Virus record (IMG/VR): IMGVR_UViG_3300028812_000003
Location: 12,515 to 76,514 of that record
Origin: a virus
Direction: 5' to 3' (one strand)
DNA: 64,000 nucleotides
Part shown: positions 1-64,000 of the stretch, piece after piece
How positions within the stretch are numbered: position 1 is the first letter of the stretch
Layout: the number at the start of each line of letters is the position of its first letter
Notes under the pieces: generated by a model
Seen by the model: the letters and a program-made list of their open reading frames with translations, nothing else
Told to the model about the DNA's origin: nothing
The model's database searches: none
Program-made: the position numbers and the translations under genes

Positions 1-2
1 CG

Positions 3-824
3 GGCGGCCTGGTGGGCGGGCCGCCCTGCCCGCCGTTCGGCAAGTCCGGGCGGAGGCTGGGCCTCACCGACCTGCCGCTGGTTCACGAGGCCATCGACAG
101 TCTGGCCCGGGGCCGGGACACCCGGGCCGCGCACGCTGCGGGGTGCCTGGACGCCCGGTCCATCCTGACCGCCGAGCCGATGCGCTGGCTGTACGACCTG
201 CGCCCGGCGTGGGTCGTCCTGGAGCAGGTGCCGTCGGTGCTGCCGGTGTGGGGGCACTACGCGGAGATTCTGGGCGACTGGGGGTACAGCACGGCCGCCG
301 GCGTCCTGCACGCCGAGCGGCACGGCGCTGGGCAGAAGCGGCCTCGCGCCCTCCTGCTGGCGTCCCGGGTGCGGGAGGTGTCACTGCCCGCGTCGACGCA
401 CGGCGGGCCGGGACAGCCGCCGCTGGTCGCCATGGCGGACGTCGTCGGGTGGGGGTACACCCGCCGCCCGTCCCCGGCGGTGACCGGCGGCGGGGTCTAC
501 ACCGGGGGCGCGGAGCCGTTCGGCAACGGCTCCCGGCAGGCCATGCGGAAGGTCATCGGCACTGACGCGTGGCGGGACCGGGCGCCGCTGTGCGTGCAGT
601 GCGCGGAGGGCGGGGAGCGGGACCCGGCCGAGCCGTGCAAACACCTGCGGCCGTCCCTGGCCGAGTGCGCGGCGCTCCAGGGGTTCCGGCCGGACCTCGT
701 CTTCCTCGGCAGGTCCGGCCAGCGGCACCTCCAGGTCGGCAACGCCGTTCCGAAGGCCCTGGCGCTCGCGGCCGTCCTCGCCGCGTCCGGTGTCGGCGAG
801 CGCGGCGAGGTGCTGGCGGCGTAG
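3..824 (+). CDS. C5 cytosine DNA methyltransferase, N-terminus outside window
   Basis: Motif IV GGPPCPPF, motif VI variant LEQVP, motif VIII QKRPR, motif IX ECAALQGF, motif X QVGNAVP; frame open to the left edge. Confidence 0.9.
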   Translation, partial: GGLVGGPPCPPFGKSGRRLGLTDLPLVHEAIDSLARGRDTRAAHAAGCLDARSILTAEPMRWLYDLRPAWVVLEQVPSVLPVWGHYAEILGDWGYSTAAGVLHAERHGAGQKRPRALLLASRVREVSLPASTHGGPGQPPLVAMADVVGWGYTRRPSPAVTGGGVYTGGAEPFGNGSRQAMRKVIGTDAWRDRAPLCVQCAEGGERDPAEPCKHLRPSLAECAALQGFRPDLVFLGRSGQRHLQVGNAVPKALALAAVLAASGVGERGEVLAA

Positions 825-930
825 CCGACTGACAGGCGTGGATACGCTCCGTCGGCCGCTACATGGTGACGCCCGCCTGGGACCGCATCATCCGCCCGCT
901 GTCCCCCTGAACGACCGACCGCCCCACCCT

Positions 931-962
931 GAAGCCCCGGAGCCCTCGCGGCCCGGGGCTTC
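931..962 (+). terminator. Hairpin terminator, GAAGCCCCGG...CCGGGGCTTC family
   Basis: 10-bp inverted repeat; closely related copies at 5730, 39939, 42827 and 56888. Confidence 0.7.
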
Positions 963-971
963 GTCGTGCCC

Positions 972-1012
972 GGGGTTGTCTTCCCCGGCACCCTATGGTT
1001 TAATTAATTCAT
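972..1012 (+). promoter_or_regulatory. Conserved promoter/operator copy 1 (TTGTCT-17-TTTAAT, extended TG)
   Basis: GGGGTTGTCT at 972-981 and TGGTTTAATTAATTCAT at 996-1012; one of nine copies. Confidence 0.8.
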
Positions 1013-1060
1013 CGGGGCGCTGGCCGGGCGGACCGCAGACCAGGGAACGGGGAACCGACC

Positions 1061-1603
1061 ATGACCGAGACGTTCGAGCCGGTGGACTTCAGCAACGTGC
1101 ACGAGGGCGACCGCGTCCAGTTCGTCACCAACGAGAACGGCTACGGCGGGCGCGGCTGGTACGAGCGCACCGGTGCGGTCGTCAAGGTCACCGAGAAGAC
1201 CGTCCGAGTCGAGTGCGACGACGCACCGACACGCGTCAAGCGGGACGTCGCGGTCCTGCGCCGGAATGACTGGCACCCGCGCTCCGTGCGCAAGGCCGCC
1301 ACCGAGCAGCCGGCCCGCCGGCCGTACAACGCGGAGAACGTGCGGATCGTGGACGCGGGCGTCGTCGTCACCGCCGTGTGGTGCTCCGACCCCACCGTGG
1401 ACCCGGCGGTCGCGCTGGAGAACATCCTGCACCGTGACCTGCCGTACGAGGTGGAGGTCATCGCCGAAGCCAGCTGGTTCTTCAAGAACGAGGGCGCCTA
1501 CTTCTCCGGGTGGGTCGTGGGCAGCAGCGACCCGATCCCGAACAAGCGCGAGGCGCTGCGGGAGCTGCGCCGCTGCATCGCCGACCACTTCACCCGCGAC
1601 TGA
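1061..1603 (+). CDS. Hypothetical protein (SH3-like N-terminus)
   Basis: 180-aa ORF with typical codon bias, preceded by promoter and GGAACCGACC-ATG motif. Confidence 0.8.
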   Translation: MTETFEPVDFSNVHEGDRVQFVTNENGYGGRGWYERTGAVVKVTEKTVRVECDDAPTRVKRDVAVLRRNDWHPRSVRKAATEQPARRPYNAENVRIVDAGVVVTAVWCSDPTVDPAVALENILHRDLPYEVEVIAEASWFFKNEGAYFSGWVVGSSDPIPNKREALRELRRCIADHFTRD

Positions 1604-1620
1604 GGGATGAGGCACAGACG

Positions 1621-1833
1621 ATGGCTGTTAGGACCCTGCGTCACCTCGGCAGCAGCGTGTACGCCACCAGCGACGGCCGTTACCGGCTGGAGCCGTACAA
1701 CGACGACACCGAGGTGACGCGCGGCCGAGGCCCGAAGCGCTGGTACGTCATCGACACGACCGGCGCCGAGCCACCCCGCACCGGCTACACCGTCTCCCGG
1801 TTCCGCCGGGAGTTCTGCACCACCGCTCACTGA
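1621..1833 (+). CDS. Small hypothetical protein
   Basis: MAVRTLRHLG..., 70 aa, follows the previous gene, GAGG upstream. Confidence 0.6.
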   Translation: MAVRTLRHLGSSVYATSDGRYRLEPYNDDTEVTRGRGPKRWYVIDTTGAEPPRTGYTVSRFRREFCTTAH

Positions 1834-1910
1834 CCAAGGAACCAGGAACGCAATTCCCGCCCCCGCCCGTATGATCCGGCGCCAGGGGCGGGGCAGGAGG
1901 GATAACGACC

Positions 1911-2126
1911 GTGACGACCAGTGTGCAGAGCCCGGACGAGCGCATCGTGGACCCGGGGTTCACCCGGGCCATGGACACCACCGAGACGGCGATAGCGGAG
2001 CTGCGCGGCCTCGGCGTGCCGATGGACCAGGCGATCGTCGTGGTGCAGCGCGTCTACAGCGCCGGCCGGGACCGGGGCCTGCACCTCGGCCTGCGGATGC
2101 TGGACGTCCCGGCCGCCGCGTCCTGA
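1911..2126 (+). CDS. Small hypothetical protein
   Basis: 71-aa ORF, GGAGG upstream of GTG. Confidence 0.7.
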   Translation: MTTSVQSPDERIVDPGFTRAMDTTETAIAELRGLGVPMDQAIVVVQRVYSAGRDRGLHLGLRMLDVPAAAS

Positions 2127-2158
2127 CGACCACCGACCAAGGAACGAGGAACCGACTC

Positions 2159-3040
2159 ATGACCGTCTACGCGCTGAAGCACCCCGACGGCCGCCGGCTG
2201 TACCACCTGCCGGTGCCGGACGCGTTCGGCCGGCCCGGGTTCACCGCCCGCGCCAAGTTGACCGGGATGTTCGCCGACGGCCGCCCGATGGCGGAGCTGC
2301 ACGGCGACTGGTGGGCCACGGACCGCGAGGCCGTCCGGCTCACCGCCACGGCTCAGCCCCGGCCGAAGACCGTCGGCTACCGGCTGATCGACCCGAACGC
2401 GGAGTCCGTGCGCTACCCGGCCACCCTCACCGTCGAGGAGCGGAACGAGCGCGTGAGGGGCGACGAGGACGCGCTGTGGTCGTTCTACACGGACGTCACC
2501 GAGGAGCAGCCGCCGCTGGAGCACGTCTACGACGGCCCGGTGGTGTTCCTGGAGGGCCGGGAGCCGCCGGCACCTGACGAGCCGCAGTGGGTCGCGCAGC
2601 TCCCGTACATGCTGGCCGAGCGGACGGAGTACGCGCACCTGTTCCCCGGGCACATCCCTGGCCTGGCCGCCCACCTGATGGCCGTCTTCAAGGGGATGCC
2701 GCGCGTCGACTTCGTCTCCCTGAACTTCCAGAACAGGCCCGGCGTGCACGTGAGCCTGTACGTCCCGTACGACGAGCCCCGCACCGAGTGGCGTGCCAAC
2801 ACCGGACGCGGCGGCCGGCCGCTGAAGTCGGGCAGGCACGTGCCGGTGAAGGTCAACCGGCGTCTGACTCTGCCGATCCCGGACCGGGTCGCGGCCGACA
2901 ACTACGCCGAGGCGCTGGAGCAGTGGCAGCAGCAGGTCACCCACTGGACGGGCGTGGTGGAGTCCGTGTCGGTCGCCGCGTGCAGCCACTGCGACGGCAA
3001 GGGCTACGTCTCGCACGGCGCGGAGCAGTACGGCCGCTGA
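2159..3040 (+). CDS. Hypothetical protein with C-terminal CxxCxGxG motif
   Basis: ATG at 2159 after GACCAAGGAACGAGGAACC; ends CSHCDGKG. Confidence 0.8.
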   Translation: MTVYALKHPDGRRLYHLPVPDAFGRPGFTARAKLTGMFADGRPMAELHGDWWATDREAVRLTATAQPRPKTVGYRLIDPNAESVRYPATLTVEERNERVRGDEDALWSFYTDVTEEQPPLEHVYDGPVVFLEGREPPAPDEPQWVAQLPYMLAERTEYAHLFPGHIPGLAAHLMAVFKGMPRVDFVSLNFQNRPGVHVSLYVPYDEPRTEWRANTGRGGRPLKSGRHVPVKVNRRLTLPIPDRVAADNYAEALEQWQQQVTHWTGVVESVSVAACSHCDGKGYVSHGAEQYGR

Positions 3041-3066
3041 CGGCCGGCCAGACTCGCCAGGGTCCC

Positions 3067-3106
3067 GGGGTTGTGCGTCCCGGGGCCCTGTGGTTTAATT
3101 AAATCA
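3067..3106 (+). promoter_or_regulatory. Conserved promoter/operator copy 2
   Basis: TTGTGC (3071) -17- TTTAAT (3094). Confidence 0.75.
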
Positions 3107-3143
3107 ATGGCCGGGTGGACCGGCCGGGAACGAGGAACCGACC

Positions 3144-3731
3144 ATGAGCGCACCCCGCAAGGGCGGAGGCCACAGCAAGGGCCAGTCCATGCCGTACGCC
3201 GTCGTGTACGCGTGGGACGGCGACAAGCCGGTCCGAAACGCGAAGTGGACCCTGGGCGCGGCCGAGGCCGCGATGCTCGACACGCTGCGCGCCGCGAACG
3301 CGCGGGGCGGAGAGCTGGAGATCCGGGTCACCGACCGTGCGACCGGCGAGACCGTGGTGGAGCCGCAGCGCTGCGCCGTGTGCCGCGACCAGTGGGCCAC
3401 CGAACTCGGCCGCACCGACGGCGGGTACACGCTGTGCGGCACCTGCGACGAGGACGACCTGTCCGCCGATGAGCCGGTGACCCCGGCCGCGCCCGAACTG
3501 TCGGCCCCGCTCCTCGCGGCCCTCCGGGCCAAGGGGCTGGACCCCTCCGCGCGGCCGGACGGCACGGTGACCGTGACCACGAACGACATCGACTGGACGC
3601 TGCGCCCGGAGCCGCACGCGGTCACGGGCGAGCCGTGCGGCGTGTGGTCGGCCGTCGGCCCCGTCGGCTCGCGCGGCATGTTCGGCGCGTCCAACGCGGC
3701 GGAGTTCATCGCCCAGCGCACCACCCCGTAG
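3144..3731 (+). CDS. Hypothetical protein with two CxxC motifs
   Basis: 195-aa ORF, CAVC and CGTC, start motif present. Confidence 0.75.
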   Translation: MSAPRKGGGHSKGQSMPYAVVYAWDGDKPVRNAKWTLGAAEAAMLDTLRAANARGGELEIRVTDRATGETVVEPQRCAVCRDQWATELGRTDGGYTLCGTCDEDDLSADEPVTPAAPELSAPLLAALRAKGLDPSARPDGTVTVTTNDIDWTLRPEPHAVTGEPCGVWSAVGPVGSRGMFGASNAAEFIAQRTTP

Positions 3732-3798
3732 ACCTGGCGCACGACGGCCGGGGCACCGTCGCCCCGGCCCCACCGATCACGGAAACGAGGAACCGACC

Positions 3799-4395
3799 AT
3801 GACCAGGCAGACCGCCGCCCCGCTGGAACACGCCAGCCTGAACCCCTCAGCCCGTCAGGCGCGCGAAATCGCACGAACCGTCACCGAGGGGCACCTCCTG
3901 CTCAGCCCGCCGTACCAGCGCGGCAGCGTGTGGACGACCGACCAGCGCATCGCCCTGGTGGAGTCCTGGCTGCGCGGCCTGCCCGTTGGCGTTGTCATCC
4001 TCGCCGACCGGGCCACCGAGGAGTGGCGCACGGCCAACCCCGGCCGCGACCCGTACGAGACGGGCGGTGCCTTCTGGGCGGTCATCGACGGCCGGCAGCG
4101 ACTCACCACCGCGTGCATGTGGTTCGCCGGCGAGTTCGCCGTCCCCGCGTCATGGTTCCCGACCGACCGCATCGAATTCACCGAGGACACCTGCGACGGC
4201 CCGTACGTCCGGTACACCGGTCTGACCGTGCCGGGGCAGCGGATTTTCGCCAACCGAGCGCAGTTCATGGTCGCCGAGACGAAGGCGTGCGCGACCGAGG
4301 CAGACGAGGCCAGGTTCTACCTGCTGGTCAACGGCGGCGGCACGCAGCAGACCGAGGCCGACATGGCCAACGCGGCCCGCGTCGCGGGTCACTGA
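3799..4395 (+). CDS. Stand-alone DUF262 (GmrSD/ParB-superfamily) domain protein
   Basis: PYQRGSVW, VIDGRQRLTT and FYLLVNGGG match the DUF262 QR, DGQQR and FxxxN motifs. Confidence 0.85.
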   Translation: MTRQTAAPLEHASLNPSARQAREIARTVTEGHLLLSPPYQRGSVWTTDQRIALVESWLRGLPVGVVILADRATEEWRTANPGRDPYETGGAFWAVIDGRQRLTTACMWFAGEFAVPASWFPTDRIEFTEDTCDGPYVRYTGLTVPGQRIFANRAQFMVAETKACATEADEARFYLLVNGGGTQQTEADMANAARVAGH

Positions 4396-4415
4396 CCGCC
4401 GAGACGAGGAACGAC

Positions 4416-4667
4416 ATGAACAAGAACCTGCTGAAGGCCCTGGCCGAGATGGAGGACGGCGACGACCGGCCCGGTGTGAAAGCCCTGTCGACGTACGACA
4501 TCCGTGAGTGGGCCGAGGACCCCCACGGGGGTGGTCTCCCCGCCGTCTCCGCCGACGCATTCGCCAAGTGGCTGGACGGAGTCTTCTACGACTGGAGCGA
4601 GGACGGCGAGACGACCAACGAGGACATTCTGAAGGGTGCGCGGGCTCACTGGGTCGGCGAGGCGTAG
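4416..4667 (+). CDS. Small acidic hypothetical protein
   Basis: MNKNLLKALAEM..., 83 aa, GAGGA RBS. Confidence 0.7.
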   Translation: MNKNLLKALAEMEDGDDRPGVKALSTYDIREWAEDPHGGGLPAVSADAFAKWLDGVFYDWSEDGETTNEDILKGARAHWVGEA

Positions 4668-4731
4668 CACGACGGCCGGCCGGGAGCCGCGATCCCGGCA
4701 CCGCTCGCAGGCTCACGGGCCTGCGGCACAC

Positions 4732-4830
4732 GGGGCTGTAGCACAGTCAGGCAGTGCACCCGTGAAGCGCGTTCCTTGGTCGGTTCCCGCGCTCCGGGAG
4801 ACTCCGGTTCGAGTCCGGACAGGCCCACCA
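4732..4830 (+). ncRNA. tRNA-like RNA with extended anticodon arm ending in a 16-nt loop (TTCCTTGGTCGGTTCC)
   Basis: Acceptor GGGGCTG/CAGGCCC + A + CCA; T8A9; D-arm GCAC-AGTCAGGCA-GTGC; T-arm TCCGG-TTCGAGT-CCGGA; CCCG/CGGG stem extended by AGCGCG/CGCGCT. Confidence 0.85.
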
Positions 4831-4866
4831 CCGACAGACCACCGACGACCAGGGAAGTGAGGAAGC

Positions 4867-5535
4867 ATGAGCGCACGAGAGTGGGTCTACGCCCGGTTGA
4901 CCGGGGCCCGCATCAGCCCGGAAGACGCGGCCCGGAAGCTGGACGACTACCACGAGGAAGCGCGCCGGGAGATCCTGGGCAGCGACCTGAACCCCTCCAG
5001 CCTCGTGCTGGACGCGCAGGCGTACCGGCGGCTGCGAGACGGCATCCAGGCCACGATGGCCGACCCGGACCGGTGGGACCAGGACGGGGCTGAGGACTCG
5101 ATCCTGGCCGACTACGTGAAGTGGCTGGCCGACGGCAAGCCCGCGCGGGACGACGGCTGGGACGGGGAGATGCCTTCCCGGCAGACGCTGCCCGACGTCC
5201 TGCGGGGCGCGGCCGACCGGATCGACGCGGAGGACGTGCCGCAGACCGCCGAGGACACGGCCGACTTCTGTGACGGCGCCCGATGGGCCACGGCCCAACT
5301 GCGAGCCATCGCCGGCGAGGCGGACGCAGCGCCCGAGGACATCGGCTGGCTGCCCGACTGGCTGGCGGGGCTGGCCCGGGACCACGCCGCGTCGCTCCTG
5401 TCCGACGACGAGCGCGCGATCCTGCGCTACGCCGTGGGCCTCGCGCAGGAGCAGATGTTCTCGCGCGGTGACGAATTCACCGACGCCGACGAGGCGGCGC
5501 TGGAGTCGCTGAAGCGTCTCGCGGGCGAGGGGTAG
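4867..5535 (+). CDS. Hypothetical protein
   Basis: 222-aa ORF preceded by CGACCAGGGAAGTGAGGAAGC. Confidence 0.8.
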   Translation: MSAREWVYARLTGARISPEDAARKLDDYHEEARREILGSDLNPSSLVLDAQAYRRLRDGIQATMADPDRWDQDGAEDSILADYVKWLADGKPARDDGWDGEMPSRQTLPDVLRGAADRIDAEDVPQTAEDTADFCDGARWATAQLRAIAGEADAAPEDIGWLPDWLAGLARDHAASLLSDDERAILRYAVGLAQEQMFSRGDEFTDADEAALESLKRLAGEG

Positions 5536-5537
5536 CC

Positions 5538-5717
5538 ATGGCGACGTACGTGAAGGCGTCCGACACGGACCCGTTGAACGTGGAGCCCCGACCTATCTGC
5601 AACGCGGGCTCACGGTTCGACCCGGAAGGGTTCCCGCTACCGGTCGGCGACGACCAGCCCCGCCGCTGGGTCCCGCTGTGGGGTGGTCCCTGCACCGCCT
5701 GTGGCACGCCCTGCTGA
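5538..5717 (+). CDS. Small Cys-containing hypothetical protein
   Basis: MATYVKASDT...CTACGTPC, 59 aa, coupled to the upstream gene and followed by a terminator. Confidence 0.55.
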   Translation: MATYVKASDTDPLNVEPRPICNAGSRFDPEGFPLPVGDDQPRRWVPLWGGPCTACGTPC

Positions 5718-5729
5718 CCCCGCACAGCC

Positions 5730-5764
5730 CGAAGCCCCGGAGCCCTCACGGCGCCGGGGCTTCG
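5730..5764. terminator. Hairpin terminator between convergent genes
   Basis: CGAAGCCCCGG...CCGGGGCTTCG. Confidence 0.75.
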
Positions 5765-5774
5765 TCGTGTCCGC

Positions 5775-6590
5775 TCACCGCGTGAGGCGGTCGATCTTCC
5801 CGGCGAGGTCGCGGACCTGCGCGGCCAGCACCTGACCCCGTTCCGGATCGGCCTCCAGGGCGTCGGCGATGACCCGCCCGCGCAGCGCCCGGTGGGCACC
5901 GCGCAGCGCGGCCAGACCCTGTTCCAGCCGGACGAGTGCGCGGGCCTGCTCGGGGGTGTGCTCGGTCACCGGCTCCGCCGGCTGCCCCTCGGCCGGGGCG
6001 GGCGCGGGCGGCGGAAGGTAGTTGAGCCGGTCGGCCGCTCCCCGGATCGCCTTGACGGTGACCTTGTCGCCGGACTGCCGTGCGGCGGCGACCACCTCGC
6101 GCACGGCGACCTCCCCGTGGGCGGCGAGGACCGGGGCGAGGGCGCGGGCCTGCGACTCCACCGGCGCCGTGTCGAAAATTTTCGACATGACCAGCATGAC
6201 CGGGGCGGCGTCGATGAGCTGGTAGGCGCGGGTGCGGTCCATGTCCCACCGCTGCCTGATGTAGTCCTCGAACGTCTCGTGCGTCAGCCGGAACAGGGTG
6301 TCGTCCCGGATCGCGCGCAGCGCCGTCCCGGCCTCCACGACGAACCGTGCGCGGGCCGCCTTGAGCGACCCGGCGGCCGTCTCCTGCGCCTCGGAGATGG
6401 CCGCCTCGAACGCGGCGAGACGCTGTTCGTCGGTGCCGGTGACGGCCGCCGGGTCGAGCGGCCGGGGTGCGAACGGGTCCGGCGTCTCGGGTTGCGCGGG
6501 CAGCAGCGGGTTGACGGCCGGCGCGGCGACGCGGGACCGGGCTCCGGTGAGCAGCGCGGCGCGGTCGACGCGGGGGCGTGCGGTGCTCAC
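5775..6590 (-). CDS. Putative ParA partner / centromere-binding protein
   Basis: Overlaps the parA stop; unstructured N-terminus, then helical region TFEDYIRQRWDMDRTRAYQLI. Confidence 0.6.
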   Translation of the reverse strand: MSTARPRVDRAALLTGARSRVAAPAVNPLLPAQPETPDPFAPRPLDPAAVTGTDEQRLAAFEAAISEAQETAAGSLKAARARFVVEAGTALRAIRDDTLFRLTHETFEDYIRQRWDMDRTRAYQLIDAAPVMLVMSKIFDTAPVESQARALAPVLAAHGEVAVREVVAAARQSGDKVTVKAIRGAADRLNYLPPPAPAPAEGQPAEPVTEHTPEQARALVRLEQGLAALRGAHRALRGRVIADALEADPERGQVLAAQVRDLAGKIDRLTR

Positions 6591-7252
6591 CGGGTCACCT
6601 CGTCCAGCAGCTCGCCGGCGAGCAGCGCCATGGGGCTGCCCTGCTCTATGCGGGGCGGGCGGCCGAACGCCTGCGCGTAGCCGTCGCGGCCGTCGCTGCG
6701 GGGCACCTCGGTACGCATCACGGTGAAGCCGGCGCCCGTCAGGTCTTCCCGCGTCTCGCGGGCGGAGGACGCGGAGCGGTTGACCATCGTCATGAGCAGC
6801 AGCAGCCGGGGCGGCACGACGCCGACGGCTTCCAGTTGCTCGACTGCCTTGAGCACCGAGCCGGCGCGCTCCAGCTCTATCGGGGTGGGCTGCACGGCGA
6901 GGACGACCAGGTCACTGGCGGCCAGCACGGCGAAGTGCGCGTTCCCCGACCGGCGCTCCCACGCCCCGGTGTCGATGAGCGCCAGGCCGTGGGGTGGGGT
7001 GAGCCGGCGGGCCTCGTCGGCGATGCGGGACGCGGCGGGCGCGCGGTAGACCGGGGCGCCGAGATCCGCGCTGTCCGACCAGGCGTACAGGCTGCCGTCC
7101 TCCTGCTCGCCGGGGTCGTCGGCGTCGATGCCGACGGCGGGGACGCCGGTGGAGCCCCAGTGCGCGAGCAGGTGACCACAGGTGGTGGATTTGCCGCTGC
7201 CGCCCTTGCCGATGACGCCGATGCGCCTGCCCTCGGCTGGTAGTCGTGTCAT
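6587..7252 (-). CDS. parA: ParA-family partition ATPase (short, plasmid type)
   Basis: Deviant Walker A KGGSGKSTT, IDAD, LIDTG, SDLVVLAVQPTPIE. Confidence 0.9.
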   Translation of the reverse strand: MTRLPAEGRRIGVIGKGGSGKSTTCGHLLAHWGSTGVPAVGIDADDPGEQEDGSLYAWSDSADLGAPVYRAPAASRIADEARRLTPPHGLALIDTGAWERRSGNAHFAVLAASDLVVLAVQPTPIELERAGSVLKAVEQLEAVGVVPPRLLLLMTMVNRSASSARETREDLTGAGFTVMRTEVPRSDGRDGYAQAFGRPPRIEQGSPMALLAGELLDEVTR

Positions 7253-7330
7253 GCCTGTCTCCCGGTTCCTCGGTCGGTGGTCCGGGATGAGCGTAGCGAG
7301 CGCCGGGCGGGCTCCGCCGGAAGGGTCGCG

Positions 7331-7370
7331 GGTGTTGTCCCGGACGGGCGACTATGATTTAATTAAGTCA
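7331..7370 (+). promoter_or_regulatory. Conserved promoter/operator copy 3
   Basis: TTGTCC (7335) -17- TTTAAT (7358). Confidence 0.75.
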
Positions 7371-7416
7371 CCGGGACGGACGGCCGGACCGGCAGACCAC
7401 GGAACGAGGAACCGAC

Positions 7417-7692
7417 ATGCGGCAGACGACATGGGCCGAATGGGAGCCGGACGCCATGAGCGAGGCGGCGGAGCTGGAGGGGTACACGGACCTGACCGCG
7501 TTGAAGGTCCCCGAGCAGCGGCTGGTGGAGTCCATGCCGTACCACGCCGCGTTCTCCGACTACCGCTTCCACGTCGTCGGCTGCGCCGACTGCCGGCGCG
7601 ACGACCGGGCGGACTGCCCCGAGGGCGAGGCCCTGCTGGCCGTCTCCCGCATCGGCGTGGACGAACAGCACCGCGCCGCCGCGCACAACTGA
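7417..7692 (+). CDS. Small hypothetical protein (HxxxCxxC...C)
   Basis: 91-aa ORF, start motif present. Confidence 0.75.
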   Translation: MRQTTWAEWEPDAMSEAAELEGYTDLTALKVPEQRLVESMPYHAAFSDYRFHVVGCADCRRDDRADCPEGEALLAVSRIGVDEQHRAAAHN

Positions 7693-7725
7693 TCGAACCG
7701 GAACCGACCAGGGAACGAGGAAGAC

Positions 7726-8925
7726 ATGACGACGCACGCGCAGGCACCCGAGACGGCCCCGGCCCGCTTCACCACCACCCACCGCGAACTGTCCGACGCG
7801 TTGAAGACCGTGGCGCTCGGGGTCGCCGCCAAGCCGCCCGTCCCCATCCTGGGCGGGGTGATGGCCGAGACGTCCGACGGCGCGCTCACCTTGCGCGCGT
7901 TCGACTACGAGACTTCCGTGTCCGTCCGCGTGGACGGCGGGACGGGAGGCGACGGGGCCAGCCTGTTCAACTTCTACGACGCGAAGGACGTCCTGGCCGC
8001 CGCTGTCGCCGGCGAGAAGACGGCCGTGGCCGCCCGCACGCGAGTCACCGTGGACGACGGGACGCTGTCCACGCCGGACCTGGCGGTGCCGCTCAACACG
8101 CTGCCGCTGGAGGAATACCCGGCCTTCCCGCCGGACGCCCCGGGGCAGGTGACCGTGAACGGCGCGGAGTGGTTCGCGCGGGTGGCCCGTGTGCTGCCCG
8201 CCGCCGCCGGCCGGGACGACATGCTGCCGGCGCTGACGTACGTGCACCTGCGCATCGCCGGCGGAGTGCTGCGCCTGACCGCCACCGACCGTTACCGCGT
8301 CACCGTGGGCGAGGTGGAGGCGATAGACGGAGGCCGGGCGGAGACTGCCGCACTGGTGCCCGCGTGGCTGCTGGAAAAGATGTCCAGGCTGCTGGGCAGG
8401 CACACCGGCCCGGTCACCGTCGGGGTGATGGACGACTGGGTGACGTTCACCGTCGGAGCGGTGACGGTGACGGTGCGTTGCCCGGTCGCGGCGGGGGACT
8501 TCCCGGACCTGTGGGGCATGCTCCCGTCGGGGGCGTTGCCGCTGGCCGTGCGGGTGGACCGTGAGGCCCTGACGCGGGCGGTCCGCAAGGCTCACGCCCT
8601 GTCCAAGGCCAAGGGTCTCAAGGCGCCGCACGTGCTGCTGGAGTTCGCCCCGGCTGGCGTGACCGTCTCGCCGGGCCTGGACGACGGGGTGCAGGACCGG
8701 GTGCGCGGGGTCGCCGTGGGCGGCGAGGCGCTGGCCGGCGGGAGCCTGGACGCCCCGATGGTGGTGAACGGGGCGTACCTGCTGGACGCCCTCGGGACGT
8801 TCAACGGTCCGGCGGTGGTCGTCCACGCGCGGACCTCGCTCAAGCCGTTCGTCCTCACCGACGGCGAGGCCGTCACCGGCGAGGGCTTCGTGCACATGCT
8901 CATGCCGGTGCGGCTCAAGCGCTGA
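7726..8925 (+). CDS. dnaN: DNA polymerase III beta sliding clamp homolog
   Basis: PILGGV, LRAFDYETSV, EYPAFP, ATDRYRV, GDFPD, NGAYLLDAL, C-terminal LMPVRL; 399 aa. Confidence 0.9.
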   Translation: MTTHAQAPETAPARFTTTHRELSDALKTVALGVAAKPPVPILGGVMAETSDGALTLRAFDYETSVSVRVDGGTGGDGASLFNFYDAKDVLAAAVAGEKTAVAARTRVTVDDGTLSTPDLAVPLNTLPLEEYPAFPPDAPGQVTVNGAEWFARVARVLPAAAGRDDMLPALTYVHLRIAGGVLRLTATDRYRVTVGEVEAIDGGRAETAALVPAWLLEKMSRLLGRHTGPVTVGVMDDWVTFTVGAVTVTVRCPVAAGDFPDLWGMLPSGALPLAVRVDREALTRAVRKAHALSKAKGLKAPHVLLEFAPAGVTVSPGLDDGVQDRVRGVAVGGEALAGGSLDAPMVVNGAYLLDALGTFNGPAVVVHARTSLKPFVLTDGEAVTGEGFVHMLMPVRLKR

Positions 8926-8968
8926 CCGCACCGTACTCAACTGACCGAACCAGAACCGAGGAGACGAC

Positions 8969-9295
8969 GTGAGCAACGTAACCGAGGCCGTGGGCCGGCT
9001 GATCGCCGACTGGCAGGATGCCCGCGCGGCGCTGGCCGAGCTGGAGCGCGCCGAGCACCCGGACATCACCGACAGCCACGGCCGGGTGTGGACGTGGCGC
9101 GGGCGGGGCGACCTGTACCGGCACTGCGGCATCGCCGCGCCCGCCGACATGATCAACAACTTCGGGCTTCCGTCGCAGCGGTCACTCGACAATCCGAACT
9201 CCGACCCGTGCGGCATCTGCCTGGACGGCCGTGAGCGTCGCGCGCCCAAGTGCCGCCCGGAGTGGAACTGCTCGCACAAGTGGTGCCAGAGCTGA
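8969..9295 (+). CDS. Cys-rich hypothetical protein
   Basis: 108-aa ORF, GAGGAG RBS. Confidence 0.7.
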   Translation: MSNVTEAVGRLIADWQDARAALAELERAEHPDITDSHGRVWTWRGRGDLYRHCGIAAPADMINNFGLPSQRSLDNPNSDPCGICLDGRERRAPKCRPEWNCSHKWCQS

Positions 9296-9314
9296 CCGAA
9301 CCGCCGAGGGCCCC

Positions 9315-9356
9315 GGGGTTGTCGACCTCGGGGCCCTTATGATTTAATCAATTCAT
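9315..9356 (+). promoter_or_regulatory. Conserved promoter/operator copy 4
   Basis: TTGTCG (9319) -18- TTTAAT (9343). Confidence 0.75.
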
Positions 9357-9399
9357 CGGGCCGGACAGCCGGCCCGGCGGACCAAGGAACGAGGACCCG

Positions 9400-9564
9400 A
9401 TGACCGACCCGCGCACCCTGCTGATGCGTCCCGTCGACCAACCGCTGTACGGCGAGGCCGCGAAGGCGGCCGGCCGGCTGCTGCGGCTCCCGGTGGACGA
9501 GCCGCTGTACGGCGAGGCCGCCCGCGTCATCGGCCAGGCACTGACCAAGGAATCGAGGAACTGA
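9400..9564 (+). CDS. 54-aa peptide with internal duplication (LLxxPVDxPLYGEAA x2)
   Basis: Translated by hand; start motif upstream; stop overlaps the next ATG. Confidence 0.7.
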   Translation: MTDPRTLLMRPVDQPLYGEAAKAAGRLLRLPVDEPLYGEAARVIGQALTKESRN

Positions 9565-9770
9565 TGCTGAAGTCGACGAAGCTGGGCGCGGCCATGTTGG
9601 CCGTCGGAACGACGAGCGCCCTGGCGGCGTCCGGCGCGGCCGAGGACCGCGCCGCCGTCCTCGCCGTGACCACGGGCCTGGCGTCCGGCGCCTTCATCGC
9701 GCTGGGTGCCACGACCCTGATCATCGGGTGGACCGCGCGGCGCCCGGCCGCCGAGGCGGACAAGCACTGA
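9564..9770 (+). CDS. Small membrane protein (two hydrophobic segments)
   Basis: 68-aa ORF. Confidence 0.7.
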   Translation: MLKSTKLGAAMLAVGTTSALAASGAAEDRAAVLAVTTGLASGAFIALGATTLIIGWTARRPAAEADKH

Positions 9771-9790
9771 CCGAACGAAGCCGGCGCCCC

Positions 9791-9831
9791 GGGGTTGTCT
9801 TCCCCGGGGCGTTATGGTTTAATTAATTCAT
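9791..9831 (+). promoter_or_regulatory. Conserved promoter/operator copy 5
   Basis: TTGTCT (9795) -17- TTTAAT (9818). Confidence 0.8.
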
Positions 9832-9875
9832 CAGCCGGACACGCCGGCCGAGGACTACGGAAGAAGGAACCGACC

Positions 9876-10160
9876 ATGCAGCTCTCCCGCCAGGACATCG
9901 TCACCGCCGCCGAGAACATCGAGCTGAGCGAGGACGACTACAGCATCCGCGAGTCGTACCCGGCCAGCTACGGCGAGACCTGCGCCGGCGTCGTCCTCCC
10001 CAGCACCGGCGAGGTGACCGAGTTCATGGTCTCGCTCGCGCTGCTGCTCGCCGAGGACGGCCGGGGCGAGGACGCGCGGGAGCTGGCCCGCAAGACGCGC
10101 ACCGACTCGATGGGGTTCAGCACCATCGCCTACTGGGACGGCGTCGAGATCACCGACTGA
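9876..10160 (+). CDS. Hypothetical protein
   Basis: MQLSRQDIV..., 94 aa, GGAACCGACC-ATG. Confidence 0.8.
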   Translation: MQLSRQDIVTAAENIELSEDDYSIRESYPASYGETCAGVVLPSTGEVTEFMVSLALLLAEDGRGEDARELARKTRTDSMGFSTIAYWDGVEITD

Positions 10161-10187
10161 CCGCCCGGGGCCGTTAGGCCCCAACCC

Positions 10188-10258
10188 GCTCCCGTGGGAT
10201 AACGGATGTCCGCCGGGCCCTCAACCCGGAAGTGCCGGATCGTGACCGGCCGGGAGCA
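10188..10258 (+). tRNA. Atypical tRNA-Glu(CTC)-like gene
   Basis: Acceptor GCTCCCG/CGGGAGC; D-arm GGAT/GTCC; anticodon arm CCGGG-CCCTCAA-CCCGG; T-arm GCCGG-ATCGTGA-CCGGC; no encoded CCA. Confidence 0.75.
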
Positions 10259-10292
10259 CTCCCCGCACCCCCGACCAAGGAAAGCAGGACTC

Positions 10293-10736
10293 ATGGACGC
10301 ACTCACGATCCCGGGGACGGTCCTGGGCGCCGCGCTGAGGTTCACGCCTCCCGAGGACGGCAAGCCGGCCATGACCGTGGAAGGGCTGTTCGCCGGGCAG
10401 TACACCACCGTGCTGCTGTCGGCCGACTGGCTGCTCCCGCTCGCGGCGTGGTTCGCCGGCGAGGCGCAGCCGGCCGCCCTCGGGGACCGGCCAGGCACGC
10501 TGTACGGGGCCAGCCTCGCCGTCCACGGCGACGAGACGGCCACCGTCTGGAACACGTACACCTGGGCTCGGCTGGAATGCCTCACGCCGTACGGCGACGC
10601 CCGGGTGGCCATCGGCCCGCGCGGCAAGGAGTACGGGACGTCCGTGCTGCTCCCGCCCGAGGGCCGCCAGTCGGCGGCGGCCTGGCTGCGCCGGACGGAC
10701 GCCGAGGACTGGACGCCGCGCACCGCGACGGCCTGA
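10293..10736 (+). CDS. Hypothetical protein
   Basis: MDALTIPG..., 147 aa, CCGACCAAGGAA upstream. Confidence 0.75.
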   Translation: MDALTIPGTVLGAALRFTPPEDGKPAMTVEGLFAGQYTTVLLSADWLLPLAAWFAGEAQPAALGDRPGTLYGASLAVHGDETATVWNTYTWARLECLTPYGDARVAIGPRGKEYGTSVLLPPEGRQSAAAWLRRTDAEDWTPRTATA

Positions 10737-10895
10737 CCGGCCCGTTCGGCGATACGCACCACCGCCGGCACACTCCGAGCCGGTACGCCGTGGCCCCTCC
10801 CCCACCGGGCCCGGCGTCACAGCGCCCCGTCCGCACCCCACTGGACGGGGCGCTCGCACCACCGCATCACCTGACCAAGGAACAGGGGGCCCGCC

Positions 10896-11894
10896 ATGGG
10901 CATCATCACCATCACGCACACCCGCGCCGACGGCACGCTGCTGGAAGGTTCCCGCAAGGGCGACGGCGTCCTGGAAGCCGTCCGGCCGCACGGCTTCCGC
11001 TGGTTCCCCTCGCTGGGCTGCCTCGGCATCCAGCGCTCCCGGGACCGGGCCGCGCAGATGTGGCGCATCAACGGCGCGAAGGACGCCCTGGAGGCCGCCG
11101 GGTGGACCGTGGACGTCGTCACCGACGAGGACACCGCGCGGCCGTTCGCCGAGGCGGAGGCCGACCGCGAGCAGCGCGCCGAGGACCGGGCGGAACGGCT
11201 CACCGGCGCGGCCGGCCGGGCGCAGGCCGCGTCCGAGGCGGGGTACCGCCGGGCGCGCGAGATAGCCGAGCACATCCCTCCGGGCCAGCCGGTTCTGCGG
11301 GGCCATCACTCGGAGGGCCGTCACCGCCGGGACCTCGCGCGCATGGACGCCGGGGAGCGGAAGTTCATCGGCGAGGGCCAGCGGGCGGAGCGGCTGGCCG
11401 AGCGGGCCGGGACGGCCGCCGGGTACAGCGAGCGGCGCAACGACCCGGCGCGCACCCTGCGGCGCATCGAGAAGCTTCAGGCGGACCGGCGCCGGGTGGA
11501 GCGGTCGCTGTCCCGGTGCACCCCGGGCTCCGACTACGCCGGCGAGCTGCGCCGTCAGCTCGCGGAGCTGGACGACCAGCTCGACCACTGGCGGGTCGTC
11601 GTCCGGCGGGCCGAGGCCGAGGGGTTCAAGGTCTGGTCCCGGGCCGACTTCACGCGCGGCGACTTCGTGCGGTACCGGGGGACCTGGTACGAGGTGCTGC
11701 GGGTCAACCCCAAGTCGCTGACCATCCCGCACATCCACATCGGCGTCGGGCGGGACGTGGTGCGCAAGGGGGACGGCGGCCGGCTGAGCGACTGGACGTG
11801 GACTGCCCGCTACGACGACGGGATCACCGGGCGCAGGGGCGCCGAGGAGATGGCCGCGCACGAGGAGCGGGAGCGGGGCGACCGCCCCGTTTGA
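10896..11894 (+). CDS. DUF3560 domain protein
   Basis: IPPGQPVLRGHHSEGRHRRDL signature. Confidence 0.8.
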   Translation: MGIITITHTRADGTLLEGSRKGDGVLEAVRPHGFRWFPSLGCLGIQRSRDRAAQMWRINGAKDALEAAGWTVDVVTDEDTARPFAEAEADREQRAEDRAERLTGAAGRAQAASEAGYRRAREIAEHIPPGQPVLRGHHSEGRHRRDLARMDAGERKFIGEGQRAERLAERAGTAAGYSERRNDPARTLRRIEKLQADRRRVERSLSRCTPGSDYAGELRRQLAELDDQLDHWRVVVRRAEAEGFKVWSRADFTRGDFVRYRGTWYEVLRVNPKSLTIPHIHIGVGRDVVRKGDGGRLSDWTWTARYDDGITGRRGAEEMAAHEERERGDRPV

Positions 11895-12194
11895 TCCTTT
11901 GGCCAGAACTCGACGGTCGGTGACAATCTGTTGACAGCCCCGTTCCTGACACCCGGGCGGGGCTGTCGCGCGTCCGCCCCAACTCCTGTTGACAATAAGT
12001 CAGTTGACCTCGCGGTACGTGCTCCCGGTGAACGATTCGTGAAGTCCTCCGCCCCTGAGCTGCGATGACTCACAATCGGAGACGCGTCTCTCACTTAGTG
12101 TGAGGGGCACATTTATCTACGTGTGTGCCGTTCCAAACCCGCGTGCACACCGCAATAGTTCAGTCTGAAAGTGTCACTGCGTCCGAGGAGTCAG

Positions 12195-12599
12195 ATGGTG
12201 ATACCGGTAACTGTCGGCGGGTACGCCGCGTCGGAGGTGCGCTGGCAGGACGACGCCCTGTGCAACGGGGCGCCGCTGGAGACGTTCGTCCCCGACAAGG
12301 AAGACGAGGCCGGTCTGGAGGCCGCGCAGACCTACTGCAACCCCTGTCCCGTCCGGGCGACTTGCCTGCGCTACGCCTTGACGTATGGTCAGCGTGGGTA
12401 CTGGGGTGGTACGGACACGGCGGAGCGCAGGCGCCTGAAGGCGAAGAAGAACCGGGCCAAGTGCCCGTCGTGCGAGTCCCGGAGGGTGGTCGACATGGAG
12501 GAGAGCATGGACGCCCTCTGCCTGGCCTGCGGCGTCTCCTGGCTGACCGAGGCCGCCGCCCAGCCCCGCACCCGGACCACGGTCCGGCCGGTGGCCTGA
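12195..12599 (+). CDS. whiB: WhiB-family Fe-S transcription factor with C-terminal zinc ribbon
   Basis: W..ALC...CNPCPVRATC...GYWGG; extra CPSC/CLAC; GAGGAG RBS before ATG 12195. Confidence 0.9.
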   Translation: MVIPVTVGGYAASEVRWQDDALCNGAPLETFVPDKEDEAGLEAAQTYCNPCPVRATCLRYALTYGQRGYWGGTDTAERRRLKAKKNRAKCPSCESRRVVDMEESMDALCLACGVSWLTEAAAQPRTRTTVRPVA

Positions 12600-12633
12600 A
12601 GGCCCTCCCCGCTGACATCGGGGAGGGCCTTCA
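12597..12633. terminator. Bidirectional terminator
   Basis: TGAAGGCCCTCCCC/GGGGAGGGCCTTCA 14-bp stem between convergent genes. Confidence 0.8.
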
Positions 12634-12721
12634 GTAGGGACAACGTAGTGGCCGGGCGTCCCGCTCAGTGAGGGGGCGCCCGGCCTAGTTGAAGTAAATT
12701 TGCCCCCGGGACAAGATTTCC

Positions 12722-13810
12722 TTACGCCGCGTGCACGCCGCGCGCATCCTGCACGTCACGCGCCCGCGCCCACGCCTCGGCCCACCGCCACGCGTTCGCC
12801 GACAGCCGCAGGCCCTCGGCCACCTCCCGGCCGGCCTCCGCCCGCTCCGCCCGCAGGGCCGCCGAGCCGGTCAGCCGCCGCAGCTCCCGGTACCACCGGC
12901 GCGGCGTGTCGGCGAGGACCCCGGCGCCCCGTGCGTGCAGCCGCACGTACTCCGCACGGGGCGAGGCCACCCACGGTATGCCGAGGGCCGACAGCTCCAG
13001 CGGCTTGAGCCACGACTTGGCCCGGTTGAACGCGGTGTCCGCCAGCGGGGCGATGCCGACCCCGACGTCCCCCGCCACGGCGGCCGGCCAGCCGTGCACA
13101 TCCACACCGGTGCGCCCCTGCGGGTCGTGGAACAGGCCGAACGCCACGCCCACCCCGGTCGGGTCGCCGACGACGCGGAAGTCCCCGCCCTCGGAGACGA
13201 GACGCGCGACGGCGCCGCCGAGGACGGCCGGGTCGTCCGGGTGGGAGGCGAGCGCGGCGGGCCAGCCGATGGTGTCGCGATCGACGCGGGGCACGCCGTA
13301 GTAGCTGTCCGGCAGGTGGTTGTGGATCACATGCCCCCGGCCGTGCCGGGCGTAGCGCTCCAGCAGCGCCGGGGTGGACACGGTGACCAGCGTGGCATCA
13401 CGGCACGCGGCGGCAAGGTGCTGCCACGAGTGCCGCCGGACCTGCCGCGTGCGCGGGTCGACCCTCCCCGCGAAGCGGGGATGCATCGACTCGTACGCCG
13501 GGTTACGCGGGTGGACGGCTGCCAGGTCGTCGTCCACGTCCACCACCACGGCGATGCCCTTGGCGCGCAGCAGCGGCACCGCCTCCGCCATCCACTGGTG
13601 GGTGAGGCGCTGGAAGACGAGGACGTCCACGCCATCCACGTCCAGCACGTCTTCCACCCGGTCATCCGCGCCGATCTTCAGCTTCAGCCCACGGTCGGCG
13701 GGCGGGCGGATCTCCACGTCGTGGCCGGCCGCCCGCAGCAGCTCCGCCGGCCAGATGAGCCGGAAGTGCCCGCACCCGCCCGTGTCCGCCGGATAGACGA
13801 CGACTCGCAT
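12722..13810 (-). CDS. Glycosyltransferase (GT-B/GT4-like)
   Basis: GCGHFRL, VDVDDDL, VTVSTPAL, GIAPLADTAFNRAKSWLKPLE...GIPWVASP. Confidence 0.85.
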   Translation of the reverse strand: MRVVVYPADTGGCGHFRLIWPAELLRAAGHDVEIRPPADRGLKLKIGADDRVEDVLDVDGVDVLVFQRLTHQWMAEAVPLLRAKGIAVVVDVDDDLAAVHPRNPAYESMHPRFAGRVDPRTRQVRRHSWQHLAAACRDATLVTVSTPALLERYARHGRGHVIHNHLPDSYYGVPRVDRDTIGWPAALASHPDDPAVLGGAVARLVSEGGDFRVVGDPTGVGVAFGLFHDPQGRTGVDVHGWPAAVAGDVGVGIAPLADTAFNRAKSWLKPLELSALGIPWVASPRAEYVRLHARGAGVLADTPRRWYRELRRLTGSAALRAERAEAGREVAEGLRLSANAWRWAEAWARARDVQDARGVHAA

Positions 13811-13843
13811 TCCTCGGTCTCCGTTCCCTGGTCCACTGCCCGG

Positions 13844-14059
13844 CTACTGTCCGGTCCCGGCCTGTTCCCCCGCAGACCCCTTCACCCGCGCCGTACGACC
13901 CGCAGACGGCCGTTTGGGCTCCGGGGCGGACGTCCGGCCGCCGCCGTCCTCCACGGTCCGCAGACGGGCCTCTACGGCCGCCAGGCGCTCCTCCAGCGGC
14001 GCCGTGGCGCGGGCCACCGCCTCGTCGATGGACGCGCGCACGCGTGCTTCCTGGGACAT
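13844..14059 (-). CDS. Small coiled-coil protein
   Basis: MSQEARVRASIDEAV..., follows the endolysin. Confidence 0.6.
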   Translation of the reverse strand: MSQEARVRASIDEAVARATAPLEERLAAVEARLRTVEDGGGRTSAPEPKRPSAGRTARVKGSAGEQAGTGQ

Positions 14060-14072
14060 GGCCCGCCCGCCT

Positions 14073-15062
14073 TCAGCTCGCGCCGGTCTCAAGCCGGATG
14101 TCTATGGACTCGATGGCCGCCTGAATCCGGGCGACCAGCGCGTCCTCGTCGATGTCCTGCCGGTTGGCGGCGAGGGCGGCGACCGTCTTGGTCAGCTCCG
14201 CGATGGTCGCGGACTGCGCGGCGAGACGGCTGTCCATCGACCGCACCCGGTTGCCGATGTCCTTGAGGTAGCTCGCCGGCTGCCAGGTCGGGTTCGTCTT
14301 GCGGTCGGCGGCGCTGGTGGGCGCGGTGATCGCGTCCGTCTCCCACACCGCCTTGTAGATGTCCTGCTTGGTCATCCCTGCCATGGGGTCCTCTTCCTCT
14401 CCGGGGCTCCAGTCGGGCCCGTGCTTCAGCCGCTCGTCGACGTCCCGGCGGAACTGGTCCGGGGTGAAGGTGAACCGGCCGCGCGTGCCGTACCCCTCGA
14501 CCGGCCCCTTCGGGTCGATCTTCCCCTCCACGCTCGTCTCCTTGTGGCATCCGACAGACTCGGCCGTCCAGCCGTGGTGGCGGCACACGGCCGCGTCGAG
14601 CCGCACCCACGCGTCGTACTGGGCGCGCGGGTAGACGTCCGTGCCGTCGCCCAGGTTCTCCGTCTCCACGCCGTAGCTGACGTCGTTGCCGTCGATGGTG
14701 CCCGACGCGCGGGACGGCGCGGGGTGCGCCGACAGCTCGTCGCGGAAGGACTGGTAGGCGTTGACGGCCATCGGCCCGGCGTGGTTGGCGCGGCCCGCGC
14801 TGCACATCGTGGCCGTGCCGTCCTTGGCGAGGTGGATGTGTGCGAGCGGGGCGGGCAGGCCGGGGACGCCTGTCTTGGCGACGATGTCCCGGGAGTTCCG
14901 GCCGGCCGTGTGGTGGTTGAGGATCATCCGCACCGGGCCGAAGGTGAGGCCCGTGGCGGAGTCGCGCGAGCGGGTGCGCCAGCCCGGGTACTCGGAGACC
15001 TTCACGCCTTCGGCGCGCAGGATGCGCAGCCACTGGTCTGCGGTCAGCGGGGTCGTCGACAT
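14073..15062 (-). CDS. Endolysin, N-acetylmuramoyl-L-alanine amidase
   Basis: NHHTAG, ANHAG, GVETEN, CHKE, KIDP amidase_2 motifs. Confidence 0.9.
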   Translation of the reverse strand: MSTTPLTADQWLRILRAEGVKVSEYPGWRTRSRDSATGLTFGPVRMILNHHTAGRNSRDIVAKTGVPGLPAPLAHIHLAKDGTATMCSAGRANHAGPMAVNAYQSFRDELSAHPAPSRASGTIDGNDVSYGVETENLGDGTDVYPRAQYDAWVRLDAAVCRHHGWTAESVGCHKETSVEGKIDPKGPVEGYGTRGRFTFTPDQFRRDVDERLKHGPDWSPGEEEDPMAGMTKQDIYKAVWETDAITAPTSAADRKTNPTWQPASYLKDIGNRVRSMDSRLAAQSATIAELTKTVAALAANRQDIDEDALVARIQAAIESIDIRLETGAS

Positions 15063-15352
15063 CACACACGCTCCGGCCAGTGCCAGGTGCCGCCCGCCAT
15101 GTGCTCGCGGTCGACGTGCGAGACCCCTTGATTGAAGAATTGTCCGGTCGGGTTGAACACGGCCAGCGAAACGATCCCTCCGCCGGCCTCCCCGGCAGGG
15201 TCTTCCACCTCCGTGATGATGGCCGCGCGGCACTGCGCGGTGTATGCCTGGCTGCCGTCCTCGCGGACCGGCGTGCCGTGGCTGACGTAGTGGACGATCC
15301 GCCCGACGGAGGGAAGTTGCGGACGGAACGTGTCAGGTGCCGGTTGTGTCAC
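15062..15352 (-). CDS. Phage hypothetical protein
   Basis: PSVGRIVHYV...AAIITEV...GTWHWPERV pattern. Confidence 0.7.
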   Translation of the reverse strand: MTQPAPDTFRPQLPSVGRIVHYVSHGTPVREDGSQAYTAQCRAAIITEVEDPAGEAGGGIVSLAVFNPTGQFFNQGVSHVDREHMAGGTWHWPERV

Positions 15353-15650
15353 GGCGCGCTCCCTTGATCTGCGTACGGCCGACAAGCCATGCCTGGTAGA
15401 GCATCAGCGCCCCAAACAGGGCGGCGAGGACCCCGCGCACGGTGCGCAGCACCTCGATGTCCGCCCGGAGCAGGGTGACGCAGATGGAGATGGCCATGAA
15501 CGCGGAGATGGCCAGAGCCTTGATGACGAGCAGCCGGCCGACGGAGTCACGCCACCAGCGCGCCAGCAGGGAGTAGACGGCGACGAAGGTGAGGCTTCCC
15601 GACAGGGCGAGGATGCTGCCCCACAGGTTCACCGTCTCCCCTGTCGTCAT
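15333..15650 (-). CDS. Putative holin / three-TM membrane protein
   Basis: Three hydrophobic segments, located in the lysis region. Confidence 0.65.
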   Translation of the reverse strand: MTTGETVNLWGSILALSGSLTFVAVYSLLARWWRDSVGRLLVIKALAISAFMAISICVTLLRADIEVLRTVRGVLAALFGALMLYQAWLVGRTQIKGARRDTTGT

Positions 15651-15886
15651 TGGAACTTGCCCCCAAGTGCGTCCTTGATCAGCGGGGCGAAGTGGTTGCG
15701 TTCACCCAGCCGCCGCAGGGTACGCGAAATCTCCGAAATCACCGCCGTGCGCTCCCGGGCGCGGGCGAGGTCGCCTTCCAGGTCGTGCAGCGCTTCCTCC
15801 GCCGCGCGGACGTCCTCGGCCGCCCGCTCGTCTTCGGCCCTACTCGCCTTGTGTCGGCGCCAGCGCACGGCCGCCCCCTCCCTCAC
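15647..15886 (-). CDS. Small hypothetical protein (start uncertain)
   Basis: 79-aa ORF overlapping its neighbours. Confidence 0.55.
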   Translation of the reverse strand: MREGAAVRWRRHKASRAEDERAAEDVRAAEEALHDLEGDLARARERTAVISEISRTLRRLGERNHFAPLIKDALGGKFQ

Positions 15887-16172
15887 GGTTGGCGCGGGCC
15901 GCCTCGGAGACGGCGTCCAGCACGCGCTCGGTGGTCACGGCCGTACCCATCAGCAGGTCCAGTTGGGACTGCTGAAGGTCGATCATCTCCTTGCGGCCGT
16001 CGGCGAGGGAGCGCCAGACGTCGATCTGCCGGTCCTTGTCCTGCACGACGAGGTCCACGGTGGACCGGGGCACCAGCGCCCCGCGCAGCACCATCAGCAC
16101 GACCAGCAGCACGACGCCGCCGGCGCCGAGGGTCGGGGTGAGGAAAGCGGCGAAGCCGTCCACGGGGGTCAC
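15840..16172 (-). CDS. Single-TM membrane protein, lysis cassette
   Basis: N-terminal TM followed by coiled coil. Confidence 0.65.
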   Translation of the reverse strand: MTPVDGFAAFLTPTLGAGGVVLLVVLMVLRGALVPRSTVDLVVQDKDRQIDVWRSLADGRKEMIDLQQSQLDLLMGTAVTTERVLDAVSEAARANREGGGGRALAPTQGE

Positions 16173-16651
16173 AGCCCGGTCAGCCAGGAGAAGTCGGCGG
16201 CCCCGACGGCACCGACGGCCGCCGTCAGGTCGTCGTCCGACAGCACGCCCTTGTCCACGAGAGTCTTGGCCAGCCCGATGAGCATGACGTCCTGACTGAA
16301 CAGCAGTGCGCGCTGGCCTGCGGGGAGCGCCGCGACGTCCACGCTCAGCTTGGCCAGCAGCACGCGGTGGGCCTTCCAGAAGGCGAGCAGGCCCGCCTTG
16401 GTGGCGTCGCCCGAACCGGCCTCGGCGAACACGGCGTGCGCGCCCGCCTCGTCGTCACCGCCGTAGGTCCAGGCGGAGACGAGGCTGAGCCCGGCGCGCG
16501 TGAGCAGACCAGCAGCCTCGGTCTGCGCGCTCTCGCGGTCGGTGGCCGCGAGGGGCCGGGGCGGGGTGCTCTCGCGGCCGGACAGGGTGGCGTACCACGT
16601 ACCGGTGTCGTGGTCGTGGTGGACGCGGACGGGGGTGTAGCCGGCTGGCAT
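16169..16651 (-). CDS. Hypothetical protein
   Basis: 160-aa ORF, GGAG RBS. Confidence 0.65.
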   Translation of the reverse strand: MPAGYTPVRVHHDHDTGTWYATLSGRESTPPRPLAATDRESAQTEAAGLLTRAGLSLVSAWTYGGDDEAGAHAVFAEAGSGDATKAGLLAFWKAHRVLLAKLSVDVAALPAGQRALLFSQDVMLIGLAKTLVDKGVLSDDDLTAAVGAVGAADFSWLTGL

Positions 16652-16660
16652 GGTCGTCTC

Positions 16661-17197
16661 CTAGAAGGGCATGACGTGCAGGCGCCGGGACAGGAAGGTT
16701 CCGGTCCCGCCGGCGACCCGGTACTTCATCGTGAAGGTGTTGGACCCGGCGGTCAGGTCGCTGTGGAAGACCGCGTTCCCGGCGACCTGGCCGACCCCGG
16801 CCGCGCCGAAGGTGGCCAGGCCCCGGTTGTCGGAGGCGGACATGGACGTGGCGCCGCTGATGTCGAACGCGACGCGGGACGAGGACGCGCTGGTGTTCGT
16901 CATGGACGCGGAGAACAGGATCAGGGCGCAGTTGCTGGTGTCGACGGTGACGGCCGGGCCGGGGCCGGTGTCCAGGTCGCCGAAGGACGTGGACGTGGTG
17001 GTGCCGCTGCTCAGGTCGACGCCCACCTTCGCGGTGCGTTCGACGATCTGGTTGGTGGCGACGGTGGTGAACCAGGACCCCGGGGTGGTCGCCTTGGCGG
17101 GCGCGACCTCGGCGAGGTTGTCGCGGATGAAGGTGTTGAACTGCGCCGCCGTGAAGACGGAGCCCGCGATGGCGGTCATGGGTGCGGTCCAGGCCAT
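16661..17197 (-). CDS. Minor tail protein, paralog 2
   Basis: MAWTAPMTAIAGSVFTAAQFNTFIRDNL; S/T/G-rich; tail region. Confidence 0.75.
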   Translation of the reverse strand: MAWTAPMTAIAGSVFTAAQFNTFIRDNLAEVAPAKATTPGSWFTTVATNQIVERTAKVGVDLSSGTTTSTSFGDLDTGPGPAVTVDTSNCALILFSASMTNTSASSSRVAFDISGATSMSASDNRGLATFGAAGVGQVAGNAVFHSDLTAGSNTFTMKYRVAGGTGTFLSRRLHVMPF

Positions 17198-17206
17198 GGG
17201 GTCACC

Positions 17207-17746
17207 TCAGAAGGGGAGGACGATCAGTTCGCGGTTGCCGAAGGTCCCGGAGCCCGAGCCGACGAGGTACTTCATCGTGAAGGTGTTGATGCCGGGGGTC
17301 AGGGTGTCGAACAGGTGGGACGTGCCCATGCGCCAGACGTTGCCGGCCGCCGCGCCGTCGCGGACCAGGCGCCAGGCGGGGGACGGGGCGATGCTGGACG
17401 CGCCCGAGACGCCGACGGACACGGTGGAGGCGCCGTTGCTCACGGTGTTGTTGAGGTCGGCGGAGAACATGACCAGCGCGCGGCTGCTGGTGGGGACGGT
17501 CACCCGGGGCCCGACGGTGGCGAGGTCCGCGTAGGTCATCGACGTGGTGCCCTGGCTGGTGAGTACGGAGTCCTGCGCGAGCTGTCGCGCGGCGAGGGCG
17601 TTGGGCCCGGTGGAGACGAAGAACTGGGCGTCGCTCGTCGCCTTGGCGGCGGGGCACTCCAGCAGGTTGTCGCGGACGAAGGTGTTGAACTGGCTCGCGC
17701 TGAACGTCGCGCCGGCCACGGCGGTCATGGGTGCGGTCCAGGCCAT
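17207..17746 (-). CDS. Minor tail protein, paralog 1
   Basis: MAWTAPMTAVAGATFSASQFNTFVRDNL; colinear with the next gene. Confidence 0.75.
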   Translation of the reverse strand: MAWTAPMTAVAGATFSASQFNTFVRDNLLECPAAKATSDAQFFVSTGPNALAARQLAQDSVLTSQGTTSMTYADLATVGPRVTVPTSSRALVMFSADLNNTVSNGASTVSVGVSGASSIAPSPAWRLVRDGAAAGNVWRMGTSHLFDTLTPGINTFTMKYLVGSGSGTFGNRELIVLPF

Positions 17747-17791
17747 CGTTCAGGCCACCTCCAAAGGACGCTTATCGAAACGAATTAGTTT

Positions 17792-17877
17792 CGGTACTCC
17801 CGGTACCGTGTGCTCCCCATTACGTATAGGAGAGGCCAATTTCACGGTTAACCTGACAACACGGTACCGGCGGTACC
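17792..17877. repeat. 86-bp GGTACC-bracketed AT-rich element, copy A (ori-like)
   Basis: Paired GGTAC(C) boxes at both ends, core TATA..ATTTCA..GTTAAC; about two-thirds identical to 62024-62109. Confidence 0.7.
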
Positions 17878-17915
17878 TGATCTTGCTGTGTGCCCCCACC
17901 TGCGGATTTTCGACC

Positions 17916-18359
17916 TTAACCCTTATAGCGCCTAACGTTTCCCGAAGCCCTCCAGGGGCCGCAGGCACGCCCTCCGCGCACACCGTGCGCCTCACCCTCC
18001 GCCTCCAGATCCCGCACGCTCTGCCCGTGGGGCAGGCCGAAACGCAGCGCCACCGGATGGTCCGTCGGGTACCAGTTCCGCGTGTTCGGCACCGGCCTGC
18101 GGGCCAGCACCGCGAGGATGGCGTGCCGGTCGTCCGGCCACGAGACCGGCGCCTGCATCCCGCAGTACGAGCACAGGAAGAACCCGACCTCCGCGTCCCT
18201 CGGCCCGCCCATGCGCGACGGCCGCAGCAGGAACTCCGCATTGCCGCAGCCGGCCCGGTCGGGCGCGGCCCCGGGGCGCGGGCAGTCCGCCACCCACTCC
18301 CCCGCGTACACGTACGCCCTCGCCACCGCCACCCGCTCCTGCGGCACTTCCATCCCCAT
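17916..18359 (-). CDS. Hypothetical tail-region protein with Cys motifs
   Basis: MGMEVPQER...WVADCP...CGNA...CSYCG...RNW; GGGAGG RBS. Confidence 0.65.
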   Translation of the reverse strand: MGMEVPQERVAVARAYVYAGEWVADCPRPGAAPDRAGCGNAEFLLRPSRMGGPRDAEVGFFLCSYCGMQAPVSWPDDRHAILAVLARRPVPNTRNWYPTDHPVALRFGLPHGQSVRDLEAEGEAHGVRGGRACGPWRASGNVRRYKG

Positions 18360-18370
18360 CGCTGCCTCCC

Positions 18371-21300
18371 TCATGTGCCCAACTTCCCGACGTCGAACTG
18401 ACCCTGGACCGGGTCGTCGAACACGAACACCTCGTCGGCCGCGTCCGCCACCGTCAGGTCGAACACGCCCTGGTCGAACCCCGCGCCGCGCTGGTCGAAC
18501 GTGAACACGTTCTCCGGGACCAACAGGTCCCGCTCGCAGCCGAGGACCACCGAGTGCACCGGCGGCTGCCCCGCCCGGTTGAACCGCTGAATGGAGTGCG
18601 CGACCCGCTCCACGAAGAAGTCCGCGTCCAGCCCCATCTCCTCGTTGACGATGCGGACGCGGTCGCTGACGGTGCGTCGCACCACCTGCATGAAGTGCGC
18701 GGGGTCGCTGGAGGTGATCCGGAGTTGCACCGTGGGCCGCCGCCGTGCGTAGTGCAGCAGGATCATCCCGGCGATGGCCTCCGCGTCCGCCGGCGAGGCC
18801 CACGGCGCGCTGTCCGGGTAGGACCGCTCCCCGTGGCGGCCGACCGAGCCGGGGTCGGTCATCGACACCCGCACCGTGCGCTGCACCCCCAGCGACCGCG
18901 CCCGGAGCTGAAGCCGTGTCACCTCCAGCGGCCCGCCCACCGCGCGCACCGTCAGCGTCGCCGACGCGCCCGAGCGGCGGTCGAGCTGGAGGGACGGCAC
19001 CCCGCCGCCCGAGCTGAAGTAGGTGACGTCCGTACCCAGCACCGGCAGCACCGCGCCCACGAACGGCTCCGAGACGTTGACCGCGACGTCCACCGACTGC
19101 CCCGGCGCGAGGCTGTACGTCGACTCGTCGGACCACACCGCCTCCAGCACCGGCGCCGGGCTGCGCTCCTCCACGTCGAACGCCACCACGTTGACGATGT
19201 CCCGCCAGCCGTGGGCGTAGGTGAACGGCTTGGTGAAGTCGTACCCCTCGGCGGGCGCCCCGGCCGCGCAGTCCCCCAGCCGCCCGGCGGTGAACGTCGC
19301 CCGGGACGTGAGCGACGCCTGCCGCAGCAGCCGGTGGTGCCGGTCCCGGAAGACGAACGTCCCGTCCGGGGCGACGTAGGCGACGGCCGGCGGGCCCTCC
19401 GACTTCACCAGGTCGTTGATGGCGCTCAGCGCGTCGGTGCCCTCCAGCCACCAGTACCGCACCACCGAGGCGCCCGGGTCGATGTCCCGCCCTCCGGTCC
19501 ACCCGGCCAGGTCCAGCACAGCGCGGACGAGGTCGCCCGTGCGCATTGACGTGTAGACGGCCGTCGACAGCTTCACGCCCGCCAGATCGTTGAGACCGTC
19601 GAGAAAGGTGAACTCCGCCGTGCGGTCGGCGAAGTCCGCGTGCACGTTGTAGTCGTCGGTGCGGCCCGTGAACAGGGGGTACGTCTGGCCGTTGAACGTC
19701 ACCGACCCGCCCATCAGCCGGGCCGGGTCCAGGTCCCCGTACAGCGGGCTGCCGGTGTTCTCCGGACTGTAGCGCCGGCTGGTGTTGTTCACGGTGAACC
19801 CGGCGGAGCCGACGGCGGCCGGACTGAGCTGCCGTTCCTGGTCGCGGCCGTAGCTCACCGACACGTCCGAGACGATGTCCCCGGTCACGTCCTCGGTGTC
19901 GGCCGTGAACGACGCGGTGAAATCGTCGAACAGGAACGTCACCGGCAGCGTGTTGGTCGTGCTGCCGCCCAGAAGGGTGCGCACGCCGACCGCCCCGGCG
20001 GCCGTCAGATCGGGGTCCGTGGCGGACACCTGCCAGCCGGGCTCCGCGCTCCCGGCGGGCCACACCTTGGCCAGCAGCCGGTTGCCCGCCACGCGCAGCC
20101 GCACCGCGTAGGCCGCCCCGGCGGCGTGCGTCAGCCCGGTGGCCCCGGTGGCAAGGACGACCTCTGTGCCGCCCACCCGCTTGCGCAGCGTCGGGACGAC
20201 GGCACCCGTGGACGCCATTTGCACACGGACGAAATAGAAGTTGTTCGCGTCGGTGTGCCGGGCCATCAGGTACACGTACATGCTGTCCGAAGCGGCGGTC
20301 TGGTCGACGGAGAAGGTGACGCGCAGGTCCGTGTCCGGCGAGGACGCGGGCACGGTGGAGAAGCGGGACGCGCTGCGCGTGCTCACCGCGTGCACACCGG
20401 CGGAGCCGTTGACGGAGAAGTTGGACGCGATGGACCCCGTCGACCACGCCTGACCGCTGTCGGCCGTACCCCAGCCGCCTGTGACGCTGCGGCCGAAGGT
20501 GTCAGCCGCGTACGCCGCGCCCACCGCCTCGGTGTCTCCGATGGTCCCGTCACCGCTCCAGTCGATGGCAAACCGGTAACGGGGCAGACCCTGCTCCCCG
20601 CACAGGTCCCACCCACCCGGCTGCGTGACCACCGTCGGGCTGTTCGCCGTCGCGGACACGGCGGCCGAGCCGGGCAGCGCGAAGGCGGCGACGGTGACGG
20701 GCTTCAAGGCGACGGACCACATCGTGGACCCGCCCGCGCACAGGCCGTCACCGCCGGTGGCGAAGGTCGCGCGGACCGCCTGCGCACCGGGGGTGATGGT
20801 GGAGTCGGAGTCGTACAGCGAGGCGAACAGTTCGCCCATGCCGTCGTTGTCGTCGACCCGCTTGGTGTTGGTGCCGCCGGCGATGGTCGTGGACCGCGCG
20901 CCCCAGGCGGAGCCGGTGCGCAGCGTCAGCAGCCAGTCCCCGTCGGCCACGGTGGTGAGCTGCGGGTGCGTCTGCGAGGACGCCGTGCCGGCGGTGCCGA
21001 CGGCCGCGAACTTCTCGATGGGCCCGGCCGGGTCGACCCCGGAGTAGGCGACCGCGAACCCGAGCACGTACGGGCTGCCCGTCGGCCACGGCTCCCGGGA
21101 GAAGGTGAACAGCGCACCCGAGGTCGACCCGCTGGTGGCCACCCGGTAGTAGACCCGCGTCTGCACCCGGGAGTAACTGGCCCCGGACGGCGTCTGCCCG
21201 GCGCTGGCCTTGCTCAGCAGCGTCCAGCCGGCCGGTGTGGCGGGGCCGGTGTTGCTGTCGTAGGCGAGGACGATCAGCAGCAGGTCCCCGGCCTGATGGC

Positions 21301-21388
21301 CCGGGGGCATGGGGACCACCTGCCAGGTGGGCGACACACCGATGTTGGCCTTGACCGAGGCGCCTGCGGAACGGAAGGCGATAGGCAT
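18371..21388 (-). CDS. Large minor tail protein
   Basis: 1005 aa directly after the tape measure gene; beta-rich. Confidence 0.8.
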   Translation of the reverse strand: MPIAFRSAGASVKANIGVSPTWQVVPMPPGHQAGDLLLIVLAYDSNTGPATPAGWTLLSKASAGQTPSGASYSRVQTRVYYRVATSGSTSGALFTFSREPWPTGSPYVLGFAVAYSGVDPAGPIEKFAAVGTAGTASSQTHPQLTTVADGDWLLTLRTGSAWGARSTTIAGGTNTKRVDDNDGMGELFASLYDSDSTITPGAQAVRATFATGGDGLCAGGSTMWSVALKPVTVAAFALPGSAAVSATANSPTVVTQPGGWDLCGEQGLPRYRFAIDWSGDGTIGDTEAVGAAYAADTFGRSVTGGWGTADSGQAWSTGSIASNFSVNGSAGVHAVSTRSASRFSTVPASSPDTDLRVTFSVDQTAASDSMYVYLMARHTDANNFYFVRVQMASTGAVVPTLRKRVGGTEVVLATGATGLTHAAGAAYAVRLRVAGNRLLAKVWPAGSAEPGWQVSATDPDLTAAGAVGVRTLLGGSTTNTLPVTFLFDDFTASFTADTEDVTGDIVSDVSVSYGRDQERQLSPAAVGSAGFTVNNTSRRYSPENTGSPLYGDLDPARLMGGSVTFNGQTYPLFTGRTDDYNVHADFADRTAEFTFLDGLNDLAGVKLSTAVYTSMRTGDLVRAVLDLAGWTGGRDIDPGASVVRYWWLEGTDALSAINDLVKSEGPPAVAYVAPDGTFVFRDRHHRLLRQASLTSRATFTAGRLGDCAAGAPAEGYDFTKPFTYAHGWRDIVNVVAFDVEERSPAPVLEAVWSDESTYSLAPGQSVDVAVNVSEPFVGAVLPVLGTDVTYFSSGGGVPSLQLDRRSGASATLTVRAVGGPLEVTRLQLRARSLGVQRTVRVSMTDPGSVGRHGERSYPDSAPWASPADAEAIAGMILLHYARRRPTVQLRITSSDPAHFMQVVRRTVSDRVRIVNEEMGLDADFFVERVAHSIQRFNRAGQPPVHSVVLGCERDLLVPENVFTFDQRGAGFDQGVFDLTVADAADEVFVFDDPVQGQFDVGKLGT

Positions 21389-24300
21389 CAGGCGGTCCCT
21401 CCCAGCGCCTTGGGCAGACGGCCTTTACGGCGGAGCTGGTCCAGGGACGACACCAGCCAGTCCTCCGTCTCCCGGCGGGAGCCGATCACCCCGTGGTTCT
21501 CCACGGTCAGGTGGACCACGCCCCCGCCGGTGGGCGCGGCGGCCTGGCGCAGCGAGGCGCGGTGGCTGCGGATGCGGGTCCCGGCGGGCAGCTTCATCAG
21601 CTCCGGGCCCAGCTCGCCCGTCCAGTGCCAGCCCGGCGCGGAGCCGTCGGTGCCCAGTGCGTAGCCGCCGGGCCGGTTGTATGCCCGGGGCAGCGAGCCG
21701 TACGCCGACAGCGCGTACCGCATCGAGGAGTAGATGTTGGCGAGCGGGTTGATCGACGTGCCGTACATGAACGGGCCGGTCTTGCGGAACCGGCCTGCGT
21801 GCGCCTGGAAGGTCGGGCGGATCACCTGCATGAGGCCGACCGAGGGGTATCCGCGCTTGGCGTTGATGTCCCAGAGGTTGACCGCCCGGGGGTTGCCCCC
21901 GGACTCCTGGTTCATCCGGCGCAGGGTGATGTTGGTGTACGCGGCCGGCTGGCCGACGAGGCGGAGCGCCTGCTGGACGACGCCGGACCACCGCTTGACG
22001 CCGGACCCTCCGATGTCCACGTTGCCGCCTCCGCCGCCGAAGCCGAGCAGGTCCGTGCCGACCGACCTCACCGCGCGGATGAGGCCGTCCACGGCCATGC
22101 GCGGGATGCGCGCGGCCATGCGCGCCCACGGGCTCTTGCCGATGGCCGCCGTGATCCTCTTCAGCGGGCCCATCAGCAGATCCTTGGCCTTGCCGACCGG
22201 GTTGCTCAGGAAGTCCAGCGCGCCCTTGCCGAAGTTGGCGCCCTTCTCCAGCGCGGAGCCGATGGCGCCCTTGATGGAGCCGAGGATGCCGCCGGACTCC
22301 ATCATCGGGATGCCGAGGTGGTGTCCGGCCGCCTGCCACAGCGCACGCGCCCGCGAGCCGTACCGGGGGTCCGTCGGGATGACGTATTCGGGCCGTGTCG
22401 TGTTGCCCTCGCCGACGATGGCGGTCGGCCGGTTGAAGACACCCATCGGCTCGCGCGGGCCCACGGTGCCGCCGGACTCCAGCAGTTTGACCGGCTTCAG
22501 CCTGTTGTCCAGGCCGATCCAACTGGTGATCTTGCCCCAGATGTTGACCAGGCCCTTGTTCCAGATCTTGTCCAGCACCCAGTTCACGGGCGCCTTCGTC
22601 TTGCTGCGGATGCCGGACCAGATGGAGCCGATGCCGTCACGCATCTCCCGGAAATACCCCTTCACCTTGTCGCGCAAGGTCCGCGCCCAGCCGGGGATCG
22701 TCCGGGTGAAGAAGTTGCCGATGGGCGAGAAGACCCGGGACCGGATGGAGCCGTAGGCGTCGGCGAGCCCGTCGCGCAGGCTCCGCCAGGCGCCGGTGAC
22801 CTTGTCCCGCGCGTTGCGCGCCCCGGTCGGAATCCTCCGGGTGAAAAAGTCGCCGATGGGTGCGAAGACCCTGTTGCGGACGGACTCGTAGACCCCGGCG
22901 AGCCGGTCGCGCAGACCGGTCCACGCGCCCACCACGCGGTCGCGCGCCGTGCCCGCCCAGCCGGGGATCGTCTTGGTGAAGAACCGGCCGATGGGTGAGA
23001 GCACCTGGTCTTTGAGGCCGAGCCAGACGGCGAGCACGTTCGCCACCATCACCCGCCAGGCCATCTCCACCTTCGTGCGCAGGGCCCCGGCGGCGGCCGG
23101 CAGCTTCTGCGTGAAGAACCGCCCTATGGGGCCGAAGACCTTGTCGCGCAGCCAGTCCCAGGCGCCGGTGAAGAAGTTGACGAAAGGCCCGGAGAACCAC
23201 GCTCCGACGGCCCGCGCCGCGTCGGCGATACCGCCCAGCGCGCCCTTGACGATGTTGCGGAAGGTCTCCGACTTCTTCCACAGCAGCACGAACACGGCGC
23301 CGAGGGCGACGAGCAGGCCGATCACGATGCCGATGGGTGAGGAGATCATCGCCACGGCCAGCACGCGGAAGGCGGCCGTGGTCAGCACGACTGCCAGGCG
23401 TACCGCCACCATCGCGTAGCGGAAGGCGAGCATGGCCGCGCGGCCCACCCTCATCGCCGTGGTGTGCAGCCACGTCGCCGCCGCTGCCGCCCGGGAGGCC
23501 GCCGCCGAGGCGACGAGGGTGACCCGGTGCGCGATCATCGTGGCGCGGCTGGCGTAGACGGCTCCCGAGGCGGCGGTGACCGACGTGCGGAACAGCCACG
23601 TGGCGGCCGTCGCAGCCGCCTGGTAGATGCGGTACAGCTTCAGCGCCGCGTTGACGGCGAGGATCGCCGGGACGAGCAGCTTCAGCACCGGCGTGGGAAT
23701 GGCGGCGACGATCTGCGCGAACACCTGGAGCATGAGCAGGCCGAACCCGCCCATCGGCCCGGCGGCCGAGGCGATGTCCGCCAGTGCCGAGCCGAACTCG
23801 GACAGGGCCGGGACGGCCGCCCGCGCCCGCTCCATGAACAGGGCGAAACTCTCGGACTTCCCGAGGCCCGCGCCGAAGTCGGCGAACCGCTGCGTCAGCT
23901 CCACCAGCCCGCCCGACACCTCGGACTGCGCGGGCATGAACGCGTTGACCATGCCGACCACGCCGACGGTGATGTTCTTGACCGACTCCAGGAAGTTGCC
24001 GAGCGCGCTGCCCGCGTTGCCCTGGAGGTTCGCGCCGAACTCCCGGAAGACACGGCCGGCCTGGCCCTCGCCGAGCGAGGCGGTGAACTCCTTGATCTCG
24101 CGCGAGGCGATGCGCACGAACGGGGTCAGCTTGGGCAGCATCTCCCGCAGCTTGTTGATGCCTGCGGTGAAGATCGGCATGGTGGTGCCGGACAGGCTGT
24201 CCGACCACTTGTCGATGTCGTCCTTCAGGCCCTCGAACGCCTTGGCCGTCTCCCGGGTGGCCGGGGTCATGGCCTTCATCTTCTCGTCGTAGATGGCCTG

Positions 24301-24753
24301 TGACCGGCGGGCGGTGTTGGTCGTGGTGGTGACCTCGCCCAGCGCCCGGTTGTACTCCTGCGCCTTGGCCTTGGCCTCCGCAGACATGTCGGCCGTGATC
24401 TTGATTTGCTGGCCGTACTTGACGCCCATGTCCTTGGCCAGCTTTTGCGCGTTGGCCTTGGCGATGGTCGCCTTCTCCTGCGCCTCCTCGGCCGCGTCCA
24501 GCTTCTCCCCGGCCTCGGTGATCTTCTGGAACTGCGGGACGACGGCCGCCGCGAAGCCGCCCGCCGCCGCGCCGGCGGACATCAGGGACGCGGTCATCGC
24601 GCCGACACCCGCCGTCACGGCCGCCGTCACGGGGAGGATCGCCGTGGACAGGGCCGAGGCACCGATGGACCCGAGGCCCTTGACTGCCTTCATCGCCGGC
24701 GACGTGTCGGCGTCGATCCGGACGAAGCCGGTCCCGATGAGAACGCCAGCCAT
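21388..24753 (-). CDS. Tape measure protein with C-terminal lytic transglycosylase domain
   Basis: Ala-rich, hydrophobic centre, PIGxFFT repeats, QESGGN...GLMQ SLT motif. Confidence 0.92.
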   Translation of the reverse strand: MAGVLIGTGFVRIDADTSPAMKAVKGLGSIGASALSTAILPVTAAVTAGVGAMTASLMSAGAAAGGFAAAVVPQFQKITEAGEKLDAAEEAQEKATIAKANAQKLAKDMGVKYGQQIKITADMSAEAKAKAQEYNRALGEVTTTTNTARRSQAIYDEKMKAMTPATRETAKAFEGLKDDIDKWSDSLSGTTMPIFTAGINKLREMLPKLTPFVRIASREIKEFTASLGEGQAGRVFREFGANLQGNAGSALGNFLESVKNITVGVVGMVNAFMPAQSEVSGGLVELTQRFADFGAGLGKSESFALFMERARAAVPALSEFGSALADIASAAGPMGGFGLLMLQVFAQIVAAIPTPVLKLLVPAILAVNAALKLYRIYQAAATAATWLFRTSVTAASGAVYASRATMIAHRVTLVASAAASRAAAAATWLHTTAMRVGRAAMLAFRYAMVAVRLAVVLTTAAFRVLAVAMISSPIGIVIGLLVALGAVFVLLWKKSETFRNIVKGALGGIADAARAVGAWFSGPFVNFFTGAWDWLRDKVFGPIGRFFTQKLPAAAGALRTKVEMAWRVMVANVLAVWLGLKDQVLSPIGRFFTKTIPGWAGTARDRVVGAWTGLRDRLAGVYESVRNRVFAPIGDFFTRRIPTGARNARDKVTGAWRSLRDGLADAYGSIRSRVFSPIGNFFTRTIPGWARTLRDKVKGYFREMRDGIGSIWSGIRSKTKAPVNWVLDKIWNKGLVNIWGKITSWIGLDNRLKPVKLLESGGTVGPREPMGVFNRPTAIVGEGNTTRPEYVIPTDPRYGSRARALWQAAGHHLGIPMMESGGILGSIKGAIGSALEKGANFGKGALDFLSNPVGKAKDLLMGPLKRITAAIGKSPWARMAARIPRMAVDGLIRAVRSVGTDLLGFGGGGGNVDIGGSGVKRWSGVVQQALRLVGQPAAYTNITLRRMNQESGGNPRAVNLWDINAKRGYPSVGLMQVIRPTFQAHAGRFRKTGPFMYGTSINPLANIYSSMRYALSAYGSLPRAYNRPGGYALGTDGSAPGWHWTGELGPELMKLPAGTRIRSHRASLRQAAAPTGGGVVHLTVENHGVIGSRRETEDWLVSSLDQLRRKGRLPKALGGTA

Positions 24754-25100
24754 CTACAACATCACCCCTTGAGCCGCGAGGAACGCCTGGCTTGCGTCCT
24801 CGTCGCCGTGCCACCAGTACGGCGCTCCCTCTTCGACCTCCACCGGGGCGGGCGCGTCCTGTCCGGGCACCCGCCACAGACGGACCTCCAGGTCGGAGTC
24901 CAGCCGCTGCTGCGCTGCGTCCTCGGGCTCGTTCTCGCCCGGCTCCGCCCGCTGGCTCATCTCGTAGTAGACGACGTTCAGGAACCGGTCGATGGGGAGG
25001 CTGCGGAGATCAACACCTCGCCCGGTGTACTGTCCGTCAAGGACATGCCAGGTACCGGGACGGAGCGCCCATCCGGCGAGGATGAGGGCGCTTCGGTAGG
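24754..25100 (-). CDS. Tail assembly chaperone C-terminal extension (probably reached by -1 frameshift)
   Basis: Open frame overlapping the chaperone 3' end (RPT vs PPY at CGCCCTACC), ending next to the tape measure start. Confidence 0.6.
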
Positions 25101-25409
25101 GCGGAGCCCGTACTCCTCCATGAGCCAGGTGACGATGTCCTCCACCTGGTCGATCTCGATGGGGTTCTCCCGGTCCCGCATGCGCGCGTTGAAGCGCTCC
25201 AGCGACTCCGGGAGCAGCACGACGTCCAGCAGGCTGCGGAACGCCTTGAGCTGCTGGTCGACGGTCGCCGACACGTCCATGCCGGCGAACTCCCTGGCGA
25301 AGTCCAGCAGCACCTCGGCAGGGACACCGCGCGCCGCCTGGAACACGTCCTCGTCCACGCGGAAGGTGATGTCCTTCCGCTTCTTGCTGAAGTCGCGCAT
25401 CTCGGTCAT
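24978..25409 (-). CDS. Tail assembly chaperone
   Basis: 143 aa upstream of the tape measure gene, WLMEEYGLRPT. Confidence 0.75.
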   Translation of the reverse strand: MTEMRDFSKKRKDITFRVDEDVFQAARGVPAEVLLDFAREFAGMDVSATVDQQLKAFRSLLDVVLLPESLERFNARMRDRENPIEIDQVEDIVTWLMEEYGLRPTEAPSSSPDGRSVPVPGMSLTDSTPGEVLISAASPSTGS

Positions 25410-25457
25410 GCGCGCACGGTAAGCCCACCGCGTAGCATGATCGTTCCGGTGGCCCCG

Positions 25458-25823
25458 TCAGCCCATGCGCAGGGCCTTGGTCATGAACGGGTTCGGCTTC
25501 GTCCCCGGGTGGTTGACGACCCGGGCGAACACCGTGCGGCCCTTCACGGAGAACTTCAGCACCTGCCGGGTGCGCGGGTAGATGCGGTGCGGCCTCGTCC
25601 CGTTGTGGACGTACATCGTGGCGGGGTGGTTGGACTCCACGCGCACGTGCCGGCCGACGACGACCGCGCGTACCTTGCGGCCCATCTTCCCCGGGGCCAT
25701 GCGCCGGGCGTTGCGCTGCACCCGGCGGGCCTTGCGGACCAGTTCCTTCATCACCGGCGAGTCCGGGGACAGCAGCAGGCCGTTGACCCCGTCGGCGCGG
25801 ATCTCGATGCGCGCGGCGGGCAC
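25458..25823 (-). CDS. HK97 gp10-like tail completion protein
   Basis: Basic; YVHNGT...HPGTKPNPFM. Confidence 0.7.
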   Translation of the reverse strand: MPAARIEIRADGVNGLLLSPDSPVMKELVRKARRVQRNARRMAPGKMGRKVRAVVVGRHVRVESNHPATMYVHNGTRPHRIYPRTRQVLKFSVKGRTVFARVVNHPGTKPNPFMTKALRMG

Positions 25824-25824
25824 G

Positions 25825-26325
25825 TCAGCCCCGCACCAGACAGACGCGGACGGTCAGGGTCACGCCCACACACCCGCCCTCCGGGCCGGCCGGCTCCACC
25901 GGCGTGACGAGGTAGTCCAGCACCTCGTCGTCCTCCTTGAGACGGCACAGCAGCGCGGACACCGCGTCCAGCATCTCGGTGGCGTCCTGGAGCAGCAGGC
26001 CCGCCGCCGTGTCCAGTTCGTCGGCCGGCGGGGCAGCCTCCACGCCGTCCGGGTTGGGCGCGCAGCGCACCACCGCCACGGTGAACTGGCCCACCTCGTA
26101 CGGCGGCTGGCAGGCGCCGTTGACCGCCTCCGACTCCTCGGGGAACCCCTCGGACAGGTACAGCCGGGACAGGGACACGGCGAGCATCCCGCCGCAGTCG
26201 CACGAGTCCCAGGCGACCTCCCCGGGGACCAGGCCGACGCGGGACGGCTTGGACGACAGGCCGTCCCGCACAGCGGTCACCAGGTGCGTGCCGACGGTGT
26301 ACCAGCGCGCGGCCCCTGCGATCAC
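25825..26325 (-). CDS. Putative tail terminator / head-tail joining protein
   Basis: Position; WDSCDCGG and GPEGGCVG motifs. Confidence 0.55.
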   Translation of the reverse strand: MIAGAARWYTVGTHLVTAVRDGLSSKPSRVGLVPGEVAWDSCDCGGMLAVSLSRLYLSEGFPEESEAVNGACQPPYEVGQFTVAVVRCAPNPDGVEAAPPADELDTAAGLLLQDATEMLDAVSALLCRLKEDDEVLDYLVTPVEPAGPEGGCVGVTLTVRVCLVRG

Positions 26326-27098
26326 GACAACCCCCTCCGCAGGATCGCGTCCACGTCCCCGATGCGCGCCCGGGAGCGCAGGCCCGACGGGTTCTCGGAG
26401 GCGAGGAACATGTCCACCAGGTACAGGCCGGTACGGCCGTCCTTGAGCAGTTGCCCGATGTCCGGGTACTGGATGGTGACGCCCTGGCGGACGAGCTGCG
26501 TCACGCCCGGCGGCAGACGGCAGTCCAGCCCGGACATGGCCTTGACGATCTCGCAGGCGAGTTCGCCCATGGCGAGACGCCCGGAGTCGGGCACCTCTTC
26601 ACCGACGACCGCCGTCACCGACCACGTGCCCGGCTCGTCGTCACCGGCGGAGAAGTCGTTGCAGCGCGGCCACGCGGCGCCGTCGACGCGGATCAGGTCC
26701 CGCCCGGCGAGCCGGTACGCCCCGGCCGCCAGCACCGCCCCGTCCACCCGCACCTCGTCCACCCGGCTCGTCAGCGCGGGCAGCCGGACGGTGGACAGGT
26801 CCGTGCAGGAGCAGCCGCGACGGCAGCCGCCCGAGCAGTACGGCAGCCGGTAGACGTCCCACGGCGTACGCGACACCAGCAGCGACGGGCCGTCCCACAG
26901 CGGGACCCCGGACCAGTCGCCGCAGTCGTCCGCACAGGGGCGCAGCGTCACCGCGCACTGCCCGAACCGGCGCCCGGACAGGGCCCACAGGATGCGCGAG
27001 GCCGCGCGCACCGCGTACCCCGTGGCCTCCGGGGACCGCGCGGACACGTCGCACGTCCAGTACACCGGCCAGTCCTCGCACAGCAGAGCGTCCGCCAC
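26322..27098 (-). CDS. Head-to-tail adaptor
   Basis: ILWALSGRRFG, ELACE, RQGV, TGLYLVD; GTG start at 27098 after GGAGG. Confidence 0.7.
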   Translation of the reverse strand: MADALLCEDWPVYWTCDVSARSPEATGYAVRAASRILWALSGRRFGQCAVTLRPCADDCGDWSGVPLWDGPSLLVSRTPWDVYRLPYCSGGCRRGCSCTDLSTVRLPALTSRVDEVRVDGAVLAAGAYRLAGRDLIRVDGAAWPRCNDFSAGDDEPGTWSVTAVVGEEVPDSGRLAMGELACEIVKAMSGLDCRLPPGVTQLVRQGVTIQYPDIGQLLKDGRTGLYLVDMFLASENPSGLRSRARIGDVDAILRRGLS

Positions 27099-27106
27099 TG
27101 CCCCTC

Positions 27107-27589
27107 CTACGCGGTGAAGGTGATCAGACCGGCGTCGTGCCAGACCACGGTGAAGGTCCCGGACACCACCGACTGCGCGCCGCCGAAGTACAGGTAGGCC
27201 ACACCCTGGTCGGCGACGGTTCCGGCGGTGATGGAGTCGTCGTAGACGAGGCAGCCGTACGCGTCGGTCAGGGTGAGGGAGCCGGCGCCGGCGAGGTCCG
27301 CCGCGTCGAACGTGACTGTCCCGGAGGACGGCGCGGTGAAAGTCTTGGACGCGAGGGGCCGCCCGCCGGCGGGCCAGTTGGTGCCGCCGCTGACCTCGCG
27401 CGCCGCCGTCCACGTGCCGGCGCCGTAGGCGGTGGAGCCGACGACCGCGTCCAGGTCCGGCGTCACCGTGTTGTCGAACAGCGCGGCCTTGACGATGTCG
27501 GAGTCCAGCCCGGTGTAGCCGGTCCCGGACGCCTGCATCATCGGGCCGCGCACCCACTCGCGGAAGACACGGCTTTCCGTCCACGCCAT
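27107..27589 (-). CDS. Virion structural protein
   Basis: MAWTESRVF..., KAAL, VTFDAAD, GTFTVVW pattern; lies in the structural operon. Confidence 0.65.
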   Translation of the reverse strand: MAWTESRVFREWVRGPMMQASGTGYTGLDSDIVKAALFDNTVTPDLDAVVGSTAYGAGTWTAAREVSGGTNWPAGGRPLASKTFTAPSSGTVTFDAADLAGAGSLTLTDAYGCLVYDDSITAGTVADQGVAYLYFGGAQSVVSGTFTVVWHDAGLITFTA

Positions 27590-27593
27590 CGGT

Positions 27594-27887
27594 TCAGCTC
27601 CTTCGCACGTGCGCGGCCGGGGCGTACACCACGCGGTCCTCACCGTCGTCCCTCGTCACCGTCACGGCCATGACCGGGCGGCCGTCGCCGTCACGGCGTA
27701 CGTCCTCGCCGCCCACGTAGTCCTCCCGGGCCACGGCCCGCACCGCGCACCGCACGCCGTCCAGCACCATCGGCGCGAGCAGCCCCGCGAGGCCGGGGCA
27801 CGCGTGGAAGCGGTCGCCCGGTCCACGCGTGACGGCGGTGGCCGTGCAGTTGGGGCACGACCACCGCCGCTCGGGGTCCAGGATCAT
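27594..27887 (-). CDS. Small Zn-binding hypothetical protein
   Basis: WSCPNC...HAC; overlaps the upstream stop. Confidence 0.6.
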   Translation of the reverse strand: MILDPERRWSCPNCTATAVTRGPGDRFHACPGLAGLLAPMVLDGVRCAVRAVAREDYVGGEDVRRDGDGRPVMAVTVTRDDGEDRVVYAPAAHVRRS

Positions 27888-28579
27888 GTGAGCTGGAGCG
27901 GGTTGACCTGCGGGGTGGGCGGGGCCGTGGTCGTCAGGTTCCACAGCCAGTGCTCACCGGCCTGCGCACTGTCCCCGGCGGGCAGCCACGAGGTGGACCC
28001 CGGGCCCCGGTTCCAGCCGACCACCGGTGTGACGGAGGCGGCCTGCGTCTCGGACTGCACCTGGAGTGTGGAGCGCCCGTTCTCCACGGTGTACGTGCCG
28101 ATGCGGCTGGCACCGACGTTGGGCCACGCGTTGTAGATGTAGCGCTGCGCCCCGGAAGGGTCGCACGCCCCGGAGCCGGCGACGCGCTGCCAGACCTCCA
28201 GCGAGTACCGGTTGGACGGGGTGCCCTCCGCGAAGGCGAAGCCGGTCCCGGTGACCCCGGCGCCGTTGACGGTCAGCTCACGCGCGCTCGCGAGGTACGC
28301 CACGCCGGTGGTGTTGATCTCGCAGAAGTCGATGGTGAGCTGCATTCGCTTCAGGACCGGGTCGTCCTTCTGGTTGACGCACGGCGAGCCGTCCGCAGTC
28401 CGCTCGAAGAACTCCTCGCCGTCCTCGTACTGCGGCTCCATCTGCACCTGAACGAAGCCCTTGGTCACGACGACCAGAGAGCCGGTGCCGGTGACCGGGT
28501 TGCCGCAGGCGTCCACGCGGACGATCCTCGCGTGCGTGCCCTTGATGGCGGTTGCCGCGCTGGCGACGGTTGATGGCAT
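27884..28579 (-). CDS. Major tail protein
   Basis: 231 aa; RVDACG, EEFFERTADG, SLEVW; position. Confidence 0.75.
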   Translation of the reverse strand: MPSTVASAATAIKGTHARIVRVDACGNPVTGTGSLVVVTKGFVQVQMEPQYEDGEEFFERTADGSPCVNQKDDPVLKRMQLTIDFCEINTTGVAYLASARELTVNGAGVTGTGFAFAEGTPSNRYSLEVWQRVAGSGACDPSGAQRYIYNAWPNVGASRIGTYTVENGRSTLQVQSETQAASVTPVVGWNRGPGSTSWLPAGDSAQAGEHWLWNLTTTAPPTPQVNPLQLT

Positions 28580-28592
28580 TGCTGTTCACCCC

Positions 28593-29486
28593 TTACGCGG
28601 GAACGCCGAGAGTCATGAGGGCGGCGAGGTGCGCGCACTCCCACCCGAACAGGTAGGTGCGCGAAGCCTGCTTGCGCACCGTGTTGGTCGCCCGGTCGAA
28701 CGTGCCGGGGAAGTCCCGCACCGCGACGTCGGAGCGGTAGCCGAACAGGGCGCCGGTGGCGTACAGCCACGCCGCCCCGGACGGAGCGGCGGCCCCGTCC
28801 GGCCCCGTCCCCGAGTAGCCTGCCGCCGCCACGATCAGGTGCCCGCCCGGCGTGCGCGGCAGGCCGTCCGCCTCGTCCTCGCACACCAGGCGGCGGGCCT
28901 TCAGCGTCGCCATCGCGGACACGGGCACGTGCACCACACCCGCGCCGCCGTACTGTTCGGCGAGCGCCTGGTCCAGCCGGCCGATGACGGTGGCCGCGTC
29001 GGCGGCCGTGGCCGAGACGGTGTCGGCCGCCGTCTGGAGGCGGATGCCCTGCGGGTCGTCCAGCGTGGCGGAGGCGGCGAGGTGCGGCCACACGGCCGCC
29101 TGTCCGCCGGCCCGCCCCGACCAGAACGCCCGGGAGACCTGGAACGCCTCGGAGCGCGCCAGCGCCTCGGCCGCCTGGTCCACGTCGGGCAGGCCGATGA
29201 GCGAGCAGTCGAACGCGGCGTACACCGTGAACGCCGTGGCCCCACGGTCCACACCGCCGTCGGCCGTGGGCTCCAGCGGCGCAGCGGCCGGGACCGCGCC
29301 GCCGGTGCCGGTGAGCGCGTCGCACTCGTCGGCGTACGTCGTGTCCGCCCCACCGCACCAGTCCGTCCAGGTCACGCCCTGCTGCCAGTGCGGCCCCGAC
29401 GGGCCCGGGTGCTGCGCCGCGTCCCACAGTGTGTTGGGGAGCGCGACGAAGCCGGGCCCGTCGACTATGCCCCGGATTCCTGCCAC
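28593..29486 (-). CDS. Head-associated structural protein
   Basis: 297 aa immediately after the major capsid gene. Confidence 0.65.
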   Translation of the reverse strand: MAGIRGIVDGPGFVALPNTLWDAAQHPGPSGPHWQQGVTWTDWCGGADTTYADECDALTGTGGAVPAAAPLEPTADGGVDRGATAFTVYAAFDCSLIGLPDVDQAAEALARSEAFQVSRAFWSGRAGGQAAVWPHLAASATLDDPQGIRLQTAADTVSATAADAATVIGRLDQALAEQYGGAGVVHVPVSAMATLKARRLVCEDEADGLPRTPGGHLIVAAAGYSGTGPDGAAAPSGAAWLYATGALFGYRSDVAVRDFPGTFDRATNTVRKQASRTYLFGWECAHLAALMTLGVPA

Positions 29487-29527
29487 GTCACGCCCCCTTC
29501 ACGTCCTGCTCGGTCACCGATGACGGA

Positions 29528-31312
29528 TCAGATCTGCGCCGCTGCGGTGAGCCCGGCGGTGCCGGCACCGTTGACCTGGAAGCTGGCGCGGTACAGCCGC
29601 GACTCGTGACCGACCTTGGCGACCAGGTGCGCCTCTTCGGCCCACAGGGCCGTGTGGTCGTTCTCGGCGTTCAGCGCGCTGTCGCGCACCACGCCGAGGT
29701 CGAGCTGGAGGCCGTTGCCGTGCAGGAACGTGCCGGCCGCGTACAGCATGAAGTCCACCGACGTGGGCCAGGCCGTCATGTTGGCGGAGGTCCGGCCGAA
29801 CTGCCCGGTGCCGCGCACCTGCCAGTCGCTCACGAACTGCGGGCGCACGTTGCGGTCGGTGAACCACGCGGTGATCTGCGCGTCGCTGACCGACTCGCGT
29901 TCGACCGAGGTCCTCCAGGCGAGGTCGGCCCGGATGACGGCGAGCGCCCAGCGCGGCAGGACGATCTCCAGCACCGCGTCCTCACGCATGGCGAACTTCG
30001 CGCGGTAGTCGATGGCCGCCAGCTCCACCGAGTTGAGCAGCGTCTGCGTCGCCGGGACGTTGCCGCCGAGGGTGATGGCGGCCGTGGACCGGGCGACCAT
30101 GAGGGAGATCAGCCGCGCGTTGATGACGTGCGCGTACGCGGCGCGCAGCAGGCGGATGAAATTTTGCGTCGCCTCCGGGTACGCGTCGTCGGTGAGGTTA
30201 CCGGCGGTCAGGCTGATGCCGTACGCCTCCAGCCGCGCCTCGTCGAACGTCGGGCACGGCACGCGCAGGGTGGGCTTGTTGACGGAGCCGGTGACGGTGG
30301 CGATGTCGTCCGCCTCGGTCCACAGCCACGGGTCGGACGCGTTGGAGAACGTGACGCCGAAGCCGCCGAAGCCACTCGCCGGGTTGGAGCCCGCGTTCTG
30401 GAAGAACACGTCACCGATGCTGGGGCTGACCGGGAAGCGGATGCCGCCCCGGGAGACACCGACGGTCGGCAGGTCGACGAGGCCCACCGGCGTGTCGGCG
30501 ATGTTGAAGAAGTCGTACGTGACCTCGGACGGCGCGCACCAGCCGCCGCCCGCGAGCAGGGCGTCCGCCTGCCCGCGCTGCTGCGTCATCGAGTGCCACA
30601 GCTCCTCGATGGTGCTCGCGCTGGTCCGGTCGTCCACCGTGTGGTCGAACTGGTTGCGCACCGACGCGACGAGGTGACGCGGGGCGCCCTGGTCGCCGTA
30701 CTGCGTCGTCGGGACCGCCTTCGCCTTGGCACGGAAGGCTTCGCCCAGGGCCTCCAGCGTCGGCATGGACTGTCCCGCCGCGACGCCCGGGATGTCCACG
30801 GAGGCCGTCACGGCCATGGTCTGCGTGCCGGGTGCCTTGGGCTGCGGGGCCCGCTCGCGCACCTGGGAGAGGGAGGCGACCCGGCGCGTCGCCAGGTCCG
30901 GGTTTCCGTCGTAGAGGACCGAGGTCACGCCCTTGGCCACGGCCTCCGCCACGGCGTCCAGGTTGAACCGGCCGCCGGCGGTGACGGGTGCGGCGCCCTC
31001 GCCCCCGTCACCGCCCTCGCCGCCCTCGCCACCGTGGACGGACTGACGCAGGAGCGCCATCTGGCGGGTCCGCTCCTGCTGAGCTGAGGCCGCTTCCTCT
31101 TCCGCGCGGACCGCGCGCACGCGCAGCTCGGCGCGGAGGCGGTCCAGGTCGCGGGTGAGGCGCTGGCTGTAGCTGATGTGCTCGGGGGTGAGACTGGCGA
31201 GTCCGGCAACGCGGTCGAACTCCGCGACCGCCGTGGACTCCAGCTCACGCAGCTCCGACTCCCCCACCAGCGAGAGGTCGTCGGGTGCGCTGAACAGCTC
31301 GGGCTCCGACAC
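29528..31312 (-). CDS. Major capsid protein with N-terminal scaffold-like region
   Basis: AGGGWCAPSEVTYD, DLPTV..SRGGI, GVVRDSALNAEND; GTG start after GGGAGG. Confidence 0.88.
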   Translation of the reverse strand: MSEPELFSAPDDLSLVGESELRELESTAVAEFDRVAGLASLTPEHISYSQRLTRDLDRLRAELRVRAVRAEEEAASAQQERTRQMALLRQSVHGGEGGEGGDGGEGAAPVTAGGRFNLDAVAEAVAKGVTSVLYDGNPDLATRRVASLSQVRERAPQPKAPGTQTMAVTASVDIPGVAAGQSMPTLEALGEAFRAKAKAVPTTQYGDQGAPRHLVASVRNQFDHTVDDRTSASTIEELWHSMTQQRGQADALLAGGGWCAPSEVTYDFFNIADTPVGLVDLPTVGVSRGGIRFPVSPSIGDVFFQNAGSNPASGFGGFGVTFSNASDPWLWTEADDIATVTGSVNKPTLRVPCPTFDEARLEAYGISLTAGNLTDDAYPEATQNFIRLLRAAYAHVINARLISLMVARSTAAITLGGNVPATQTLLNSVELAAIDYRAKFAMREDAVLEIVLPRWALAVIRADLAWRTSVERESVSDAQITAWFTDRNVRPQFVSDWQVRGTGQFGRTSANMTAWPTSVDFMLYAAGTFLHGNGLQLDLGVVRDSALNAENDHTALWAEEAHLVAKVGHESRLYRASFQVNGAGTAGLTAAAQI

Positions 31313-31353
31313 TGCGGACCTCCCGGGAAAGTGGTCTGATCGAATCGGCGCGC

Positions 31354-31380
31354 ACGGTACATACAAACGGCCGAATCGCC
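31354..31380 (-). promoter_or_regulatory. Putative late promoter (GGCGATTCGG-N11-TACCGT)
   Basis: Same architecture at 36539-36565, 45744-45770, 49342-49368 and 51462-51488. Confidence 0.6.
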
Positions 31381-31421
31381 AAAAGCCACACAGGCTCAGA
31401 CGATCCGGCCGTCGCTGCTGG

Positions 31422-31484
31422 TCAGCCGCCGATGGGTTCCGGCTCGGGCGGCGGGGGCGGTGCGGGACGGTTGCAGCCACACAT
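31422..31484 (-). CDS. 20-aa peptide MCGCNRPAPPPPPEPEPIGG
   Basis: Strong GGAGGTGA SD directly upstream of ATG; fills the gap between protease and capsid genes. Confidence 0.55.
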   Translation of the reverse strand: MCGCNRPAPPPPPEPEPIGG

Positions 31485-31489
31485 AACGA

Positions 31490-34400
31490 TCACCTCCCCT
31501 CGGTGGTGTGGACCCGGCGGGACAGCGCGGTCAGGACGCGCCGGTAGGCCCACTGGTCCAACTCGTCCTCGGTCAGTCCCTCGCTGAGCTGCGGGATACC
31601 CGCCGCGACGAGGGCGAGCTGCTGTCCGGCGGCCAGGGCCGTCTTCAGCTTGGGCACCGGGAAGCCGGGGACGTTCACGGCGAGCAGGCCGACGAGGCGC
31701 AGGTGACCGCCGATGCGACGCCAGTCGCCCGACACCTGCCCGGCCGCGCGCAGCTCGTGGATGCGCGACTCCGGGGTGCCGGGCCGCACGGACCCGGCGA
31801 CCCAGATGCCGTGCGCGTCGTTGCCCACCGCGACGTCCGCCACGGCGGCCCCGGTGTTGTCGTAGTGGTCAGCGGCGGCCCGGTGGCCGTACGACAGCGG
31901 CGCGTGCCCGGTGCCGACGGTGATCTGTCCGACGGAGGTGGTCCCGCCGTCGTCGCACCACACGTTGCCGGTCATGAAGTACGGGTGCGACTCCTCGTGC
32001 GGAGGCGTCACGCACACACCCTCCTGCCCGATGTGACAGGTGCCCCACAGGGCTGCGTGTCCGTAGACGCGGCCCTCCGGGGTGACGGTGATCCCGGTCG
32101 GGACGGACAGGGCCGGGCTGGCGAACCACGCGGCCGGCGGGCGCTGCGGCGCCTGCACCGTCAGGGACCGGAAGCGGGCCACCCGCGTCTCGCGCACCGC
32201 GCCGATGGGCTCGCCGCCGGCGACGACCGCGCCGTCCTCACCCAGCAGCGCGATGTACGCCTCCGCGAACGCCGGGATGTCCACGAGGGTCGCCGCGCGG
32301 ATGCGGCCCCGGTTGAACACGACCTTCTCCGGGGACGCGAACAGCATGTCGAACGGGTCGGGGCCCTCGCCGTCGGCGTCCGGGTCTGCGGGCCACACCA
32401 GTTCCATGTCGGCGTCCTTGATGGAGTCGACATCCACGCTCACACCGCGCAGGAACTGGCCCTTGATTTTCCCGTGGACGGTGCGGCCGTCGTCGGTGGA
32501 CAGGTCCAGCACGCCTTCGCCCATGATCAGGCCGCCGTCCTCGCGCCAGATGCGGTCGATCCGGCCCACGTTGACGGCGATGGTGCGGGGCTCCCCGCCG
32601 TGGGAGTCCTCCTTGTTCCAGCGCAGCGGCAGCGGCAGGTCAGCCCACGTGAGGGCGTCCGCCTTGAACTCCCGGCCGTCGCCGGTCTCGATACCCTCCA
32701 CCGTCAGCGGGCCACGCCACGGCGCCGTCTCGCCGTCGGCGCCTATCTCCGCAGCCGGCTTGCCCGCCACCCGGTCGGCGTCGGCAGCCGCGCCGTGCGC
32801 CAGCGCCTCGGCCTGCCCGGCTGCCTTCTGCTCGCCGACCGGGACGCACTCGCCGCTCTCCTCGTCCGGCTCCATGCCGGGCGGGCACTGCGCCTCCTCG
32901 CCGGCTGCCGACTGGTTCTCCTTCAGCCGCTTGTCCTTCTTCGTGCCGGGGTTCGGCTCGCCCTTGCCCAGGGCCTCGGCCGTCTCGGTCGCGCTCGTCA
33001 CGGTGCTGTCTCCCTCCGCCGCGTACAGCGCGGCCAGTTGATCATCGGCGTCGTCTTCGGTTGCGTGGCAGCCGGACACCGATCCGTCGGCGTCCTTGAC
33101 CACGGCCCACGGCTTGCCGTCCGGACACCCAGAATGGCCCTCCACTTTGTGCCAGGGCATGCCGGTCTCCTCTCCGCTCGCCGTGGTCGCCGTACGTACC
33201 TCCTGCCAGACGGCGACGATGAAGCCACGGCAGGCGTTGCCGTAGCGGGCGCCGGTGCAGTCCCGGTAACCCATGACCGGGTACTCCGCGACGGCGGCGT
33301 CCAAGGTGGTGAAGGTGCGGCCGTCGATGACCTTGCACGGGCCGCACGTCCGGCTGTCCAGGATCTCGCTCGCCACGTAGGTGGAGGCGGGCGGCGCGGC
33401 CTCCATCACCGCGTGCCGCCCGGCGTTCTGCGCGGCCGTCATGGCCGAGCCGACCGAGGCGCGCACCCCGGCGTCGTCCATCGTGGCCAGCTCCCGGTCC
33501 ACCTCCGCCGCCACCGTTTCTGCCGGGGCCGAGGACCGCAGCAGCCCGGACAGTTTCCGCTTGGCCGCCTGCACGAGGGCGGAGGCTGCGAGGTCGGAGG
33601 TGAGCCGGGCGACGGAGGTGAGCAGTCGCCGTCCGCCGACCCCTGCGGTGAGTACGTCGGGGCCGTCGCCGTCCTCGGGCAGCGACCAGTCCGGCACGGT
33701 CACGCCCTGCGCCTCGGCCTCCCGTTGGCAGGCCCTGCCGGCCTTGACCGCGTACTCCTCCATGAGGCCGGTCAGGGTGGCGGTGGCGTCCAGGGTGGAT
33801 AGCGTCAGGTCCGGCAGCAGTTCAGGGTCGTCGGCGGCGAGGTGCTTGACGATCTGCTCGCGCAGATCCAGGCGCCACGCGGCCGTCGTGGACTTCAGCG
33901 CTTGGACCGCCCCGGCTGTCGCGGCCTCCCACTCGGCGTGTACCGACGCGAAGTCGGCGCGGCTGGACAGCTCCAGGTCGGTCGGCTCCCGGCGCAGCGG
34001 CCCGCCAGCGGCCGTCACCGCGTCGCCGGACAGCGGGATGTCCCGGTCGTCATCGCCGAAGCTGAGCCGGATGCGGTCGAACGTCACCGGGCCCAGCCGC
34101 TGCTCCAGTTCAGGCAGGAGCGCCGGGTCGTCGCTGTAGGCAGCGCAGACGTGCGCGGCCCACGGGCTGTGCTGCTCGGGGATTTCCGGGAGGTCCATCG
34201 TCATGGTGAGTGCGGTCCCAGCCAGAACCCGGGCTTCCACGAGGGAGCCGCCCGCAGGCTCTGCATCCCGATCGTCGCCGACGGACCACACCCAGCACGG
34301 GTAGTCCCCGCCGCCGTTCCAGTGAGCGGCGCCGAACGCCCTCGCTTGTACGGTCGGCAGCCCCGCGACGAGATTCCTTACTCGGCTCTCCAGCGTGTCG

Positions 34401-34684
34401 CGCTGGTCCTCGGTCCAGGTGGCGCCATCGTCTCCGAGGAAGAACAGCGTCAGGTGCAGTTCGTCAGCCGGCTCGCCGCCGGGCACCGCGAGGCGTTCGG
34501 CGTCCTCGGCCGTCGGCATGAGGGCGATCATGCAACCCTGCGTGTGCGAGCCGTCGGCAGCGGCCGTCAGGACTGGTGGGTGCGGGTGAGACTGCCGACG
34601 GACCACGGCCACGGCGTCCGGCGGAAGTTGCCCGCGCAGCAGGTCCCCACCCTCGTTGACTTCCACCTCAGCGTGCTGCTCCAT
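31490..34684 (-). CDS. Multidomain head protein: 2H-phosphoesterase-like + MuF-like + capsid maturation protease
   Basis: ELHLTLFFLG and AAHVCAAY; DSRTCGPC...NACRG; EGIETGDGR, GVSVD, ATLVDIPAF, SGDWR. Confidence 0.75.
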   Translation of the reverse strand: MEQHAEVEVNEGGDLLRGQLPPDAVAVVRRQSHPHPPVLTAAADGSHTQGCMIALMPTAEDAERLAVPGGEPADELHLTLFFLGDDGATWTEDQRDTLESRVRNLVAGLPTVQARAFGAAHWNGGGDYPCWVWSVGDDRDAEPAGGSLVEARVLAGTALTMTMDLPEIPEQHSPWAAHVCAAYSDDPALLPELEQRLGPVTFDRIRLSFGDDDRDIPLSGDAVTAAGGPLRREPTDLELSSRADFASVHAEWEAATAGAVQALKSTTAAWRLDLREQIVKHLAADDPELLPDLTLSTLDATATLTGLMEEYAVKAGRACQREAEAQGVTVPDWSLPEDGDGPDVLTAGVGGRRLLTSVARLTSDLAASALVQAAKRKLSGLLRSSAPAETVAAEVDRELATMDDAGVRASVGSAMTAAQNAGRHAVMEAAPPASTYVASEILDSRTCGPCKVIDGRTFTTLDAAVAEYPVMGYRDCTGARYGNACRGFIVAVWQEVRTATTASGEETGMPWHKVEGHSGCPDGKPWAVVKDADGSVSGCHATEDDADDQLAALYAAEGDSTVTSATETAEALGKGEPNPGTKKDKRLKENQSAAGEEAQCPPGMEPDEESGECVPVGEQKAAGQAEALAHGAAADADRVAGKPAAEIGADGETAPWRGPLTVEGIETGDGREFKADALTWADLPLPLRWNKEDSHGGEPRTIAVNVGRIDRIWREDGGLIMGEGVLDLSTDDGRTVHGKIKGQFLRGVSVDVDSIKDADMELVWPADPDADGEGPDPFDMLFASPEKVVFNRGRIRAATLVDIPAFAEAYIALLGEDGAVVAGGEPIGAVRETRVARFRSLTVQAPQRPPAAWFASPALSVPTGITVTPEGRVYGHAALWGTCHIGQEGVCVTPPHEESHPYFMTGNVWCDDGGTTSVGQITVGTGHAPLSYGHRAAADHYDNTGAAVADVAVGNDAHGIWVAGSVRPGTPESRIHELRAAGQVSGDWRRIGGHLRLVGLLAVNVPGFPVPKLKTALAAGQQLALVAAGIPQLSEGLTEDELDQWAYRRVLTALSRRVHTTEGR

Positions 34685-36509
34685 GACCGCTCACCGCCCT
34701 CGGCCGCAGGGACGTAGAGATCATCGCCGTGGTGTCCGCGTAGGGGCTGCGGCCGTCCAGCACCAGGCGGCCGAAGGCGTCCAGGTGGCACAGGTAGGTC
34801 CCGCTGCTCCCGGGCCGTGCCGACGGGGCCGCCGTGGCGACCGCGTGCGTGAACGGACAGGAGTACTCGTGCTCGCCGCACAGCGCGGGGTGCAGCAGTT
34901 CCCACCGGCCGGCCGCGCCGACCCGGAGCATGTGCTGTGTGCGCGCCTGCTGGACGAGGAGCCGCGCCCGCTCCGCTGCCGCCGCCTGCGACGGGGGCCC
35001 GGTCTCGTCCTGCGTCGGCGGCGGCTGGTCGCCCTGCGGGGCCGGGCGGTCGGCAGGGCTCCCGGACGTCTGCTCGCCCGCAGGCGGCGGGGTGTTGCCC
35101 TCCTGCACTGCCTCGGCCGTGCCGGGGTCCTGCGGGGAGACGGGGACGATCTGCGGGACGTCCTCGCCAAGCAGTTGCGCGAGGGCGGACGCGGCGCCGG
35201 ACGGCAGCGTGCGGATGATGGTCTTCAAGGCCAGGTTGCGCAGCTCGTCGCCTTCCGGCTTGTCGGACTCGCCGAAACCAAGTTCCCGGCGGTACGCCTC
35301 GGGCGACAGCTCCATGCGGTCGTATGCCAGCGTCGCGTTGCCGCTGCGGTCCGGGCGCATGGCCAGCTCGCTCATGTCGTACCAGACGACCCACGCGGCA
35401 GGGTCCTCGCCGGACGCCTCCAGCCGGGGCTGGAGGTAGCCGCGCGTGAGGGCGTCGCAGATCAGTTCCGCCACCGGGGCGATGTGCGTCTTCAGCGCGC
35501 CCTCTTCGAGCTGCCAGGCGCCCCAGTGGTTGACGTCACCCATGCCCAGCAGGATCTCGGCGGGCATGTCCAGCTTGGTGGCCAGACGCTTGATCGCGCT
35601 GTCCCGCTTCTCGATGATCTTTTCGTCGATCTTCAGGGTGAAGTCGATGTGCTTCACCTTGTCGATGGCGTCCGCCGGACCGACCAGCGGGATGGGGACG
35701 ACGGCGGAGGCGGTGCCAGGGTTCTGGATCGCGGTGGCGCTGATCTCGATCCACTCCGCCATGAGCGGGTTGGGCTCGTCGGCGAACTCCTCGCGTACCG
35801 GGAAGGTCAGTTCGTCCGGCAGCAGGACGAGGCCGGCCGACGCCAGGCGGGACAGGTACTCAGACGTGATCTTCCGGTTGACCAGCTCCAGCTCGCGCAT
35901 GATGTCCCGCGCGCTGCGGGCCGGGGAGTCGGCGAGGTGGAAGTACCTGTCGTGCGGACGCCAGACGCGGACGACGTGGTGGTCCGGCGCGAGGTCCCGC
36001 CAGTCCTGGCCGGTGGTCGCCGACTCCTCGTCCATCACCTGGTACTTGCCGGACTGGACGCGGATCTCGTCCACGGACCGGACCTGCCAGCGCTCCACCT
36101 TGCCGTCCTGCTCGCCGACCAGGTAGCCCTCACCGGGGAGGGAGAGCTGCACCGTCAGGCGGCGCATGAGCTGGGCCTGCCCGGCGACCCCTCCGCCGAG
36201 GCGCATCATCAGGTCAGCGGCCGTACCACCGGTGACGATCTCCGGTTCGTCGCTGTCCGGCTGGAGCCTGGCGGCGCGCAGGCGTACCCGGGACAGCATG
36301 TTGCTGAGCCACCAGACGCCGTAGTTGAACTCCCCCAGGCTCTCGTGGAACTGCCAGACCTCTTCCTGCCAGCGGTCCGTGCGGCGCAGGAACTTGGTCT
36401 CCGGGCCGGGTGGCTCTGCTGCGGCGGCCGTCAGCGCCTCGGGCTGCGGCGCGGGCAGCGGGGAGGGGTGGGTGACACCTCGTCCCCGGAATACGTCGTA
36501 CCACGGCAT
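34668..36509 (-). CDS. Portal protein
   Basis: 613 aa, first gene of the head operon; RVWRPH, ADSPAR, DMPAEILLG..NHW. Confidence 0.85.
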   Translation of the reverse strand: MPWYDVFRGRGVTHPSPLPAPQPEALTAAAAEPPGPETKFLRRTDRWQEEVWQFHESLGEFNYGVWWLSNMLSRVRLRAARLQPDSDEPEIVTGGTAADLMMRLGGGVAGQAQLMRRLTVQLSLPGEGYLVGEQDGKVERWQVRSVDEIRVQSGKYQVMDEESATTGQDWRDLAPDHHVVRVWRPHDRYFHLADSPARSARDIMRELELVNRKITSEYLSRLASAGLVLLPDELTFPVREEFADEPNPLMAEWIEISATAIQNPGTASAVVPIPLVGPADAIDKVKHIDFTLKIDEKIIEKRDSAIKRLATKLDMPAEILLGMGDVNHWGAWQLEEGALKTHIAPVAELICDALTRGYLQPRLEASGEDPAAWVVWYDMSELAMRPDRSGNATLAYDRMELSPEAYRRELGFGESDKPEGDELRNLALKTIIRTLPSGAASALAQLLGEDVPQIVPVSPQDPGTAEAVQEGNTPPPAGEQTSGSPADRPAPQGDQPPPTQDETGPPSQAAAAERARLLVQQARTQHMLRVGAAGRWELLHPALCGEHEYSCPFTHAVATAAPSARPGSSGTYLCHLDAFGRLVLDGRSPYADTTAMISTSLRPRAVSGHGAAR

Positions 36510-36538
36510 GCGGACCTCCCCGGCTCGGATCGTGGGGC

Positions 36539-36565
36539 ATGGTAGCCGCGATCATCCGAATAGCC
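36539..36565 (-). promoter_or_regulatory. Putative late promoter (GGCTATTCGG-N11-TACCAT)
   Basis: Matches the element upstream of the capsid gene. Confidence 0.6.
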
Positions 36566-36713
36566 GTTTTACGGACGCCCGGGACCGGCTCATGCGTGGG
36601 CCCCGCCGGCCACCACCAGCGGGGCCCACACCCCTGCGCACCCTGACCCGAGGAAGTCGGGGAACTGCGCGCACCATACGCGCACCAGGCCATATCGCCT
36701 ACTCCCACAGCAA

Positions 36714-36741
36714 AGCCCCGGAACCCGACGGTTCCGGGGCT
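36714..36741 (-). terminator. Hairpin terminator after the ATP-grasp gene
   Basis: AGCCCCGGAACC/GGTTCCGGGGCT stem followed by TT on the minus strand. Confidence 0.7.
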
Positions 36742-36753
36742 CAGCGGGCGGCC

Positions 36754-37761
36754 CTACGCGCCGGCGGAACCCCGCTGCCACGCCGCCCCGGAAGACGCGC
36801 GGTGGCCGCCTCCCGGGGTGTAGACGCGGGTGGCGAGCGCGGTCTGGACGAGGTGGTCGGAGACGGCGCGCGAGATGACCATGCCGGTCGCCGCCTCCAC
36901 GAACCCGAACTGGCCGAACGGGTTCGCCTCCAGGAACCACCACGTGCCGTCACGATCGACGGCGAAGTCCAGCGCCGCGTACTCCAGGCCCAACGCGTCC
37001 ATCAGCCGCTGCACCTTCTGGACCAGGGGCAGGCTGGCGCCCACGGCCTCGAACCGCAGGTCCCGCTCCGGGGCGGCCCGCCAGTCCAGCGCGCCCCCGG
37101 AGGTCACCTTGCAGGGGAACGCGCGGTCGCCGACCACGGTCAGCCGGACGTCGTACACCTTGTCCACCGGCCGCTGGAGGTAGCACACGGCCTGGCGCAC
37201 GCTGTCGGCCGCGTCCTCGATCTCCTCGGCCGTCGTGAGCCGGGCCTGGACGAACCGGGACGGGTGCGCGGTGAGGGTTTTGCACACCGCCCGGCCGCCC
37301 TGCTCCCGGGCGAACGTGACGGCACGGCTCGGGTCGTTGGTGAACAGGGCGGGCGGCGTGCGTAACCCGAGCGACGCGGCCAGCCGCAACTGCCTCGGCC
37401 CCGGCCTCGCCGACAGGGCGCGGTGCGGGTGGTTGACCCACAGCACGTCGTCGAGACCGAACAGGAAGTCCTCCAGGATGACGCGGGACTCCTGCTGCTC
37501 CCACCCGCCCGGCAGGCCGGGGTGCCACCAGAGAACCGACACGACCGACTGCGACAGGGTGGACCGGTGCGCGTCCGAGAGCGTGAACCGTAGCGGCTCG
37601 CCGTCCGAGAGACCGGTCATCGTCAGGACCCCCGGGCGCGCGAGGTCCGACGGGTCGACGCGGTGGATGGAGACGCCGCGTTCCTGAATCTGCCGTATCA
37701 CCATGTCGGCCCCGAGGTCGCCGGGGGAGGTGACGACAAGCACGGTGGGTGGGAGCGGCAT
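36754..37761 (-). CDS. ATP-grasp RiPP (graspetide) maturase, MvdC/MvdD-like
   Basis: WVNHP, GLRTP, YLQ..V.K.YDVRLTVVG, LDWR, LDF, WWFLEANPFGQFGF; in-frame TTA at 37363-37365. Confidence 0.88.
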   Translation of the reverse strand: MPLPPTVLVVTSPGDLGADMVIRQIQERGVSIHRVDPSDLARPGVLTMTGLSDGEPLRFTLSDAHRSTLSQSVVSVLWWHPGLPGGWEQQESRVILEDFLFGLDDVLWVNHPHRALSARPGPRQLRLAASLGLRTPPALFTNDPSRAVTFAREQGGRAVCKTLTAHPSRFVQARLTTAEEIEDAADSVRQAVCYLQRPVDKVYDVRLTVVGDRAFPCKVTSGGALDWRAAPERDLRFEAVGASLPLVQKVQRLMDALGLEYAALDFAVDRDGTWWFLEANPFGQFGFVEAATGMVISRAVSDHLVQTALATRVYTPGGGHRASSGAAWQRGSAGA

Positions 37762-37763
37762 GA

Positions 37764-38036
37764 TCAGTCGTCGTCCTTCTTGAGCCCGGTGGAGTTGTGG
37801 GTCATGGTCGGTCCGACCAGCGCGGGCGTGGCGTCGGCGAAGTCGTCGTCCCGCTTGAATCCCTTGTTGTTGTGGGTCATGGTCGTGGCCCAGACGTCGG
37901 CGACGTCCACCACGGCGTCGCCGGCCGGGGTGATGTTGAGCTGGCGCAGCCGGTCGTACGTGTGCGCCGGCGTGCGGTCGGTGGGCGGCTCCGGGTCTGC
38001 GACGAGGAGTGCGAACGGGGTGAGGGTGGCGGTCAC
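37764..38036 (-). CDS. Graspetide precursor peptide with two core repeats
   Basis: Leader TPFALL...YDRLRQLN; cores TMTHNNKGFKRDDD and TMTHNSTGLKKDDD; adjacent to the ATP-grasp gene. Confidence 0.85.
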   Translation of the reverse strand: MTATLTPFALLVADPEPPTDRTPAHTYDRLRQLNITPAGDAVVDVADVWATTMTHNNKGFKRDDDFADATPALVGPTMTHNSTGLKKDDD

Positions 38037-38118
38037 AGTCTGTTCCTTCTCGTGTAGGGGCCGAGCCTAGCGCCGGGTGGACGCCGGGCCGTGGGAAGAG
38101 GTCAGGGTGTTCCGGGGC

Positions 38119-39414
38119 TCACAGCCGCGCGGACACCCGCTCGCGCAGGTCGGTGACGGCCGGCGAGTCGGGGACGGACGGCAGTCGCGCGGCCACGGTG
38201 GCCAGGCCGTCGGAGATCTTCGTGGACTGCACGCCGGCGGAGCACGTCAGGAAGTCGTCCCAGGTGTGCAGCGCCTGCGCGGTGTTGCCGCGCTTGAGCT
38301 GCACGTGTCCCAGGTCGGCGAGCACGATGGCCCGCGTGCGCTTGCGGTCCAGGCCGTGAATGTCCAGTGCCAGGTTCAGGTGCTCCTCGGCGGCGGCGAG
38401 GTCACCGAGCCGGGCGTGGATCATCCCGGAGTCGTGCGCCCACCGGCCGTGGCTGTAGTGCGACGCCCACGACTGCCCCGGAGCGGACGGGGCGTGCTCC
38501 ATCGCGCCCTGCGCGGCGGACAGCAGCCGGGCCGCCGTGGCGCGGTCGCCGTCGGCCGCCTTCGCCCGCGCGAGGGTGTTGCGGTAGTAGGCGAGCGCCT
38601 TGGGGTTGTCCAGCCGCCGGCCGCGCTCCTCGCACGCCTCGGCCAGCCGCACCGCCGTGGGGATGTGCCCGAGGTCGATGGCCTGGTCAGCGAGCCCGCG
38701 CAGCGCGGTCGCCGCCAGCTCGTTCTCCCCGGCCTCGGTGGCCAGCCGTACGGAGTGGACGAGGTAGCGCTGGCTCAGGCCCACGTTGCCCTCGTCCCGC
38801 GCCATCCAGCCGATGAGGTGGACCAGTTCGGCGGTCGCCGCGAACAGCTCCCGGCCCACGGCTGCGGTGTACCGGCCGTCCAGCCACCGGCGTACGTCCT
38901 CGGTCAGGTAGCGCACGGCGAGGTGCCGCGCGTGTCCGCCGCCCAGTTCCGAGGCCGCGTCCCCGAGGGTGCCGGTCATGGTGCGCACGGCGGCCACCTC
39001 GCCCATGCCGACGGCCGCCGGGCCGGACCGGGCCACGCGCCGGGTCACCGCCTCGGGGTCCGGGAGGTCCAGGGCGGCCAGGCCCGCGCCGGCCGAGGCG
39101 GCGAGGAACGTCCTCCGGTTCACGTCGTCTCCCCCAAGGGTCATGACCGAGGTCACCGTGTCGTCCGGGCCGGCGGTCACTTCCGCAGCACCGCGAAAGT
39201 GATCCTGGAGGGCGACGCCCAGCGCCTGTTCGATGTAGGGGAGCCAGTCCACCGGGATACGCCGGCCGGTCTCCCACCGGTAGACCTGCTGCCGGTCGCA
39301 GTGTCCCCGCCGTCCCCAGCGCAGCTCCGATAACTGGTCCGCGAGGGCGGCCTGGCTGCACCGTGGGGTCCGGGCCTCCCGGGCGGCGCGAATGCGTTCG
39401 CCGATTGTCGACAT
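38119..39414 (-). CDS. XRE-HTH / NsdA-like TPR regulator
   Basis: IGERIRAARE..SQAALA..VYRWETGRR; VNRRTFL; GGGHAR; in-frame TTA at 39331-39333. Confidence 0.85.
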   Translation of the reverse strand: MSTIGERIRAAREARTPRCSQAALADQLSELRWGRRGHCDRQQVYRWETGRRIPVDWLPYIEQALGVALQDHFRGAAEVTAGPDDTVTSVMTLGGDDVNRRTFLAASAGAGLAALDLPDPEAVTRRVARSGPAAVGMGEVAAVRTMTGTLGDAASELGGGHARHLAVRYLTEDVRRWLDGRYTAAVGRELFAATAELVHLIGWMARDEGNVGLSQRYLVHSVRLATEAGENELAATALRGLADQAIDLGHIPTAVRLAEACEERGRRLDNPKALAYYRNTLARAKAADGDRATAARLLSAAQGAMEHAPSAPGQSWASHYSHGRWAHDSGMIHARLGDLAAAEEHLNLALDIHGLDRKRTRAIVLADLGHVQLKRGNTAQALHTWDDFLTCSAGVQSTKISDGLATVAARLPSVPDSPAVTDLRERVSARL

Positions 39415-39544
39415 GTCTTCCTCGGTCCTGGTCACTGGTCTCTGGTCTACGGCTGGCCTACGCCTGGCCTACAGTCTGGCAGCTACGCGCGGGCCGTGGC
39501 AGGGGGTTGACTGGCCATTACGACAGCAACCCCCGGAGGACATC

Positions 39545-39925
39545 ATGCCCGCCACACTCGGCCTTCCCACCCTCACCGACACCGTCCGCCGCGCGGCGGA
39601 GATCCACGACGCCTGGACGGCGGACCCGGAGATGCCGGACGTGGCCGGGTGCGTGGCCGATGCCGTACGGGTCCTCGCCGTCCGGGCCGCCGTGCACGAG
39701 GCCACCAAGGACGAGGACGCCGCCGCTCTCGTCGCGCCGGTGGCGGTGGAGCTGTCCGCGCTTCTGCTGGACCGTCAGTTCCCGGAGGTGGCCCGTGTGA
39801 TGGCCCGCACGGGTCACAGGTTTATTTCCGGCAGGCGGGGTACCCACTGGCAGCCCGGCGGATACCTGCACCGGGTGTACGTCGGCGCCTTCGGGCAGGC
39901 GGGCGGCCGGCACTGGCCCGTGTGA
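39545..39925 (+). CDS. Hypothetical protein divergent from the regulator
   Basis: GGAGG RBS, MPATLGLP..., 126 aa. Confidence 0.7.
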   Translation: MPATLGLPTLTDTVRRAAEIHDAWTADPEMPDVAGCVADAVRVLAVRAAVHEATKDEDAAALVAPVAVELSALLLDRQFPEVARVMARTGHRFISGRRGTHWQPGGYLHRVYVGAFGQAGGRHWPV

Positions 39926-39938
39926 GACACGGGAACGA

Positions 39939-39976
39939 CGAAGCCCCGGGACCTGTGGTGGAGTCCCGGGGCTTCG
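39939..39976. terminator. Bidirectional hairpin terminator
   Basis: CGAAGCCCCGGGAC/GTCCCGGGGCTTCG. Confidence 0.75.
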
Positions 39977-39989
39977 GTGTGTCTGCGGG

Positions 39990-40346
39990 TCAGGTGCGGC
40001 CGACGACCCCGCCGCCGGTGAGCAGGGAGTCGATGGTGTTGGCGATGTCCTGGAGCAGGATGCCGTCCCGCATACGGGCTTCGCCCACCTCGTGGGTCTC
40101 GACGGTGCGGCGGTTGACGCGGCGGACACCGGCGATGCGGGAGCCGATGCGGCCGATGCGGCGGGCCAGCAGGGGCAGCGGGTTGTCCTCGTCGTAGCGG
40201 TAGCCGTAGCCGTCGGCGGTGATGTAGGCGAGGACACCGGCGACGCCGTGGACACCGTACTTGGCCAGCAGCGCCTCGTGCTCGCGCAGGACGGCGGCGA
40301 TGCAGACCATGGCGGGGGCGGCGGTGCGGGTGGCGGTGGTGTTCAT
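39990..40346 (-). CDS. Hypothetical protein
   Basis: 118 aa, with its own promoter and GACCAAGGAA start motif. Confidence 0.75.
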   Translation of the reverse strand: MNTTATRTAAPAMVCIAAVLREHEALLAKYGVHGVAGVLAYITADGYGYRYDEDNPLPLLARRIGRIGSRIAGVRRVNRRTVETHEVGEARMRDGILLQDIANTIDSLLTGGGVVGRT

Positions 40347-40392
40347 GGCGGGTTCCTTCTTCCTTGGTCTGTCGGTCCGGTACCCCGTCCCG

Positions 40393-40433
40393 ATGAATTA
40401 ATTAAACCATGACCTTGCGGAGAAGACAACCCC
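40393..40433 (-). promoter_or_regulatory. Conserved promoter/operator copy 6
   Basis: Minus strand GGGGTTGTCT -17- TTTAATTAATTCAT. Confidence 0.8.
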
Positions 40434-40489
40434 GGGACCATCCTCGGATCGGCCGGTGCCCCGGATCGAGGCGCCGGTGCGCAGGCGGG

Positions 40490-41146
40490 TCAGACCGTGG
40501 CGGCCTTACGCCTCGGGGCGCGGCGGACGTTCTTGACCACGAAGTCCTTCGGGTCCTCGGACGGGAGCGGCCAGGTCTGGCCGGTGCGAGCCATCTCCGC
40601 GCGGGCCTTTGCGTTCTGTTCCCGGCGGAAGTCCACGGATTCGGCGACCGCGATGCGTGCGGCCTCGTCCTTGTCGGCGGCCGACACCACGCGGACGCCG
40701 GCGCCGATCATGCCGCCGCGCGGGTGGTGGCGTTCGATCAGGACGCGGTACGTCTCGCGGGCCTCCCGCGCGGTCTCGCGGACAGTAGTCACGACCTCTT
40801 CGGCCAGGCCCGTCGGGATGTCCGTGTCGCCGTGCTCCTCGCGCACCACAGCGTAGACGGCCGCGTACATCTCCCAGCCCATCAGCTTGCCCCGGAGGAT
40901 GACGCGCACCACGGGGTTGTCCTGTGCGTCGAACGCCTCTCGCGCCGCCGCGACCTTGCCGGCGTAGTACAGCGTCTGGTCCGGCGAGTAGTTGTCGCGG
41001 ACGACGCTCTCCACCAGGGTGAGTCCCTTGCGGAGCACCTTGTTCGCCTCGGCCTGGCTGATGAGGCCGTCGCGGACGTAGGGCTTCATCGCGTCGCGGG
41101 CCGCGCGCTCCGTCTTGGGCATCTCGCGTCGGGTCACGCTGCTCAC
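40490..41146 (-). CDS. Hypothetical protein
   Basis: 3' part of the 607-aa ORF; GTG at 41146 overlaps the upstream stop. Confidence 0.7.
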   Translation of the reverse strand: MSSVTRREMPKTERAARDAMKPYVRDGLISQAEANKVLRKGLTLVESVVRDNYSPDQTLYYAGKVAAAREAFDAQDNPVVRVILRGKLMGWEMYAAVYAVVREEHGDTDIPTGLAEEVVTTVRETAREARETYRVLIERHHPRGGMIGAGVRVVSAADKDEAARIAVAESVDFRREQNAKARAEMARTGQTWPLPSEDPKDFVVKNVRRAPRRKAATV

Positions 41147-41526
41147 CAGTTCTCCCCGTCGGACGGGTCGGCGTACCAGTCGGCCGGCAGCGGGTCGCCG
41201 TGCCAGTCGCGCGGCAGCGGGGTAAGGGCCCCGGGCTTCGGACGGTTCCTGCTCCAGGGCTGCGCGTGGCTGGCCCACCGCCGCGTAAGAGGGTTCCACC
41301 TGTTGACCATGACACCGCCTACGGCGTAGGTGCCCGTGTGACCGAACTTCGTGCGGAAGGCCACCCTGTCCGCACGGCCGCGTTCGTCCCGGATGCGCCG
41401 GGCTTCGGCGTACGCCTCGTCTTCCGTGGCGTACCTGTCGGACTGACGGAAGCCGGGCCCTTCGATCACGATCTCGAACGGCAGGGCGCTCCGGGGCGCG
41501 CCCGCCTGACTGGGATTGTCGGCCAT
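41143..41526 (-). CDS. Hypothetical protein
   Basis: 127 aa, start motif upstream. Confidence 0.75.
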   Translation of the reverse strand: MADNPSQAGAPRSALPFEIVIEGPGFRQSDRYATEDEAYAEARRIRDERGRADRVAFRTKFGHTGTYAVGGVMVNRWNPLTRRWASHAQPWSRNRPKPGALTPLPRDWHGDPLPADWYADPSDGENW

Positions 41527-41571
41527 GGCCGGTTCCTTCTTTCCTTGGTCTGTCGGACGGCACCCCGTCCG

Positions 41572-41612
41572 ATGGATTGATTAAATCATACTCGCGGGCC
41601 GAAGGACAACCC
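41572..41612 (-). promoter_or_regulatory. Conserved promoter/operator copy 7
   Basis: Minus strand TTGTCC -18- TTTAAT. Confidence 0.7.
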
Positions 41613-41720
41613 GGAGCGGAGGATGCCACGGAACCCGGCAGCCGCAGAATCGCTCTGGGCGAAGCGCAAAACGTGTGTTTTGCAGGAGCCGGTCGACGGG
41701 CCCCGGTAGGCTCATCGCCC

Positions 41721-42821
41721 GTGACGATCATGACCCCGGGACCCGGAACGCTCGCCGCCGACGACCCGGCGCTGCGCACCGTCATGACCCTGCGGGACCG
41801 GTTGGGCACCGTCGCGCCCCGTGACCCGAGGACGCGCCGGCTCGGGCCGCGCGTACACCGGCTGGACCTGCTGCACCAGTTGTGCGAGCGCGAGACGTTC
41901 GGACACGTCTGCGGGTGGCTGTCCTCCGAGCGGTTCACCTCCGACGGCACCCGGCGCGAGTACGCGGACGACGTCCGGCACTGGGCCCGCGCCGGCCGGG
42001 AGTTGGTGGGCACCGAGCCGTGGTACCTCGGGGCGATCACCCCGGACGTCATCCCGCACTGGCGCGCGTGGACCGACGACATCAAGCTGGGCTCCCGCCG
42101 GGTCAACCGGCTGTGCTCCTCGCTGACCTCGCTCATCGAGTACACCAAGTTCCGCACCCGGCTGGACATCGTCAACCCGATCACCCGGTACGACCGGCCG
42201 GTGATCGACCAGCACGACGAGACGGCGATGACGCCGGTCCTGGAGGTGGAGGAGTTCCAGGCCGTGGTGGAACAGGCGGCCACGGCGCGGCAGGCGTTCG
42301 TCCCGGTGCTCATCTACACCCTGGCCGGGCGGGTCTCCGAGTGCTGCGCGGCCGACCGGCGGGACATCAGGTCGGTGGGCGGCGAGTGCAAGCTGGACCT
42401 CACCCGCAAGGGCGGCAAGGGCCGCGTGTTCACCCTGCCGCCGCTGCTGTGCGAGCTGGGCGCCCGGTGCTGGGACGGACAGGAGTCCGGGCCGCTGTTC
42501 CTGGACGACGAGGGCCGGCCGATGGACCGGCACGCGGTGGACCGGCTGCTGAACCGCCTCGGCCGCGCGGCCGGCGTCCTGCCCGGCCGGGACCTCACCC
42601 CGCACGTGCTGCGCGCGAGCAAGCTCACCCACATGTACGACGAGGGGCAGAAGGCGCAGGACGGGAAGCCGACGCCGGACGACATCCGGCGCTTCGCCGA
42701 CCACAGCCACCTGTCCACGACGATGCGTTACATCCGCCGCCGCGACGACGAGGCGCTGAAGCGGACGCACGCGGCGGCGGCCGTCCGCGTGTACGAGGGC
42801 CTGGTGGACCGGTTCCTGTGA
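41721..42821 (+). CDS. Tyrosine recombinase (Xer/integrase family)
   Basis: Catalytic R (AGRVSE), K (RKGGK), HxxR (PHVLRAS), H (ADHS) and Y (TTMRY); start at 41721 or 41730. Confidence 0.92.
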   Translation: MTIMTPGPGTLAADDPALRTVMTLRDRLGTVAPRDPRTRRLGPRVHRLDLLHQLCERETFGHVCGWLSSERFTSDGTRREYADDVRHWARAGRELVGTEPWYLGAITPDVIPHWRAWTDDIKLGSRRVNRLCSSLTSLIEYTKFRTRLDIVNPITRYDRPVIDQHDETAMTPVLEVEEFQAVVEQAATARQAFVPVLIYTLAGRVSECCAADRRDIRSVGGECKLDLTRKGGKGRVFTLPPLLCELGARCWDGQESGPLFLDDEGRPMDRHAVDRLLNRLGRAAGVLPGRDLTPHVLRASKLTHMYDEGQKAQDGKPTPDDIRRFADHSHLSTTMRYIRRRDDEALKRTHAAAAVRVYEGLVDRFL

Positions 42822-42826
42822 CACGA

Positions 42827-42860
42827 CGAAGCCCCGGGCCGATGCGGCTCCGGGGCTTCG
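42827..42860. terminator. Bidirectional hairpin terminator
   Basis: CGAAGCCCCGG...CCGGGGCTTCG. Confidence 0.75.
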
Positions 42861-42871
42861 TTGCGGTGCGG

Positions 42872-43258
42872 TCAACGCTGTCCGTACCGCTGCTCGATGT
42901 CCGCCATGCACGGCTTGCAGGCGCTGTGCCCGGAGCCCCACGCCGAGACGGCGAGGGCGTCGGGGTCGACGTAGGTCATGCACATCCCGCACAGCTCCTG
43001 CCCCGGCGCGGGCGCGGAGTGCAGCCGGTATCCGGTCCGGCGCTCCGCGCCCCTGTCGGTCAGGCCCGTCGGGTGCAGCGACGAGACCTTCACCCACCGG
43101 TGCCCGCCGAGGCCCTTGATACCGCCGAACGGGTCCCAGACGTAGACGTCGTCACCGTGCACGCGCTCCACGACGAACGGCCGGCACCGGGACCCGGCGG
43201 AGGTCCGACACGGCACGTACGTCTGCCTCGGCTTCACCGCGAACGTCTCGCGCCCCAT
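42872..43258 (-). CDS. Hypothetical protein with C-terminal CxxC pair
   Basis: MGRETFAV...; GACCAAGGAA upstream; start could be 43264 or 43267. Confidence 0.7.
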   Translation of the reverse strand: MGRETFAVKPRQTYVPCRTSAGSRCRPFVVERVHGDDVYVWDPFGGIKGLGGHRWVKVSSLHPTGLTDRGAERRTGYRLHSAPAPGQELCGMCMTYVDPDALAVSAWGSGHSACKPCMADIEQRYGQR

Positions 43259-43328
43259 GGTCATCATTCCTTGGTCTGAACTGTGGAGCCCCGGGCCGTG
43301 TGGCTCCGGGGCTCCCTGGCCGCGCGGG

Positions 43329-43508
43329 TCAGGCGGCGCGGTCGTGCTTGCGGACGGTCTCCCAGTAGACGTCATTGGGGACGGCGTCGATGTTCTCGAT
43401 GGGTCCGTGTTCCTGGACCAGGTCTTCCACGACGGCGTCGATGTCGTAGTCCCCGGTGTGGTCACCGAGGGTGAGGGACACCTGGTGGGCAAGCGCGGTA
43501 CGGTCCAT
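43329..43508 (-). CDS. Small acidic hypothetical protein
   Basis: MDRTALAHQV...YWETVRKHDRAA, 59 aa, translated by hand; promoter and start motif upstream. Confidence 0.75.
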   Translation of the reverse strand: MDRTALAHQVSLTLGDHTGDYDIDAVVEDLVQEHGPIENIDAVPNDVYWETVRKHDRAA

Positions 43509-43535
43509 GGCCGTTCCTTCCTTGGTCGGGTTCCT

Positions 43536-43575
43536 TGGTTTGATTAAATCATCCCGAGGTCGTTGTCACAACCCC
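43536..43575 (-). promoter_or_regulatory. Conserved promoter/operator copy 8
   Basis: Minus strand GGGGTTGTGA -17- TTTAAT. Confidence 0.7.
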
Positions 43576-44114
43576 TCGGCCCGCTTCTTCGCCACGTAGT
43601 CGGTGAGCATGTCGGCGGCCCCGTACATCTCCTCCGAGTGCCGGGCCACCTCGTCGGCGTGGAAGTCCTCCGAGCCGGTGCCCACGGCGATCTCCGACGC
43701 GGCGCCGAACGCGTGGTACGCCGCGAGCAGCGCGACGGCGGCCACGGACATTTGCTGACTCGCCTGCGGCACCTGCACGATGCCCTGCCGGGCGAACTCC
43801 GACAGGGCCCGGAACTGTCCGGCGAGGCCCGACAGCATCGCGGGCAGGTCCCGCTCGTACGCGGTGAACCACCCCTTCTGCACGTCGGCCTCCAGCGGCC
43901 CGCCGCGCAGCCCTTCCTCCATCTGCGCCACGAGGCCCTTGAGCAGGCCGACATACTGCGCGGCGTACCCGGCGTCGCCCATCGGGTGCTGCGCACCGGC
44001 GGGCCTGCGGGCGTCCAGCCCGGTCTCCAGGCTGTCGATGGCCCGCTTGACCCGGCGGGACTCAGGCAGCGGGATGGCGTGGGTGCGGGCACCCCGGGGT
44101 TCCTCGGTCGTCAT
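43566..44114 (-). CDS. Hypothetical helical protein
   Basis: MTTEEPRG..., 182 aa. Confidence 0.7.
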   Translation of the reverse strand: MTTEEPRGARTHAIPLPESRRVKRAIDSLETGLDARRPAGAQHPMGDAGYAAQYVGLLKGLVAQMEEGLRGGPLEADVQKGWFTAYERDLPAMLSGLAGQFRALSEFARQGIVQVPQASQQMSVAAVALLAAYHAFGAASEIAVGTGSEDFHADEVARHSEEMYGAADMLTDYVAKKRAEGL

Positions 44115-44151
44115 GGCCCGTACGCTACCGGCACCCGCCGACAGCGTGCGG

Positions 44152-44520
44152 TCACTCCGGGGAACCGACGGAGCCGAGGGCCTGGTGCGCGCGGTCCAGG
44201 GAGGCGTACAGCGCGCGAGTCTTCTGGATGGCCTCGGCCATGGCGCTGTGAAAGGCGAGCAGCCGGACCTCCAGATCGTCCGGCCCGTGGTCGCTGCGCA
44301 GACGGCCGTCGTCCTCCATCTCACCGACGAACCCCTCCAACTGGCCAACGGCCTGCGTGAGCCGGTTCGCCAGGATCGCCAGGTTCGCCACGGTGCTGTA
44401 CGCGTCGCTCGGGTACTCCCACCCGGCGGCCGGACGGGACAGGGTGGCGTGGGCCAGGGCGCGGACTGCCTCGGCGGCGTCGTCGGCGAGCTGGGCAGGG
44501 GTGCGGGGTTCCTTGGTCAA
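44152..44520 (-). CDS. Hypothetical protein
   Basis: 122-aa ORF coupled to the upstream gene. Confidence 0.7.
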   Translation of the reverse strand: MTKEPRTPAQLADDAAEAVRALAHATLSRPAAGWEYPSDAYSTVANLAILANRLTQAVGQLEGFVGEMEDDGRLRSDHGPDDLEVRLLAFHSAMAEAIQKTRALYASLDRAHQALGSVGSPE

Positions 44521-44768
44521 CGCCGTGCCTCCCGCGCACCGGCGACGACCCCGTCCAGGTACGCGTACACGCTCGCCCGGTCCATCGGGCTCTGGCCGCT
44601 GCCGCCCACGTGCACGGCGTACTTGTCGTCGTCCAGGTCGACGACGTGGATACGCAGTCCGGTCTCACAGGCTGCGACCCCTGCGGTCCACTGGACCTCC
44701 AGGTGTGGCGGCCACTCGGGGTCGTACGACGGTGTGTGGCTCCCGTCGGGGTTTCTCGTGACGTCCAT
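44517..44768 (-). CDS. Small hypothetical protein
   Basis: 83-aa ORF. Confidence 0.65.
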   Translation of the reverse strand: MDVTRNPDGSHTPSYDPEWPPHLEVQWTAGVAACETGLRIHVVDLDDDKYAVHVGGSGQSPMDRASVYAYLDGVVAGAREARR

Positions 44769-44799
44769 GCCCCGAAGGCTATCGGTCCGGCGAGGGCGG

Positions 44800-45234
44800 T
44801 CAGGCCCATTCCCGCGAGGCGAGCAGTGCGGCGCCGGCCCACACCGCGCCCCACACGAGGAGCGGCGCCGGGACGCCGACGGTGAAGGCGACGCCGGCTG
44901 TGATCGCGGCCGACAGCCACCCGGACACGCACCACGGACAGGTGATCAGTTCGGCGAGCCAGTGGGGCGACCATTTGGCCCGGCGGACGTAGCGGTTCAC
45001 CCGGCCGTCGAGTCGGGTCAGGGTGCCGAGGGAGGGGTGCCGCACGAACGGTTCGTCGTCCGACAGACCCGGCACCGGGCCCCACTTCTCCTCTTCCCGG
45101 TCGGTGAGCGGTCGCCACCCGCCGGCGAGGCGGTCGCGCAGCCACAACACGGGCGGGAACGTGTCCTTCGCGGCGAGGCGGGAGGCGCGGTAGCTGGCGA
45201 GGATCATGCAGGCGACGAGCAGCCAGGCGGGCAC
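44800..45234 (-). CDS. DUF1360-like membrane protein
   Basis: ELITCPWCVSGW signature, hydrophobic ends. Confidence 0.7.
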   Translation of the reverse strand: MPAWLLVACMILASYRASRLAAKDTFPPVLWLRDRLAGGWRPLTDREEEKWGPVPGLSDDEPFVRHPSLGTLTRLDGRVNRYVRRAKWSPHWLAELITCPWCVSGWLSAAITAGVAFTVGVPAPLLVWGAVWAGAALLASREWA

Positions 45235-45345
45235 GGGGCGCTCCAGGGTCGTGGACGGGACGCCCTGTCGGGCGACGATTGGAGGTGGTCACCAGGCCGA
45301 ACGCCCCGCCATAGGAGAGACGTTGCGCCTGGTGACCCGGTTGCG

Positions 45346-45711
45346 TCAAGCGACGAGACGGCCGGACGGTGAGACGGCTGCGGGCTGCGGCGCGGCCACG
45401 TTCGGCCGGGTGACGAACCACGCGACGAGCAGCATGACCGCGCCCACGACCTTCGCCTGGTCCTCCGCGCTCCACTCGAACGCGAAGTAGCTCACCAGTG
45501 ACACCCCTGCCACCACGAGACCGTTGACGGCGGCGATGATGCCGTCACCCACCTGCACGGCGACGATGACGCCGAGGACGGCCGCGACGACGGCCGTGAT
45601 GATGGACTGGAGCTGCGCGTCGAACCCGAAGCCGAAGGCGCTCAGGATCTGCCACACCGCGCCGACGGCCGCCAGCCATACCGCCGGCTCTCGCCCGTAG
45701 ACCTTGCCCAT
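45346..45711 (-). CDS. Four-TM membrane protein (holin-like)
   Basis: MGKVYGREPAVW..., strongly hydrophobic; GGAGG RBS. Confidence 0.7.
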   Translation of the reverse strand: MGKVYGREPAVWLAAVGAVWQILSAFGFGFDAQLQSIITAVVAAVLGVIVAVQVGDGIIAAVNGLVVAGVSLVSYFAFEWSAEDQAKVVGAVMLLVAWFVTRPNVAAPQPAAVSPSGRLVA

Positions 45712-45794
45712 GACTGCCTCCTTGAGGGGATCAATCCCGGGGCAGGGTAGGGCAGATCCCCCGATTCACCATCTCGGGCAACGGCGAAGCCTGG

Positions 45795-47990
45795 TCACCC
45801 GATGGAGCGTGTCGCCGAGGACAGACCGCCGGCCACGGCAATGCCGGTCATGGTCGCCTTCACGATCCGCTGGTGCCAGGCCGGCCAGACCATCGCGTCC
45901 AGACGGTCCGGACTCCAGTCCAGCTCGTCGTACCAGGTGCACATCTGGTCTTCCAGCTCCGGGTGCTCCCCCACCATGTGCCACCGGCCCTGCTCCGAAA
46001 GGGCGCTGACCGGCTCCGCGCGGACCTTCTTCCCCCTCGTCGCCCGCACGACCTTGATGGGGATGCGCACGCCCAGGGCGTCGGCCGCCGCGCGGATCGT
46101 GTTGACGGCCATGTCCCCGCCGAAGTTGACCTCCACGCAGATGTCGTCCGCCTCGTGGTCGACGGCGGCCTGCACCGCGCGGCGGCCCCAGCCGTCCGGG
46201 GAGAGGTGGCACGACCTGTCGGCGAGGACGTAGCCGTGCGCGAGCTGCGTCGGGCGGCCGTCGGCCCGCACGTGCTCCTGCACCGCCTTGCCGACGACGA
46301 CGATGCCCTGTTCGCCCCGGCCGCCCGACGGGTCCACCCCGACGGAGATCCGTGCGAGGTCGGGCAGGTCGCTCGGGCGCACCCGGTGGTCGTCGATCAT
46401 CGCGCGGTTCCACAGCGCGTTCTCGTCGGCGTCGATGATCTCCGCGTGGAGTTCCTGCCGACCGATCTGCGTGCCCGCATAGGCGTCCTCCAGCGCGGCC
46501 CGGATGTCTTCGGGCAGGTGGGGGTTGTCGTACATGGACGCGTGCGTGCGCACGACGTTGCCCACACCGCCGGCCGCGAGTTTCTTGATCAGGGCCCGGG
46601 GCTTGGGGGTGGTGGAGGCGATCCAGTGCGGGCGTGGGCCGACGCGTAGGCCGAACCGCATCTGGTCCCAGGTGTCGTCCAGGTAGCGCCACGCGGCCAG
46701 CTCCTCCAGCCACGCAAGGCAGTTGGAGACGAGCAGGCCGCCCGCGAAGAACTCGTGATCGTGTTCAATCGTCAGGTCGTACACGCGCACGGCGCGACTG
46801 GTACGCGAGGACCGAAGTGCACCGGCGCGAACAAGTGCGGGTCGGGTTCCGGCGCTGGCACTCGAACGCGTCGCCGCACACGCCGCACACCCGCTGCTCC
46901 CGTGCTCGTGACGGAGCAACAGCCTCCCGGCAGGCTCCGGGGCAGTACCGCGCTCCGGTCGTCCCTCGGGAGCGGAAGACTGCGCCGCACCGCTGACAGG
47001 TGAAGTCCCGGTATTCCGCGCGGTCCCAGGTTGCCCGGCCGCCCTTACGGTGCCAGTCCTCTCCGCGCTCCTCGCCGTGCTCGTGCCAATGCTGGCCCGG
47101 CGCGAGCAGCACGAAGTTGCTGACCCGGTTGTCCCGCTTGTTGTGGTTGCGGTGGTGCACTTGCATGCCTGCGGGGATCGGACCGACCTCCCGCGCGTAC
47201 ATGTACCGGTGCAGCAGTCCGTGCCGCGTGCTCCGGTAGTAGTCGTCCGGGCCTGCATGCCAGGTGACGCCGTCGTACCGTATCGAATCCCCGTATTTCC
47301 CCATGTAAAGATTGTCTCCGTTGGCTGAACGAGCGAAACCGGCTTCCAGCCGTCGGCCGTCGCCACCTTGTGATCCGGCGTGAGCCACGTGGACCCCGCG
47401 TCGTGGTCGTAGCGCACGACGTCCTTGATGCCGTTGTCCCAGGCCGCCAGAACCTCTCGCAGGCCGTTGCGCGTCCACACGCGGTCCCCGGGCCGGATGG
47501 TCTCGATGGGTCTCTCTCCGTACTCGGTGCGCACCAGGGTGCCCTCGGCCACGCACCGGTTACCGCCGGACCGCAGGCGCTCGATGTCCTCCGGGCTGTG
47601 CGCGCCGAACACCTTGGCCTCGCTACCGTTGGGCCACTTGATGATCGTGCCGCCCTGGCGGGTCGTCATCTTCGCCTCGGGGCTGTGCACCCGCAGGCCG
47701 GACGGGCCGGCGTAGCAGGACGTCGCCGCGTCGCCGAGGGTGGGCGCGATGATCCCGATCCAGTGCGGGATGGGACCGGGCAGGCACGGCGGGCCCATGA
47801 CGTGCTCGTGGACGTACCGCGCGCACGCGTCGGTCTTCCCGGCGCCTCGCCCGGCCAGCAGCAGCCATCCGTACCAGTCGCCGGGCGGCGGGACCTGGTG
47901 GGGCAGCGGAGTCCAGCGCGGCTCCGTCAGCGTCCGCGCGTGCATGAGCAGCTTCTCCGCCGCGCGGCTCCTCAGCCTCGTGTCCGCCAT
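45795..47990 (-). CDS. Terminase large subunit, intein-containing
   Basis: Walker A AGRGAGKT, Walker B WLEE, TTP, VGVDPS, SPDRLDAMVW; start at 47990 or 47999. Confidence 0.93.
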   Translation of the reverse strand: MADTRLRSRAAEKLLMHARTLTEPRWTPLPHQVPPPGDWYGWLLLAGRGAGKTDACARYVHEHVMGPPCLPGPIPHWIGIIAPTLGDAATSCYAGPSGLRVHSPEAKMTTRQGGTIIKWPNGSEAKVFGAHSPEDIERLRSGGNRCVAEGTLVRTEYGERPIETIRPGDRVWTRNGLREVLAAWDNGIKDVVRYDHDAGSTWLTPDHKVATADGWKPVSLVQPTETIFTWGNTGIRYGTTASPGMQARTTTTGARGTDCCTGTCTRGRSVRSPQACKCTTATTTSGTTGSATSCCSRRASIGTSTARSAERTGTVRAAGQPGTARNTGTSPVSGAAQSSAPEGRPERGTAPEPAGRLLLRHEHGSSGCAACAATRSSASAGTRPALVRAGALRSSRTSRAVRVYDLTIEHDHEFFAGGLLVSNCLAWLEELAAWRYLDDTWDQMRFGLRVGPRPHWIASTTPKPRALIKKLAAGGVGNVVRTHASMYDNPHLPEDIRAALEDAYAGTQIGRQELHAEIIDADENALWNRAMIDDHRVRPSDLPDLARISVGVDPSGGRGEQGIVVVGKAVQEHVRADGRPTQLAHGYVLADRSCHLSPDGWGRRAVQAAVDHEADDICVEVNFGGDMAVNTIRAAADALGVRIPIKVVRATRGKKVRAEPVSALSEQGRWHMVGEHPELEDQMCTWYDELDWSPDRLDAMVWPAWHQRIVKATMTGIAVAGGLSSATRSIG
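46722..47555 (-). mobile_element. Intein (278 aa) in the terminase
   Basis: Begins CVAEGTLV; block B TPDHKV; ends VYDLTIEHDHEFFAGGLLVSN followed by Cys. Confidence 0.9.
46765..47304 (-). CDS. HNH endonuclease with Zn-finger tail, nested out of frame inside the intein
   Basis: LHRYMY..GPIP..VHHRNHNKRDNRVSN; CQRC/YC..AC/CGVC/TCSRRC; GGAG upstream of ATG 47304. Confidence 0.85.
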   Translation of the reverse strand: MGKYGDSIRYDGVTWHAGPDDYYRSTRHGLLHRYMYAREVGPIPAGMQVHHRNHNKRDNRVSNFVLLAPGQHWHEHGEERGEDWHRKGGRATWDRAEYRDFTCQRCGAVFRSRGTTGARYCPGACREAVAPSRAREQRVCGVCGDAFECQRRNPTRTCSRRCTSVLAYQSRRARVRPDD

Positions 47991-48102
47991 GCCCGCCATT
48001 GTCGGCTGCCGGGCGGCGCGCGGTTTCCGGAGCACGACGAGGCCCGCACCGGACGGGGGTGTCGGTGCGGGCCTCGGTGGTGCAATGCAGACGGCGGCGA
48101 GT

Positions 48103-49355
<1,253 letters not shown>

Positions 49356-49375
49356 TCACGAAACGGCCAAACGGC

Positions 49376-50194
49376 TCAGGTGGTGGCCGGCTCGGGCAGC
49401 AGGCCGTGCTCACGAGCCTTGCGCAGGGCGGCGGGGCGGCGGTCGGCCTTGTCCATCCACGCCACGTCCAGGCGCCGGTACGCCTCGCTCAGCCGCGTGG
49501 ACAGGGTCCCCGGATGCATCTTCAGCTCACGTGCCGCCTCGGAAAGGGACGCCCCGTCCTCTAGCGCTACGAGTACTCTCACCTGCGTGTCCGTGAGGGT
49601 GACCGGGTTGGTTCGGACGACGCGGGGTTCCGGCATCCGCAGGCGGAGCAGACCCCGGGCGGCGGCCTCGCGCAGCGCGGCCTCACGGCGCACCGTCTGA
49701 GGCAGGTGGCTCACCCCGAGGGCCGCATAGGCGGACGCGGTGAGTTCCTTGACGACCTTCTGACTGACGCCCCAACGGGTGCAGATCTGCGCCACCGTGC
49801 GGCCGGCGTCGAACGCGCGCAACAGCCGTGTCTCGGCCTCGGACAGGGTCACCCGGCGGTTGCGCAACGCGGCCTCGGTCTCGGCCCGCTCGCGGTTGCC
49901 GCGTTTGCACGCCGCGCAGATCGCCTCGTCCCGCTTGATGTGGCGGCGGTAGGCTGCGAGCGTCCCGCAATCCTCGTACGGGCCGATGTGCCCGGCCAGC
50001 AGACCGTTGCGTACGGCCTGTGCGGCCGTGGACGCCCCGAGCTGACGGTAAATGCGATTGCAGGAACTCTTGACCCCGACGGACGTGACGCCCGTCTCCC
50101 GTGCGATTACTTCGCGGGGGCGGCCGACGGACAGCAGCCACAGCAGCCGGCGCTGGCGCTCCGTCAGGACGATGGGCTGAAGTGCTGCATCCAC
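49376..50194 (-). CDS. Regulator with three LuxR-type HTH repeats and an internal CGT..Y..H..CxxC motif
   Basis: LTERQ, LSEAE and LTDTQ repeats, each ending in Y..L(G/D). Confidence 0.75.
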   Translation of the reverse strand: MDAALQPIVLTERQRRLLWLLSVGRPREVIARETGVTSVGVKSSCNRIYRQLGASTAAQAVRNGLLAGHIGPYEDCGTLAAYRRHIKRDEAICAACKRGNRERAETEAALRNRRVTLSEAETRLLRAFDAGRTVAQICTRWGVSQKVVKELTASAYAALGVSHLPQTVRREAALREAAARGLLRLRMPEPRVVRTNPVTLTDTQVRVLVALEDGASLSEAARELKMHPGTLSTRLSEAYRRLDVAWMDKADRRPAALRKAREHGLLPEPATT

Positions 50195-50344
50195 GGGACG
50201 CCCCTCTCGTAGATTGGGTTGGACCCCGGGCCACGTCCACTGGCCCGGGGTCCTTGTCGACCGGCGACGGCCCGGGGTCGTTCCGCCGGGTCTGGCCGGG
50301 ACACTCATTTAGTTAAATCCCCGTTCCATGGTTTTGCTAAACCA

Positions 50345-51424
50345 TCACAGGGCCAGCCACTCGGGGTTGTCCAGCGACCAGCGCACGGTGGTCTCCAGCG
50401 ACTTCTCCAGGGACACCGGAGGCGTCCAGCCGAAGGCCGCCATCCGCGAGCCGTCCAGGGCGTACCGCAGGTCGTGCCCCGGCCGCGAGGCGTGGAAGGA
50501 CACCGGCTGCACCAGGGCCCGGACGTAGTCGTCGGACAGCCCCATGACCTCCCCGACCATCCGCACCAGTTCGACGTTGTCCACCTCGCGCTCGCCGACG
50601 ATGTGGAACCGCTCGGGCCGCGTGACCCCGTCGCCGTAGCGCGCCGGGCCCATGGCGATGCGGATCATGTCGCCGCCCAGCGTCCACACCTCCGGTTCGG
50701 CCTCGGTGTACCGGCGCGTCAGGTACAGCCACGCGTCGGCGAGGTTGCGCGCGTGCAGGTAGAACCGTGAACCGGGCGTGCCGTCGAGCGCGGTGTGCAC
50801 GGTGATCGGCAAGCCGTCCCGCAGGCCCCGGACGACCATCGGGAGGAACTTCTCGGGGTCCTGCGTCTCGCCGATGATGTTCATCGTGTTGGTGAGGACG
50901 AGGGGCACGTCATAGGTCCGCCAGTAGCTGACGGCGATGGACTCCTGCGCCGCCTTGCTCGCGGAATACGGGTTGGACGGCACGGCCGTCTCCCACTCGG
51001 TGTGCCGGTGGTCGCCGTACGCCGGACCGTACACCTCGTCGGTGGACATCTGGAGGAACAGGCGCGGCCGGATCTCCCGCGCGACCTCCAGCACGTGGAG
51101 CATCAGGGCGACGTTGTTCTGCACGAAGTCGACGGGGTGGGCGATGGACCGGTCCACGTGCGACTCGCTGGCGACGTTCATGATGACGTCGCAGTCCCCG
51201 AACATGTGCAGGGTCAGCGGGTCCGCCGGGGCGCGCATGTCCCAGTGGACGATGTCCACGCGCTTGCCCCAGTCGGTGTCGCACACGGCGGAGGCGACAC
51301 GGGCGGGCAGCCCCTTGTGCCGGAAGGACACCGGGCAGACGATCTCCCAGTCCGTGCGGGCGAGCAGGTGACGCAGGACGTGCGAGCCGACGAACCCGGC
51401 CGCCCCGGTGAGCAGGACGCGCAT
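50345..51424 (-). CDS. rmlB: dTDP-glucose 4,6-dehydratase-like NAD-dependent enzyme
   Basis: TGAAGFVGSH, ASESHVDRSI, STDEVYG, PYSASKAA, RPGHDLRYALD. Confidence 0.85.
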   Translation of the reverse strand: MRVLLTGAAGFVGSHVLRHLLARTDWEIVCPVSFRHKGLPARVASAVCDTDWGKRVDIVHWDMRAPADPLTLHMFGDCDVIMNVASESHVDRSIAHPVDFVQNNVALMLHVLEVAREIRPRLFLQMSTDEVYGPAYGDHRHTEWETAVPSNPYSASKAAQESIAVSYWRTYDVPLVLTNTMNIIGETQDPEKFLPMVVRGLRDGLPITVHTALDGTPGSRFYLHARNLADAWLYLTRRYTEAEPEVWTLGGDMIRIAMGPARYGDGVTRPERFHIVGEREVDNVELVRMVGEVMGLSDDYVRALVQPVSFHASRPGHDLRYALDGSRMAAFGWTPPVSLEKSLETTVRWSLDNPEWLAL

Positions 51425-51612
51425 GGACACCCCTTGTTCCGTGGTCTTTGATCGTGGCGGCAGGGTAGCCACGGACCGGGGAATCGCCGAACGGCCTGGA
51501 AAACGCGGGAACCGCCCGGTGCGGCGCCGGGCGGTTCCAGAGCTGAGGCGGCGTCAGACCGCCGTCTGCTGTGTCGTACCCACGAGGGCGGCGGGCTACT
51601 CCCGAACCCGAG

Positions 51613-51858
51613 TCAGATGCCGTCGACCAGGCTGCCGCTGTGCGTGCGCTCGATGTAGAGCACCGTCTGCTGCGTGCCGCTCTGGTAGTTGTCGCGGAGT
51701 TCGGTCAGCGCGGTCTCCAGGTACGGCAGGAACTGCTCCGCCGCCTCGCGCTGGGACGCGGTGTTCGCGCTGACGGACACCGTCACGGTCAGGTTGTTGT
51801 CGGTCCCGATCATGTAGCCGATGGACGTGGGCGCGTATCCGTCGGTGGGCAGGGCCAT
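51613..51858 (-). CDS. Small hypothetical protein
   Basis: 81 aa, AAGGAG RBS. Confidence 0.65.
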   Translation of the reverse strand: MALPTDGYAPTSIGYMIGTDNNLTVTVSVSANTASQREAAEQFLPYLETALTELRDNYQSGTQQTVLYIERTHSGSLVDGI

Positions 51859-51923
51859 GATGCTCCTTGGGTTGTCGGGCCCCGGATGATGCCACGGGTT
51901 GCCCCGCTCGCCTACGGCGCTGG

Positions 51924-52556
51924 TCAGCCGGGGTCCTCGCTCTCGCCGACGACCTCGCCCTCCACCACGCGCAGGTGCGCGCCGGCCGCCTCCAGCATCC
52001 GCTGCCGCTGCGCCGGCTCCAGCTCCACGGCGTTGGCGCCGGCCAGGATGGCCTCCACCACGACCGTGGTCTCCTCGTCCACCCGGCGGTCCAGCGCGAT
52101 GGTCAGCTTCTCGGAGGCGTCCGTGCCGTCGATCTTCGCCTGTCGCTCCTCGATGCGCATGAGCCGGTCCACGGCCGCGAGGACGGGGGCGCTGTCGCGC
52201 AGCGGCTGGCCGTCCTCGTCGCGGACGATCTGCCCCGCGTGCAGCACGTAGTGCGGCCGGGCGAGGACCGCGTGGACCTGGCGGCGCAGGCCGTCCAGCC
52301 GCATCCGCGCCGCCTCGCGGTACTCCTCCAGCCCCATCGCCAGCTCTTTGTTCGCCTGCTTCAGCGCGCGGGAGACGTCCACGCAGGCGGCGGCGGCCGA
52401 CGGCTGGCCGTCGGCGTCCAGGTAGTGCGGGGACATCTGCTCGGCAACCTGCTGCCAGGACAGGCCCCGGTTCTTCAACTCGATGGCCCGTGCGCGCCGC
52501 TGCGCCACCATCGCCCGGTGGCTCGGCTGGTGGCTGGGCGGGTCACCCTTCGCCAT
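51924..52556 (-). CDS. HTH protein, probable terminase small subunit
   Basis: RARAIEL..GLSWQQVAEQM; AVDRLMRIEERQAKIDG. Confidence 0.6.
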   Translation of the reverse strand: MAKGDPPSHQPSHRAMVAQRRARAIELKNRGLSWQQVAEQMSPHYLDADGQPSAAAACVDVSRALKQANKELAMGLEEYREAARMRLDGLRRQVHAVLARPHYVLHAGQIVRDEDGQPLRDSAPVLAAVDRLMRIEERQAKIDGTDASEKLTIALDRRVDEETTVVVEAILAGANAVELEPAQRQRMLEAAGAHLRVVEGEVVGESEDPG

Positions 52557-52577
52557 AGTCCTTAGCCTCCCTAATGA

Positions 52578-53480
52578 TTAACGGGTCTCGCGCAGGACGC
52601 CCTTGGTGCGCTCGCGGTACTCCCGGGCCCGGTCGATCTCCTCGGCCTCGCTACCGCACCGGGTCATCGCGGTGCGCATGTACGAGACGACCGAGATGCG
52701 TTCCGCCCCGCAGTCCTCGCAGTAGGCCGTCCGTCGTTCACCGCAGGCGCAGACGATGGCCGTGTTGCCGTGCCACTGATGGGCGTCCATCAGGATCAGG
52801 TCGCCGTCCTGAAGGTCCACGCCCACCCGGAACTCCGGGAACACGAACGTCCCTCCGGTGTACGTGCCCCGACGGAGCGCGAAGATCGTGCTGAACCCCT
52901 TGTCCAGGTCGCCCTTGTCGGTGTGCACACCGGTTGGGTAGGTGTTGTTGACGGTGACCGTCGTGAACGGGGTACCGGGCACCACCCAGTCCGGGTGCGT
53001 CCGCTCGATCTCCTCCATCTGCGCCGCGTAGCGCTCGGGGACGTGTTCCTGCATCGCCCCGGCTACGGCTTGCAACGCCGGGTGCAGCGCCTCCCACTCC
53101 GGGAGGTTCTTGCCGGTCCAGGCCGTCAGGCGGCAGAACCTGAAGGTGCCCCCGGGGTCGAACGCCCCGAGGATGCTGGAGCTGACCGCCTTGAAGTACT
53201 GCCGTTTCTGCGCGCCCGCACGAACGGCCTTGGAGCCCGAGGCGGGGCCCCGGTTCCCTGTTGTGGTCCGTCGCAGGCTGTGCAGGATCGCGTACTGCTC
53301 CTCGGTGACGACGTCCTTCATCGCGCCGGGTAGGTAGACGCACAGCGGTTGCCCGTTGGGCAGGAACACCCGGGTTGGCCCTGTCAGCTTCACGTTGTAG
53401 GCGTCGTCCCCGAGTACCTTGCCAGCTTTTTCCTCAAGCTCCTGCTTGCCAATCCGGGAGCGCAGACGAATAGAGATCAA
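52578..53480 (-). CDS. TET/JBP-family 2OG-Fe(II) dioxygenase
   Basis: PFTTVTVNN, HxD (VHTDKGD), distal H (WHGNT), RxS (RISVVSYMR). Confidence 0.85.
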   Translation of the reverse strand: MISIRLRSRIGKQELEEKAGKVLGDDAYNVKLTGPTRVFLPNGQPLCVYLPGAMKDVVTEEQYAILHSLRRTTTGNRGPASGSKAVRAGAQKRQYFKAVSSSILGAFDPGGTFRFCRLTAWTGKNLPEWEALHPALQAVAGAMQEHVPERYAAQMEEIERTHPDWVVPGTPFTTVTVNNTYPTGVHTDKGDLDKGFSTIFALRRGTYTGGTFVFPEFRVGVDLQDGDLILMDAHQWHGNTAIVCACGERRTAYCEDCGAERISVVSYMRTAMTRCGSEAEEIDRAREYRERTKGVLRETR

Positions 53481-54052
53481 CGGTTCACCTCCGGGGTTAT
53501 CGGCGGGAAGACGTCGCGCACCTCGGCCGCCATCTCCGCCGGGCTGTACTGCTCCACGTCGATGCACCGCAGCCGGACGCCCGGCGCACCGGCGGCCCAG
53601 TCGGCCAGGCGGGACGCCCGGGTGGCCGCACCCTTGCGCCAGGACGGGTTCTGTCGCGCCCCGCGCTCGCGCCACCGCTGATCCAGCAGCGCCGGTGACG
53701 CCATCAGCTCCACCACCGTGACCGCCACGCCCTGCTGCGCCAGTCCGCCGAGGAAAGGCCGGGTGGCCAGCCGCGCGCCCTCCCCCACGGCGAAGGGCGT
53801 GTAGCTGGCCGACAGAAACTGGAGCGCCCGGGGCCCTATGTCCATGGCCAGGGCGTCGGTGCCGGGGAAGTCCTCGCGGGGCACCCCGAGTTCCAGTCCG
53901 GCGGTGCGGCCGGTGGCGGGGTGGTTGAGACGGGTGTGGGGGACGGCGTGGTGCCGGTCCACCTCTGTGTCCCAGCCGGTGCGCAGCTCCCGGACAAGCG
54001 TGGACTTGCCCACCCCCGGCGGGCCGATGACGTACAGCAGGCCACGTATCAC
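53477..54052 (-). CDS. P-loop nucleotide/DNA kinase
   Basis: GPPGVGKST, FPGTDAL, GEGARL; GTG 54052 overlaps the upstream stop. Confidence 0.8.
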   Translation of the reverse strand: MIRGLLYVIGPPGVGKSTLVRELRTGWDTEVDRHHAVPHTRLNHPATGRTAGLELGVPREDFPGTDALAMDIGPRALQFLSASYTPFAVGEGARLATRPFLGGLAQQGVAVTVVELMASPALLDQRWRERGARQNPSWRKGAATRASRLADWAAGAPGVRLRCIDVEQYSPAEMAAEVRDVFPPITPEVNR

Positions 54053-54918
54053 GAGATGGGTCCTCCCACGATCCACAGGCACGTCGTGCCGTCCCGGCGG
54101 GTCCACCAGTCGGGTCGCTTCTCGTTCAGGTAGCGCACCACCTTGCCCTCGTAGGTGGGGTGCAGGCGGATGCCGTCGGCGGTGCCGGGCATCTTGTCGC
54201 CGTAGGAGGCGTATCCGGAGCCGTGCAGGTCCAGGTGCTCGTACGCCGGGAGTTCCAGACCCATGGCGGCGAACCGGTCTGCCAGCCAGGCCCTCCGGTC
54301 CGGGCCGATGCCCACCAGCACCGTCTTTCGGGGGCGGTCGGCCGACGATCGCTGGGCCAAGCCCATGAGCACACCGGCCGCCGTGTTGCCGGACCCGAAC
54401 GGCACCACCAGCGTCCCCACCCCGTCCGGCAGGTTCTCCGTCTGCCGGGCGGCGACCGCGTGGAAGTCCAGCAGCTCCTCGCGGGTGGCGGCGGGTGGGG
54501 TGGTGATGCCGTACTGGAGCCAGTACGCGGCGGGGTCGGTGGCGGCGAGCCTGCGCGCGTAGGACTGAAGCGCCGGGTTGTAGTCGACGGCCGCGAACTC
54601 CAGGCCCGCCCCGTGGTCCACGGCCATGCGGATGGACGGGTGCCGGATGGCTGTGGTGGGTTTGGTGCCGCCGACGACGACCGTGCAGCCGAGGCCGTGG
54701 CGCCGTGCGAGGACGGCGGCCATGGCGCTCTGCGGGGAGAGCACCGAGGCGGCGGAGATGACCCGCTTGGCGCCGGCGCGGGCGGCCCGGCCGATCAGGT
54801 GCTCGCAGGCGCGCAGCTTGGAGCCGTTGACGCCGACAGGCAGCGCGGCGAGGTCTTCCCGCTTGTAGAGACGGCCGCCCCGGTTCTCCACCGGGCTGAG
54901 CCAGGAGTTCAGATCCAC
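54049..54918 (-). CDS. PLP-dependent fold-type II enzyme
   Basis: SPVE..YKREDL..NGSKLR, PFGSGNT, HPTYEGK. Confidence 0.85.
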   Translation of the reverse strand: MDLNSWLSPVENRGGRLYKREDLAALPVGVNGSKLRACEHLIGRAARAGAKRVISAASVLSPQSAMAAVLARRHGLGCTVVVGGTKPTTAIRHPSIRMAVDHGAGLEFAAVDYNPALQSYARRLAATDPAAYWLQYGITTPPAATREELLDFHAVAARQTENLPDGVGTLVVPFGSGNTAAGVLMGLAQRSSADRPRKTVLVGIGPDRRAWLADRFAAMGLELPAYEHLDLHGSGYASYGDKMPGTADGIRLHPTYEGKVVRYLNEKRPDWWTRRDGTTCLWIVGGPIS

Positions 54919-55991
54919 GCACGCTCCCTCTGGCCGAGCAGCCCGTCCCGTACCAACCGGTCGAAACCGTTGGTGAAGCAAGGCCAGTCGTCCGCCATGC
55001 CGATGACCTGACCGGTGGTCCGGTACCAGTTCTGTTTGACCGGCACGCAGCCGGGGTCCCCGGGGTTGTCCTCCAGCCGCAGCCGGGCGGGCAGCGCCTC
55101 TCGGCGGGCGTCCCAGATGACGCCGAACCGCCGGCCGAACCGGTTCTCCGCACGCACCAGCCGGTCATGCAGCATGTCGTTGTAGACGCCGGGGTAGCGA
55201 CGGTTCGGTTTGTGCCAGCTCTTGTACGTGCACAGTGCCGACTCCAGCGACAGATAGCCGACCGTGCGGTCCCCTGGGACCCGGCGTCGCGCCTCGGCCA
55301 GCAAACCGTAGCCGACGGACGCCAGTTCGCTGAGCACGTCCGGGGTGTAGCCGAACGCGGGGTCCCCGAGCTGCTTGTCAGCGATCCACTCGTCCCGGCC
55401 GGCGACGAGGGCGAGGCCGTTGCGGTGGCTGCGGGAGCCGGGGATGTCCGTGAGCAGCAGCGTGTCAGCGTCCGGGGCTCCGCACTCCAGGATGCGCAGG
55501 TATTCCAGGTAGCTCCAGGTGGACAGCCGGCCCATGGTCGGTATCGCGGCGGCGGCGTCCCACCACGCGCCCCACTCGTGCGGCAGCCGGAAGTACCGGG
55601 CCTGTGCGTCCGGCCCCGGGCCGGTCAGCCGCCGATACCCGTCCACCGCGTCCGCGAACCGGGCCTTGTGGTACCGGCGGTCGGTGTCCCACTCCAGCTC
55701 GCGGTAGTGCCCCCGCCAGAACTCCACGGCCCCGTCCGCGTCGCCGGGGCGCGATGCGGCCTGCATGAGCAGCAGCGTGGTGACAGGGTTCTGCGTGTTG
55801 GCGTTGAGGAACGCCGCCCAGAATCGTTGCTCGGTGTCCCAGTCGAGTGCGTCGGCAAGGTGCGGCAGCGCGTAGTGCACTCCCCCAGGGAACGAGCGGT
55901 GACGCACCGACCACTCGTAGAACCGCAGGAACACCTCCCGCCGGTACTGCGGTAGCCGGAAGTCGAGACCGGCCGTCAGTGTGTCGCTCAC
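54909..55991 (-). CDS. aGPT-PPlase-like amino acid:DNA transferase
   Basis: WDTDRRYHK, GRLSTWSYLEYL, SHRNGL, ESALCTYK..RRYPGVY; operon context. Confidence 0.75.
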   Translation of the reverse strand: MSDTLTAGLDFRLPQYRREVFLRFYEWSVRHRSFPGGVHYALPHLADALDWDTEQRFWAAFLNANTQNPVTTLLLMQAASRPGDADGAVEFWRGHYRELEWDTDRRYHKARFADAVDGYRRLTGPGPDAQARYFRLPHEWGAWWDAAAAIPTMGRLSTWSYLEYLRILECGAPDADTLLLTDIPGSRSHRNGLALVAGRDEWIADKQLGDPAFGYTPDVLSELASVGYGLLAEARRRVPGDRTVGYLSLESALCTYKSWHKPNRRYPGVYNDMLHDRLVRAENRFGRRFGVIWDARREALPARLRLEDNPGDPGCVPVKQNWYRTTGQVIGMADDWPCFTNGFDRLVRDGLLGQRERAWI

Positions 55992-56815
55992 TCCTCGGCC
56001 CCGGGGTTGTAGACGGCTTCCCCCCGGCTCAGGCAGTCCGCGAGGGTCAGTCCCGCGTCCGCGCCGTCCATGACCGCGACGGCCACCCGGGCCGCCCGCA
56101 GCACGACCTCGCTCTGCGTCATCGCGCCGAAGTGCTCGCGCAGCGCCATGATGCAGCGGCCCAGCTCGTCGGCCTCGGCGTTGGGCATGGCGAGGAAGAT
56201 GTCCCGCACACCGCGCGACTCGTACGGCTGGCTGTTCTCGCCACCGAGGCGGTCCACCCGGGCCTTCCGCTCCTCGGGGTCGTCGTTGTACTCGGCGACT
56301 GCCGGGCGGGTGTACTCGACGACCTCTTCCTCCTCGTACCTCGCCAGCAGTGAGTCGGCTTCCTCGTCGGTGTAGCCGGTGCCGACCGGGCCGCCGTCCA
56401 GCGAGGCGAGCAGCGCGGCCAGCGCCTCGTCGTCGTAGGAACCGTCGTCGGCCGCCTTGTTGTCCACCAGGTTGATGCGCGTGGCGGTGGCGTCGTCGCA
56501 TTCGATGAGGTGGGAGAGGGCTGTCGGGTCGTCCGCCTCCACGTTGACGCAGAGTTGGCACGGGCGGTCGTTGGCCAGCTCCCAGTCCCGGCAGTCCTCG
56601 CGGTCGGACTCCTCGTGCCGCAGCAGCGCCAGATACGTGTGGTTCCCGGCGAGGATCGTCAGCGTCTCGCCGTGCCGGCGAACGGTGAGCGGCTTGTACT
56701 GCCCGTTCGCGCGCAGCGATTCGAGGATCGCGTCCACGTCGCCGCGCCGGGCGTTGCCAGGGAACGGTGTGAGGTCTTCCAGGGGGACCCGCTCGGTCCC
56801 GACGGTCGTGGTCAT
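55988..56815 (-). CDS. ParB/Srx N-terminal domain protein
   Basis: LTPFPGNARRGDV..ESLRANGQYKP..LAGNHT..LVDNK. Confidence 0.85.
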   Translation of the reverse strand: MTTTVGTERVPLEDLTPFPGNARRGDVDAILESLRANGQYKPLTVRRHGETLTILAGNHTYLALLRHEESDREDCRDWELANDRPCQLCVNVEADDPTALSHLIECDDATATRINLVDNKAADDGSYDDEALAALLASLDGGPVGTGYTDEEADSLLARYEEEEVVEYTRPAVAEYNDDPEERKARVDRLGGENSQPYESRGVRDIFLAMPNAEADELGRCIMALREHFGAMTQSEVVLRAARVAVAVMDGADAGLTLADCLSRGEAVYNPGAEE

Positions 56816-56887
56816 CGCTACCCCTTCACCCGGTCGGCGGACGCGGCGATGTTAAGACGGCGAAGGGCCATGATCGTTCCGGAGACG

Positions 56888-56927
56888 CGACGAAGCCCCG
56901 GGCCGGGAGGGCTCCGGGGCTTCGTCG
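56888..56927 (-). terminator. Hairpin terminator
   Basis: CGACGAAGCCCCGG...CCGGGGCTTCGTCG. Confidence 0.75.
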
Positions 56928-56941
56928 GTGGTGAGCGGCGG

Positions 56942-57403
56942 TCAGTGACAGGTGGAGCGCTTGGTCCGGCCGGTCTTCCGCCAAGGGTCCAGCAGTGCGA
57001 CGACGGCCCGCAGGGCCTGCCGCATGGACGGGGCGTCGGGGTCCTCGAACCTCCCCGCCTTGCGCAGGGGGTAGTTGTCCTGCGCCTGGTCGCCTGTCCT
57101 CGGCGGGAACTCCGTCCGGGTGCCCTCGGGCCCCAGCTCCCCCAGCGCCGTCTCGGCCCGGCTCAGCACGGTGCGCACGGACGTCAGCGCCTCACCGCTG
57201 TCCCGGCCCCGGTCCGCCGACGCTCCGCCCACCTCGGTCACGGTGACGCGGGGGCAGTCGTCGTGGTCCTCGACCGCGCCCACGATCCAGTCCGTGGACA
57301 CCCGGGCCAGCTCGTCGTCGCTGTAGTAGTGCTCGTCCGGCCGGGGCGCGTCCGGCCCGTTCCAGACGATGTCCACGACCAGCCGCGTGCGTCGCTCAGC
57401 CAT
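56942..57403 (-). CDS. Hypothetical protein
   Basis: MAERRTRLVV..., 153 aa. Confidence 0.65.
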   Translation of the reverse strand: MAERRTRLVVDIVWNGPDAPRPDEHYYSDDELARVSTDWIVGAVEDHDDCPRVTVTEVGGASADRGRDSGEALTSVRTVLSRAETALGELGPEGTRTEFPPRTGDQAQDNYPLRKAGRFEDPDAPSMRQALRAVVALLDPWRKTGRTKRSTCH

Positions 57404-57779
57404 CGGTCCCCACTCCCTCCGCCTTGCATCCGCAGGTGCGCGCGGGGCCCGGCCCGTCCGGCATCGTGAGTGCCGGGCACTCCGTGCCCTGGTGGACGAG
57501 GTGCCCGCACCCACGGCAGACAGCCGACTGCTCCGACACCGACCGGATGTCGACGACCGGGGCGCCGGCCATGAACCGCAGCAGTTCCGCCTTGCAGCCG
57601 GGGCACAGCTCCCGGTCCCACGCCGAACCGTCCTCGGCCGGGAGCCGGGACCGTGTCCAGCCGTCCGGCAGCTCGGGACGCGCCGTCGGGATGCCGGGGC
57701 CCACGGTCCCGGCGAACAGCATCACGCTGGACGTCTGTTCCTGGAACCCGCAGCGGTCGCACTCCAGGTGGACGCTCAC
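57396..57779 (-). CDS. Cys-rich hypothetical protein
   Basis: CDRC, CPGC, CRGC, CGC; GTG overlaps the upstream stop. Confidence 0.65.
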   Translation of the reverse strand: MSVHLECDRCGFQEQTSSVMLFAGTVGPGIPTARPELPDGWTRSRLPAEDGSAWDRELCPGCKAELLRFMAGAPVVDIRSVSEQSAVCRGCGHLVHQGTECPALTMPDGPGPARTCGCKAEGVGTDG

Positions 57780-58399
57780 GCGTCGGCCCTCGCTTCCCCG
57801 GTCCGCCGGCCGGCCGCACGGTCCGCCTCGCGCCGGGCGTGCTCCGAGTCGTCGTAGGTGACGCGCAGGCCGTCGTCGTCCACCGTCGTCCGGCTGCTGA
57901 GGCACAGCGCGACGTCCTCGGGCTTCAACCGGGTCCGGGTGACCGACGTGATCTCCAGCGCCGTCGCCACGTCGTCGCCGTACAGCACGACGAACTTGCC
58001 GCCTCGCCTCATCGCCTTGTCGTAGTACGCGGCCGGCTTGCGCCCCAGCGCCCGCTTCAGCCGGTCGGCCGCCCGGTGGGAGTTGACCGCCAGCACGGTG
58101 CCGACCGGCTCGGGCGGGACGACCAGCAGCACGCGGGCGCCGTCCGGGATCTCCTGCGACTCCGTACGGCCGTCGTGGCCCCGGCAGGTGGTGTCGTTGC
58201 CGTCCCGGGCCGTGACGGTCCACGCGGTGCCGCCGGGCGGCTCGCAGCCCATGGCGGGGCGCACGCGTCCGTCCCGGCCCGTGAAGTACGCCGTGAACGC
58301 GCCCAGGCCGGACACGAACGTGTCGCCGACCGCCAGTTCCCGGGCAGGCCTGTCGCGCAGGTCGCTCCAGTCGTAGCCGTGACCCTTGTCGTTGCTCAT
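57776..58399 (-). CDS. Hypothetical protein
   Basis: MSNDKGHG..., preceded by CCGACCAAGGAAGCGAGGAACGAGGA. Confidence 0.75.
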   Translation of the reverse strand: MSNDKGHGYDWSDLRDRPARELAVGDTFVSGLGAFTAYFTGRDGRVRPAMGCEPPGGTAWTVTARDGNDTTCRGHDGRTESQEIPDGARVLLVVPPEPVGTVLAVNSHRAADRLKRALGRKPAAYYDKAMRRGGKFVVLYGDDVATALEITSVTRTRLKPEDVALCLSSRTTVDDDGLRVTYDDSEHARREADRAAGRRTGEARADA

Positions 58400-58617
58400 T
58401 CCTCGTTCCTCGCTTCCTTGGTCGGGGTGGCGCAGGGGCACCGACCCCATCGGTCGTTCGTCACGGTCCATCGCTTGTCGCCGCACCGCCAGCAGGCGGG
58501 CAGGCCCCGGGTCGCGCGGCACAGGCCGCAGAACGCCCGGGACGGGTCCATCCGCGCGCAGGCGGTGCAGTCGGTTGGCGAGGCCGCGATACGCGTGTGC
58601 GCCAGCCGCGTTGTCAC
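58396..58617 (-). CDS. Small Cys-rich protein
   Basis: CTAC/CGLC/CWRC/CPC; overlaps both neighbours by 4 nt. Confidence 0.6.
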   Translation of the reverse strand: MTTRLAHTRIAASPTDCTACARMDPSRAFCGLCRATRGLPACWRCGDKRWTVTNDRWGRCPCATPTKEARNEE

Positions 58618-59309
58618 GCAGCGTCCTCCGCCGGTACCGGGTTGGCCTCGACGACGGCCCGGATGGCCTCGACGACGGCCCGGATGGCCTTGAGGGACGG
58701 GGTGTCGTGCGGGGCCGGGCGGTCCGGGGTGACGCTCAGCCCGAACTGGGTCCGGCGGGCGACGCCAGGGGCGACGAAGTACGTCAGGTCGTACTGCCAG
58801 CGCCGGCCCTCGTCGGCCGCCCGGCCCACCCGGAGATTCAGGGCGAAGCCGTCGTCGCGCGGCGCCCACGCCTGCTGCGTGGTCCAGCCGTTGGCCTCGG
58901 CGAGCGCGAACAGGCCGGCGACCGGCTTCGGCAGTGCGTAGCCCTCGGGCGCCGTGTCCGTGATGCCCGCCCGGAGCCTGCGCTCCGTGGTGTCCCGTGC
59001 GTGCTTCTCGGCCGGGGTCAGGACGTTGTCGCGTTCCAGGGCTGCGTCCAGGGTGGCGGTCCGGCCGCTGTAACGGCAGGTCCACCCGATGCCGGTTGCG
59101 TCCCGGATCGCCGGACGGCGCTGGCCGTCGATGTCCCACGTCGACTTCGGCTCGTGCGTGCCCAGCGTGCCGCCACGGTCGACGCGCGCCGTGTTGCCGC
59201 ACGGGCACATGGCCTCGACGCAGCGCAGCAGCTCGGACCACAGGTTCGGCAGGAGTATCGCCGGGTCGTGCTTCGCCCCGGTGGCCAGGGCTTCCAGTGT
59301 CGTCGTCAT
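58614..59309 (-). CDS. Hypothetical protein
   Basis: MTTTLEALA..., GGAGG RBS. Confidence 0.7.
   Translation of the reverse strand: MTTTLEALATGAKHDPAILLPNLWSELLRCVEAMCPCGNTARVDRGGTLGTHEPKSTWDIDGQRRPAIRDATGIGWTCRYSGRTATLDAALERDNVLTPAEKHARDTTERRLRAGITDTAPEGYALPKPVAGLFALAEANGWTTQQAWAPRDDGFALNLRVGRAADEGRRWQYDLTYFVAPGVARRTQFGLSVTPDRPAPHDTPSLKAIRAVVEAIRAVVEANPVPAEDAA
58643..58690. repeat. Perfect in-frame 21-bp tandem duplication (AIRAVVE x2)
   Basis: TGGCCTCGACGACGGCCCGGA twice plus TGGCCT. Confidence 0.9.
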
Positions 59310-59311
59310 GG

Positions 59312-59653
59312 TCAGGCCTCCGTCCGCTGCACTCGGGCTGCCTCGGCCTCGGCGTGCACCATGGCGCGGTAGATCTCGTAGGCGTCCGCGAAGGTGTCGG
59401 TGCGGCCCTCCCCGAGGTACCACCGGGCGAAGCCCTTGCCGACGAAGATGCCGCTGCGTTCGGCCCACCGCTCGATGCGGGCCGGCGACGTCAGCCACAC
59501 GGCGTGCGCCGCCGCGTAGTCGCCGTTCCGACCGGTATTCCCGCACCACTCGGGGAACCCGTCGCGGGTGTTCTTCCCGGCGCCCTCGGCCCACCGACGG
59601 GCCGCGTCGATGTCCCGCTGGCGCTCGGCGGCTTCCTTCTGGAAGTAGTCCAT
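59312..59653 (-). CDS. Hypothetical protein
   Basis: 113 aa, promoter and start motif upstream. Confidence 0.75.
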   Translation of the reverse strand: MDYFQKEAAERQRDIDAARRWAEGAGKNTRDGFPEWCGNTGRNGDYAAAHAVWLTSPARIERWAERSGIFVGKGFARWYLGEGRTDTFADAYEIYRAMVHAEAEAARVQRTEA

Positions 59654-59725
59654 GGCCCTGCCTTCCTCGACTCCTTGGTCAGTGAACCGGGCCGCCGGTG
59701 AATCGCCGAACGACCCGGACCACTC

Positions 59726-59765
59726 GATTTAATTAAACCACTGTCGACGGTGCCGGGACAACCCC
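59726..59765 (-). promoter_or_regulatory. Conserved promoter/operator copy 9
   Basis: Minus strand GGGGTTGTCC -18- TTTAATTAAATC. Confidence 0.75.
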
Positions 59766-59787
59766 TCGGAGCCGTCCCGGCGCCCGT

Positions 59788-59994
59788 TCACGGGTGGGCC
59801 GCCAGCCGCAGCCGCTCGCCGCCGCGCTCGCGGATGCGGCGTACCGCCTCGGCGTCACGCACCGGAAGGAACGAGTCCCCGAGGCACGGCCCGACGCCGA
59901 GGTGCGAGTACGCCGGGCCGGCGTGCAACCGGACCAGCCACACCACCCGGCCGCACGCCGGGCACATCTCCGTTCCGATCACCATGTCAGTCAC
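59788..59994 (-). CDS. Small hypothetical protein
   Basis: VTDMVIGTEMCPACG..., 68 aa, follows the polymerase gene. Confidence 0.5.
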   Translation of the reverse strand: MTDMVIGTEMCPACGRVVWLVRLHAGPAYSHLGVGPCLGDSFLPVRDAEAVRRIRERGGERLRLAAHP

Positions 59995-59999
59995 GGCGC

Positions 60000-62900
60000 T
60001 CAGTCCTTCGCGTAGCAGGCGTCCCACGACCGGGCCGCCTTGCTCGCACCGGCCGTGATCGGCACGCCCTTGAACTCGAACGTGAACGCCTCCAGCACGG
60101 CCTCCCGGACGCCGTCCACCAGGTGCTCGGGGACGCTCAGGACCACCTCGTCGTGGACGACGCAGCGCAGCCACTCCAGGGCCTCGGGCAGCATGTCGGT
60201 CAGGCGCAGCAGGCCCGTGCACATGATGTCCCGGGCGCCGCCCTGGCCCATGAGCGCGGGCGCCTGCGTCCACGCGCGGTCCGGGTTGCAGCGCATGAGC
60301 CGGCCGAACCCGTTGTCGAGCATCTGTCCGGCCGCGCCCCGCTCGCGCACCTCGTTCCGCCAGGCGCACAGCACCGGGTACTGGGCGTTCATCTGGTCGT
60401 CGAACTTCTGCGCCAGCTCCATCTCCACACCGGAGTTGGCGATGCCCTTCACACCCATGCCGTAGTTCCAGCCGTGGCCGATGCGCTTGGCGTTGTCGCG
60501 CCACTCGCCGTCGGCCCGGCCGAACACTGCCTCGGCGATCATGCTGTGCGCGTCGGCTCCGGGCGCGAAGTTCTGCATGTACGCCGGGTCCTGGCAGTGG
60601 CCGGCGATGGCGCGCATGTCGACCTGGTCCATGTCGAAACAGATCAGCAGGTGTCCGTCGTCGGCGATGAGCGGGCGGCGCTGGCCCACCTTGCCGCCAC
60701 GCTTGCCGATGTTGGTCACCGACGGGCGGACGTACGCCCACCGGCCCGACCCCTGAAGGTCACCGACCTGCGGGTGGACCCGGTCGCCGACGAGGTGGTC
60801 CAGGATCTCCTGGTACTTCTGGACCGTGGAGGTCACGGTGACGATGTGGCCGCACATCTCGCGCAGCGCGTCCACGTCGGCGCCGCCCTCGGCGAAGGTG
60901 CGCAGCACGTTGGGGTTGAGCATCGCCGGGACCGTCCGGGCGTTCGCGCCCTTGCCCACCATGTACGACGACTCGCCCAGCGCATCCTTGTTGAGGCTGA
61001 TCAGTCCGGAGGCCGTCTTGGGGTAGAAGTTGGCGCCCCGGTCGGCGAACGCGGCGATGACCGCCCCACGGCCCTCGGTGGTGGACAGCGGCGACTTCAC
61101 CGGCTCGTCGGTGAACACCCTGTTCTTGCCCCGGCCCTTGCCGACGGAGCGGGTCAGCGGCACGCCGCAGTTCTCGTGCAGCCACTCCAGCGACTCCTGC
61201 CGCTTGTCCGCCTCCGCCTGCACCATCTCGCGCAGGACGGGGACGTCCACCTTCCACCCGGTCAGGGTCGGCCGGTGCTGGATGTGCGCCACGCGCATCT
61301 CACGCCTGACGTAGTCCGTCGGCTCGCCCAGGGCGCGCCGCACGCCCCGGGTCGCCTTCAGGTCGCCGCTGAAGTAGGCGCGGTACTCCGGGTCGTCGGC
61401 GGGGATACGTCCGAAACCGATCTCCAACCGCTCCTCGGTGCTCAGCTTGCGCCCGTCGATCTCCTCGGGGGCGTGCTTGAGGGCGAGGGCCTTCAGGTCG
61501 TCGGTCTTGCCCGACATGCCGAGCCGGGCGGCGAGGCCGTCCAGACCGTAATAGCCCTTGGCCGCCCACGGCTTCTCGTGCGCGGCGCCGGGCGGGTCGA
61601 TGGTCTGCGCCCACCGCAGGGTGTCCACCGTCTTGGCGGCCAGCTTGTCGTAGTCGGCGCCGTGGTGGCGGGCGAGGGCCATCAGGTCGAACCCGAGCAG
61701 GTTGTGACCGTAGATCTCGTCCGCGTCCTCCAGGCGCCGGATCAGCTCGTCCACGGAGTTGACGACGACCTCGGTCCCGTCCTCGGTGACGTAGCCGGAC
61801 AGCCGGGTGTACGGGTCGCCGCCGATGTCCTTGTGAACGAACAGTCGCTTGGCGCTGTGCGACTCGATGTCGAACCCGACGGACCCGCCGGCGCGCGGGG
61901 GCACGGTCTCGGCGGCCGGCGGCGGGGACGGGGCGGGGACGGTGGCCACGGGCGCGTGATCGGCTTCCGCTTCCGCGAACGGATCACCTCCGAAAGGGTC
62001 CCCTCCGGGGGCGGTTCGAGGGCCGGTACCGTCGGTACCGTGTTCTCCTGTTCCTCCTATACGAGGGCCGATTTCATTGTTAACGGGAGAAGAGGGTACC
62101 GACGGTACCGGGTTGTCCTCACCCTCGCTGAGCTGGCCGTTTCCGTTCGGGTCCTGGAACCGGATTCCCAGCCACGCGTAGTACGGATTGGGTACGGCGA
62201 GCCCCGGGTCCAGCGTGGACCGCCCTTCGCGGGTCTTGATCCGCTTCCGGGCGACCCCGTTCCGCGAGCACTCGTCGTGGCTTCCGAATCGGGCGGTGAA
62301 CGTCCTGTCCGTCCACTCCCGGTGGCCCTTGTCGGCCAGGTACTTGTTGAACGCCTCGCGCAGCTCCGGGGCGTAGATGTGGGAGTCCCAGTCGAACTCC
62401 AGGACGTCCCCGATGAAGGACAGCACCAGGTCCGACTCCCGGCGCCACTCCAGGGTGGCCTCCGCCACTTCCGCCGGCGGCGGGGGCAGGATCATGTCGG
62501 CCGCGTACCACTTGCGGGCCCCGTCCACCAGCCACGCCAGGACGGCCTCAGTGACCCGCTCGTCGGTCTTCACCCGCTGGCGCAGGTTCAGGTCCCCCGG
62601 CCGGTCGTTGGGCCCCGTGCACGCCTCCCACGGCTTGCAGTACTTGTACGGGAAGACGAGCATGGCCAGCCGGCGCCACGTGCCGTGATCGGACTCCTCC
62701 ACCAGCGGCTTGTGGTTCGTGTTGATGATCAGCGTGTGCGTCGTGGAGAAGGTGACGCTGTCCTGCCGCATCTTGCGGGCCGTGATCTGGTCGGTGCCCG
62801 CCAACTTTTTCGCCCGGTTGACGTCCAGGCGCTTGGCCTCCGGTGTCTCCTCCAGCACCGCGAGGCGAGCGCCCATGAAGTCCATCATCTCGGTGGGGTG

Positions 62901-64000
62901 GTTGTCGCTCGCGTTGCCGAGCAGCGCCCGGTCGGCGACAGCCGTGTGGTAGCCGCCGCGCTTGCCGGCCGACTTGGCGATGGCGTCCATGACGGTAGAG
63001 TTGTGCGTGGGGACCAGGTCCCGGCCGGCGAGGTACAGGGCGTCCTCGCGGTCCACAGTGATGCAGCGCACCGGCCTGGAGTCCACCCTCTCGATGGCCG
63101 CGATGCTCGGCGCCGAGGTGCGCACGCGCGGGCGGGAGGCGCTGATGCGGCCGGCCTTGCGGGCCAGCCGGAAGGGGTTCAACCCATCAGGACCCGGCGT
63201 CCACGTGACCATCCACTTCGGACCGACGGCAACGCCTTTCAGGGTCGCCACGGACTCCTTTACCGTCGCCTTCCACCCCAGCGACCGCGCCAGGTACAGC
63301 ACCCCGTCTGCCAGACACTTGCGGGTGGACGTGAACACGGCCTGACCCTGCCCCGCAGACGCGAAGCCGTCGGTGTCCATGAGTCCCTGAAGCAGCGCCA
63401 GGCGCTGCTCCTGGGACCCGGCCAGGTACTGCTCCGGGATGTGCTTGTTGTTCAGCACGCCCAGGGACCGGAGCTGTTCGGTGATGGACTGGCCGTTGCG
63501 CTTGCCACGACCGCCCCCGTCCCCGAGAGCCCACGCGTACGGGGTGTTCTGCCTTCGCACCGGGATGCCGGCTGCCCGGATCTCCTCGACGATCTGAACG
63601 TCGTCGGGGTGGCAGGTGAGGCGGTTACCCGCGCTCTCCCCGTCCCCCAGCCAGGCACCGAGCACGTAGGGGTCAAACGGCAGATCAACTGGCTTGGACT
63701 GGATCGGCTGCTGTTCGGGCAGCCGGAACCGAAGCCCCGCGCGGCCCCCTCCCGTACGGGCGTAGACGCCCCGCTGGACCATCTGTTCGGTGGTCAGCGT
63801 GACCCACCGTGGCCTGTTGAGCTTGCTCGTCCCCTTGCTCAGCCGGACGGTCCACAGGTGGTCCGCGTCAGCCACGACGGACCGTCCGTCGGTCGTGGTC
63901 ACCCGGTAGCAGCGGCGTCCGTGCAGGACGTCGAACGCGTGCGTGACCTTTGTGGGCTGCCCGTCCGGGCCGTACACCTCGTCACCGGCCACGAGGTCGC
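60000..64000 (-). CDS. SF3 (D5/P4-like) helicase fused to family A DNA polymerase; N-terminus outside window
   Basis: GARLAVLEE, ITARKMRQD, INTNHKP, GTWRRL; exo FDIES/HNLLGFD/YFSGD; Pol motifs DMDQVDMR, RDNAKRIGHGWNYG, VHDE. Confidence 0.9.
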   Translation of the reverse strand, partial: DLVAGDEVYGPDGQPTKVTHAFDVLHGRRCYRVTTTDGRSVVADADHLWTVRLSKGTSKLNRPRWVTLTTEQMVQRGVYARTGGGRAGLRFRLPEQQPIQSKPVDLPFDPYVLGAWLGDGESAGNRLTCHPDDVQIVEEIRAAGIPVRRQNTPYAWALGDGGGRGKRNGQSITEQLRSLGVLNNKHIPEQYLAGSQEQRLALLQGLMDTDGFASAGQGQAVFTSTRKCLADGVLYLARSLGWKATVKESVATLKGVAVGPKWMVTWTPGPDGLNPFRLARKAGRISASRPRVRTSAPSIAAIERVDSRPVRCITVDREDALYLAGRDLVPTHNSTVMDAIAKSAGKRGGYHTAVADRALLGNASDNHPTEMMDFMGARLAVLEETPEAKRLDVNRAKKLAGTDQITARKMRQDSVTFSTTHTLIINTNHKPLVEESDHGTWRRLAMLVFPYKYCKPWEACTGPNDRPGDLNLRQRVKTDERVTEAVLAWLVDGARKWYAADMILPPPPAEVAEATLEWRRESDLVLSFIGDVLEFDWDSHIYAPELREAFNKYLADKGHREWTDRTFTARFGSHDECSRNGVARKRIKTREGRSTLDPGLAVPNPYYAWLGIRFQDPNGNGQLSEGEDNPVPSVPSSPVNNEIGPRIGGTGEHGTDGTGPRTAPGGDPFGGDPFAEAEADHAPVATVPAPSPPPAAETVPPRAGGSVGFDIESHSAKRLFVHKDIGGDPYTRLSGYVTEDGTEVVVNSVDELIRRLEDADEIYGHNLLGFDLMALARHHGADYDKLAAKTVDTLRWAQTIDPPGAAHEKPWAAKGYYGLDGLAARLGMSGKTDDLKALALKHAPEEIDGRKLSTEERLEIGFGRIPADDPEYRAYFSGDLKATRGVRRALGEPTDYVRREMRVAHIQHRPTLTGWKVDVPVLREMVQAEADKRQESLEWLHENCGVPLTRSVGKGRGKNRVFTDEPVKSPLSTTEGRGAVIAAFADRGANFYPKTASGLISLNKDALGESSYMVGKGANARTVPAMLNPNVLRTFAEGGADVDALREMCGHIVTVTSTVQKYQEILDHLVGDRVHPQVGDLQGSGRWAYVRPSVTNIGKRGGKVGQRRPLIADDGHLLICFDMDQVDMRAIAGHCQDPAYMQNFAPGADAHSMIAEAVFGRADGEWRDNAKRIGHGWNYGMGVKGIANSGVEMELAQKFDDQMNAQYPVLCAWRNEVRERGAAGQMLDNGFGRLMRCNPDRAWTQAPALMGQGGARDIMCTGLLRLTDMLPEALEWLRCVVHDEVVLSVPEHLVDGVREAVLEAFTFEFKGVPITAGASKAARSWDACYAKD
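62024..62109. repeat. 86-bp GGTACC-bracketed AT-rich element, copy B (candidate origin in the helicase-Pol linker)
   Basis: CGGTACCGTCGGTACC ... GGTACCGACGGTACC inverted arms around an AT-rich core. Confidence 0.7.
63000..64000 (-). mobile_element. LAGLIDADG intein in the helicase (start outside window)
   Basis: ADADHLW block B; PYVLGAWLGDG and LLQGLMDTDG; ends VRCITV..LYLAG..VPTHN followed by Ser. Confidence 0.92.

Follow-up and report, generated by a model that had tools for sequence, protein, structure and literature searches.

A tRNA-shaped RNA of Streptomyces phage-plasmids with an invariant loop complementary to a recurrent gene-start leader

Introduction

What is a tRNA-shaped gene for, when the place of its anticodon is taken by a long loop that is antisense to the start regions of many genes in the same genome? 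The question is raised by a 99-nt element in a 64,000-nt stretch of viral DNA (hereafter the window), which corresponds to bases 12515-76514 of a soil-derived IMG/VR virus record of 76.5 kb. A preliminary description, made from the sequence of the window, had proposed that a stable tRNA-like scaffold presents a 16-nt antisense guide to a whole regulon. Here we describe the RNA, its relatives and the leader with which its loop would pair. Our analysis favors, with moderate confidence, an antisense RNA that acts in trans, is carried by a natural tRNA scaffold and derives from an early operon; it would pair with these leaders and would more likely repress the genes behind them.

Results

The features of the locus and of its predicted targets are collected in Table 1. 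In the sequence, the element has U8 and A9 in addition to the arms listed there, and its anticodon loop is replaced by a 32-nt insert consisting of a GC helix and a 16-nt loop. The A.C apposition below the 6-bp distal helix is a G-C pair in relatives. The Rfam tRNA model (RF00005), run with laxer filters, scored positions 4732-4830 at 43.4 bits against a cut-off of 29, in agreement with the canonical tRNA body and the GC-helix-closed 16-nt loop that had been read from the sequence. With this score and with covarying stems, the RNA qualifies as a tRNA cloverleaf, and the cloverleaf is also its single-sequence fold, although its stability relative to shuffled sequences is ordinary (z −0.95). The fold-finding programs proposed as a check were divided: the relaxed Rfam search supported the fold, whereas an Rfam scan of the whole window at gathering thresholds missed the element and ARAGORN called it neither a tRNA nor a tmRNA.

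Table 1 Positions of the RNA gene, its surroundings and the leaders in the window
Feature	Position	Strand	Remarks
AT-rich promoter-like and palindrome module	3066-3110	+	TTG-17-TTTAAT (sequence read); putative promoter
Conserved upstream element	4668-4699	+	32 nt with a 7-bp GC hairpin, stem 4679-4685/4693-4699
tRNA-shaped RNA gene	4732-4830	+	Acceptor, D and T arms of a tRNA; ACCA encoded
Acceptor stem	4732-4738/4820-4826	+	7 bp; single G.G at 4:69 (sequence read)
D arm	4741-4757	+	4-bp stem; GG in loop
Extended anticodon arm	4759-4798	+	4-bp proximal stem, 2-nt bulge, A.C, 6-bp distal helix
Proximal anticodon stem	4759-4762/4795-4798	+	4 bp; CCCG/CGGG
Distal helix	4766-4771/4788-4793	+	6 bp; AGCGCG/CGCGCT; closes the 16-nt loop
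16-nt loop	4772-4787	+	UUCCUUGGUCGGUUCC; core 4774-4787 identical throughout the family, antisense to both leader boxes
T arm	4803-4819	+	5-bp stem; loop UUCGAGU
ACCA tail	4827-4830	+	Discriminator A and encoded CCA
Leader and start of the gene just downstream of the RNA	4847-4869	+	Box 1 variant GACCAGGGAA; ATG at 4867
dnaN leader	7700-7728	+	Pfam DNA_pol3_beta domains in the gene; best predicted target
ParA-like gene leader	7253-7282	−	ACCGACCGAGGAAC, one G.U; Pfam CbiA/ParA match of the gene below cut-off
Box 2 register	3134-3146, 1051-1063, 3789-3801, 9866-9878	+	GGAACCGACC abutting ATG
Box 1 copies	1038-1047; other exact copies at 1832, 2135, 9380, 9543, 10273, 10873	+	
Box 1 copies	40360-40369; others at 13824, 41541, 43267, 43518, 44509, 58414	−	

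The element stands apart from several known RNA classes. The 7-nt anticodon loop with U33 and an anticodon on a 5-bp stem is absent, the 32-nt insert being there instead. Around the locus the Rfam C4 model gave no match at its gathering threshold or at E-values up to 10, and the model of the Y RNA-like YrlA (RF02553) reached 15.2 bits against a cut-off of 69 (E 1.4). A tmRNA is likewise not indicated, as the 99 nt with a simple hairpin have neither a tag reading frame nor pseudoknots and ARAGORN reported no tmRNA. The alanine identity pair of the tRNA-like domain is a G.U at 3:70; in the RNA described here this pair is G-C. Derivation of the body from a host tRNA was considered and rejected, since host tRNAs resemble it in T-arm fragments only.

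To place the element in a family, we gathered copies with loop, leader and loop-free pattern scans and then built a covariance model. We found 14 copies, of which 13 were aligned. They lie on records of about 90-100 kb, several of which have terminal repeats and are rated 100% complete. Carriers among isolates in public records are Streptomyces sp. S1D4-14 (plasmid pS1D4-14.2, NZ_CP041606.1), S. africanus NRRL B-24243 (contigs) and Streptomyces sp. NRRL S-455 (contigs); contigs of Streptomyces sp. NPDC017936 carry the RNA as well. These elements encode ParA, DnaN, a primase-polymerase, a sigma factor and a full head-tail module, and the RNA-bearing elements are Streptomyces phage-plasmids. Weaker covariance-model matches in relatives (15-24 bits) were not tRNA-like by ARAGORN and were dropped.

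The alignment of the 13 copies supports the fold. In it, 97.5% of the cells at paired positions were paired, values that none of 500 shuffles reached, while slid controls on the same alignment gave 28-50% pairing. Both-sided changes occurred at six pairs, distributed over the acceptor, D, proximal anticodon and T stems; the proximal stem, for example, covaries from CCCG/CGGG to CGCA/UGCG. The distal helix, by comparison, was unchanged in 12 distinct sequences. Conservation is unevenly spread over the gene: 34 of 73 columns are invariant in the tRNA body (pairwise identity mean 76%, minimum 63%), compared with 27 of 33 columns in the distal helix and loop (mean 91%, minimum 82%), where the loop flanks are the sole variable columns. 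Within the body, four aligned copies (L060, L067, L068 and L084) have a degenerate D arm, a type also present in L129, the T-loop is of the UUCGAGU type with UUCAACU in one relative, and the encoded CCA is missing from two copies.

The loop ranges from 16 to 19 nt across the family and contains an invariant 14-nt core, CCUUGGUCGGUUCC. The preliminary description had taken the whole 16-nt loop as the guide; in relatives, the 14-nt core alone is conserved. When the loop was left free in the search pattern (N14-24), each match in the viral and genome collections had the identical core, so the invariance is not caused by the way in which the copies were found. Searches with a body-only pattern, with the loop-free pattern in the viral and genome collections, and with an upstream-hairpin pattern in the metagenome and viral collections, returned no copy with a different loop core. 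The only exception to these searches was an unrelated low-GC contig in which the hairpin was present and the RNA absent. An exact scan of viral contigs for the 16-mer yielded 38 stretches, of which 37 were unrelated and lay mostly in apparent coding sequence.

These patterns bear on whether the gene might yield a working tRNA from which the 32-nt insert is spliced out, a reading that we find barely credible. No part of the gene is better conserved than the insert, which is far below the size of a group I intron, and inspection revealed no bulge-helix-bulge motif. Moreover, removal of the hairpin would leave about 4 nt without U33 or an anticodon, from which a 7-nt loop cannot be regenerated, and ARAGORN made no call. 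Splicing could draw on the Rfam tRNA score above the cut-off and on a 1058-aa protein of the head region whose N-terminus matches an RNA-ligase PHROG.

The surroundings of the gene suggest how the RNA may be made. Directly after the stop codon of the upstream gene begins a conserved 32-nt element, which is present in all 13 aligned copies despite differing upstream genes and occurs once per genome, always adjoining the RNA. The genes neighboring the RNA differ among genomes. Neither a sigma-70-like promoter nor an intrinsic terminator was called flanking the RNA gene, and between the AT-rich module at 3066-3110 and position 4732 there are no other AT-rich stretches. That module probably drives the operon containing the RNA. 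Because there is no nearer AT-rich stretch and no promoter of its own was called, the RNA is most likely co-transcribed with the three upstream genes and then cut out. RNase P and the enzymes of 3′ trimming and CCA addition recognize their substrates by the tRNA shape. Maturation would thus involve RNase P at the 5′ end and trimming or CCA addition by host enzymes at the 3′ end, and the tRNA fold would give the RNA a long life.

We analyzed the putative targets by aligning motif copies from two complete genomes. The resulting leader has the architecture GACCAAGGAA..GAGGAA..(GGAACCGACC)ATG, in which box 1, GACCAAGGAA, is followed by c-GAGGAA and then often by CCGACC directly before the ATG. Box 2, GGAACCGACC, abuts the start codon, and the GAGGAA between the boxes is likely the Shine-Dalgarno sequence. 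A motif recurring before starts had been noted previously, and this recurrence is borne out; the leader as a whole is a two-box element.

Exact box 1 occurs 25 times in the 76.5-kb record, where it is the most over-represented 10-mer of the genome, and 40 times in a 98-kb relative, against 0.0 expected in each. Exact GGAACCGACCATG occurs six times in the former and four times in the latter (0.0 expected). Within the window, GACCARGGAA with at most one mismatch was found 27 times compared with 5.1 expected, and none of 100 shuffles reached 27; the full 16-mer with up to three mismatches was found 6 times compared with 0.55. The predicted enrichment over shuffled sequence is thus confirmed, and the strand of the leader follows the direction of the gene. 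The named matches at 2132-2146, 7700-7717, 7265-7278 (minus strand) and 43518-43534 (minus strand) were recovered, as was the second register at the starts at 1061, 3144, 3799 and 9876. A copy near 3778, to which a single C mismatch had been ascribed, has two mismatches.

From eight genomes we collected 310 distinct leaders. The distance from the end of box 1 to the ATG or GTG of the reading frame is mostly 10-14 nt, with peaks at 10-11 and 13-14 nt. Leaders also occur inside operons, and about 15 lie directly downstream of promoter-like modules. By a crude GC3-based gene call, on which these gene counts rest, 31 of 84 genes in the present record and 42 of 130 in the relative bear a leader. 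The tape measure, major head, portal and terminase genes were checked and have none. In one whole Streptomyces genome, 36 motif copies lie on a 92-kb contig, compared with 26 copies in the remaining 8.8 Mb, six of them of the GACCAAGGAA form. The leader is a tag private to the phage-plasmid element.

Loop and leader fit each other in a particular way. The complement of the loop, GGAACCGACCAAGGAA, is box 2 fused to box 1 across their common GACC, so that one loop can pair in two registers. In register 1, 8-10 bp would form with box 1 (GACCAAGG), 17-24 nt before the start codon. In register 2, 11 bp would form with box 2 and the A of the AUG (GGAACCGACC-A) at −20.9 kcal/mol, and 12 of 13 positions match when this register is read on through the AUG. 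The loop is thereby complementary to the ribosome-binding region of its predicted targets. With the real loop, 45 of 84 start regions paired at −16 kcal/mol or below, compared with 13.4 ± 6.9 (maximum 40) for 200 shuffled loops on the same start regions. The predicted duplex with the dnaN leader has 16 contiguous pairs including one G.U (−30.0 kcal/mol), and that with the leader of the ParA-like gene reaches −25.3 kcal/mol.

The substitutions found in leaders are partly those expected of an RNA duplex. Among 117 one-mismatch variants, a sample from related genomes and hence of non-independent events, box 1 positions 3-5 changed mainly to wobble pairs (C>T in 18 of 21 cases, A>G in 12 of 15), and the G positions opposite a loop C showed almost no changes. 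The commonest variant is nevertheless A6>C (GACCACGGAA; 39 of 117), which would place a mismatch in the center of the duplex, whereas A>G at this position was seen 15 times. About 13% of leaders have this central mismatch, with varied genes behind them, and in 9 of 13 genomes a GACCACGGAA leader precedes the gene immediately downstream of the RNA. Such leaders may be escapees from the RNA, or position 6 may be read by something other than the RNA.

A further misfit concerns leader positions 9-10. They are AA even in genomes that have AA, AG, GA or AU as the loop flank in place of UU, and so something besides the RNA must act on part of the leader; this conserved part resembles a second Shine-Dalgarno-like AAGGAA. 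The loop core and the leader are both invariant in all copies found, which leaves no differences through which the two could be seen to change together. Taken together, the covarying structure, the invariant loop, the complementarity and the co-occurrence of RNA and leader agree with a scaffold serving an antisense regulon, as first proposed, and support that proposal in part. The picture of a plain 16-nt guide is weakened by the 14-nt core, the constant AA at positions 9-10 and the A6>C leaders.

Two other explanations of the loop sequence were rejected. As a mimic of rRNA, the loop has one 8-mer in common with Streptomyces 16S rRNA (about 0.2 expected by chance), located in a paired region, and the host genome contains 14-mers resembling the loop at close to control frequency. 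A small minus-strand reading frame starts with a GTG 12 nt past the motif and runs for 37 codons, but its start, like positions 9-10 of the motif, is lost in most copies.

The part of the leader that is conserved independently of the loop could also be read as the DNA site of a regulatory protein, the copy in the RNA gene being an extra operator or a decayed tRNA gene with a palindromic insertion. The constancy of the distal helix in sequence, beyond what pairing requires, points the same way. We nevertheless hold this reading to be very improbable: the motifs lie at a fixed short distance from starts, always on the coding strand and inside operons too, all four tRNA stems are kept by compensatory changes, and in 11 of 13 copies the loop, read on the reverse strand, does not match the leader consensus at positions 9-10.

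RNA and leader occur together. Each RNA-bearing record has 11-42 exact motifs, compared with 0-2 for a reversed-pattern control. The nearest named phage, Streptomyces phage ZL12, has no motif and lacks the RNA, and the same holds for a related contig that is 60% complete (G009); a 52%-complete contig (G003) has two motifs and lacks the RNA. Among viral contigs found via the leader alone, all those with several copies also carry the RNA. Relatives that keep the leader and have lost the RNA would have spoken against the proposed partnership; no such case exists among the complete genomes, yet these are related and represent few independent events, so the co-occurrence counts are non-independent as well.

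This strict co-occurrence would go unexplained if the RNA had a role apart from the leaders, for example as a decoy for host tRNA-targeting defenses or as a replication RNA of the plasmid-prophage, with the loop match as a by-product. Also unexplained would be an invariant 14-nt loop complementary to a 10-mer found 25-40 times per genome, and the neighbors of the RNA differ between genomes. Some extrachromosomal actinophages do need non-coding RNAs beside parABS for replication (PMC7157519), and a ParA-like gene lies about 1.8 kb from the RNA described here; on balance, we regard such a role as distinctly improbable.

Discussion

On the antisense reading that we favor, the RNA would be transcribed within the early operon and excised by host tRNA-processing enzymes. 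Its 11-bp arm presents the loop, whose 14 invariant nucleotides are complementary to the private mRNA leader. On pairing, they would mask the start codon together with the spacer and the 3′ part of the ribosome-binding site, or else an upstream standby site. As the RNA accumulates, translation, and perhaps stability, of 30-40 leader-bearing non-virion mRNAs would fall. The outcome might be an early-to-late switch that favors virion genes with plain ribosome-binding sites; alternatively, it might be silencing or immunity, in the plasmid-prophage state or against a superinfecting relative.

This proposal is least secure as to the sign of the effect, and from the sequences we lean only modestly towards repression over activation. 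Repression is favored because a duplex with box 2 would extend from the end of the ribosome-binding site over the spacer to the start codon. The same pairing could in principle activate, by protecting mRNA 5′ ends or by tethering the ribosome through the tRNA body in place of a Shine-Dalgarno contact. With about 15 leaders directly behind promoter-like modules, box 1 may be near the mRNA 5′ end; box 1 also lies upstream of a separate GAGGAA, the blocking of which is not required, and a complete tRNA body seems more than stability alone needs. However, the box 2 duplex spans the spacer and the first base of the AUG and should block initiation. The arm is some 6-7 bp longer than a tRNA anticodon arm, which from the structure would make a normal ribosomal tRNA site impossible, and the degenerate D arm of the four aligned copies and L129 indicates that the full tRNA shape is not strictly kept. 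On balance, we think activation unlikely.

A bolder version, which we consider quite unlikely, would see the RNA as the trans-factor of a start-associated sequence system, an initiation device private to the phage and docked on the ribosome or on a processing enzyme via its tRNA body, with the 14-nt loop as a "super-anticodon" that selects or deselects a class of mRNAs. If this trans-factor reading is true, anti-leader RNAs should occur in other actinophages, and the anti-SAS hairpin of cluster K1 phages described below would be a second case.

If the favored antisense reading is true, a single small RNA would control a third of the genes of the phage, and the engineered tRNA scaffold would have a counterpart in nature. 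Actinobacterial phage-plasmids might then possess an RNA-based means of timing or immunity. The pair of leader and RNA is also a potential orthogonal translational switch for Streptomyces engineering. A literature search on the motif or on tRNA-like antisense RNAs in Streptomyces phages found nothing relevant, and the comparisons below are with systems from other settings.

The start-associated sequences (SAS and ESAS) of cluster K mycobacteriophages are asymmetric motifs that overlap or extend the ribosome-binding site, stand before the starts of non-structural genes only and often follow a promoter and inverted-repeat module (PMC3203893, PMC11373665, PMC12699233). An RNA or protein partner has been proposed as a possibility, no partner RNA has been described (PMC3203893, PMC11373665, PMC12699233), and the role of SAS was still called undefined in 2024 and 2025 (PMC11373665, PMC12699233). 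The leader described here is alike in being asymmetric, in one orientation and just upstream of non-structural starts. It differs in consensus, which is GGGATAGGAGCCC in SAS and GACCAAGGAA..GGAACCGACC here, and in design, SAS being a single box 3-9 nt from the start whereas the present leader has two boxes. For SAS, the partner and the mechanism have been lacking since 2011; a comparable leader now has a concrete, conserved candidate partner, which makes the partner question directly testable.

According to Pope et al., each K1 mycobacteriophage has one reverse-oriented SAS away from gene starts. In Adephagia, this reverse SAS (58682-58694) falls within the 12-nt loop of a 13+6-bp hairpin closed by GCGCG/CGCGC (z −3.0), located in a 432-bp gap between genes 92 and 93. 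The hairpin region is conserved in 137 cluster K records, and a consensus from seven diverse copies contains two hairpins with eight doubly changed pairs. Adephagia, Anaya, Peanam and Amelie have an anti-SAS hairpin loop; in Ekdilam and DarthP the loop reads CCUCCUUCCCC, and that of Hurricane is unrelated. In the five genomes scanned for it (Anaya, Amelie, Ekdilam, DarthP and Hurricane), the forward SAS core has 13-15 copies each, and K3 and Amginevirus phages keep SAS without a reverse SAS in the hairpin loop. The cluster K hairpin parallel is real, but not universal.

As to architecture, the RNA here has in common with tRNAs (RF00005) the acceptor, D and T arms, U8, the T-loop and the discriminator with CCA; in place of the 7-nt anticodon loop it has a 4-bp stem, a bulge, a 7-bp helix and a 16-19-nt loop. 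In the engineered tRNA scaffold of Ponchon and Dardel, an RNA of interest is placed on the anticodon stem instead of the loop, and the chimera is reported to undergo tRNA-type processing and to accumulate as a stable RNA (PMC3753655, PMC3401473). The insert in place of the anticodon loop is the point of likeness. The engineered scaffold is a laboratory design, whereas the RNA here is encoded by a gene that occurs in nature, is under selection and carries an antisense insert.

The preliminary description had stated that no system of this kind was known, which is too strong, as the C4 RNA of P1 and P7 is a functional analogue (PMC5320573). It is described with three stem-loops and is cut by RNase P from a larger transcript; one of its loops partly occludes a ribosome-binding site and another pairs upstream (PMC5320573, citing Hartmann 1995 and Citron & Schuster). 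The two RNAs are alike in being encoded by phage-plasmids and in having a loop complementary to a ribosome-binding region. C4 uses two loops where the present RNA has one loop with two registers, and it has three stem-loops where the present RNA, which the Rfam C4 model does not match, has a full cloverleaf. The known target of C4 is a single site in its own operon, whereas the leaders predicted here number 30-40 across the genome. By this comparison, C4 is a clear functional analogue and the closest that we find, and the RNA of the Streptomyces phage-plasmids is not a member of the C4 family.

Leader variants and the genomic setting of the tRNA-like RNA

Among 310 distinct leaders from eight genomes, 39 carried GACCACGGAA, a recurrent alternative allele of the leader motif. 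The genes behind it were varied, with a nucleotide-sugar epimerase gene in three genomes, and in 9 of 13 genomes it preceded the gene directly 3' of the tRNA-like RNA.

The RNA may already be annotated in the original record of plasmid pS1D4-14.2, as RS01220, because the RefSeq locus tags across its site run from FNV66_RS01225 to RS01215, skipping one, and the plasmid table omits RNA genes. In each phage-plasmid, the GC hairpin element that precedes the RNA was found at the RNA locus only. Separately, an unrelated, lower-GC, 44.5-kb viral contig (L131) carries an exact 25-nt copy immediately 5' of a ribosome-binding site that is followed by ATG; no tRNA-like RNA lies near that copy.

Table. 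Coordinates of the features discussed
Feature	Location	Strand	Remark
tRNA-like RNA in pS1D4-14.2	NZ_CP041606.1 89341-89438 = L078 (plasmid stretch) 6001-6098
GC hairpin element 5' of the RNA	window 4668-4699
Exact 25-nt copy of GC hairpin element	L131 4060-4084	(-)
Hairpin with reverse SAS	L092 (Adephagia stretch) 1062-1112 = Adephagia JF704105 58661-58711
1058-aa head-region protein gene	window 31490-34666	(-)
tRNA-Glu(CUC)	window 10188-10259	(+)	ARAGORN
Sigma-factor-like protein gene, 310 aa	window 49376-50308	(-)	phage sigma-factor PHROGs matched
AT-rich promoter-like module and palindrome	window 3066-3110		similar sites 5' of about 15 leaders
GACCACGGAA leader allele	window 7395-7404, 51437-51446 (-)		seen in a comparison of eight genomes

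ARAGORN's sole call across the whole window was tRNA-Glu(CUC), 14 nt after which the box 1 leader at 10273 begins; an Rfam run at gathering thresholds over the whole window missed both this tRNA and the tRNA-like RNA. The sigma-factor-like protein is a candidate driver of the leader-less virion genes. In the head-region protein, the portal/head-maturation-like part lies at the C-terminal side, and N-terminal residues 25-214 matched a PHROG annotated as RNA ligase (E 6e-30).

Comparison with cluster K mycobacteriophages

Cluster K1 mycobacteriophages have one reverse-oriented start-associated sequence (SAS), and a long hairpin carries it in its loop. The Adephagia hairpin, closed by a GCGCG/CGCGC helix, is enclosed in a 432-bp non-coding gap. 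Its region is kept in 137 cluster K records and yields a two-hairpin consensus with compensatory changes. In Ekdilam, DarthP and Hurricane the corresponding loop is not anti-SAS, yet each keeps 15 SAS copies.

The promoter-like modules of the phage-plasmid sit 8-30 nt 5' of box 1 and are AT-rich, with the layout TTG, 17 nt, TTTAAT and the palindrome TTTAATTAAA. Module and palindrome before box 1 correspond to the ESAS of cluster K, interpreted in a 2024 paper as a SigA-like promoter combined with an inverted repeat.

Follow-up and report, generated by a model that had tools for sequence, protein, structure and literature searches.

The gene for the large terminase subunit (terL) in the phage DNA analysed here, a window of 64,000 nucleotides, encodes an intein whose own reading frame shows no endonuclease, and the same DNA read one base out of step encodes an HNH protein. 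This raises the question of whether the second frame is a gene in its own right, and of how a splicing element and a nuclease can share one stretch of DNA. The source of the element is a soil actinobacterial phage. The initial annotation regarded the endonuclease as a separate, independently initiated gene, and this view is supported, as far as sequence comparisons can tell, by selection acting on the HNH frame only, by conserved start signals, by a host frame that is kept open and by a sporadic distribution. The locus is quite probably a composite mobile element: a terL intein whose homing endonuclease is encoded by a nested gene, in a different frame and with its own initiation.

Architecture of the interrupted terminase

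All gene and intein features described below lie on the minus strand. The terL open reading frame (ORF; positions 45795-48242) comprises 815 codons when counted from the first TTG, a tentative start position, and contains the Pfam domains Terminase_6N and Terminase_6C together with Hint_2. It is unbroken through a class-1 intein of 278 residues, Cys1 to Asn278 (46722-47555), inserted between GGNR and the CLAWLEE strand, the predicted Walker B, of the terminase. The Cys+1 codon of the C-extein (46719-46721) is also present in intein-less alleles. To judge from the single ORF, ribosomes on terL should run uninterrupted across the intein.

The N-terminal splicing part (residues 1-87; 47295-47555) contains blocks A and B, with Cys1 in the sequence CVAEG, invariant in 9 relatives, and TPDH at residues 59-62, of which T59 and H62 are invariant in the aligned relatives. 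The C-terminal splicing part (residues 241-278; 46722-46835) contains blocks F and G as VYDLTIEHDHEFFAGGLLVSN, ending in LLVSN and followed by Cys+1; the motif VYDLT..EF..LV.N is invariant in the alignment of relatives. The N-terminal nucleophile, the TxxH motif and the C-terminal Asn followed by Cys+1 of a class-1 intein are thus all present, and the splicing blocks are intact, as first described. The penultimate residue of block G is commonly, though not universally, His. Here it is Ser277, in agreement with the initial annotation, and Ser is shared by every close relative and by 6 of 8 aligned relatives, with Ala in L051 and His in the site-B lineage; the substitution is a family trait rather than a fault of this copy.

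AlphaFold assigns a pLDDT of about 90 to residues 1-87 and of 76-92 to residues 241-278, which are modelled as beta strands. The intervening intein-frame linker (residues 88-240; 46836-47294) is rich in T, G, A, R and S and is predicted to be disordered, with a pLDDT of about 30 over residues 88-236. Pfam matches of the intein-frame product are to Hint and intein-splicing families at its two ends only, and no nuclease match was obtained with Pfam in this product, which agrees with the earlier description of a centre lacking an endonuclease motif. The model resembles mini-intein splicing domains (Mtu RecA, 2in8, and NpuDnaB, 4o1r; TM 0.75-0.79 on target), and Foldseek gives E values of 1e-6 to the Mtu RecA, DnaX and NpuDnaB mini-inteins. 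As modelled, residues 1-87 and 241-278 would together make up a mini-intein Hint domain, and the ~150 residues between the splicing parts are a disordered, unselected wrong-frame read-through of the HNH gene.

The nested HNH gene

The HNH gene (46765-47304) encodes 179 amino acids followed by TGA, and its codons begin on the third base of the intein codons. Both frames are open over its 540 nucleotides. The product matches Pfam HNH_3 (PF13392; E=3.4e-13, 49.4 bits against a curated cut-off of 24.8) over residues 31-67, within a catalytic core at residues 31-76 (47077-47214). Two CxxC...CxxxC zinc ribbons (C103/C106/C121/C125 and C140/C143/C158/C162; 46819-46998) are recognized by Cys conservation and structure matches, among them zinc-finger matches to residues 132-179. 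The core residues H51, N59, N63, H72 and H76 and all eight ribbon Cys are invariant in 40 HNH homologues. The AlphaFold model has a pLDDT of 84.8, and its best solved match is I-HmuI (PDB 1u3e), with a moderate Z score of 7.2 and an rmsd of 3.0 over 74 residues; the next match has a Z of 4.3. The protein is therefore best viewed as a predicted I-HmuI-like HNH core joined to two zinc ribbons, and the HNH and zinc-finger protein with its own ATG and an upstream GGAG, originally read from the shifted frame, is confirmed. At its 3' end the gene shares a dual-coding stretch with the intein (46765-46835), where the C-terminal helix and tail of the HNH protein (..RVRPDD, stop) overlie the strands with which the C-terminal splicing part begins (..RVYDLTIE).

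Selection on the overlapping frames

Compared with the closest relative, the substitutions in the overlap are distributed 12/5/36 by HNH codon position, such that 36 of 53 fall on third positions. For ten sequence pairs, dN/dS in the HNH frame is 0.16-0.50, with 0.16 for the closest relative, and in the intein frame over the linker it is 0.86-1.41, that is, about 1 and similar to the third frame. This per-frame comparison among homologues, which had been proposed as a check, favours the HNH frame: within the overlap, protein-level selection acts on that frame only, and the intein frame evolves like non-coding sequence, yet without stops. In the terminase frame, purifying selection acts on the N-terminal splicing part, whose 28 differences from L002 are distributed 5/2/21 by codon position in that frame. 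The HNH dN/dS values of 0.3-0.5 in deeper comparisons indicate only moderate constraint.

The intein frame remained open in 10-32% of synonymous resamplings given the HNH protein at the GC content of this window (about 68%), and its openness in this window alone is not significant. The intein frame is open in 10 of 10 elements tested, with P about 0.0008 for one element at 39% GC; across the family the openness is significant, and the host frame is kept open.

These results bear on the possibility that the HNH is a decaying relic, whereby an ancestral in-frame HNH intein underwent two compensating frameshifts, its nuclease is no longer made, and a mini-intein with a junk linker is what remains. 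Decay does occur in the family, as in L005, where the catalytic half of the HNH has been lost, as expected late in the homing cycle, and the open intein frame of this window could be due to chance (P 0.1-0.3). Against this stand the continuing purifying selection on the HNH frame, seen in the closest-relative comparison, the invariance of the catalytic His and Asn and of the eight Cys, the conservation of the start codon and start signals across phyla, and the failure to find an in-frame version, all of which render a relic improbable. Regarding the last point, no in-frame HNH intein was found in a search for longer proteins, which is weak as evidence of absence and gave one match; this sole match is the same HNH ORF extended upstream through wrong-frame sequence.

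Distribution of the intein and its nuclease

The two-frame layout is kept at no fewer than 17 other loci. Its carriers include viral contigs at two terL sites, a Streptomyces caniscabiei prophage and MAGs of five phyla, as well as the cultured phages Tetrasphaera TJE1 and Acinetobacter Highwayman, and phage MD07. A search of the genome collection with the single HNH protein gave no matches, whereas an alignment query did retrieve loci. A 90%-identical relative has the same frame offset and no indels. Most members have the HNH in the -1 frame; a Peribacteria MAG (L057) and Brucella phage Tb have it in the other. The number of host-frame stops expected is 0.4-5.6 for the offset seen here versus 2.5-36 for the other frame, and the prevalence of the -1 offset may thus be attributed to its imposing the fewest stops on the host frame.

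The extein tree requires 7 changes for 7 intein bearers. The intein is scattered on the tree, and the presence of the HNH tracks the intein rather than phage phylogeny. In 11 alleles without the intein the insertion site, GGNR|C(L/V)xW(L/A)EE, is undisturbed. The genomes of three complete relatives that lack the intein, whose terminases are about 85-89% identical to the present one, contain no homologue of the HNH at all. The scattered intein, together with complete relatives that have neither intein nor HNH, indicates that the element behaves as a selfish homing element.

Free-standing relatives of the HNH adjoin terminase genes: Sphaerotilus SN1 and Pseudomonas PAE1 each have one between terL and the portal gene, and Acinetobacter BP10 has one upstream of terS. 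Such positions could suggest that the HNH is a packaging accessory, akin to the HNH proteins which assist the terminases of some cos phages, and is merely lodged in terL. An accessory of this kind would be present in phages with the same terminase, yet the three complete intein-less relatives do without it and the gene follows the intein. Moreover, the nearest match among solved structures is to a homing endonuclease, and no other Pfam HNH (PF01844) match occurs in the phage record. A role in packaging is consequently considered unlikely, slightly more so than a relic, and a homing endonuclease travelling with its intein is the preferred reading.

Initiation of the HNH gene

The start signals of the HNH gene (47311-47319) consist of GGAG at -15 to -12 overlapping GACAAT at -12 to -7. 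The latter is an imperfect version of the TANNNT hexamer, which relatives carry at exactly that position: it occurs at -12 to -7 in 7 of 10 actinobacterial copies, versus a background of 0.08% of positions, and is made of the rare codons GAT and ACA (about 5% usage each). A GGAG-type motif is found at the same place in 5 of 8 non-actinobacterial copies. An ATG or GTG is kept about 10 codons ahead of a Y/F-D/N-G motif across HNH copies and phyla; most copies also have a stop in the HNH frame 3-16 codons before this start. The signals of the window itself are not strong, since its hexamer is imperfect and its GGAG lies 11 nucleotides from the ATG. Part of the conservation could also be at the protein level, as the hexamer overlaps conserved intein codons (D/E-T-I/V). 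A scan of 46600-47700 for E. coli-type promoters and terminators found none, the consensus used being one that does not cover actinobacterial -10-only promoters. Among the sequencing runs listed as containing this DNA there is no RNA run.

The conserved start codon and start signals point to independent initiation and not to programmed -1 frameshifting into the HNH frame, which would yield a fusion of N-extein, N-terminal intein part and HNH, or an in-frame intein after a second shift. A slippery-type heptamer, G_GGA_AAT, is situated exactly at the HNH start in the window and also in L004, and the -1 frame prevails among the members. The heptamer is nevertheless absent from L006, L036, L043, L028, L030 and the distant members, where ATG or GTG is conserved; in most copies a shift site could hardly fit between the upstream stop and the start; the HNH of the Peribacteria MAG and that of Brucella phage Tb are in the other frame; and a signal for a return shift is not evident. 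With the frame bias more simply explained by host-frame stops, frameshifting is very unlikely. Least credible of all, and to be dismissed, is an assembly artefact, in which two compensating indels pushed an in-frame HNH out of frame, as the initial annotation had cautioned: indels are possible in high-GC metagenome assemblies, but no specific support for them was found, whereas exact-match contigs without indels cover 46400-47312 in soil run X10 (a possible source run) and span both junctions (46627-46777 and 47072-47394) in soil run X11 (not flagged as source), and more than 15 independent assemblies, those of cultured phages among them, agree on the frame offset.

A broader proposal, which we advance tentatively and at somewhat less than even likelihood, is that the overprinted layout is both stable and ancestral in a large family of terL inteins that spans phyla, and that the nuclease gene has start signals adapted to the host and written into the intein codons: in Actinobacteria a -10 hexamer that places the transcription start on the ATG, giving a leaderless mRNA, and elsewhere a Shine-Dalgarno motif. 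If this is true, the timing and level of endonuclease production would be independent of late terminase expression.

Mechanism and comparison with known systems

According to the preferred reading of a composite mobile element, the terL precursor would splice to give active terminase, and the HNH protein would be a separate product with its own start, the ATG at 47304, translated either via the GGAG on the terL mRNA or from a short leaderless transcript arising at the -10-like hexamer at -12 to -7. The protein would then cut intein-less terL at GGNR|CLAWLEE, and repair would copy intein and HNH gene as one unit. The initial annotation envisaged that a free-standing endonuclease had invaded a mini-intein, and we infer the same; since the composite occurs in several bacterial phyla and at three insertion sites in terminases, any such invasion happened long ago and not recently in this phage.

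The layout itself is not new: a 2025 publication describes it with nucleases of the endonuclease VII-like type, and it is annotated in GenBank for Brucella phage Tb. Gosselin, Arsenault and Gogarten (bioRxiv 10.1101/2025.01.02.630785) described out-of-frame, same-strand nuclease ORFs in terL inteins, with endonuclease VII-like as the only out-of-frame type, and proposed that they arose when a free-standing nuclease gene invaded. Those inteins resemble the present one in being contiguous terL inteins whose endonuclease slot is occupied by a nuclease ORF of the same strand and the same relative frame, with an unstructured intein-frame centre and a sporadic distribution. The nucleases belong to different His-Me families, Endonuclease_7-like there and I-HmuI-like HNH_3 with two zinc ribbons here, and no similarity is detectable between the present HNH protein and the Keitabear ORF. 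The terminases likewise differ (PF04466 versus Terminase_6N/6C), and the present family reaches well beyond Actinobacteria, unlike the earlier one. In Brucella phage Tb (NC_019446), the terL CDS 2347..4893 is annotated "intein present" and contains the nested CDS 3170..3856, a "putative HNH endonuclease". This too is a complete, same-strand, out-of-frame HNH gene in an intein-bearing terL, and it is preceded by a Shine-Dalgarno motif, yet it has the other offset (+1) and a reversed order, with zinc fingers first and HNH last, and its similarity to the present protein is weak and confined to the HNH motif (E about 1e-4).

A hidden HNH of the ShiLan type is known from a mycobacteriophage DNA methylase, with leaderless initiation proposed (Arsenault, Gosselin & Gogarten 2025, PMC11855218). 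It is likewise an out-of-frame HNH gene within a host ORF that stays open, but it has no flanking splicing domains and the host protein retains an extra loop, whereas here intact intein blocks flank the HNH. The occurrence at one and the same place of TANNNT in actinobacterial copies and of Shine-Dalgarno motifs in others offers a testable answer to the question of hidden-frame expression raised by the 2025 papers. I-HmuI, an intron-encoded HNH homing and nicking endonuclease of Bacillus phage SPO1, is of the same Pfam family type (HNH_3) as the present protein, with 16% identity; it resides in a group I intron, and the DNA-binding extension here consists of the two zinc ribbons.

An intein and a homing endonuclease can evidently stay two genes on one DNA stretch over long evolutionary time, and this lasting two-gene state supports the view of intein origins in which the splicing domain comes first and the nuclease invades later. 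Gene callers report the long ORF only, so that such nucleases go unannotated and the centre of the intein resembles low-complexity junk. In the "fractured genes", split inteins have a free-standing endonuclease gene between their halves (Dassa et al. 2009, PMC2677866). Those genes, and the antisense LAGLIDADG, VSR and HNH genes in inteins, share with the present locus an endonuclease that is a separate gene in the endonuclease slot. Fractured genes break the host gene into two ORFs, whereas here a single ORF of 815 codons is preserved and the intein is not split; unlike the antisense genes, the nuclease here is on the sense strand. An antisense HNH is found in L039, in a P-loop intein of a related terminase.

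Organization of the intein and the nested gene

The terL ORF (48242..45795, minus strand; 815 codons) matches Terminase_6N, Terminase_6C and a Hint domain in Pfam, and its intein (47555..46722, minus strand) carries the splicing blocks that the initial annotation had described as intact, namely Cys1, block B TPDH, block F/G VYDLTIEHDHEFFAGGLLVSN and the following Cys+1; the penultimate Ser was also confirmed in the terminase frame. The AlphaFold model of the intein-frame product resembles the solved mini-inteins Mtu RecA splicing domain, DnaX and NpuDnaB (Foldseek E ~1e-6, TM 0.75-0.79 on the target), residues 1-87 and 241-278 having pLDDT ~76-94. Its centre, reported to lack an endonuclease motif, indeed has no Pfam domain match, and residues 88-236 are modeled at pLDDT ~30. 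One 151-nt contig of 2x depth from soil run X11 has a 3-nt GCT insertion at position 46744 of the window, within block F/G; a related allele present in that soil is the probable source.

The HNH gene (47304..46765, minus strand; 179 aa) has codons which begin on the third base of intein codons. Its product matches HNH_3 (E=3.4e-13), and the general Pfam HNH profile (PF01844) has no match across the whole phage record. Among solved structures, the predicted one (mean pLDDT 84.8) is closest to I-HmuI, a homing endonuclease (Z 7.2, rmsd 3.0 over 74 residues), and its C-terminal half matches zinc fingers, in keeping with the shifted-frame HNH and Zn-finger protein originally proposed. No variation was seen across 40 aligned homologues at catalytic H51, N59, N63, H72 and H76 or at any of the eight zinc-ribbon cysteines.

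Selection on the two reading frames

The intein of the window has no indels relative to that of a 90%-identical relative. The overlap contains 53 differences, split 12/5/36 among HNH codon positions 1/2/3, and the N-terminal splicing part 28, split 5/2/21 among terminase-frame positions. Among five elements at the insertion site of the window intein (site A), ten pairwise comparisons gave dN/dS values of 0.16-0.50 for the HNH frame, 0.86-1.41 for the intein frame and 0.99-2.37 for the third, non-coding frame, which sides with the two-gene reading. The substitution positions, dN/dS by frame and invariant catalytic and Cys residues thus show that the DNA between the splicing parts is an HNH gene, where the intein frame is constrained only against stops. 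True dual coding extends over only ~24 codons, which specify both the C-terminal helix and tail of the HNH protein (..RVRPDD, stop) and the initial strands of the C-terminal splicing part.

Distribution of the two-frame layout

With the HNH protein and the terminase as queries, 42 related terL loci were recovered from viral contigs, of which five (L004, which is one contig with L002, and L005, L006, L036 and L043) have a site-A intein with an HNH gene in the same relative frame. At a second position (site B, after C-extein residue 276 of the query), L028 and L030-L034 carry a 28%-identical intein and, at the same offset, a 26%-identical HNH gene, which encodes 223-229 aa in L028 and L030 (L028:1859-2833, L030:2928-3902); the L030 intein has a divergent block F (VEEVPEFF) and precedes a Ser in place of the Cys. 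The terminase frame runs through every one of these site-A and site-B inteins without a stop. In the site-A element L005:2023-2646, whose extein is near-identical to that of intein-less L037, the catalytic N-terminal half of the nested gene is gone, leaving a 109-aa remnant of two zinc ribbons only that retains its ATG start and TAGTGT at -12..-7.

The same layout appears in a Streptomyces caniscabiei prophage, Rhodobacteraceae phage MD07, the terL genes of Tetrasphaera phage TJE1 and Acinetobacter phage Highwayman (GC 39-40%), and metagenome-assembled genomes (MAGs) of Firmicutes, Chloroflexi, an actinomycete, a betaproteobacterium and a spirochaete; the other frame offset is found in one MAG, of Peribacteria. 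A third intein lies in the P-loop (..AGRG / CIAPW...HHN / SGKT) of the related terL of L039 (1429-3849), with a 237-aa HNH-motif ORF inside it on the opposite strand (1778-2491, minus strand); inteins thus occupy three or more sites in this terminase family, and the nuclease genes nested in them differ in orientation.

Chance and assembly error

Whether the open host frame could be fortuitous was assessed by redrawing the synonymous codons of the HNH ORF and counting the trials in which the intein frame stayed open. In the window this was so in 10% of trials with the ORF's own codons and 32% with extein codon usage, and its open frame taken alone is unremarkable. The corresponding P is ~0.0008 in Highwayman and 0.03-0.17 in several other elements, and all elements together show that selection keeps the host frame open. 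The recurring offset carries 0.4-5.6 expected host-frame stops in this resampling, fewer than the 2.5-36 of the other, which explains its recurrence. Assembly error, in the form of compensating frameshifts, is excluded by a 4.4-kb contig from one soil run spanning 46400-47312 with zero differences, by contigs of a second run, not flagged as source, that match both frame junctions exactly and without indels (46627-46777, 47072-47394), and by the same offset in independent assemblies.

Mobility and origin

In a tree of 43 exteins, the seven site-A inteins require seven gains or losses, at least four forced by well-supported branches, and the nearest relative of each intein bearer is intein-less. 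The insertion site, GGNR / C(L/V)xW(L/A)EE, is unbroken in intein-less alleles and, judging from the motif, would lie in the Arg-finger/Walker B region. No HNH homologue was found anywhere in the genomes of three complete intein-less relatives (92-93 kb). Free-standing homologues adjoin terminase genes in Sphaerotilus, Pseudomonas and Acinetobacter phages, and an origin from a free-standing nuclease gene would therefore fit, as in the proposed invasion of a mini-intein, although they do not prove the direction of the event.

The start of the HNH gene

In all members the start codon, ATG (GTG in Highwayman), lies ~10 codons before a conserved Y/F-D/N-G-V/I motif, and in most an HNH-frame stop lies 3-16 codons upstream. 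Expression by -1 frameshifting is unsupported, since the G_GGA_AAT heptamer of the window is shared only with L004. TANNNT stands at -12..-7 in seven of ten actinobacterial elements (TACAGT, TACAAT, TAGAAT, TAGACT, TAGTGT, TACATT), against a background of 0.08% of positions in the examined terminase genes, and the codons that form the hexamer, GAT and ACA, are used by the exteins for only ~5% of Asp and Thr residues. The remaining three have GACAAT (window and L004) or AACAGT (L036), the window combining its imperfect hexamer with GGAG at -15..-12. In five of eight non-actinobacterial elements the position holds GGAGGG, GGAGAA, GGAGGT, AGGTGT or CAAGGA. In actinobacterial promoters a -10 hexamer spaced in this way would place the transcription start at the ATG and so give a leaderless mRNA. 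The actinobacterial copies, which are not independent, may thus produce a leaderless HNH transcript beginning at the ATG.

Relation to known systems

Inteins with an endonuclease in a separate frame have been described, and their invasion by free-standing nuclease genes proposed, by Gosselin, Arsenault and Gogarten (bioRxiv 10.1101/2025.01.02.630785). The nested ORF of their Keitabear terL is of Endonuclease_7 type, unlike the HNH_3 protein of the window, to which it has no sequence similarity. A further paper from these authors describes an out-of-frame HNH hidden in a methylase and asks how it is translated (PMC11855218), and the title of a 2026 preprint names an out-of-frame endonuclease in a cyanobacterial dnaX intein. 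The GenBank record of Brucella phage Tb labels terL "intein present" with a nested "putative HNH endonuclease"; the nesting was confirmed here, yet Tb has the alternative offset, and its HNH bears only weak similarity to that of the window. The present element is a new, very widespread member of a recently described kind of intein, with a nuclease of a different family. All factual statements of the initial annotation proved correct by sequence, Pfam and structure checks; the layout is confirmed, and comparison supports its interpretation as a two-frame intein and HNH element. What is chiefly added is an analysis of selection and a set of host-specific start signals, both of them testable.

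Host and genomic context

The window comes from an IMG/VR virus record of 76.5 kb (GC ~70%). The closest cultured terminases are those of Streptomyces phages mu1/6 and OnionKnight (45-47% identity), homologues of the nested gene occur in one Streptomyces sp. chromosome and in S. caniscabiei, and the DNA is present in soil metagenome runs; the host is therefore probably an actinobacterium such as Streptomyces.

Directly 5' of terL, a 347-aa protein (48300-49343, minus strand) with Rpf-like transglycosylase, NlpC/P60 and LysM domains is likely a lysin or cell-wall hydrolase, and relative L002 shares this gene order. Also upstream of the packaging genes are a 310-aa protein with repeated LuxR/GerE-type helix-turn-helix units (49376-50308, minus strand) and an NAD-dependent sugar epimerase/dehydratase gene (50345-51472, minus strand), an uncommon cargo in a phage head module. 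The sole portal-like match (34668-36509, minus strand; Pfam Phage_portal, under the curated cut-off) lies ~9 kb downstream of terL, from which it is separated by small membrane proteins, one of them a DUF1360 protein (44800-45234), so that the packaging module is non-contiguous.

Follow-up and report, generated by a model that had tools for sequence, protein, structure and literature searches.

Which base of its DNA might a phage modify with an operon that joins a TET/JBP dioxygenase to a ParB-like protein, a transferase, a PLP enzyme and a kinase, and what would the product be? The window analysed here is a stretch of 64,000 nucleotides, positions 12,515 to 76,514 of the IMG/VR virus record IMGVR_UViG_3300028812_000003. 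An initial annotation of its raw sequence described a complete operon for hypermodification of DNA after replication, in which TET/JBP stands in for the hydroxymethylase that phages such as ViI and M6 use at the nucleotide level, and supplies a module working on DNA.

Operon layout and gene families

The genes and flanking features are as follows.

52578-56815, minus strand: whole operon, five genes, bounded exactly by the TET stop and the ParB start
55988-56815, minus strand: ParB-like gene, ATG start, 275 aa
54909-55991, minus strand: transferase gene, GTG start, 360 aa
54049-54918, minus strand: PLP enzyme gene, GTG start, 289 aa
53477-54052, minus strand: kinase gene, GTG start, 191 aa
52578-53480, minus strand: TET/JBP gene, TTG start, 300 aa
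51924-52556, minus strand: gene for a 210-aa protein with an N-terminal HTH (phrog_645 at 5e-14; weak match to Pfam HTH_23)
56893-56923, minus strand: perfect 10-bp inverted repeat, GAAGCCCCGG ... CCGGGGCTTC, read from the sequence

The junctions were read directly. The ParB stop and the transferase start overlap by 4 nt (GTGA), the transferase and PLP genes by 10 nt (with GAGGGAG just 5' of the PLP start), the PLP and kinase genes by 4 nt (GTGA), and the kinase and TET genes by 4 nt (TTGA, with GGAGGTG upstream). These overlaps confirm the translational coupling of the five genes proposed in the initial annotation. Chance does not account for the arrangement, since 14 independent IMG/VR contigs were found with the same gene order. 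The inverted repeat starts 19 nt past the stop codon of the gene upstream, and about 77 nt separate its end from the ParB start. It is probably a terminator marking the 5' boundary of the operon; a consensus scan found neither a sigma-70 promoter nor a T-tailed terminator at this repeat. At the other end, 21 nt past the TET stop, begins the 210-aa HTH gene, which probably shares the operon's transcript. This gene directly follows TET in 20 related loci, the nearest ones being 87-93% identical, and its position makes it a candidate small terminase subunit rather than a modification enzyme. The large terminase maps to about 45795-48242.

Pfam curated cut-offs were applied throughout (ADDT 26.2, PALP 35, Ploopntkinase3 27 and Tet_JBP 34.9 bits). 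Four of the five operon genes scored above them, and all five received a Pfam or PHROG assignment. The families named from the raw sequence were upheld in every case by HMMs, catalytic residues or fold. For the ParB-like protein, Pfam gave nothing up to E<=1, and the match is to phrog_723 (8e-40).

The enzymes and their proposed order of action

The TET/JBP protein scored 64.6 bits against PF12851 (cut-off 34.9). Its HxD..H..R motif is present, and residues H186, D188, H237, R261 and C275 are invariant among 35 homologues. The best Foldseek matches of its AF2 model (pLDDT 91.1, pTM 0.89) were NgTET1, CcTet, human TET2 and CMD1 (E 6e-12 to 1e-10). The protein is predicted to be an Fe(II)/2-oxoglutarate 5-methylpyrimidine dioxygenase of the TET/JBP family. 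It carries a four-Cys insert (CxCG-x7-CxxCG) and, beyond the last conserved Cys, a 25-residue C-terminal extension; according to O'Toole et al. 2026 (PMC13229309), such an extension is confined to the ParB-dependent subclass.

The AF2 model of the ParB-like protein (pLDDT 83.6) found the ParB proteins of B. subtilis, M. xanthus and C. crescentus as its best Foldseek matches, and aligned to a ParB-CDP structure with Z 12.2 and rmsd 2.3 over 130 residues (model 4-162, ParB 20-161). After a ParB/Srx nucleotide-binding domain (1 to about 125) come two short helices; an acidic linker modelled with low confidence (about 161-210) then leads to a helical domain at the C-terminus (212-265). The canonical HTH DNA-binding domain is mostly absent. 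Residues N21, G25, S33, G57, N58, D118 and N119 are invariant in 26 homologues. Of 63 related loci, 51 have a ParB-like open reading frame upstream of TET, and in the other 12 the contig extends less than 4 kb upstream. Dioxygenase-associated ParBs are described in PMC13229309 with a nucleotide-binding fold, a linker and a C-terminal domain, and the protein of the window is likely an activator of the TET/JBP dioxygenase.

We liken the window TET to the clade C1 ParB-dependent T-dioxygenases (such as 5mYOX176/ParB176), a likeness of features and neighbourhood rather than a position in the published tree or network. According to PMC13229309, those TETs have a C-terminal extension, and their ParB neighbours combine nucleotide-binding, short helical, disordered linker and C-terminal parts without a full DNA-binding domain, both as in the window. 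In these neighbourhoods and in the window alike, no C5-methyltransferase is adjacent, and both come from IMG/VR. The window differs in its order ParB-AADT-PLP-kinase-TET, which puts 2.5 kb between ParB and TET, and we found no mention of the four-Cys insert in the parts of PMC13229309 consulted.

The kinase scored 88.5 bits against PF18751 (Ploopntkinase3, cut-off 27) and has the Walker A motif GPPGVGKS. Mycobacteriophage B4 gp4 belongs to this family as well (243.6 bits), and the window kinase had no match to PF18748, the family of the M6 5-hmdU DNA kinase gp54. From its context this P-loop kinase is predicted to act on 5-hydroxymethyluracil (5hmU) in DNA. The transferase (PF18724, 42.2 bits, cut-off 26.2; phrog_3271 at 1.6e-77) is an amino-acid:DNA transferase (AADT), formerly aGPT-Pplase clade 2. 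Its motif LESALC contains E250 and C254, which line up with the conserved Glu/Cys pair of M6 gp51, ViI gp247 and PaMx11 gp46, a pair shown to be essential (PMC8989533). Identity was 55% to mycobacteriophage B4 gp3, 47% to Montesquieu MONT_42 and 26% to ViI gp247 (E 1e-13, against 0.04 for M6 gp51). With only 26% identity to gp247 and a position in a separate actinophage clade, the donor specificity of the enzyme is not readable from homology.

Taken with the PLP enzyme, the operon is very probably a post-replicative thymidine hypermodification cluster of the ParB-dependent T-dioxygenase type, all enzymatic activities being predicted ones. TET/JBP, together with its ParB-like neighbour, would convert thymine in phage dsDNA to 5hmU by hydroxylating its methyl group, and the P-loop kinase would phosphorylate the new hydroxyl. 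Cys254 of the transferase would then attack C6, so that the phosphate is expelled and an amino acid joins the exocyclic methylene. Finally, Lys34 of the PLP enzyme would become linked, as a Schiff base, to the attached amino acid's free alpha-amine, leading to its decarboxylation. The missing dUMP hydroxymethylase noted earlier for the window extends to the whole record: no ThyA/ThyX-type enzyme (PF00303, PF02511) was matched in the 76,514-bp, 93%-complete sequence, and both controls fired. The idea that TET/JBP replaces this enzyme fits our evidence as well as PMC8989533 and PMC13229309.

Substrate base and product

Thymine and 5-methylcytosine (5mC) had both been offered as substrates. Thymine is clearly the likelier of the two, but the initial annotation had missed an intact methyltransferase gene that lies across the left edge of the window.

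1-824, plus strand: C-terminal part of a C5-cytosine DNA methyltransferase; intact gene, 335 aa, record coordinates 12331-13338

This enzyme (PF00145, 51.6 bits, cut-off 22) has motifs I, IV, VI, VIII, IX and X, with FAGVG, PPC, QKRPR and GNAVP present, and nothing else in the phage could supply 5mC. On a cytosine route, its 5mC would be oxidised by TET to 5hmC and end as an aminoalkylated cytosine, or thymine and 5mC might both be used. Such a route draws on the presence of an intact gene in the same genome, on C5-methyltransferases in the two closest complete relatives, on the suggestion of Burke et al. 2021 that a kinase may act on TET-made 5hmC (PMC8256090), and on in vitro oxidation of 5mC by both T-dioxygenase subclasses, as reported in PMC13229309. 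However, the gene lies 52 kb from the cluster, on the opposite strand and in a different gene block, and no C5-methyltransferase was found within 7 kb of TET in the related loci (0/63). Two relatives with a TET cluster, both at least 92% complete, had no PF00145 match: one is 100% complete with terminal repeats and has the full five-gene cluster, and the other is 92% complete and has the FAD-oxidase cassette variant. The methyltransferase and the cluster are not inherited together, a point in favour of thymine over 5mC as the substrate. Every characterised AADT, kinase and PLP enzyme uses 5hmU derivatives (PMC8989533), ParB-associated TETs neighbouring a kinase and an AADT are the published T-dioxygenase subclass (PMC13229309), and clade C TETs with cognate methyltransferases gave no 5hmC in E. 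coli, albeit without ParB (PMC8256090). The C5-MT/TET 5hmC clusters of clades A and B (Burke et al., PMC8256090) resemble the window in their post-replication TET/JBP and in a C5-methyltransferase in the same phage, but there the methyltransferase is adjacent and glycosyltransferases follow, whereas in the window it is distant, dispensable in relatives, and the neighbours of TET are thymidine-type enzymes. We consider cytosine modification, in either form, very unlikely, and the methyltransferase is probably outside the pathway.

With thymidine as the preferred substrate, the product depends on the PLP enzyme (PF00291, 50.5 bits, cut-off 35), which is of fold-type II. Beta-elimination or replacement, not decarboxylation, is the usual reaction of enzymes with this fold. 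The window enzyme might likewise be a beta-eliminase, a deaminase, a beta-replacement enzyme or a maker of the donor substrate, giving a base unlike the ViI and M6 products. Its closest solved structures, D-cysteine desulfhydrase (4d8t) and an ACC-deaminase homologue (1j0a), include no decarboxylases, identity to ViI gp226 is just 30%, and the nearest relatives have an extra 242-aa gene between the transferase and PLP genes. Against this, ViI gp226, a proven decarboxylase, models on the same 1j0a template and nests within the clade holding the window enzyme. The match to gp226-type proteins of Ackermannviridae covers 93% of the length (E 8e-43; M6 gp52, 5e-6), K34 aligns with ViI gp226 K92 and M6 gp52 K36, the aldimine lysines of two proven decarboxylases, and the KREDxxxxxxGxNGSKLR block around this lysine is shared as well. 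These other activities appear unlikely, and on balance, if narrowly, we favour decarboxylation of the DNA-bound amino acid.

The ViI/CBA120 pathway to 5-NeOmdU uses kinases gp67 and gp243, serine:DNA transferase gp247 and PLP decarboxylase gp226 (Lee et al. 2018; Lee et al. 2021, PMC8989533). The window likewise combines a kinase, a clade-2 transferase and a fold-type-II PLP enzyme, with the catalytic Glu/Cys and the aldimine Lys conserved, and gp247 and gp226 are the closest biochemically characterised homologues of its transferase and PLP enzyme, albeit at low identity (26% and 30%). Unlike the window, ViI makes 5hmU before replication by a dUMP hydroxymethylase, its genes are dispersed, and it has paralogous kinases and a clade-1 aGPT-Pplase. 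A radical-SAM isomerase is lacking, and the window's transferase and PLP enzyme are nearer to ViI than to M6/PaMx11, so the likeliest product would be an O-linked serine, trimmed. By this analogy the final base may, tentatively, be the ViI-type 5-(2-aminoethoxy)methyl-uracil or a close analogue, with both donor amino acid and product as predictions.

Biological role and related clusters

The source is an uncultured soil phage of Streptomyces-like bacteria, and sibling elements occur in cultured strains such as Streptomyces africanus NRRL B-24243. A temperate lifestyle is plausible, since the phage has a tyrosine integrase and a ParA-like gene, and relatives lie within large contigs of chromosomal origin; that modification is limited to the lytic progeny is speculation. 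The same three observations could also suit a role in which ParB targets the enzyme to place sparse, sequence-specific marks for packaging, replication timing or discrimination between phage and host DNA during a temperate life cycle, instead of serving chiefly as a coat against restriction. The operon lies just upstream of the probable small terminase, with the large terminase about 4 kb further downstream, terminase adjacency likewise holds in mycobacteriophage B4 genomes, and O'Toole et al. (PMC13229309) found motif preferences and partial modification and consider an epigenetic-like role. In ViI and M6, by contrast, hypermodified thymidines replace up to half of T and shield DNA from endonucleases (PMC8989533). 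We regard sparse marking as somewhat unlikely; it concerns biological role, not chemistry, and is compatible with thymidine hypermodification.

The gene arrangement is not new, having been described by Lee et al. 2021 (PMC8989533) and O'Toole et al. 2026 (PMC13229309). Among actinophages, genes 1-4 of B4 phages (Coopervirus, among them Prince, BrownCNA and Zemanar) and genes 1-5 of Rhodococcus phage Tonitrus include a ParB-like protein, TET/JBP ('thymidine hydroxylase'), transferase (55%) and PF18751 kinase (38%), directly before the terminase (PMC11955845). Unlike the window, B4 has the order ParB-TET-AADT-kinase, and most B4 phages lack a PLP gene; the B4 TET is distant (31% over 124 residues) and under the Pfam cut-off. 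AlanGrant has a PLP gene (47% identical) and a different gene 1. Glutamicibacter phage Montesquieu (MONT_39-42, OV696619) carries transferase (47%), PLP enzyme (38%) and kinase on one strand in the window's order, but it obtains 5hmU from the pyrimidine hydroxymethylase MONT_51, which resembles thymidylate synthase, and carries two kinases plus a clade-1 aGPT-Pplase; TET and ParB are absent from the stretch examined. The same order with a hydroxymethylase for TET indicates that the downstream module accepts 5hmU of any source.

In close relatives the TET is 72-87% identical and the middle cassette is swapped, being either transferase plus PLP enzyme or another transferase plus FAD oxidase, with or without the 242-aa gene, for whose product no family match was found. 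The second version, absent from the window, is of the type of PaMx11 gp46-gp49 (glycine:DNA transferase, flavin lyase, acetyltransferase and kinase; PMC8989533, PMC11472151). On S. africanus contig_59 (L010/L086) it comprises a PF18724 transferase, whose nearest counterparts are M6 gp51 and PaMx11 gp46, and a DAO-family FAD oxidoreductase 27% identical to PaMx11 gp47. This cassette is evidence that the system is modular and does not speak to the chemistry of the window, and the extra 242-aa gene in the nearest relatives indicates that tailoring varies within the lineage.

Organization of the operon and identity of its products

The viral record is linear, 76,514 bp long, estimated to be 93% complete and approximately 71% G+C; the window covers its bases 12515-76514. 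An ORF listing combined with direct reading of the junctions showed that window positions 52578-56815 on the minus strand are filled exactly by five ORFs. The initial annotation had described five translationally coupled genes, and the overlapping starts and stops at each junction bear this out. The features of this region are:

55988-56815, minus strand, ParB-like protein (ORF and junction reading)
54909-55991, minus strand, transferase; GTG start overlapping the ParB stop as GTGA
54049-54918, minus strand, PLP enzyme; GTG start, 10-nt overlap, GAGGGAG upstream
53477-54052, minus strand, kinase; GTGA overlap
52578-53480, minus strand, TET/JBP dioxygenase (TET); TTG start, TTGA overlap, GGAGGTG upstream
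56923-56893, minus strand, perfect 10-bp inverted repeat, after the preceding gene and before the ParB start

Given the position of the inverted repeat between the preceding gene and ParB, the five-gene block seems to open a transcription unit of its own. A further gene (51924-52556) begins just 21 nt past the TET stop and is probably co-transcribed with the operon. A consensus scan of 49000-57600 detected neither a sigma-70 promoter nor a useful terminator. A sequencing-run search located the window stretch in soil-metagenome DNA from 2019: 11 runs, of which 10 are flagged as possible sources of the same DNA. It listed no RNA runs containing the stretch.

The five products had been named from the sequence as a ParB, an aGPT-PPlase, a PLP enzyme, a kinase and a TET/JBP oxygenase. 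All five names held in family and structure searches, the transferase, PLP enzyme and kinase each scoring above the Pfam curated cut-offs. TET matched PF12851 with 64.6 bits (cut-off 34.9, E = 8e-18), and with 66.1 bits in a six-frame search of the record. The Fe(II) triad HxD...H and the 2-oxoglutarate-binding arginine (H186, D188, H237 and R261) were invariant in an alignment of 35 homologues, as was C275. The TET model (pLDDT 91.1, pTM 0.89) has a jelly-roll fold, with NgTET1, CcTet, human TET2 and CMD1 as top Foldseek matches (E = 6e-12 to 1e-10); these four came ahead of all other 2OG oxygenases, and well ahead of FTO and AlkB. A PDB sequence search gave nothing useful for TET and no match for the transferase. 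The best cultured-phage relative of TET was that of Pelagibacter phage HTVC112P (30% identity), and the TET of mycobacteriophage B4 showed marginal similarity. Past C275 there are 25 residues, with a predicted helix at 278-292; according to O'Toole et al. 2026 (PMC13229309), a C-terminal extension past the last conserved cysteine is a trait of the ParB-dependent clade C1 T-dioxygenases.

A four-cysteine insert (CxCG-x7-CxxCG) lies at TET residues ~239-258 (window 52707-52766, minus strand), between the second iron-binding histidine and the 2OG-binding arginine, and might form a zinc knuckle. The TET sublineage whose ParB directly abuts TET lacks it. The insert was considered as a mark of ParB-associated TETs and dropped, since a profile search found ParB-like ORFs adjoining insert-less TETs too; it follows gene order and lineage.

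The ParB-like protein matched the PHROG ParB families (best E = 8e-40) and gave a weak Spo0J match (E = 0.02). It had no match to PF02195 (ParBc), nor to any Pfam family at E<=1. In an AF2 model built with 26 homologues (pLDDT 83.6), residues 4-162 superposed on 6sdk with Z = 12.2 and an rmsd of 2.3 Å over 130 residues, and 7bnr and 7bm8 were matched too; Foldseek gave E = 6e-7. These matches of the nucleotide-binding domain at the N terminus are the ParB proteins of B. subtilis, M. xanthus and C. crescentus; the ParB name is upheld by the PHROG match together with the modelled ParB/Srx nucleotide-binding fold. Beyond residue ~162 the model predicts an acidic stretch (pLDDT 53-73) followed by three helices at 212-265, and this C-terminal part had no significant structural match. 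The modelled architecture may be that of the dioxygenase-associated ParBs, which PMC13229309 describes as consisting of a nucleotide-binding domain, a short stretch of helix, roughly 50 residues of disorder and a C-terminal domain, and as lacking an evident DNA-binding domain.

In the nucleotide-binding domain of the window ParB, an insertion of some 25-30 residues with a C...CxxC pattern occupies residues ~66-97; the four nearest relatives share it, and all other homologues lack it. A ParB-like region also occurs in Mycobacterium phage AlanGrant (locus L007), where the first 162 residues of the 480-aa product of gene 1 (positions 1-1440) are 36% identical to the window protein. After gene 1 come a PLP gene, at 47% identity to that of the window, and a kinase of the PF18751 type; a tblastn search of the AlanGrant stretch for TET and transferase homologues was negative.

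The transferase matched PF18724 (ADDT) with 42.2 bits (cut-off 26.2), as do the characterised phage transferases ViI gp247, M6 gp51 and PaMx11 gp46. E250 and C254 in the motif LESALC form the Glu/Cys pair that is essential in M6 gp51 and ViI gp247 (PMC8989533), and the cysteine column is conserved in 19 of 19 aligned sequences. The closest characterised transferase is the serine transferase ViI gp247 (26% identity; E = 1e-13 vs. 0.04 to M6 gp51), and the window's protein falls in an actinophage clade of its own. The PLP enzyme (PF00291, PALP; 50.5 bits, cut-off 35) is likewise nearer to ViI gp226 (E = 8e-43) than to M6 gp52 (E = 5e-6), both proven decarboxylases (PMC8989533), and gp226 is nested inside its clade. 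Its K34 aligns with the proposed aldimine lysines K92 of gp226 and K36 of gp52. Among solved structures, the enzyme comes closest to D-cysteine desulfhydrase and to 1j0a, an ACC-deaminase homologue and the template used for the gp226 model (PMC8989533). The kinase has a Walker A motif and belongs to PF18751 (Ploopntkinase3, 88.5 bits), as does mycobacteriophage B4 gp4. It did not match PF18748, the 5-hmdU DNA kinase family, at E<=0.01, whereas the characterised M6 gp54 scores 65.1 bits in that family; the role of a 5hmU-DNA kinase is thus assigned from context.

Probable source of 5hmU and the proposed product

No ThyA-type (PF00303) or ThyX-type (PF02511) gene was found anywhere in the 76.5 kb record (93% complete), while the positive controls fired. 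The initial annotation had seen no dUMP hydroxymethylase in the window, and this now extends to the whole record. The record does encode one enzyme that could supply TET with a different substrate:

window 1-824 (record 12331-13338), plus strand, C5-cytosine methyltransferase; 335 aa, PF00145, motifs FAGVG, PPC, QKRPR and GNAVP

We regard it as very improbable that TET acts on 5mC, or on both T and 5mC, rather than on T. The methyltransferase is intact with all catalytic motifs, phage T-dioxygenases oxidise 5mC too in vitro according to PMC13229309, and Burke et al. (PMC8256090) held kinase action on 5hmC possible. However, the gene lies across the window's left edge, on the strand opposite to TET and 52 kb away from it, and is absent from two of the four near-complete relatives with a TET cluster (present in the other two). 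Of the two relatives lacking it, one carries the complete five-gene cluster and has terminal repeats. Oxidation of thymine is further favoured by the association with ParB and the thymidine-type neighbours, which define the T-dioxygenase subclass of PMC13229309.

For thymine as the substrate, we propose a four-step pathway modelled on those reconstituted for ViI and M6 (PMC8989533) and on the ParB-dependent T-dioxygenases (PMC13229309). TET, acting with ParB, would convert T to 5hmU on DNA, and the kinase would convert 5hmU to 5-phosphomethyl-U. The transferase would then form a Cys254-C6 adduct, expel the phosphate and join an amino acid to the exocyclic methylene, and the PLP enzyme would decarboxylate the amino-acid adduct. 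This last step requires a free alpha-amine. In M6 the amine is provided by way of a radical-SAM isomerase and in ViI through an O-linked serine (PMC8989533).

No radical-SAM isomerase was present with the window's pathway genes. Together with a transferase and PLP enzyme far closer to those of ViI than to those of M6, and with the nesting of gp226, this makes 5-(2-aminoethoxy)methyl-uracil our best guess for the product. We give the guess about one chance in three, because the transferase shares just 26% identity with gp247 and sits in an actinophage clade of its own. A bolder reading, which we consider unlikely, is that the lineage makes an uncatalogued base: either a dual T/5mC oxidation product obtained through its own C5-methyltransferase, or a serine- or threonine-derived adduct tailored unlike that of ViI. 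In that case the near-isogenic relatives, with their exchanges (transferase with PLP enzyme, transferase with FAD oxidase, a 242-aa gene), would be a combinatorial series provided by nature among temperate Streptomyces phages, with ParB confining modification to phage DNA in lytic growth.

Two other genes could serve in DNA or virion glycosylation. An NAD-dependent sugar epimerase/dehydratase (PF01370, phrog_540; window 50345-51430, minus strand) lies ~1.1 kb downstream of the operon, a position kept in 14 relatives. A phrog_7162 glycosyltransferase-like gene without a Pfam match (window 12722-13810, minus strand) lies near the lysis region.

Cassette exchange among relatives and their hosts

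An IMG/VR scan found TET homologues at 63 loci (46-87% identity), 14 of which carry all five genes in the window's order. A profile made from the ParB alignment detected a ParB-like ORF at 51 of the 63 loci, and at each of the 12 misses the contig extends less than 4 kb upstream of TET; the TET lineage of the window is therefore essentially always ParB-associated. The window-type transferase occurs at 25 loci and the PLP gene at 20, while another transferase occurs at 22 and an FAD gene at 12. In phages with ParB, kinase and TET at 72-87% identity to those of the window, a cassette takes the place of the transferase-PLP pair. It comprises another PF18724 transferase, most similar to the glycine transferases M6 gp51 and PaMx11 gp46, and an FAD oxidoreductase of the DAO family with 27% identity to PaMx11 gp47. 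One such PaMx11-type replacement lies at 4682-6432 of locus L010 (the same record as L086), with ParB, kinase and TET 85-86% identical.

The five nearest relatives also have a 242-aa gene between the transferase and PLP genes, which is absent from the window. Counting five more distant loci, where it is found close to the transferase, the gene occurs in 10 loci; it has no Pfam family, and may encode an extra tailoring enzyme:

locus L011, 4835-5563, plus strand, 242-aa gene; also in loci L009, L012-L014, L045, L057-L059 and L065

Glutamicibacter phage Montesquieu has the same transferase, PLP and kinase string (47%, 38% and 28% identity to the window's), but a pyrimidine hydroxymethylase where the window has TET. 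The downstream module evidently takes 5hmU from either source.

Relatives were found within bacterial genomes. That of Streptomyces africanus NRRL B-24243 is contig_59, a 92,743-bp contig that constitutes the whole element (L010), and those of S. hazeniae (DSM 42041), Haloechinothrix alba (DSM 45207) and Actinomadura rayongensis (DSM 102126) lie in large chromosomal contigs, making a temperate lifestyle plausible for the group. Along with genes for a clamp, a large intein-containing polymerase, portal, capsid and terminase, the phage has, at window positions:

41721-42821, plus strand, tyrosine integrase, on the opposite strand, between the terminase and portal genes
6587-7252, minus strand, ParA-like ATPase, left arm
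5775-6590, minus strand, unassigned gene adjacent to the ATPase, left arm

The serine-recombinase domain PF07508 gave no match. The phage itself may be temperate and could possibly exist in a plasmid-like state. Two further genes were seen in the window: one at 3799-4395 (plus strand) for a 198-aa protein matching the GmrSD N-terminal domain (DUF262, ParB/Srx superfamily) without the nuclease half, and one beside the portal gene at 36754-37743 (minus strand) for a 329-aa protein matching the ATP-grasp-type PHROG phrog_2599.

Relation to published systems

Lee et al. 2021 (PMC8989533) reported contigs without a dUMP hydroxymethylase in which a TET_JBP gene adjoins thymidine hypermodification genes, and O'Toole et al. 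2026 (PMC13229309) characterised the ParB-dependent subclass and linked it to kinases and transferases. Rhodococcus phage Tonitrus has a five-gene system of a similar sort (PMC11955845), and a similar system is annotated in mycobacteriophage B4 genomes. In light of these precedents the window's gene set is a further case of a published arrangement, which fills in the known picture without altering it. The window adds, in a Streptomyces-like phage, the coupling of a ViI-type PLP variant to TET, together with the exchange of cassettes on near-identical backbones, a kinase family unlike the characterised one, and pointers to cultured strains.

TET-initiated thymidine hypermodification has to date been shown only as far as 5hmU, and no cluster joining a phage T-dioxygenase, kinase, transferase and tailoring enzyme has had its final base identified. 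The five-gene set is compact and apparently complete; since the reconstituted ViI pathway is the one that its downstream enzymes most resemble, it permits a concrete mass prediction. Sibling elements reside in cultured actinomycetes, including the S. africanus, S. hazeniae, H. alba and A. rayongensis strains. Swapping of the cassette between phages whose flanking genes share 72-87% identity offers a clear example from nature of modular evolution of DNA chemistry.
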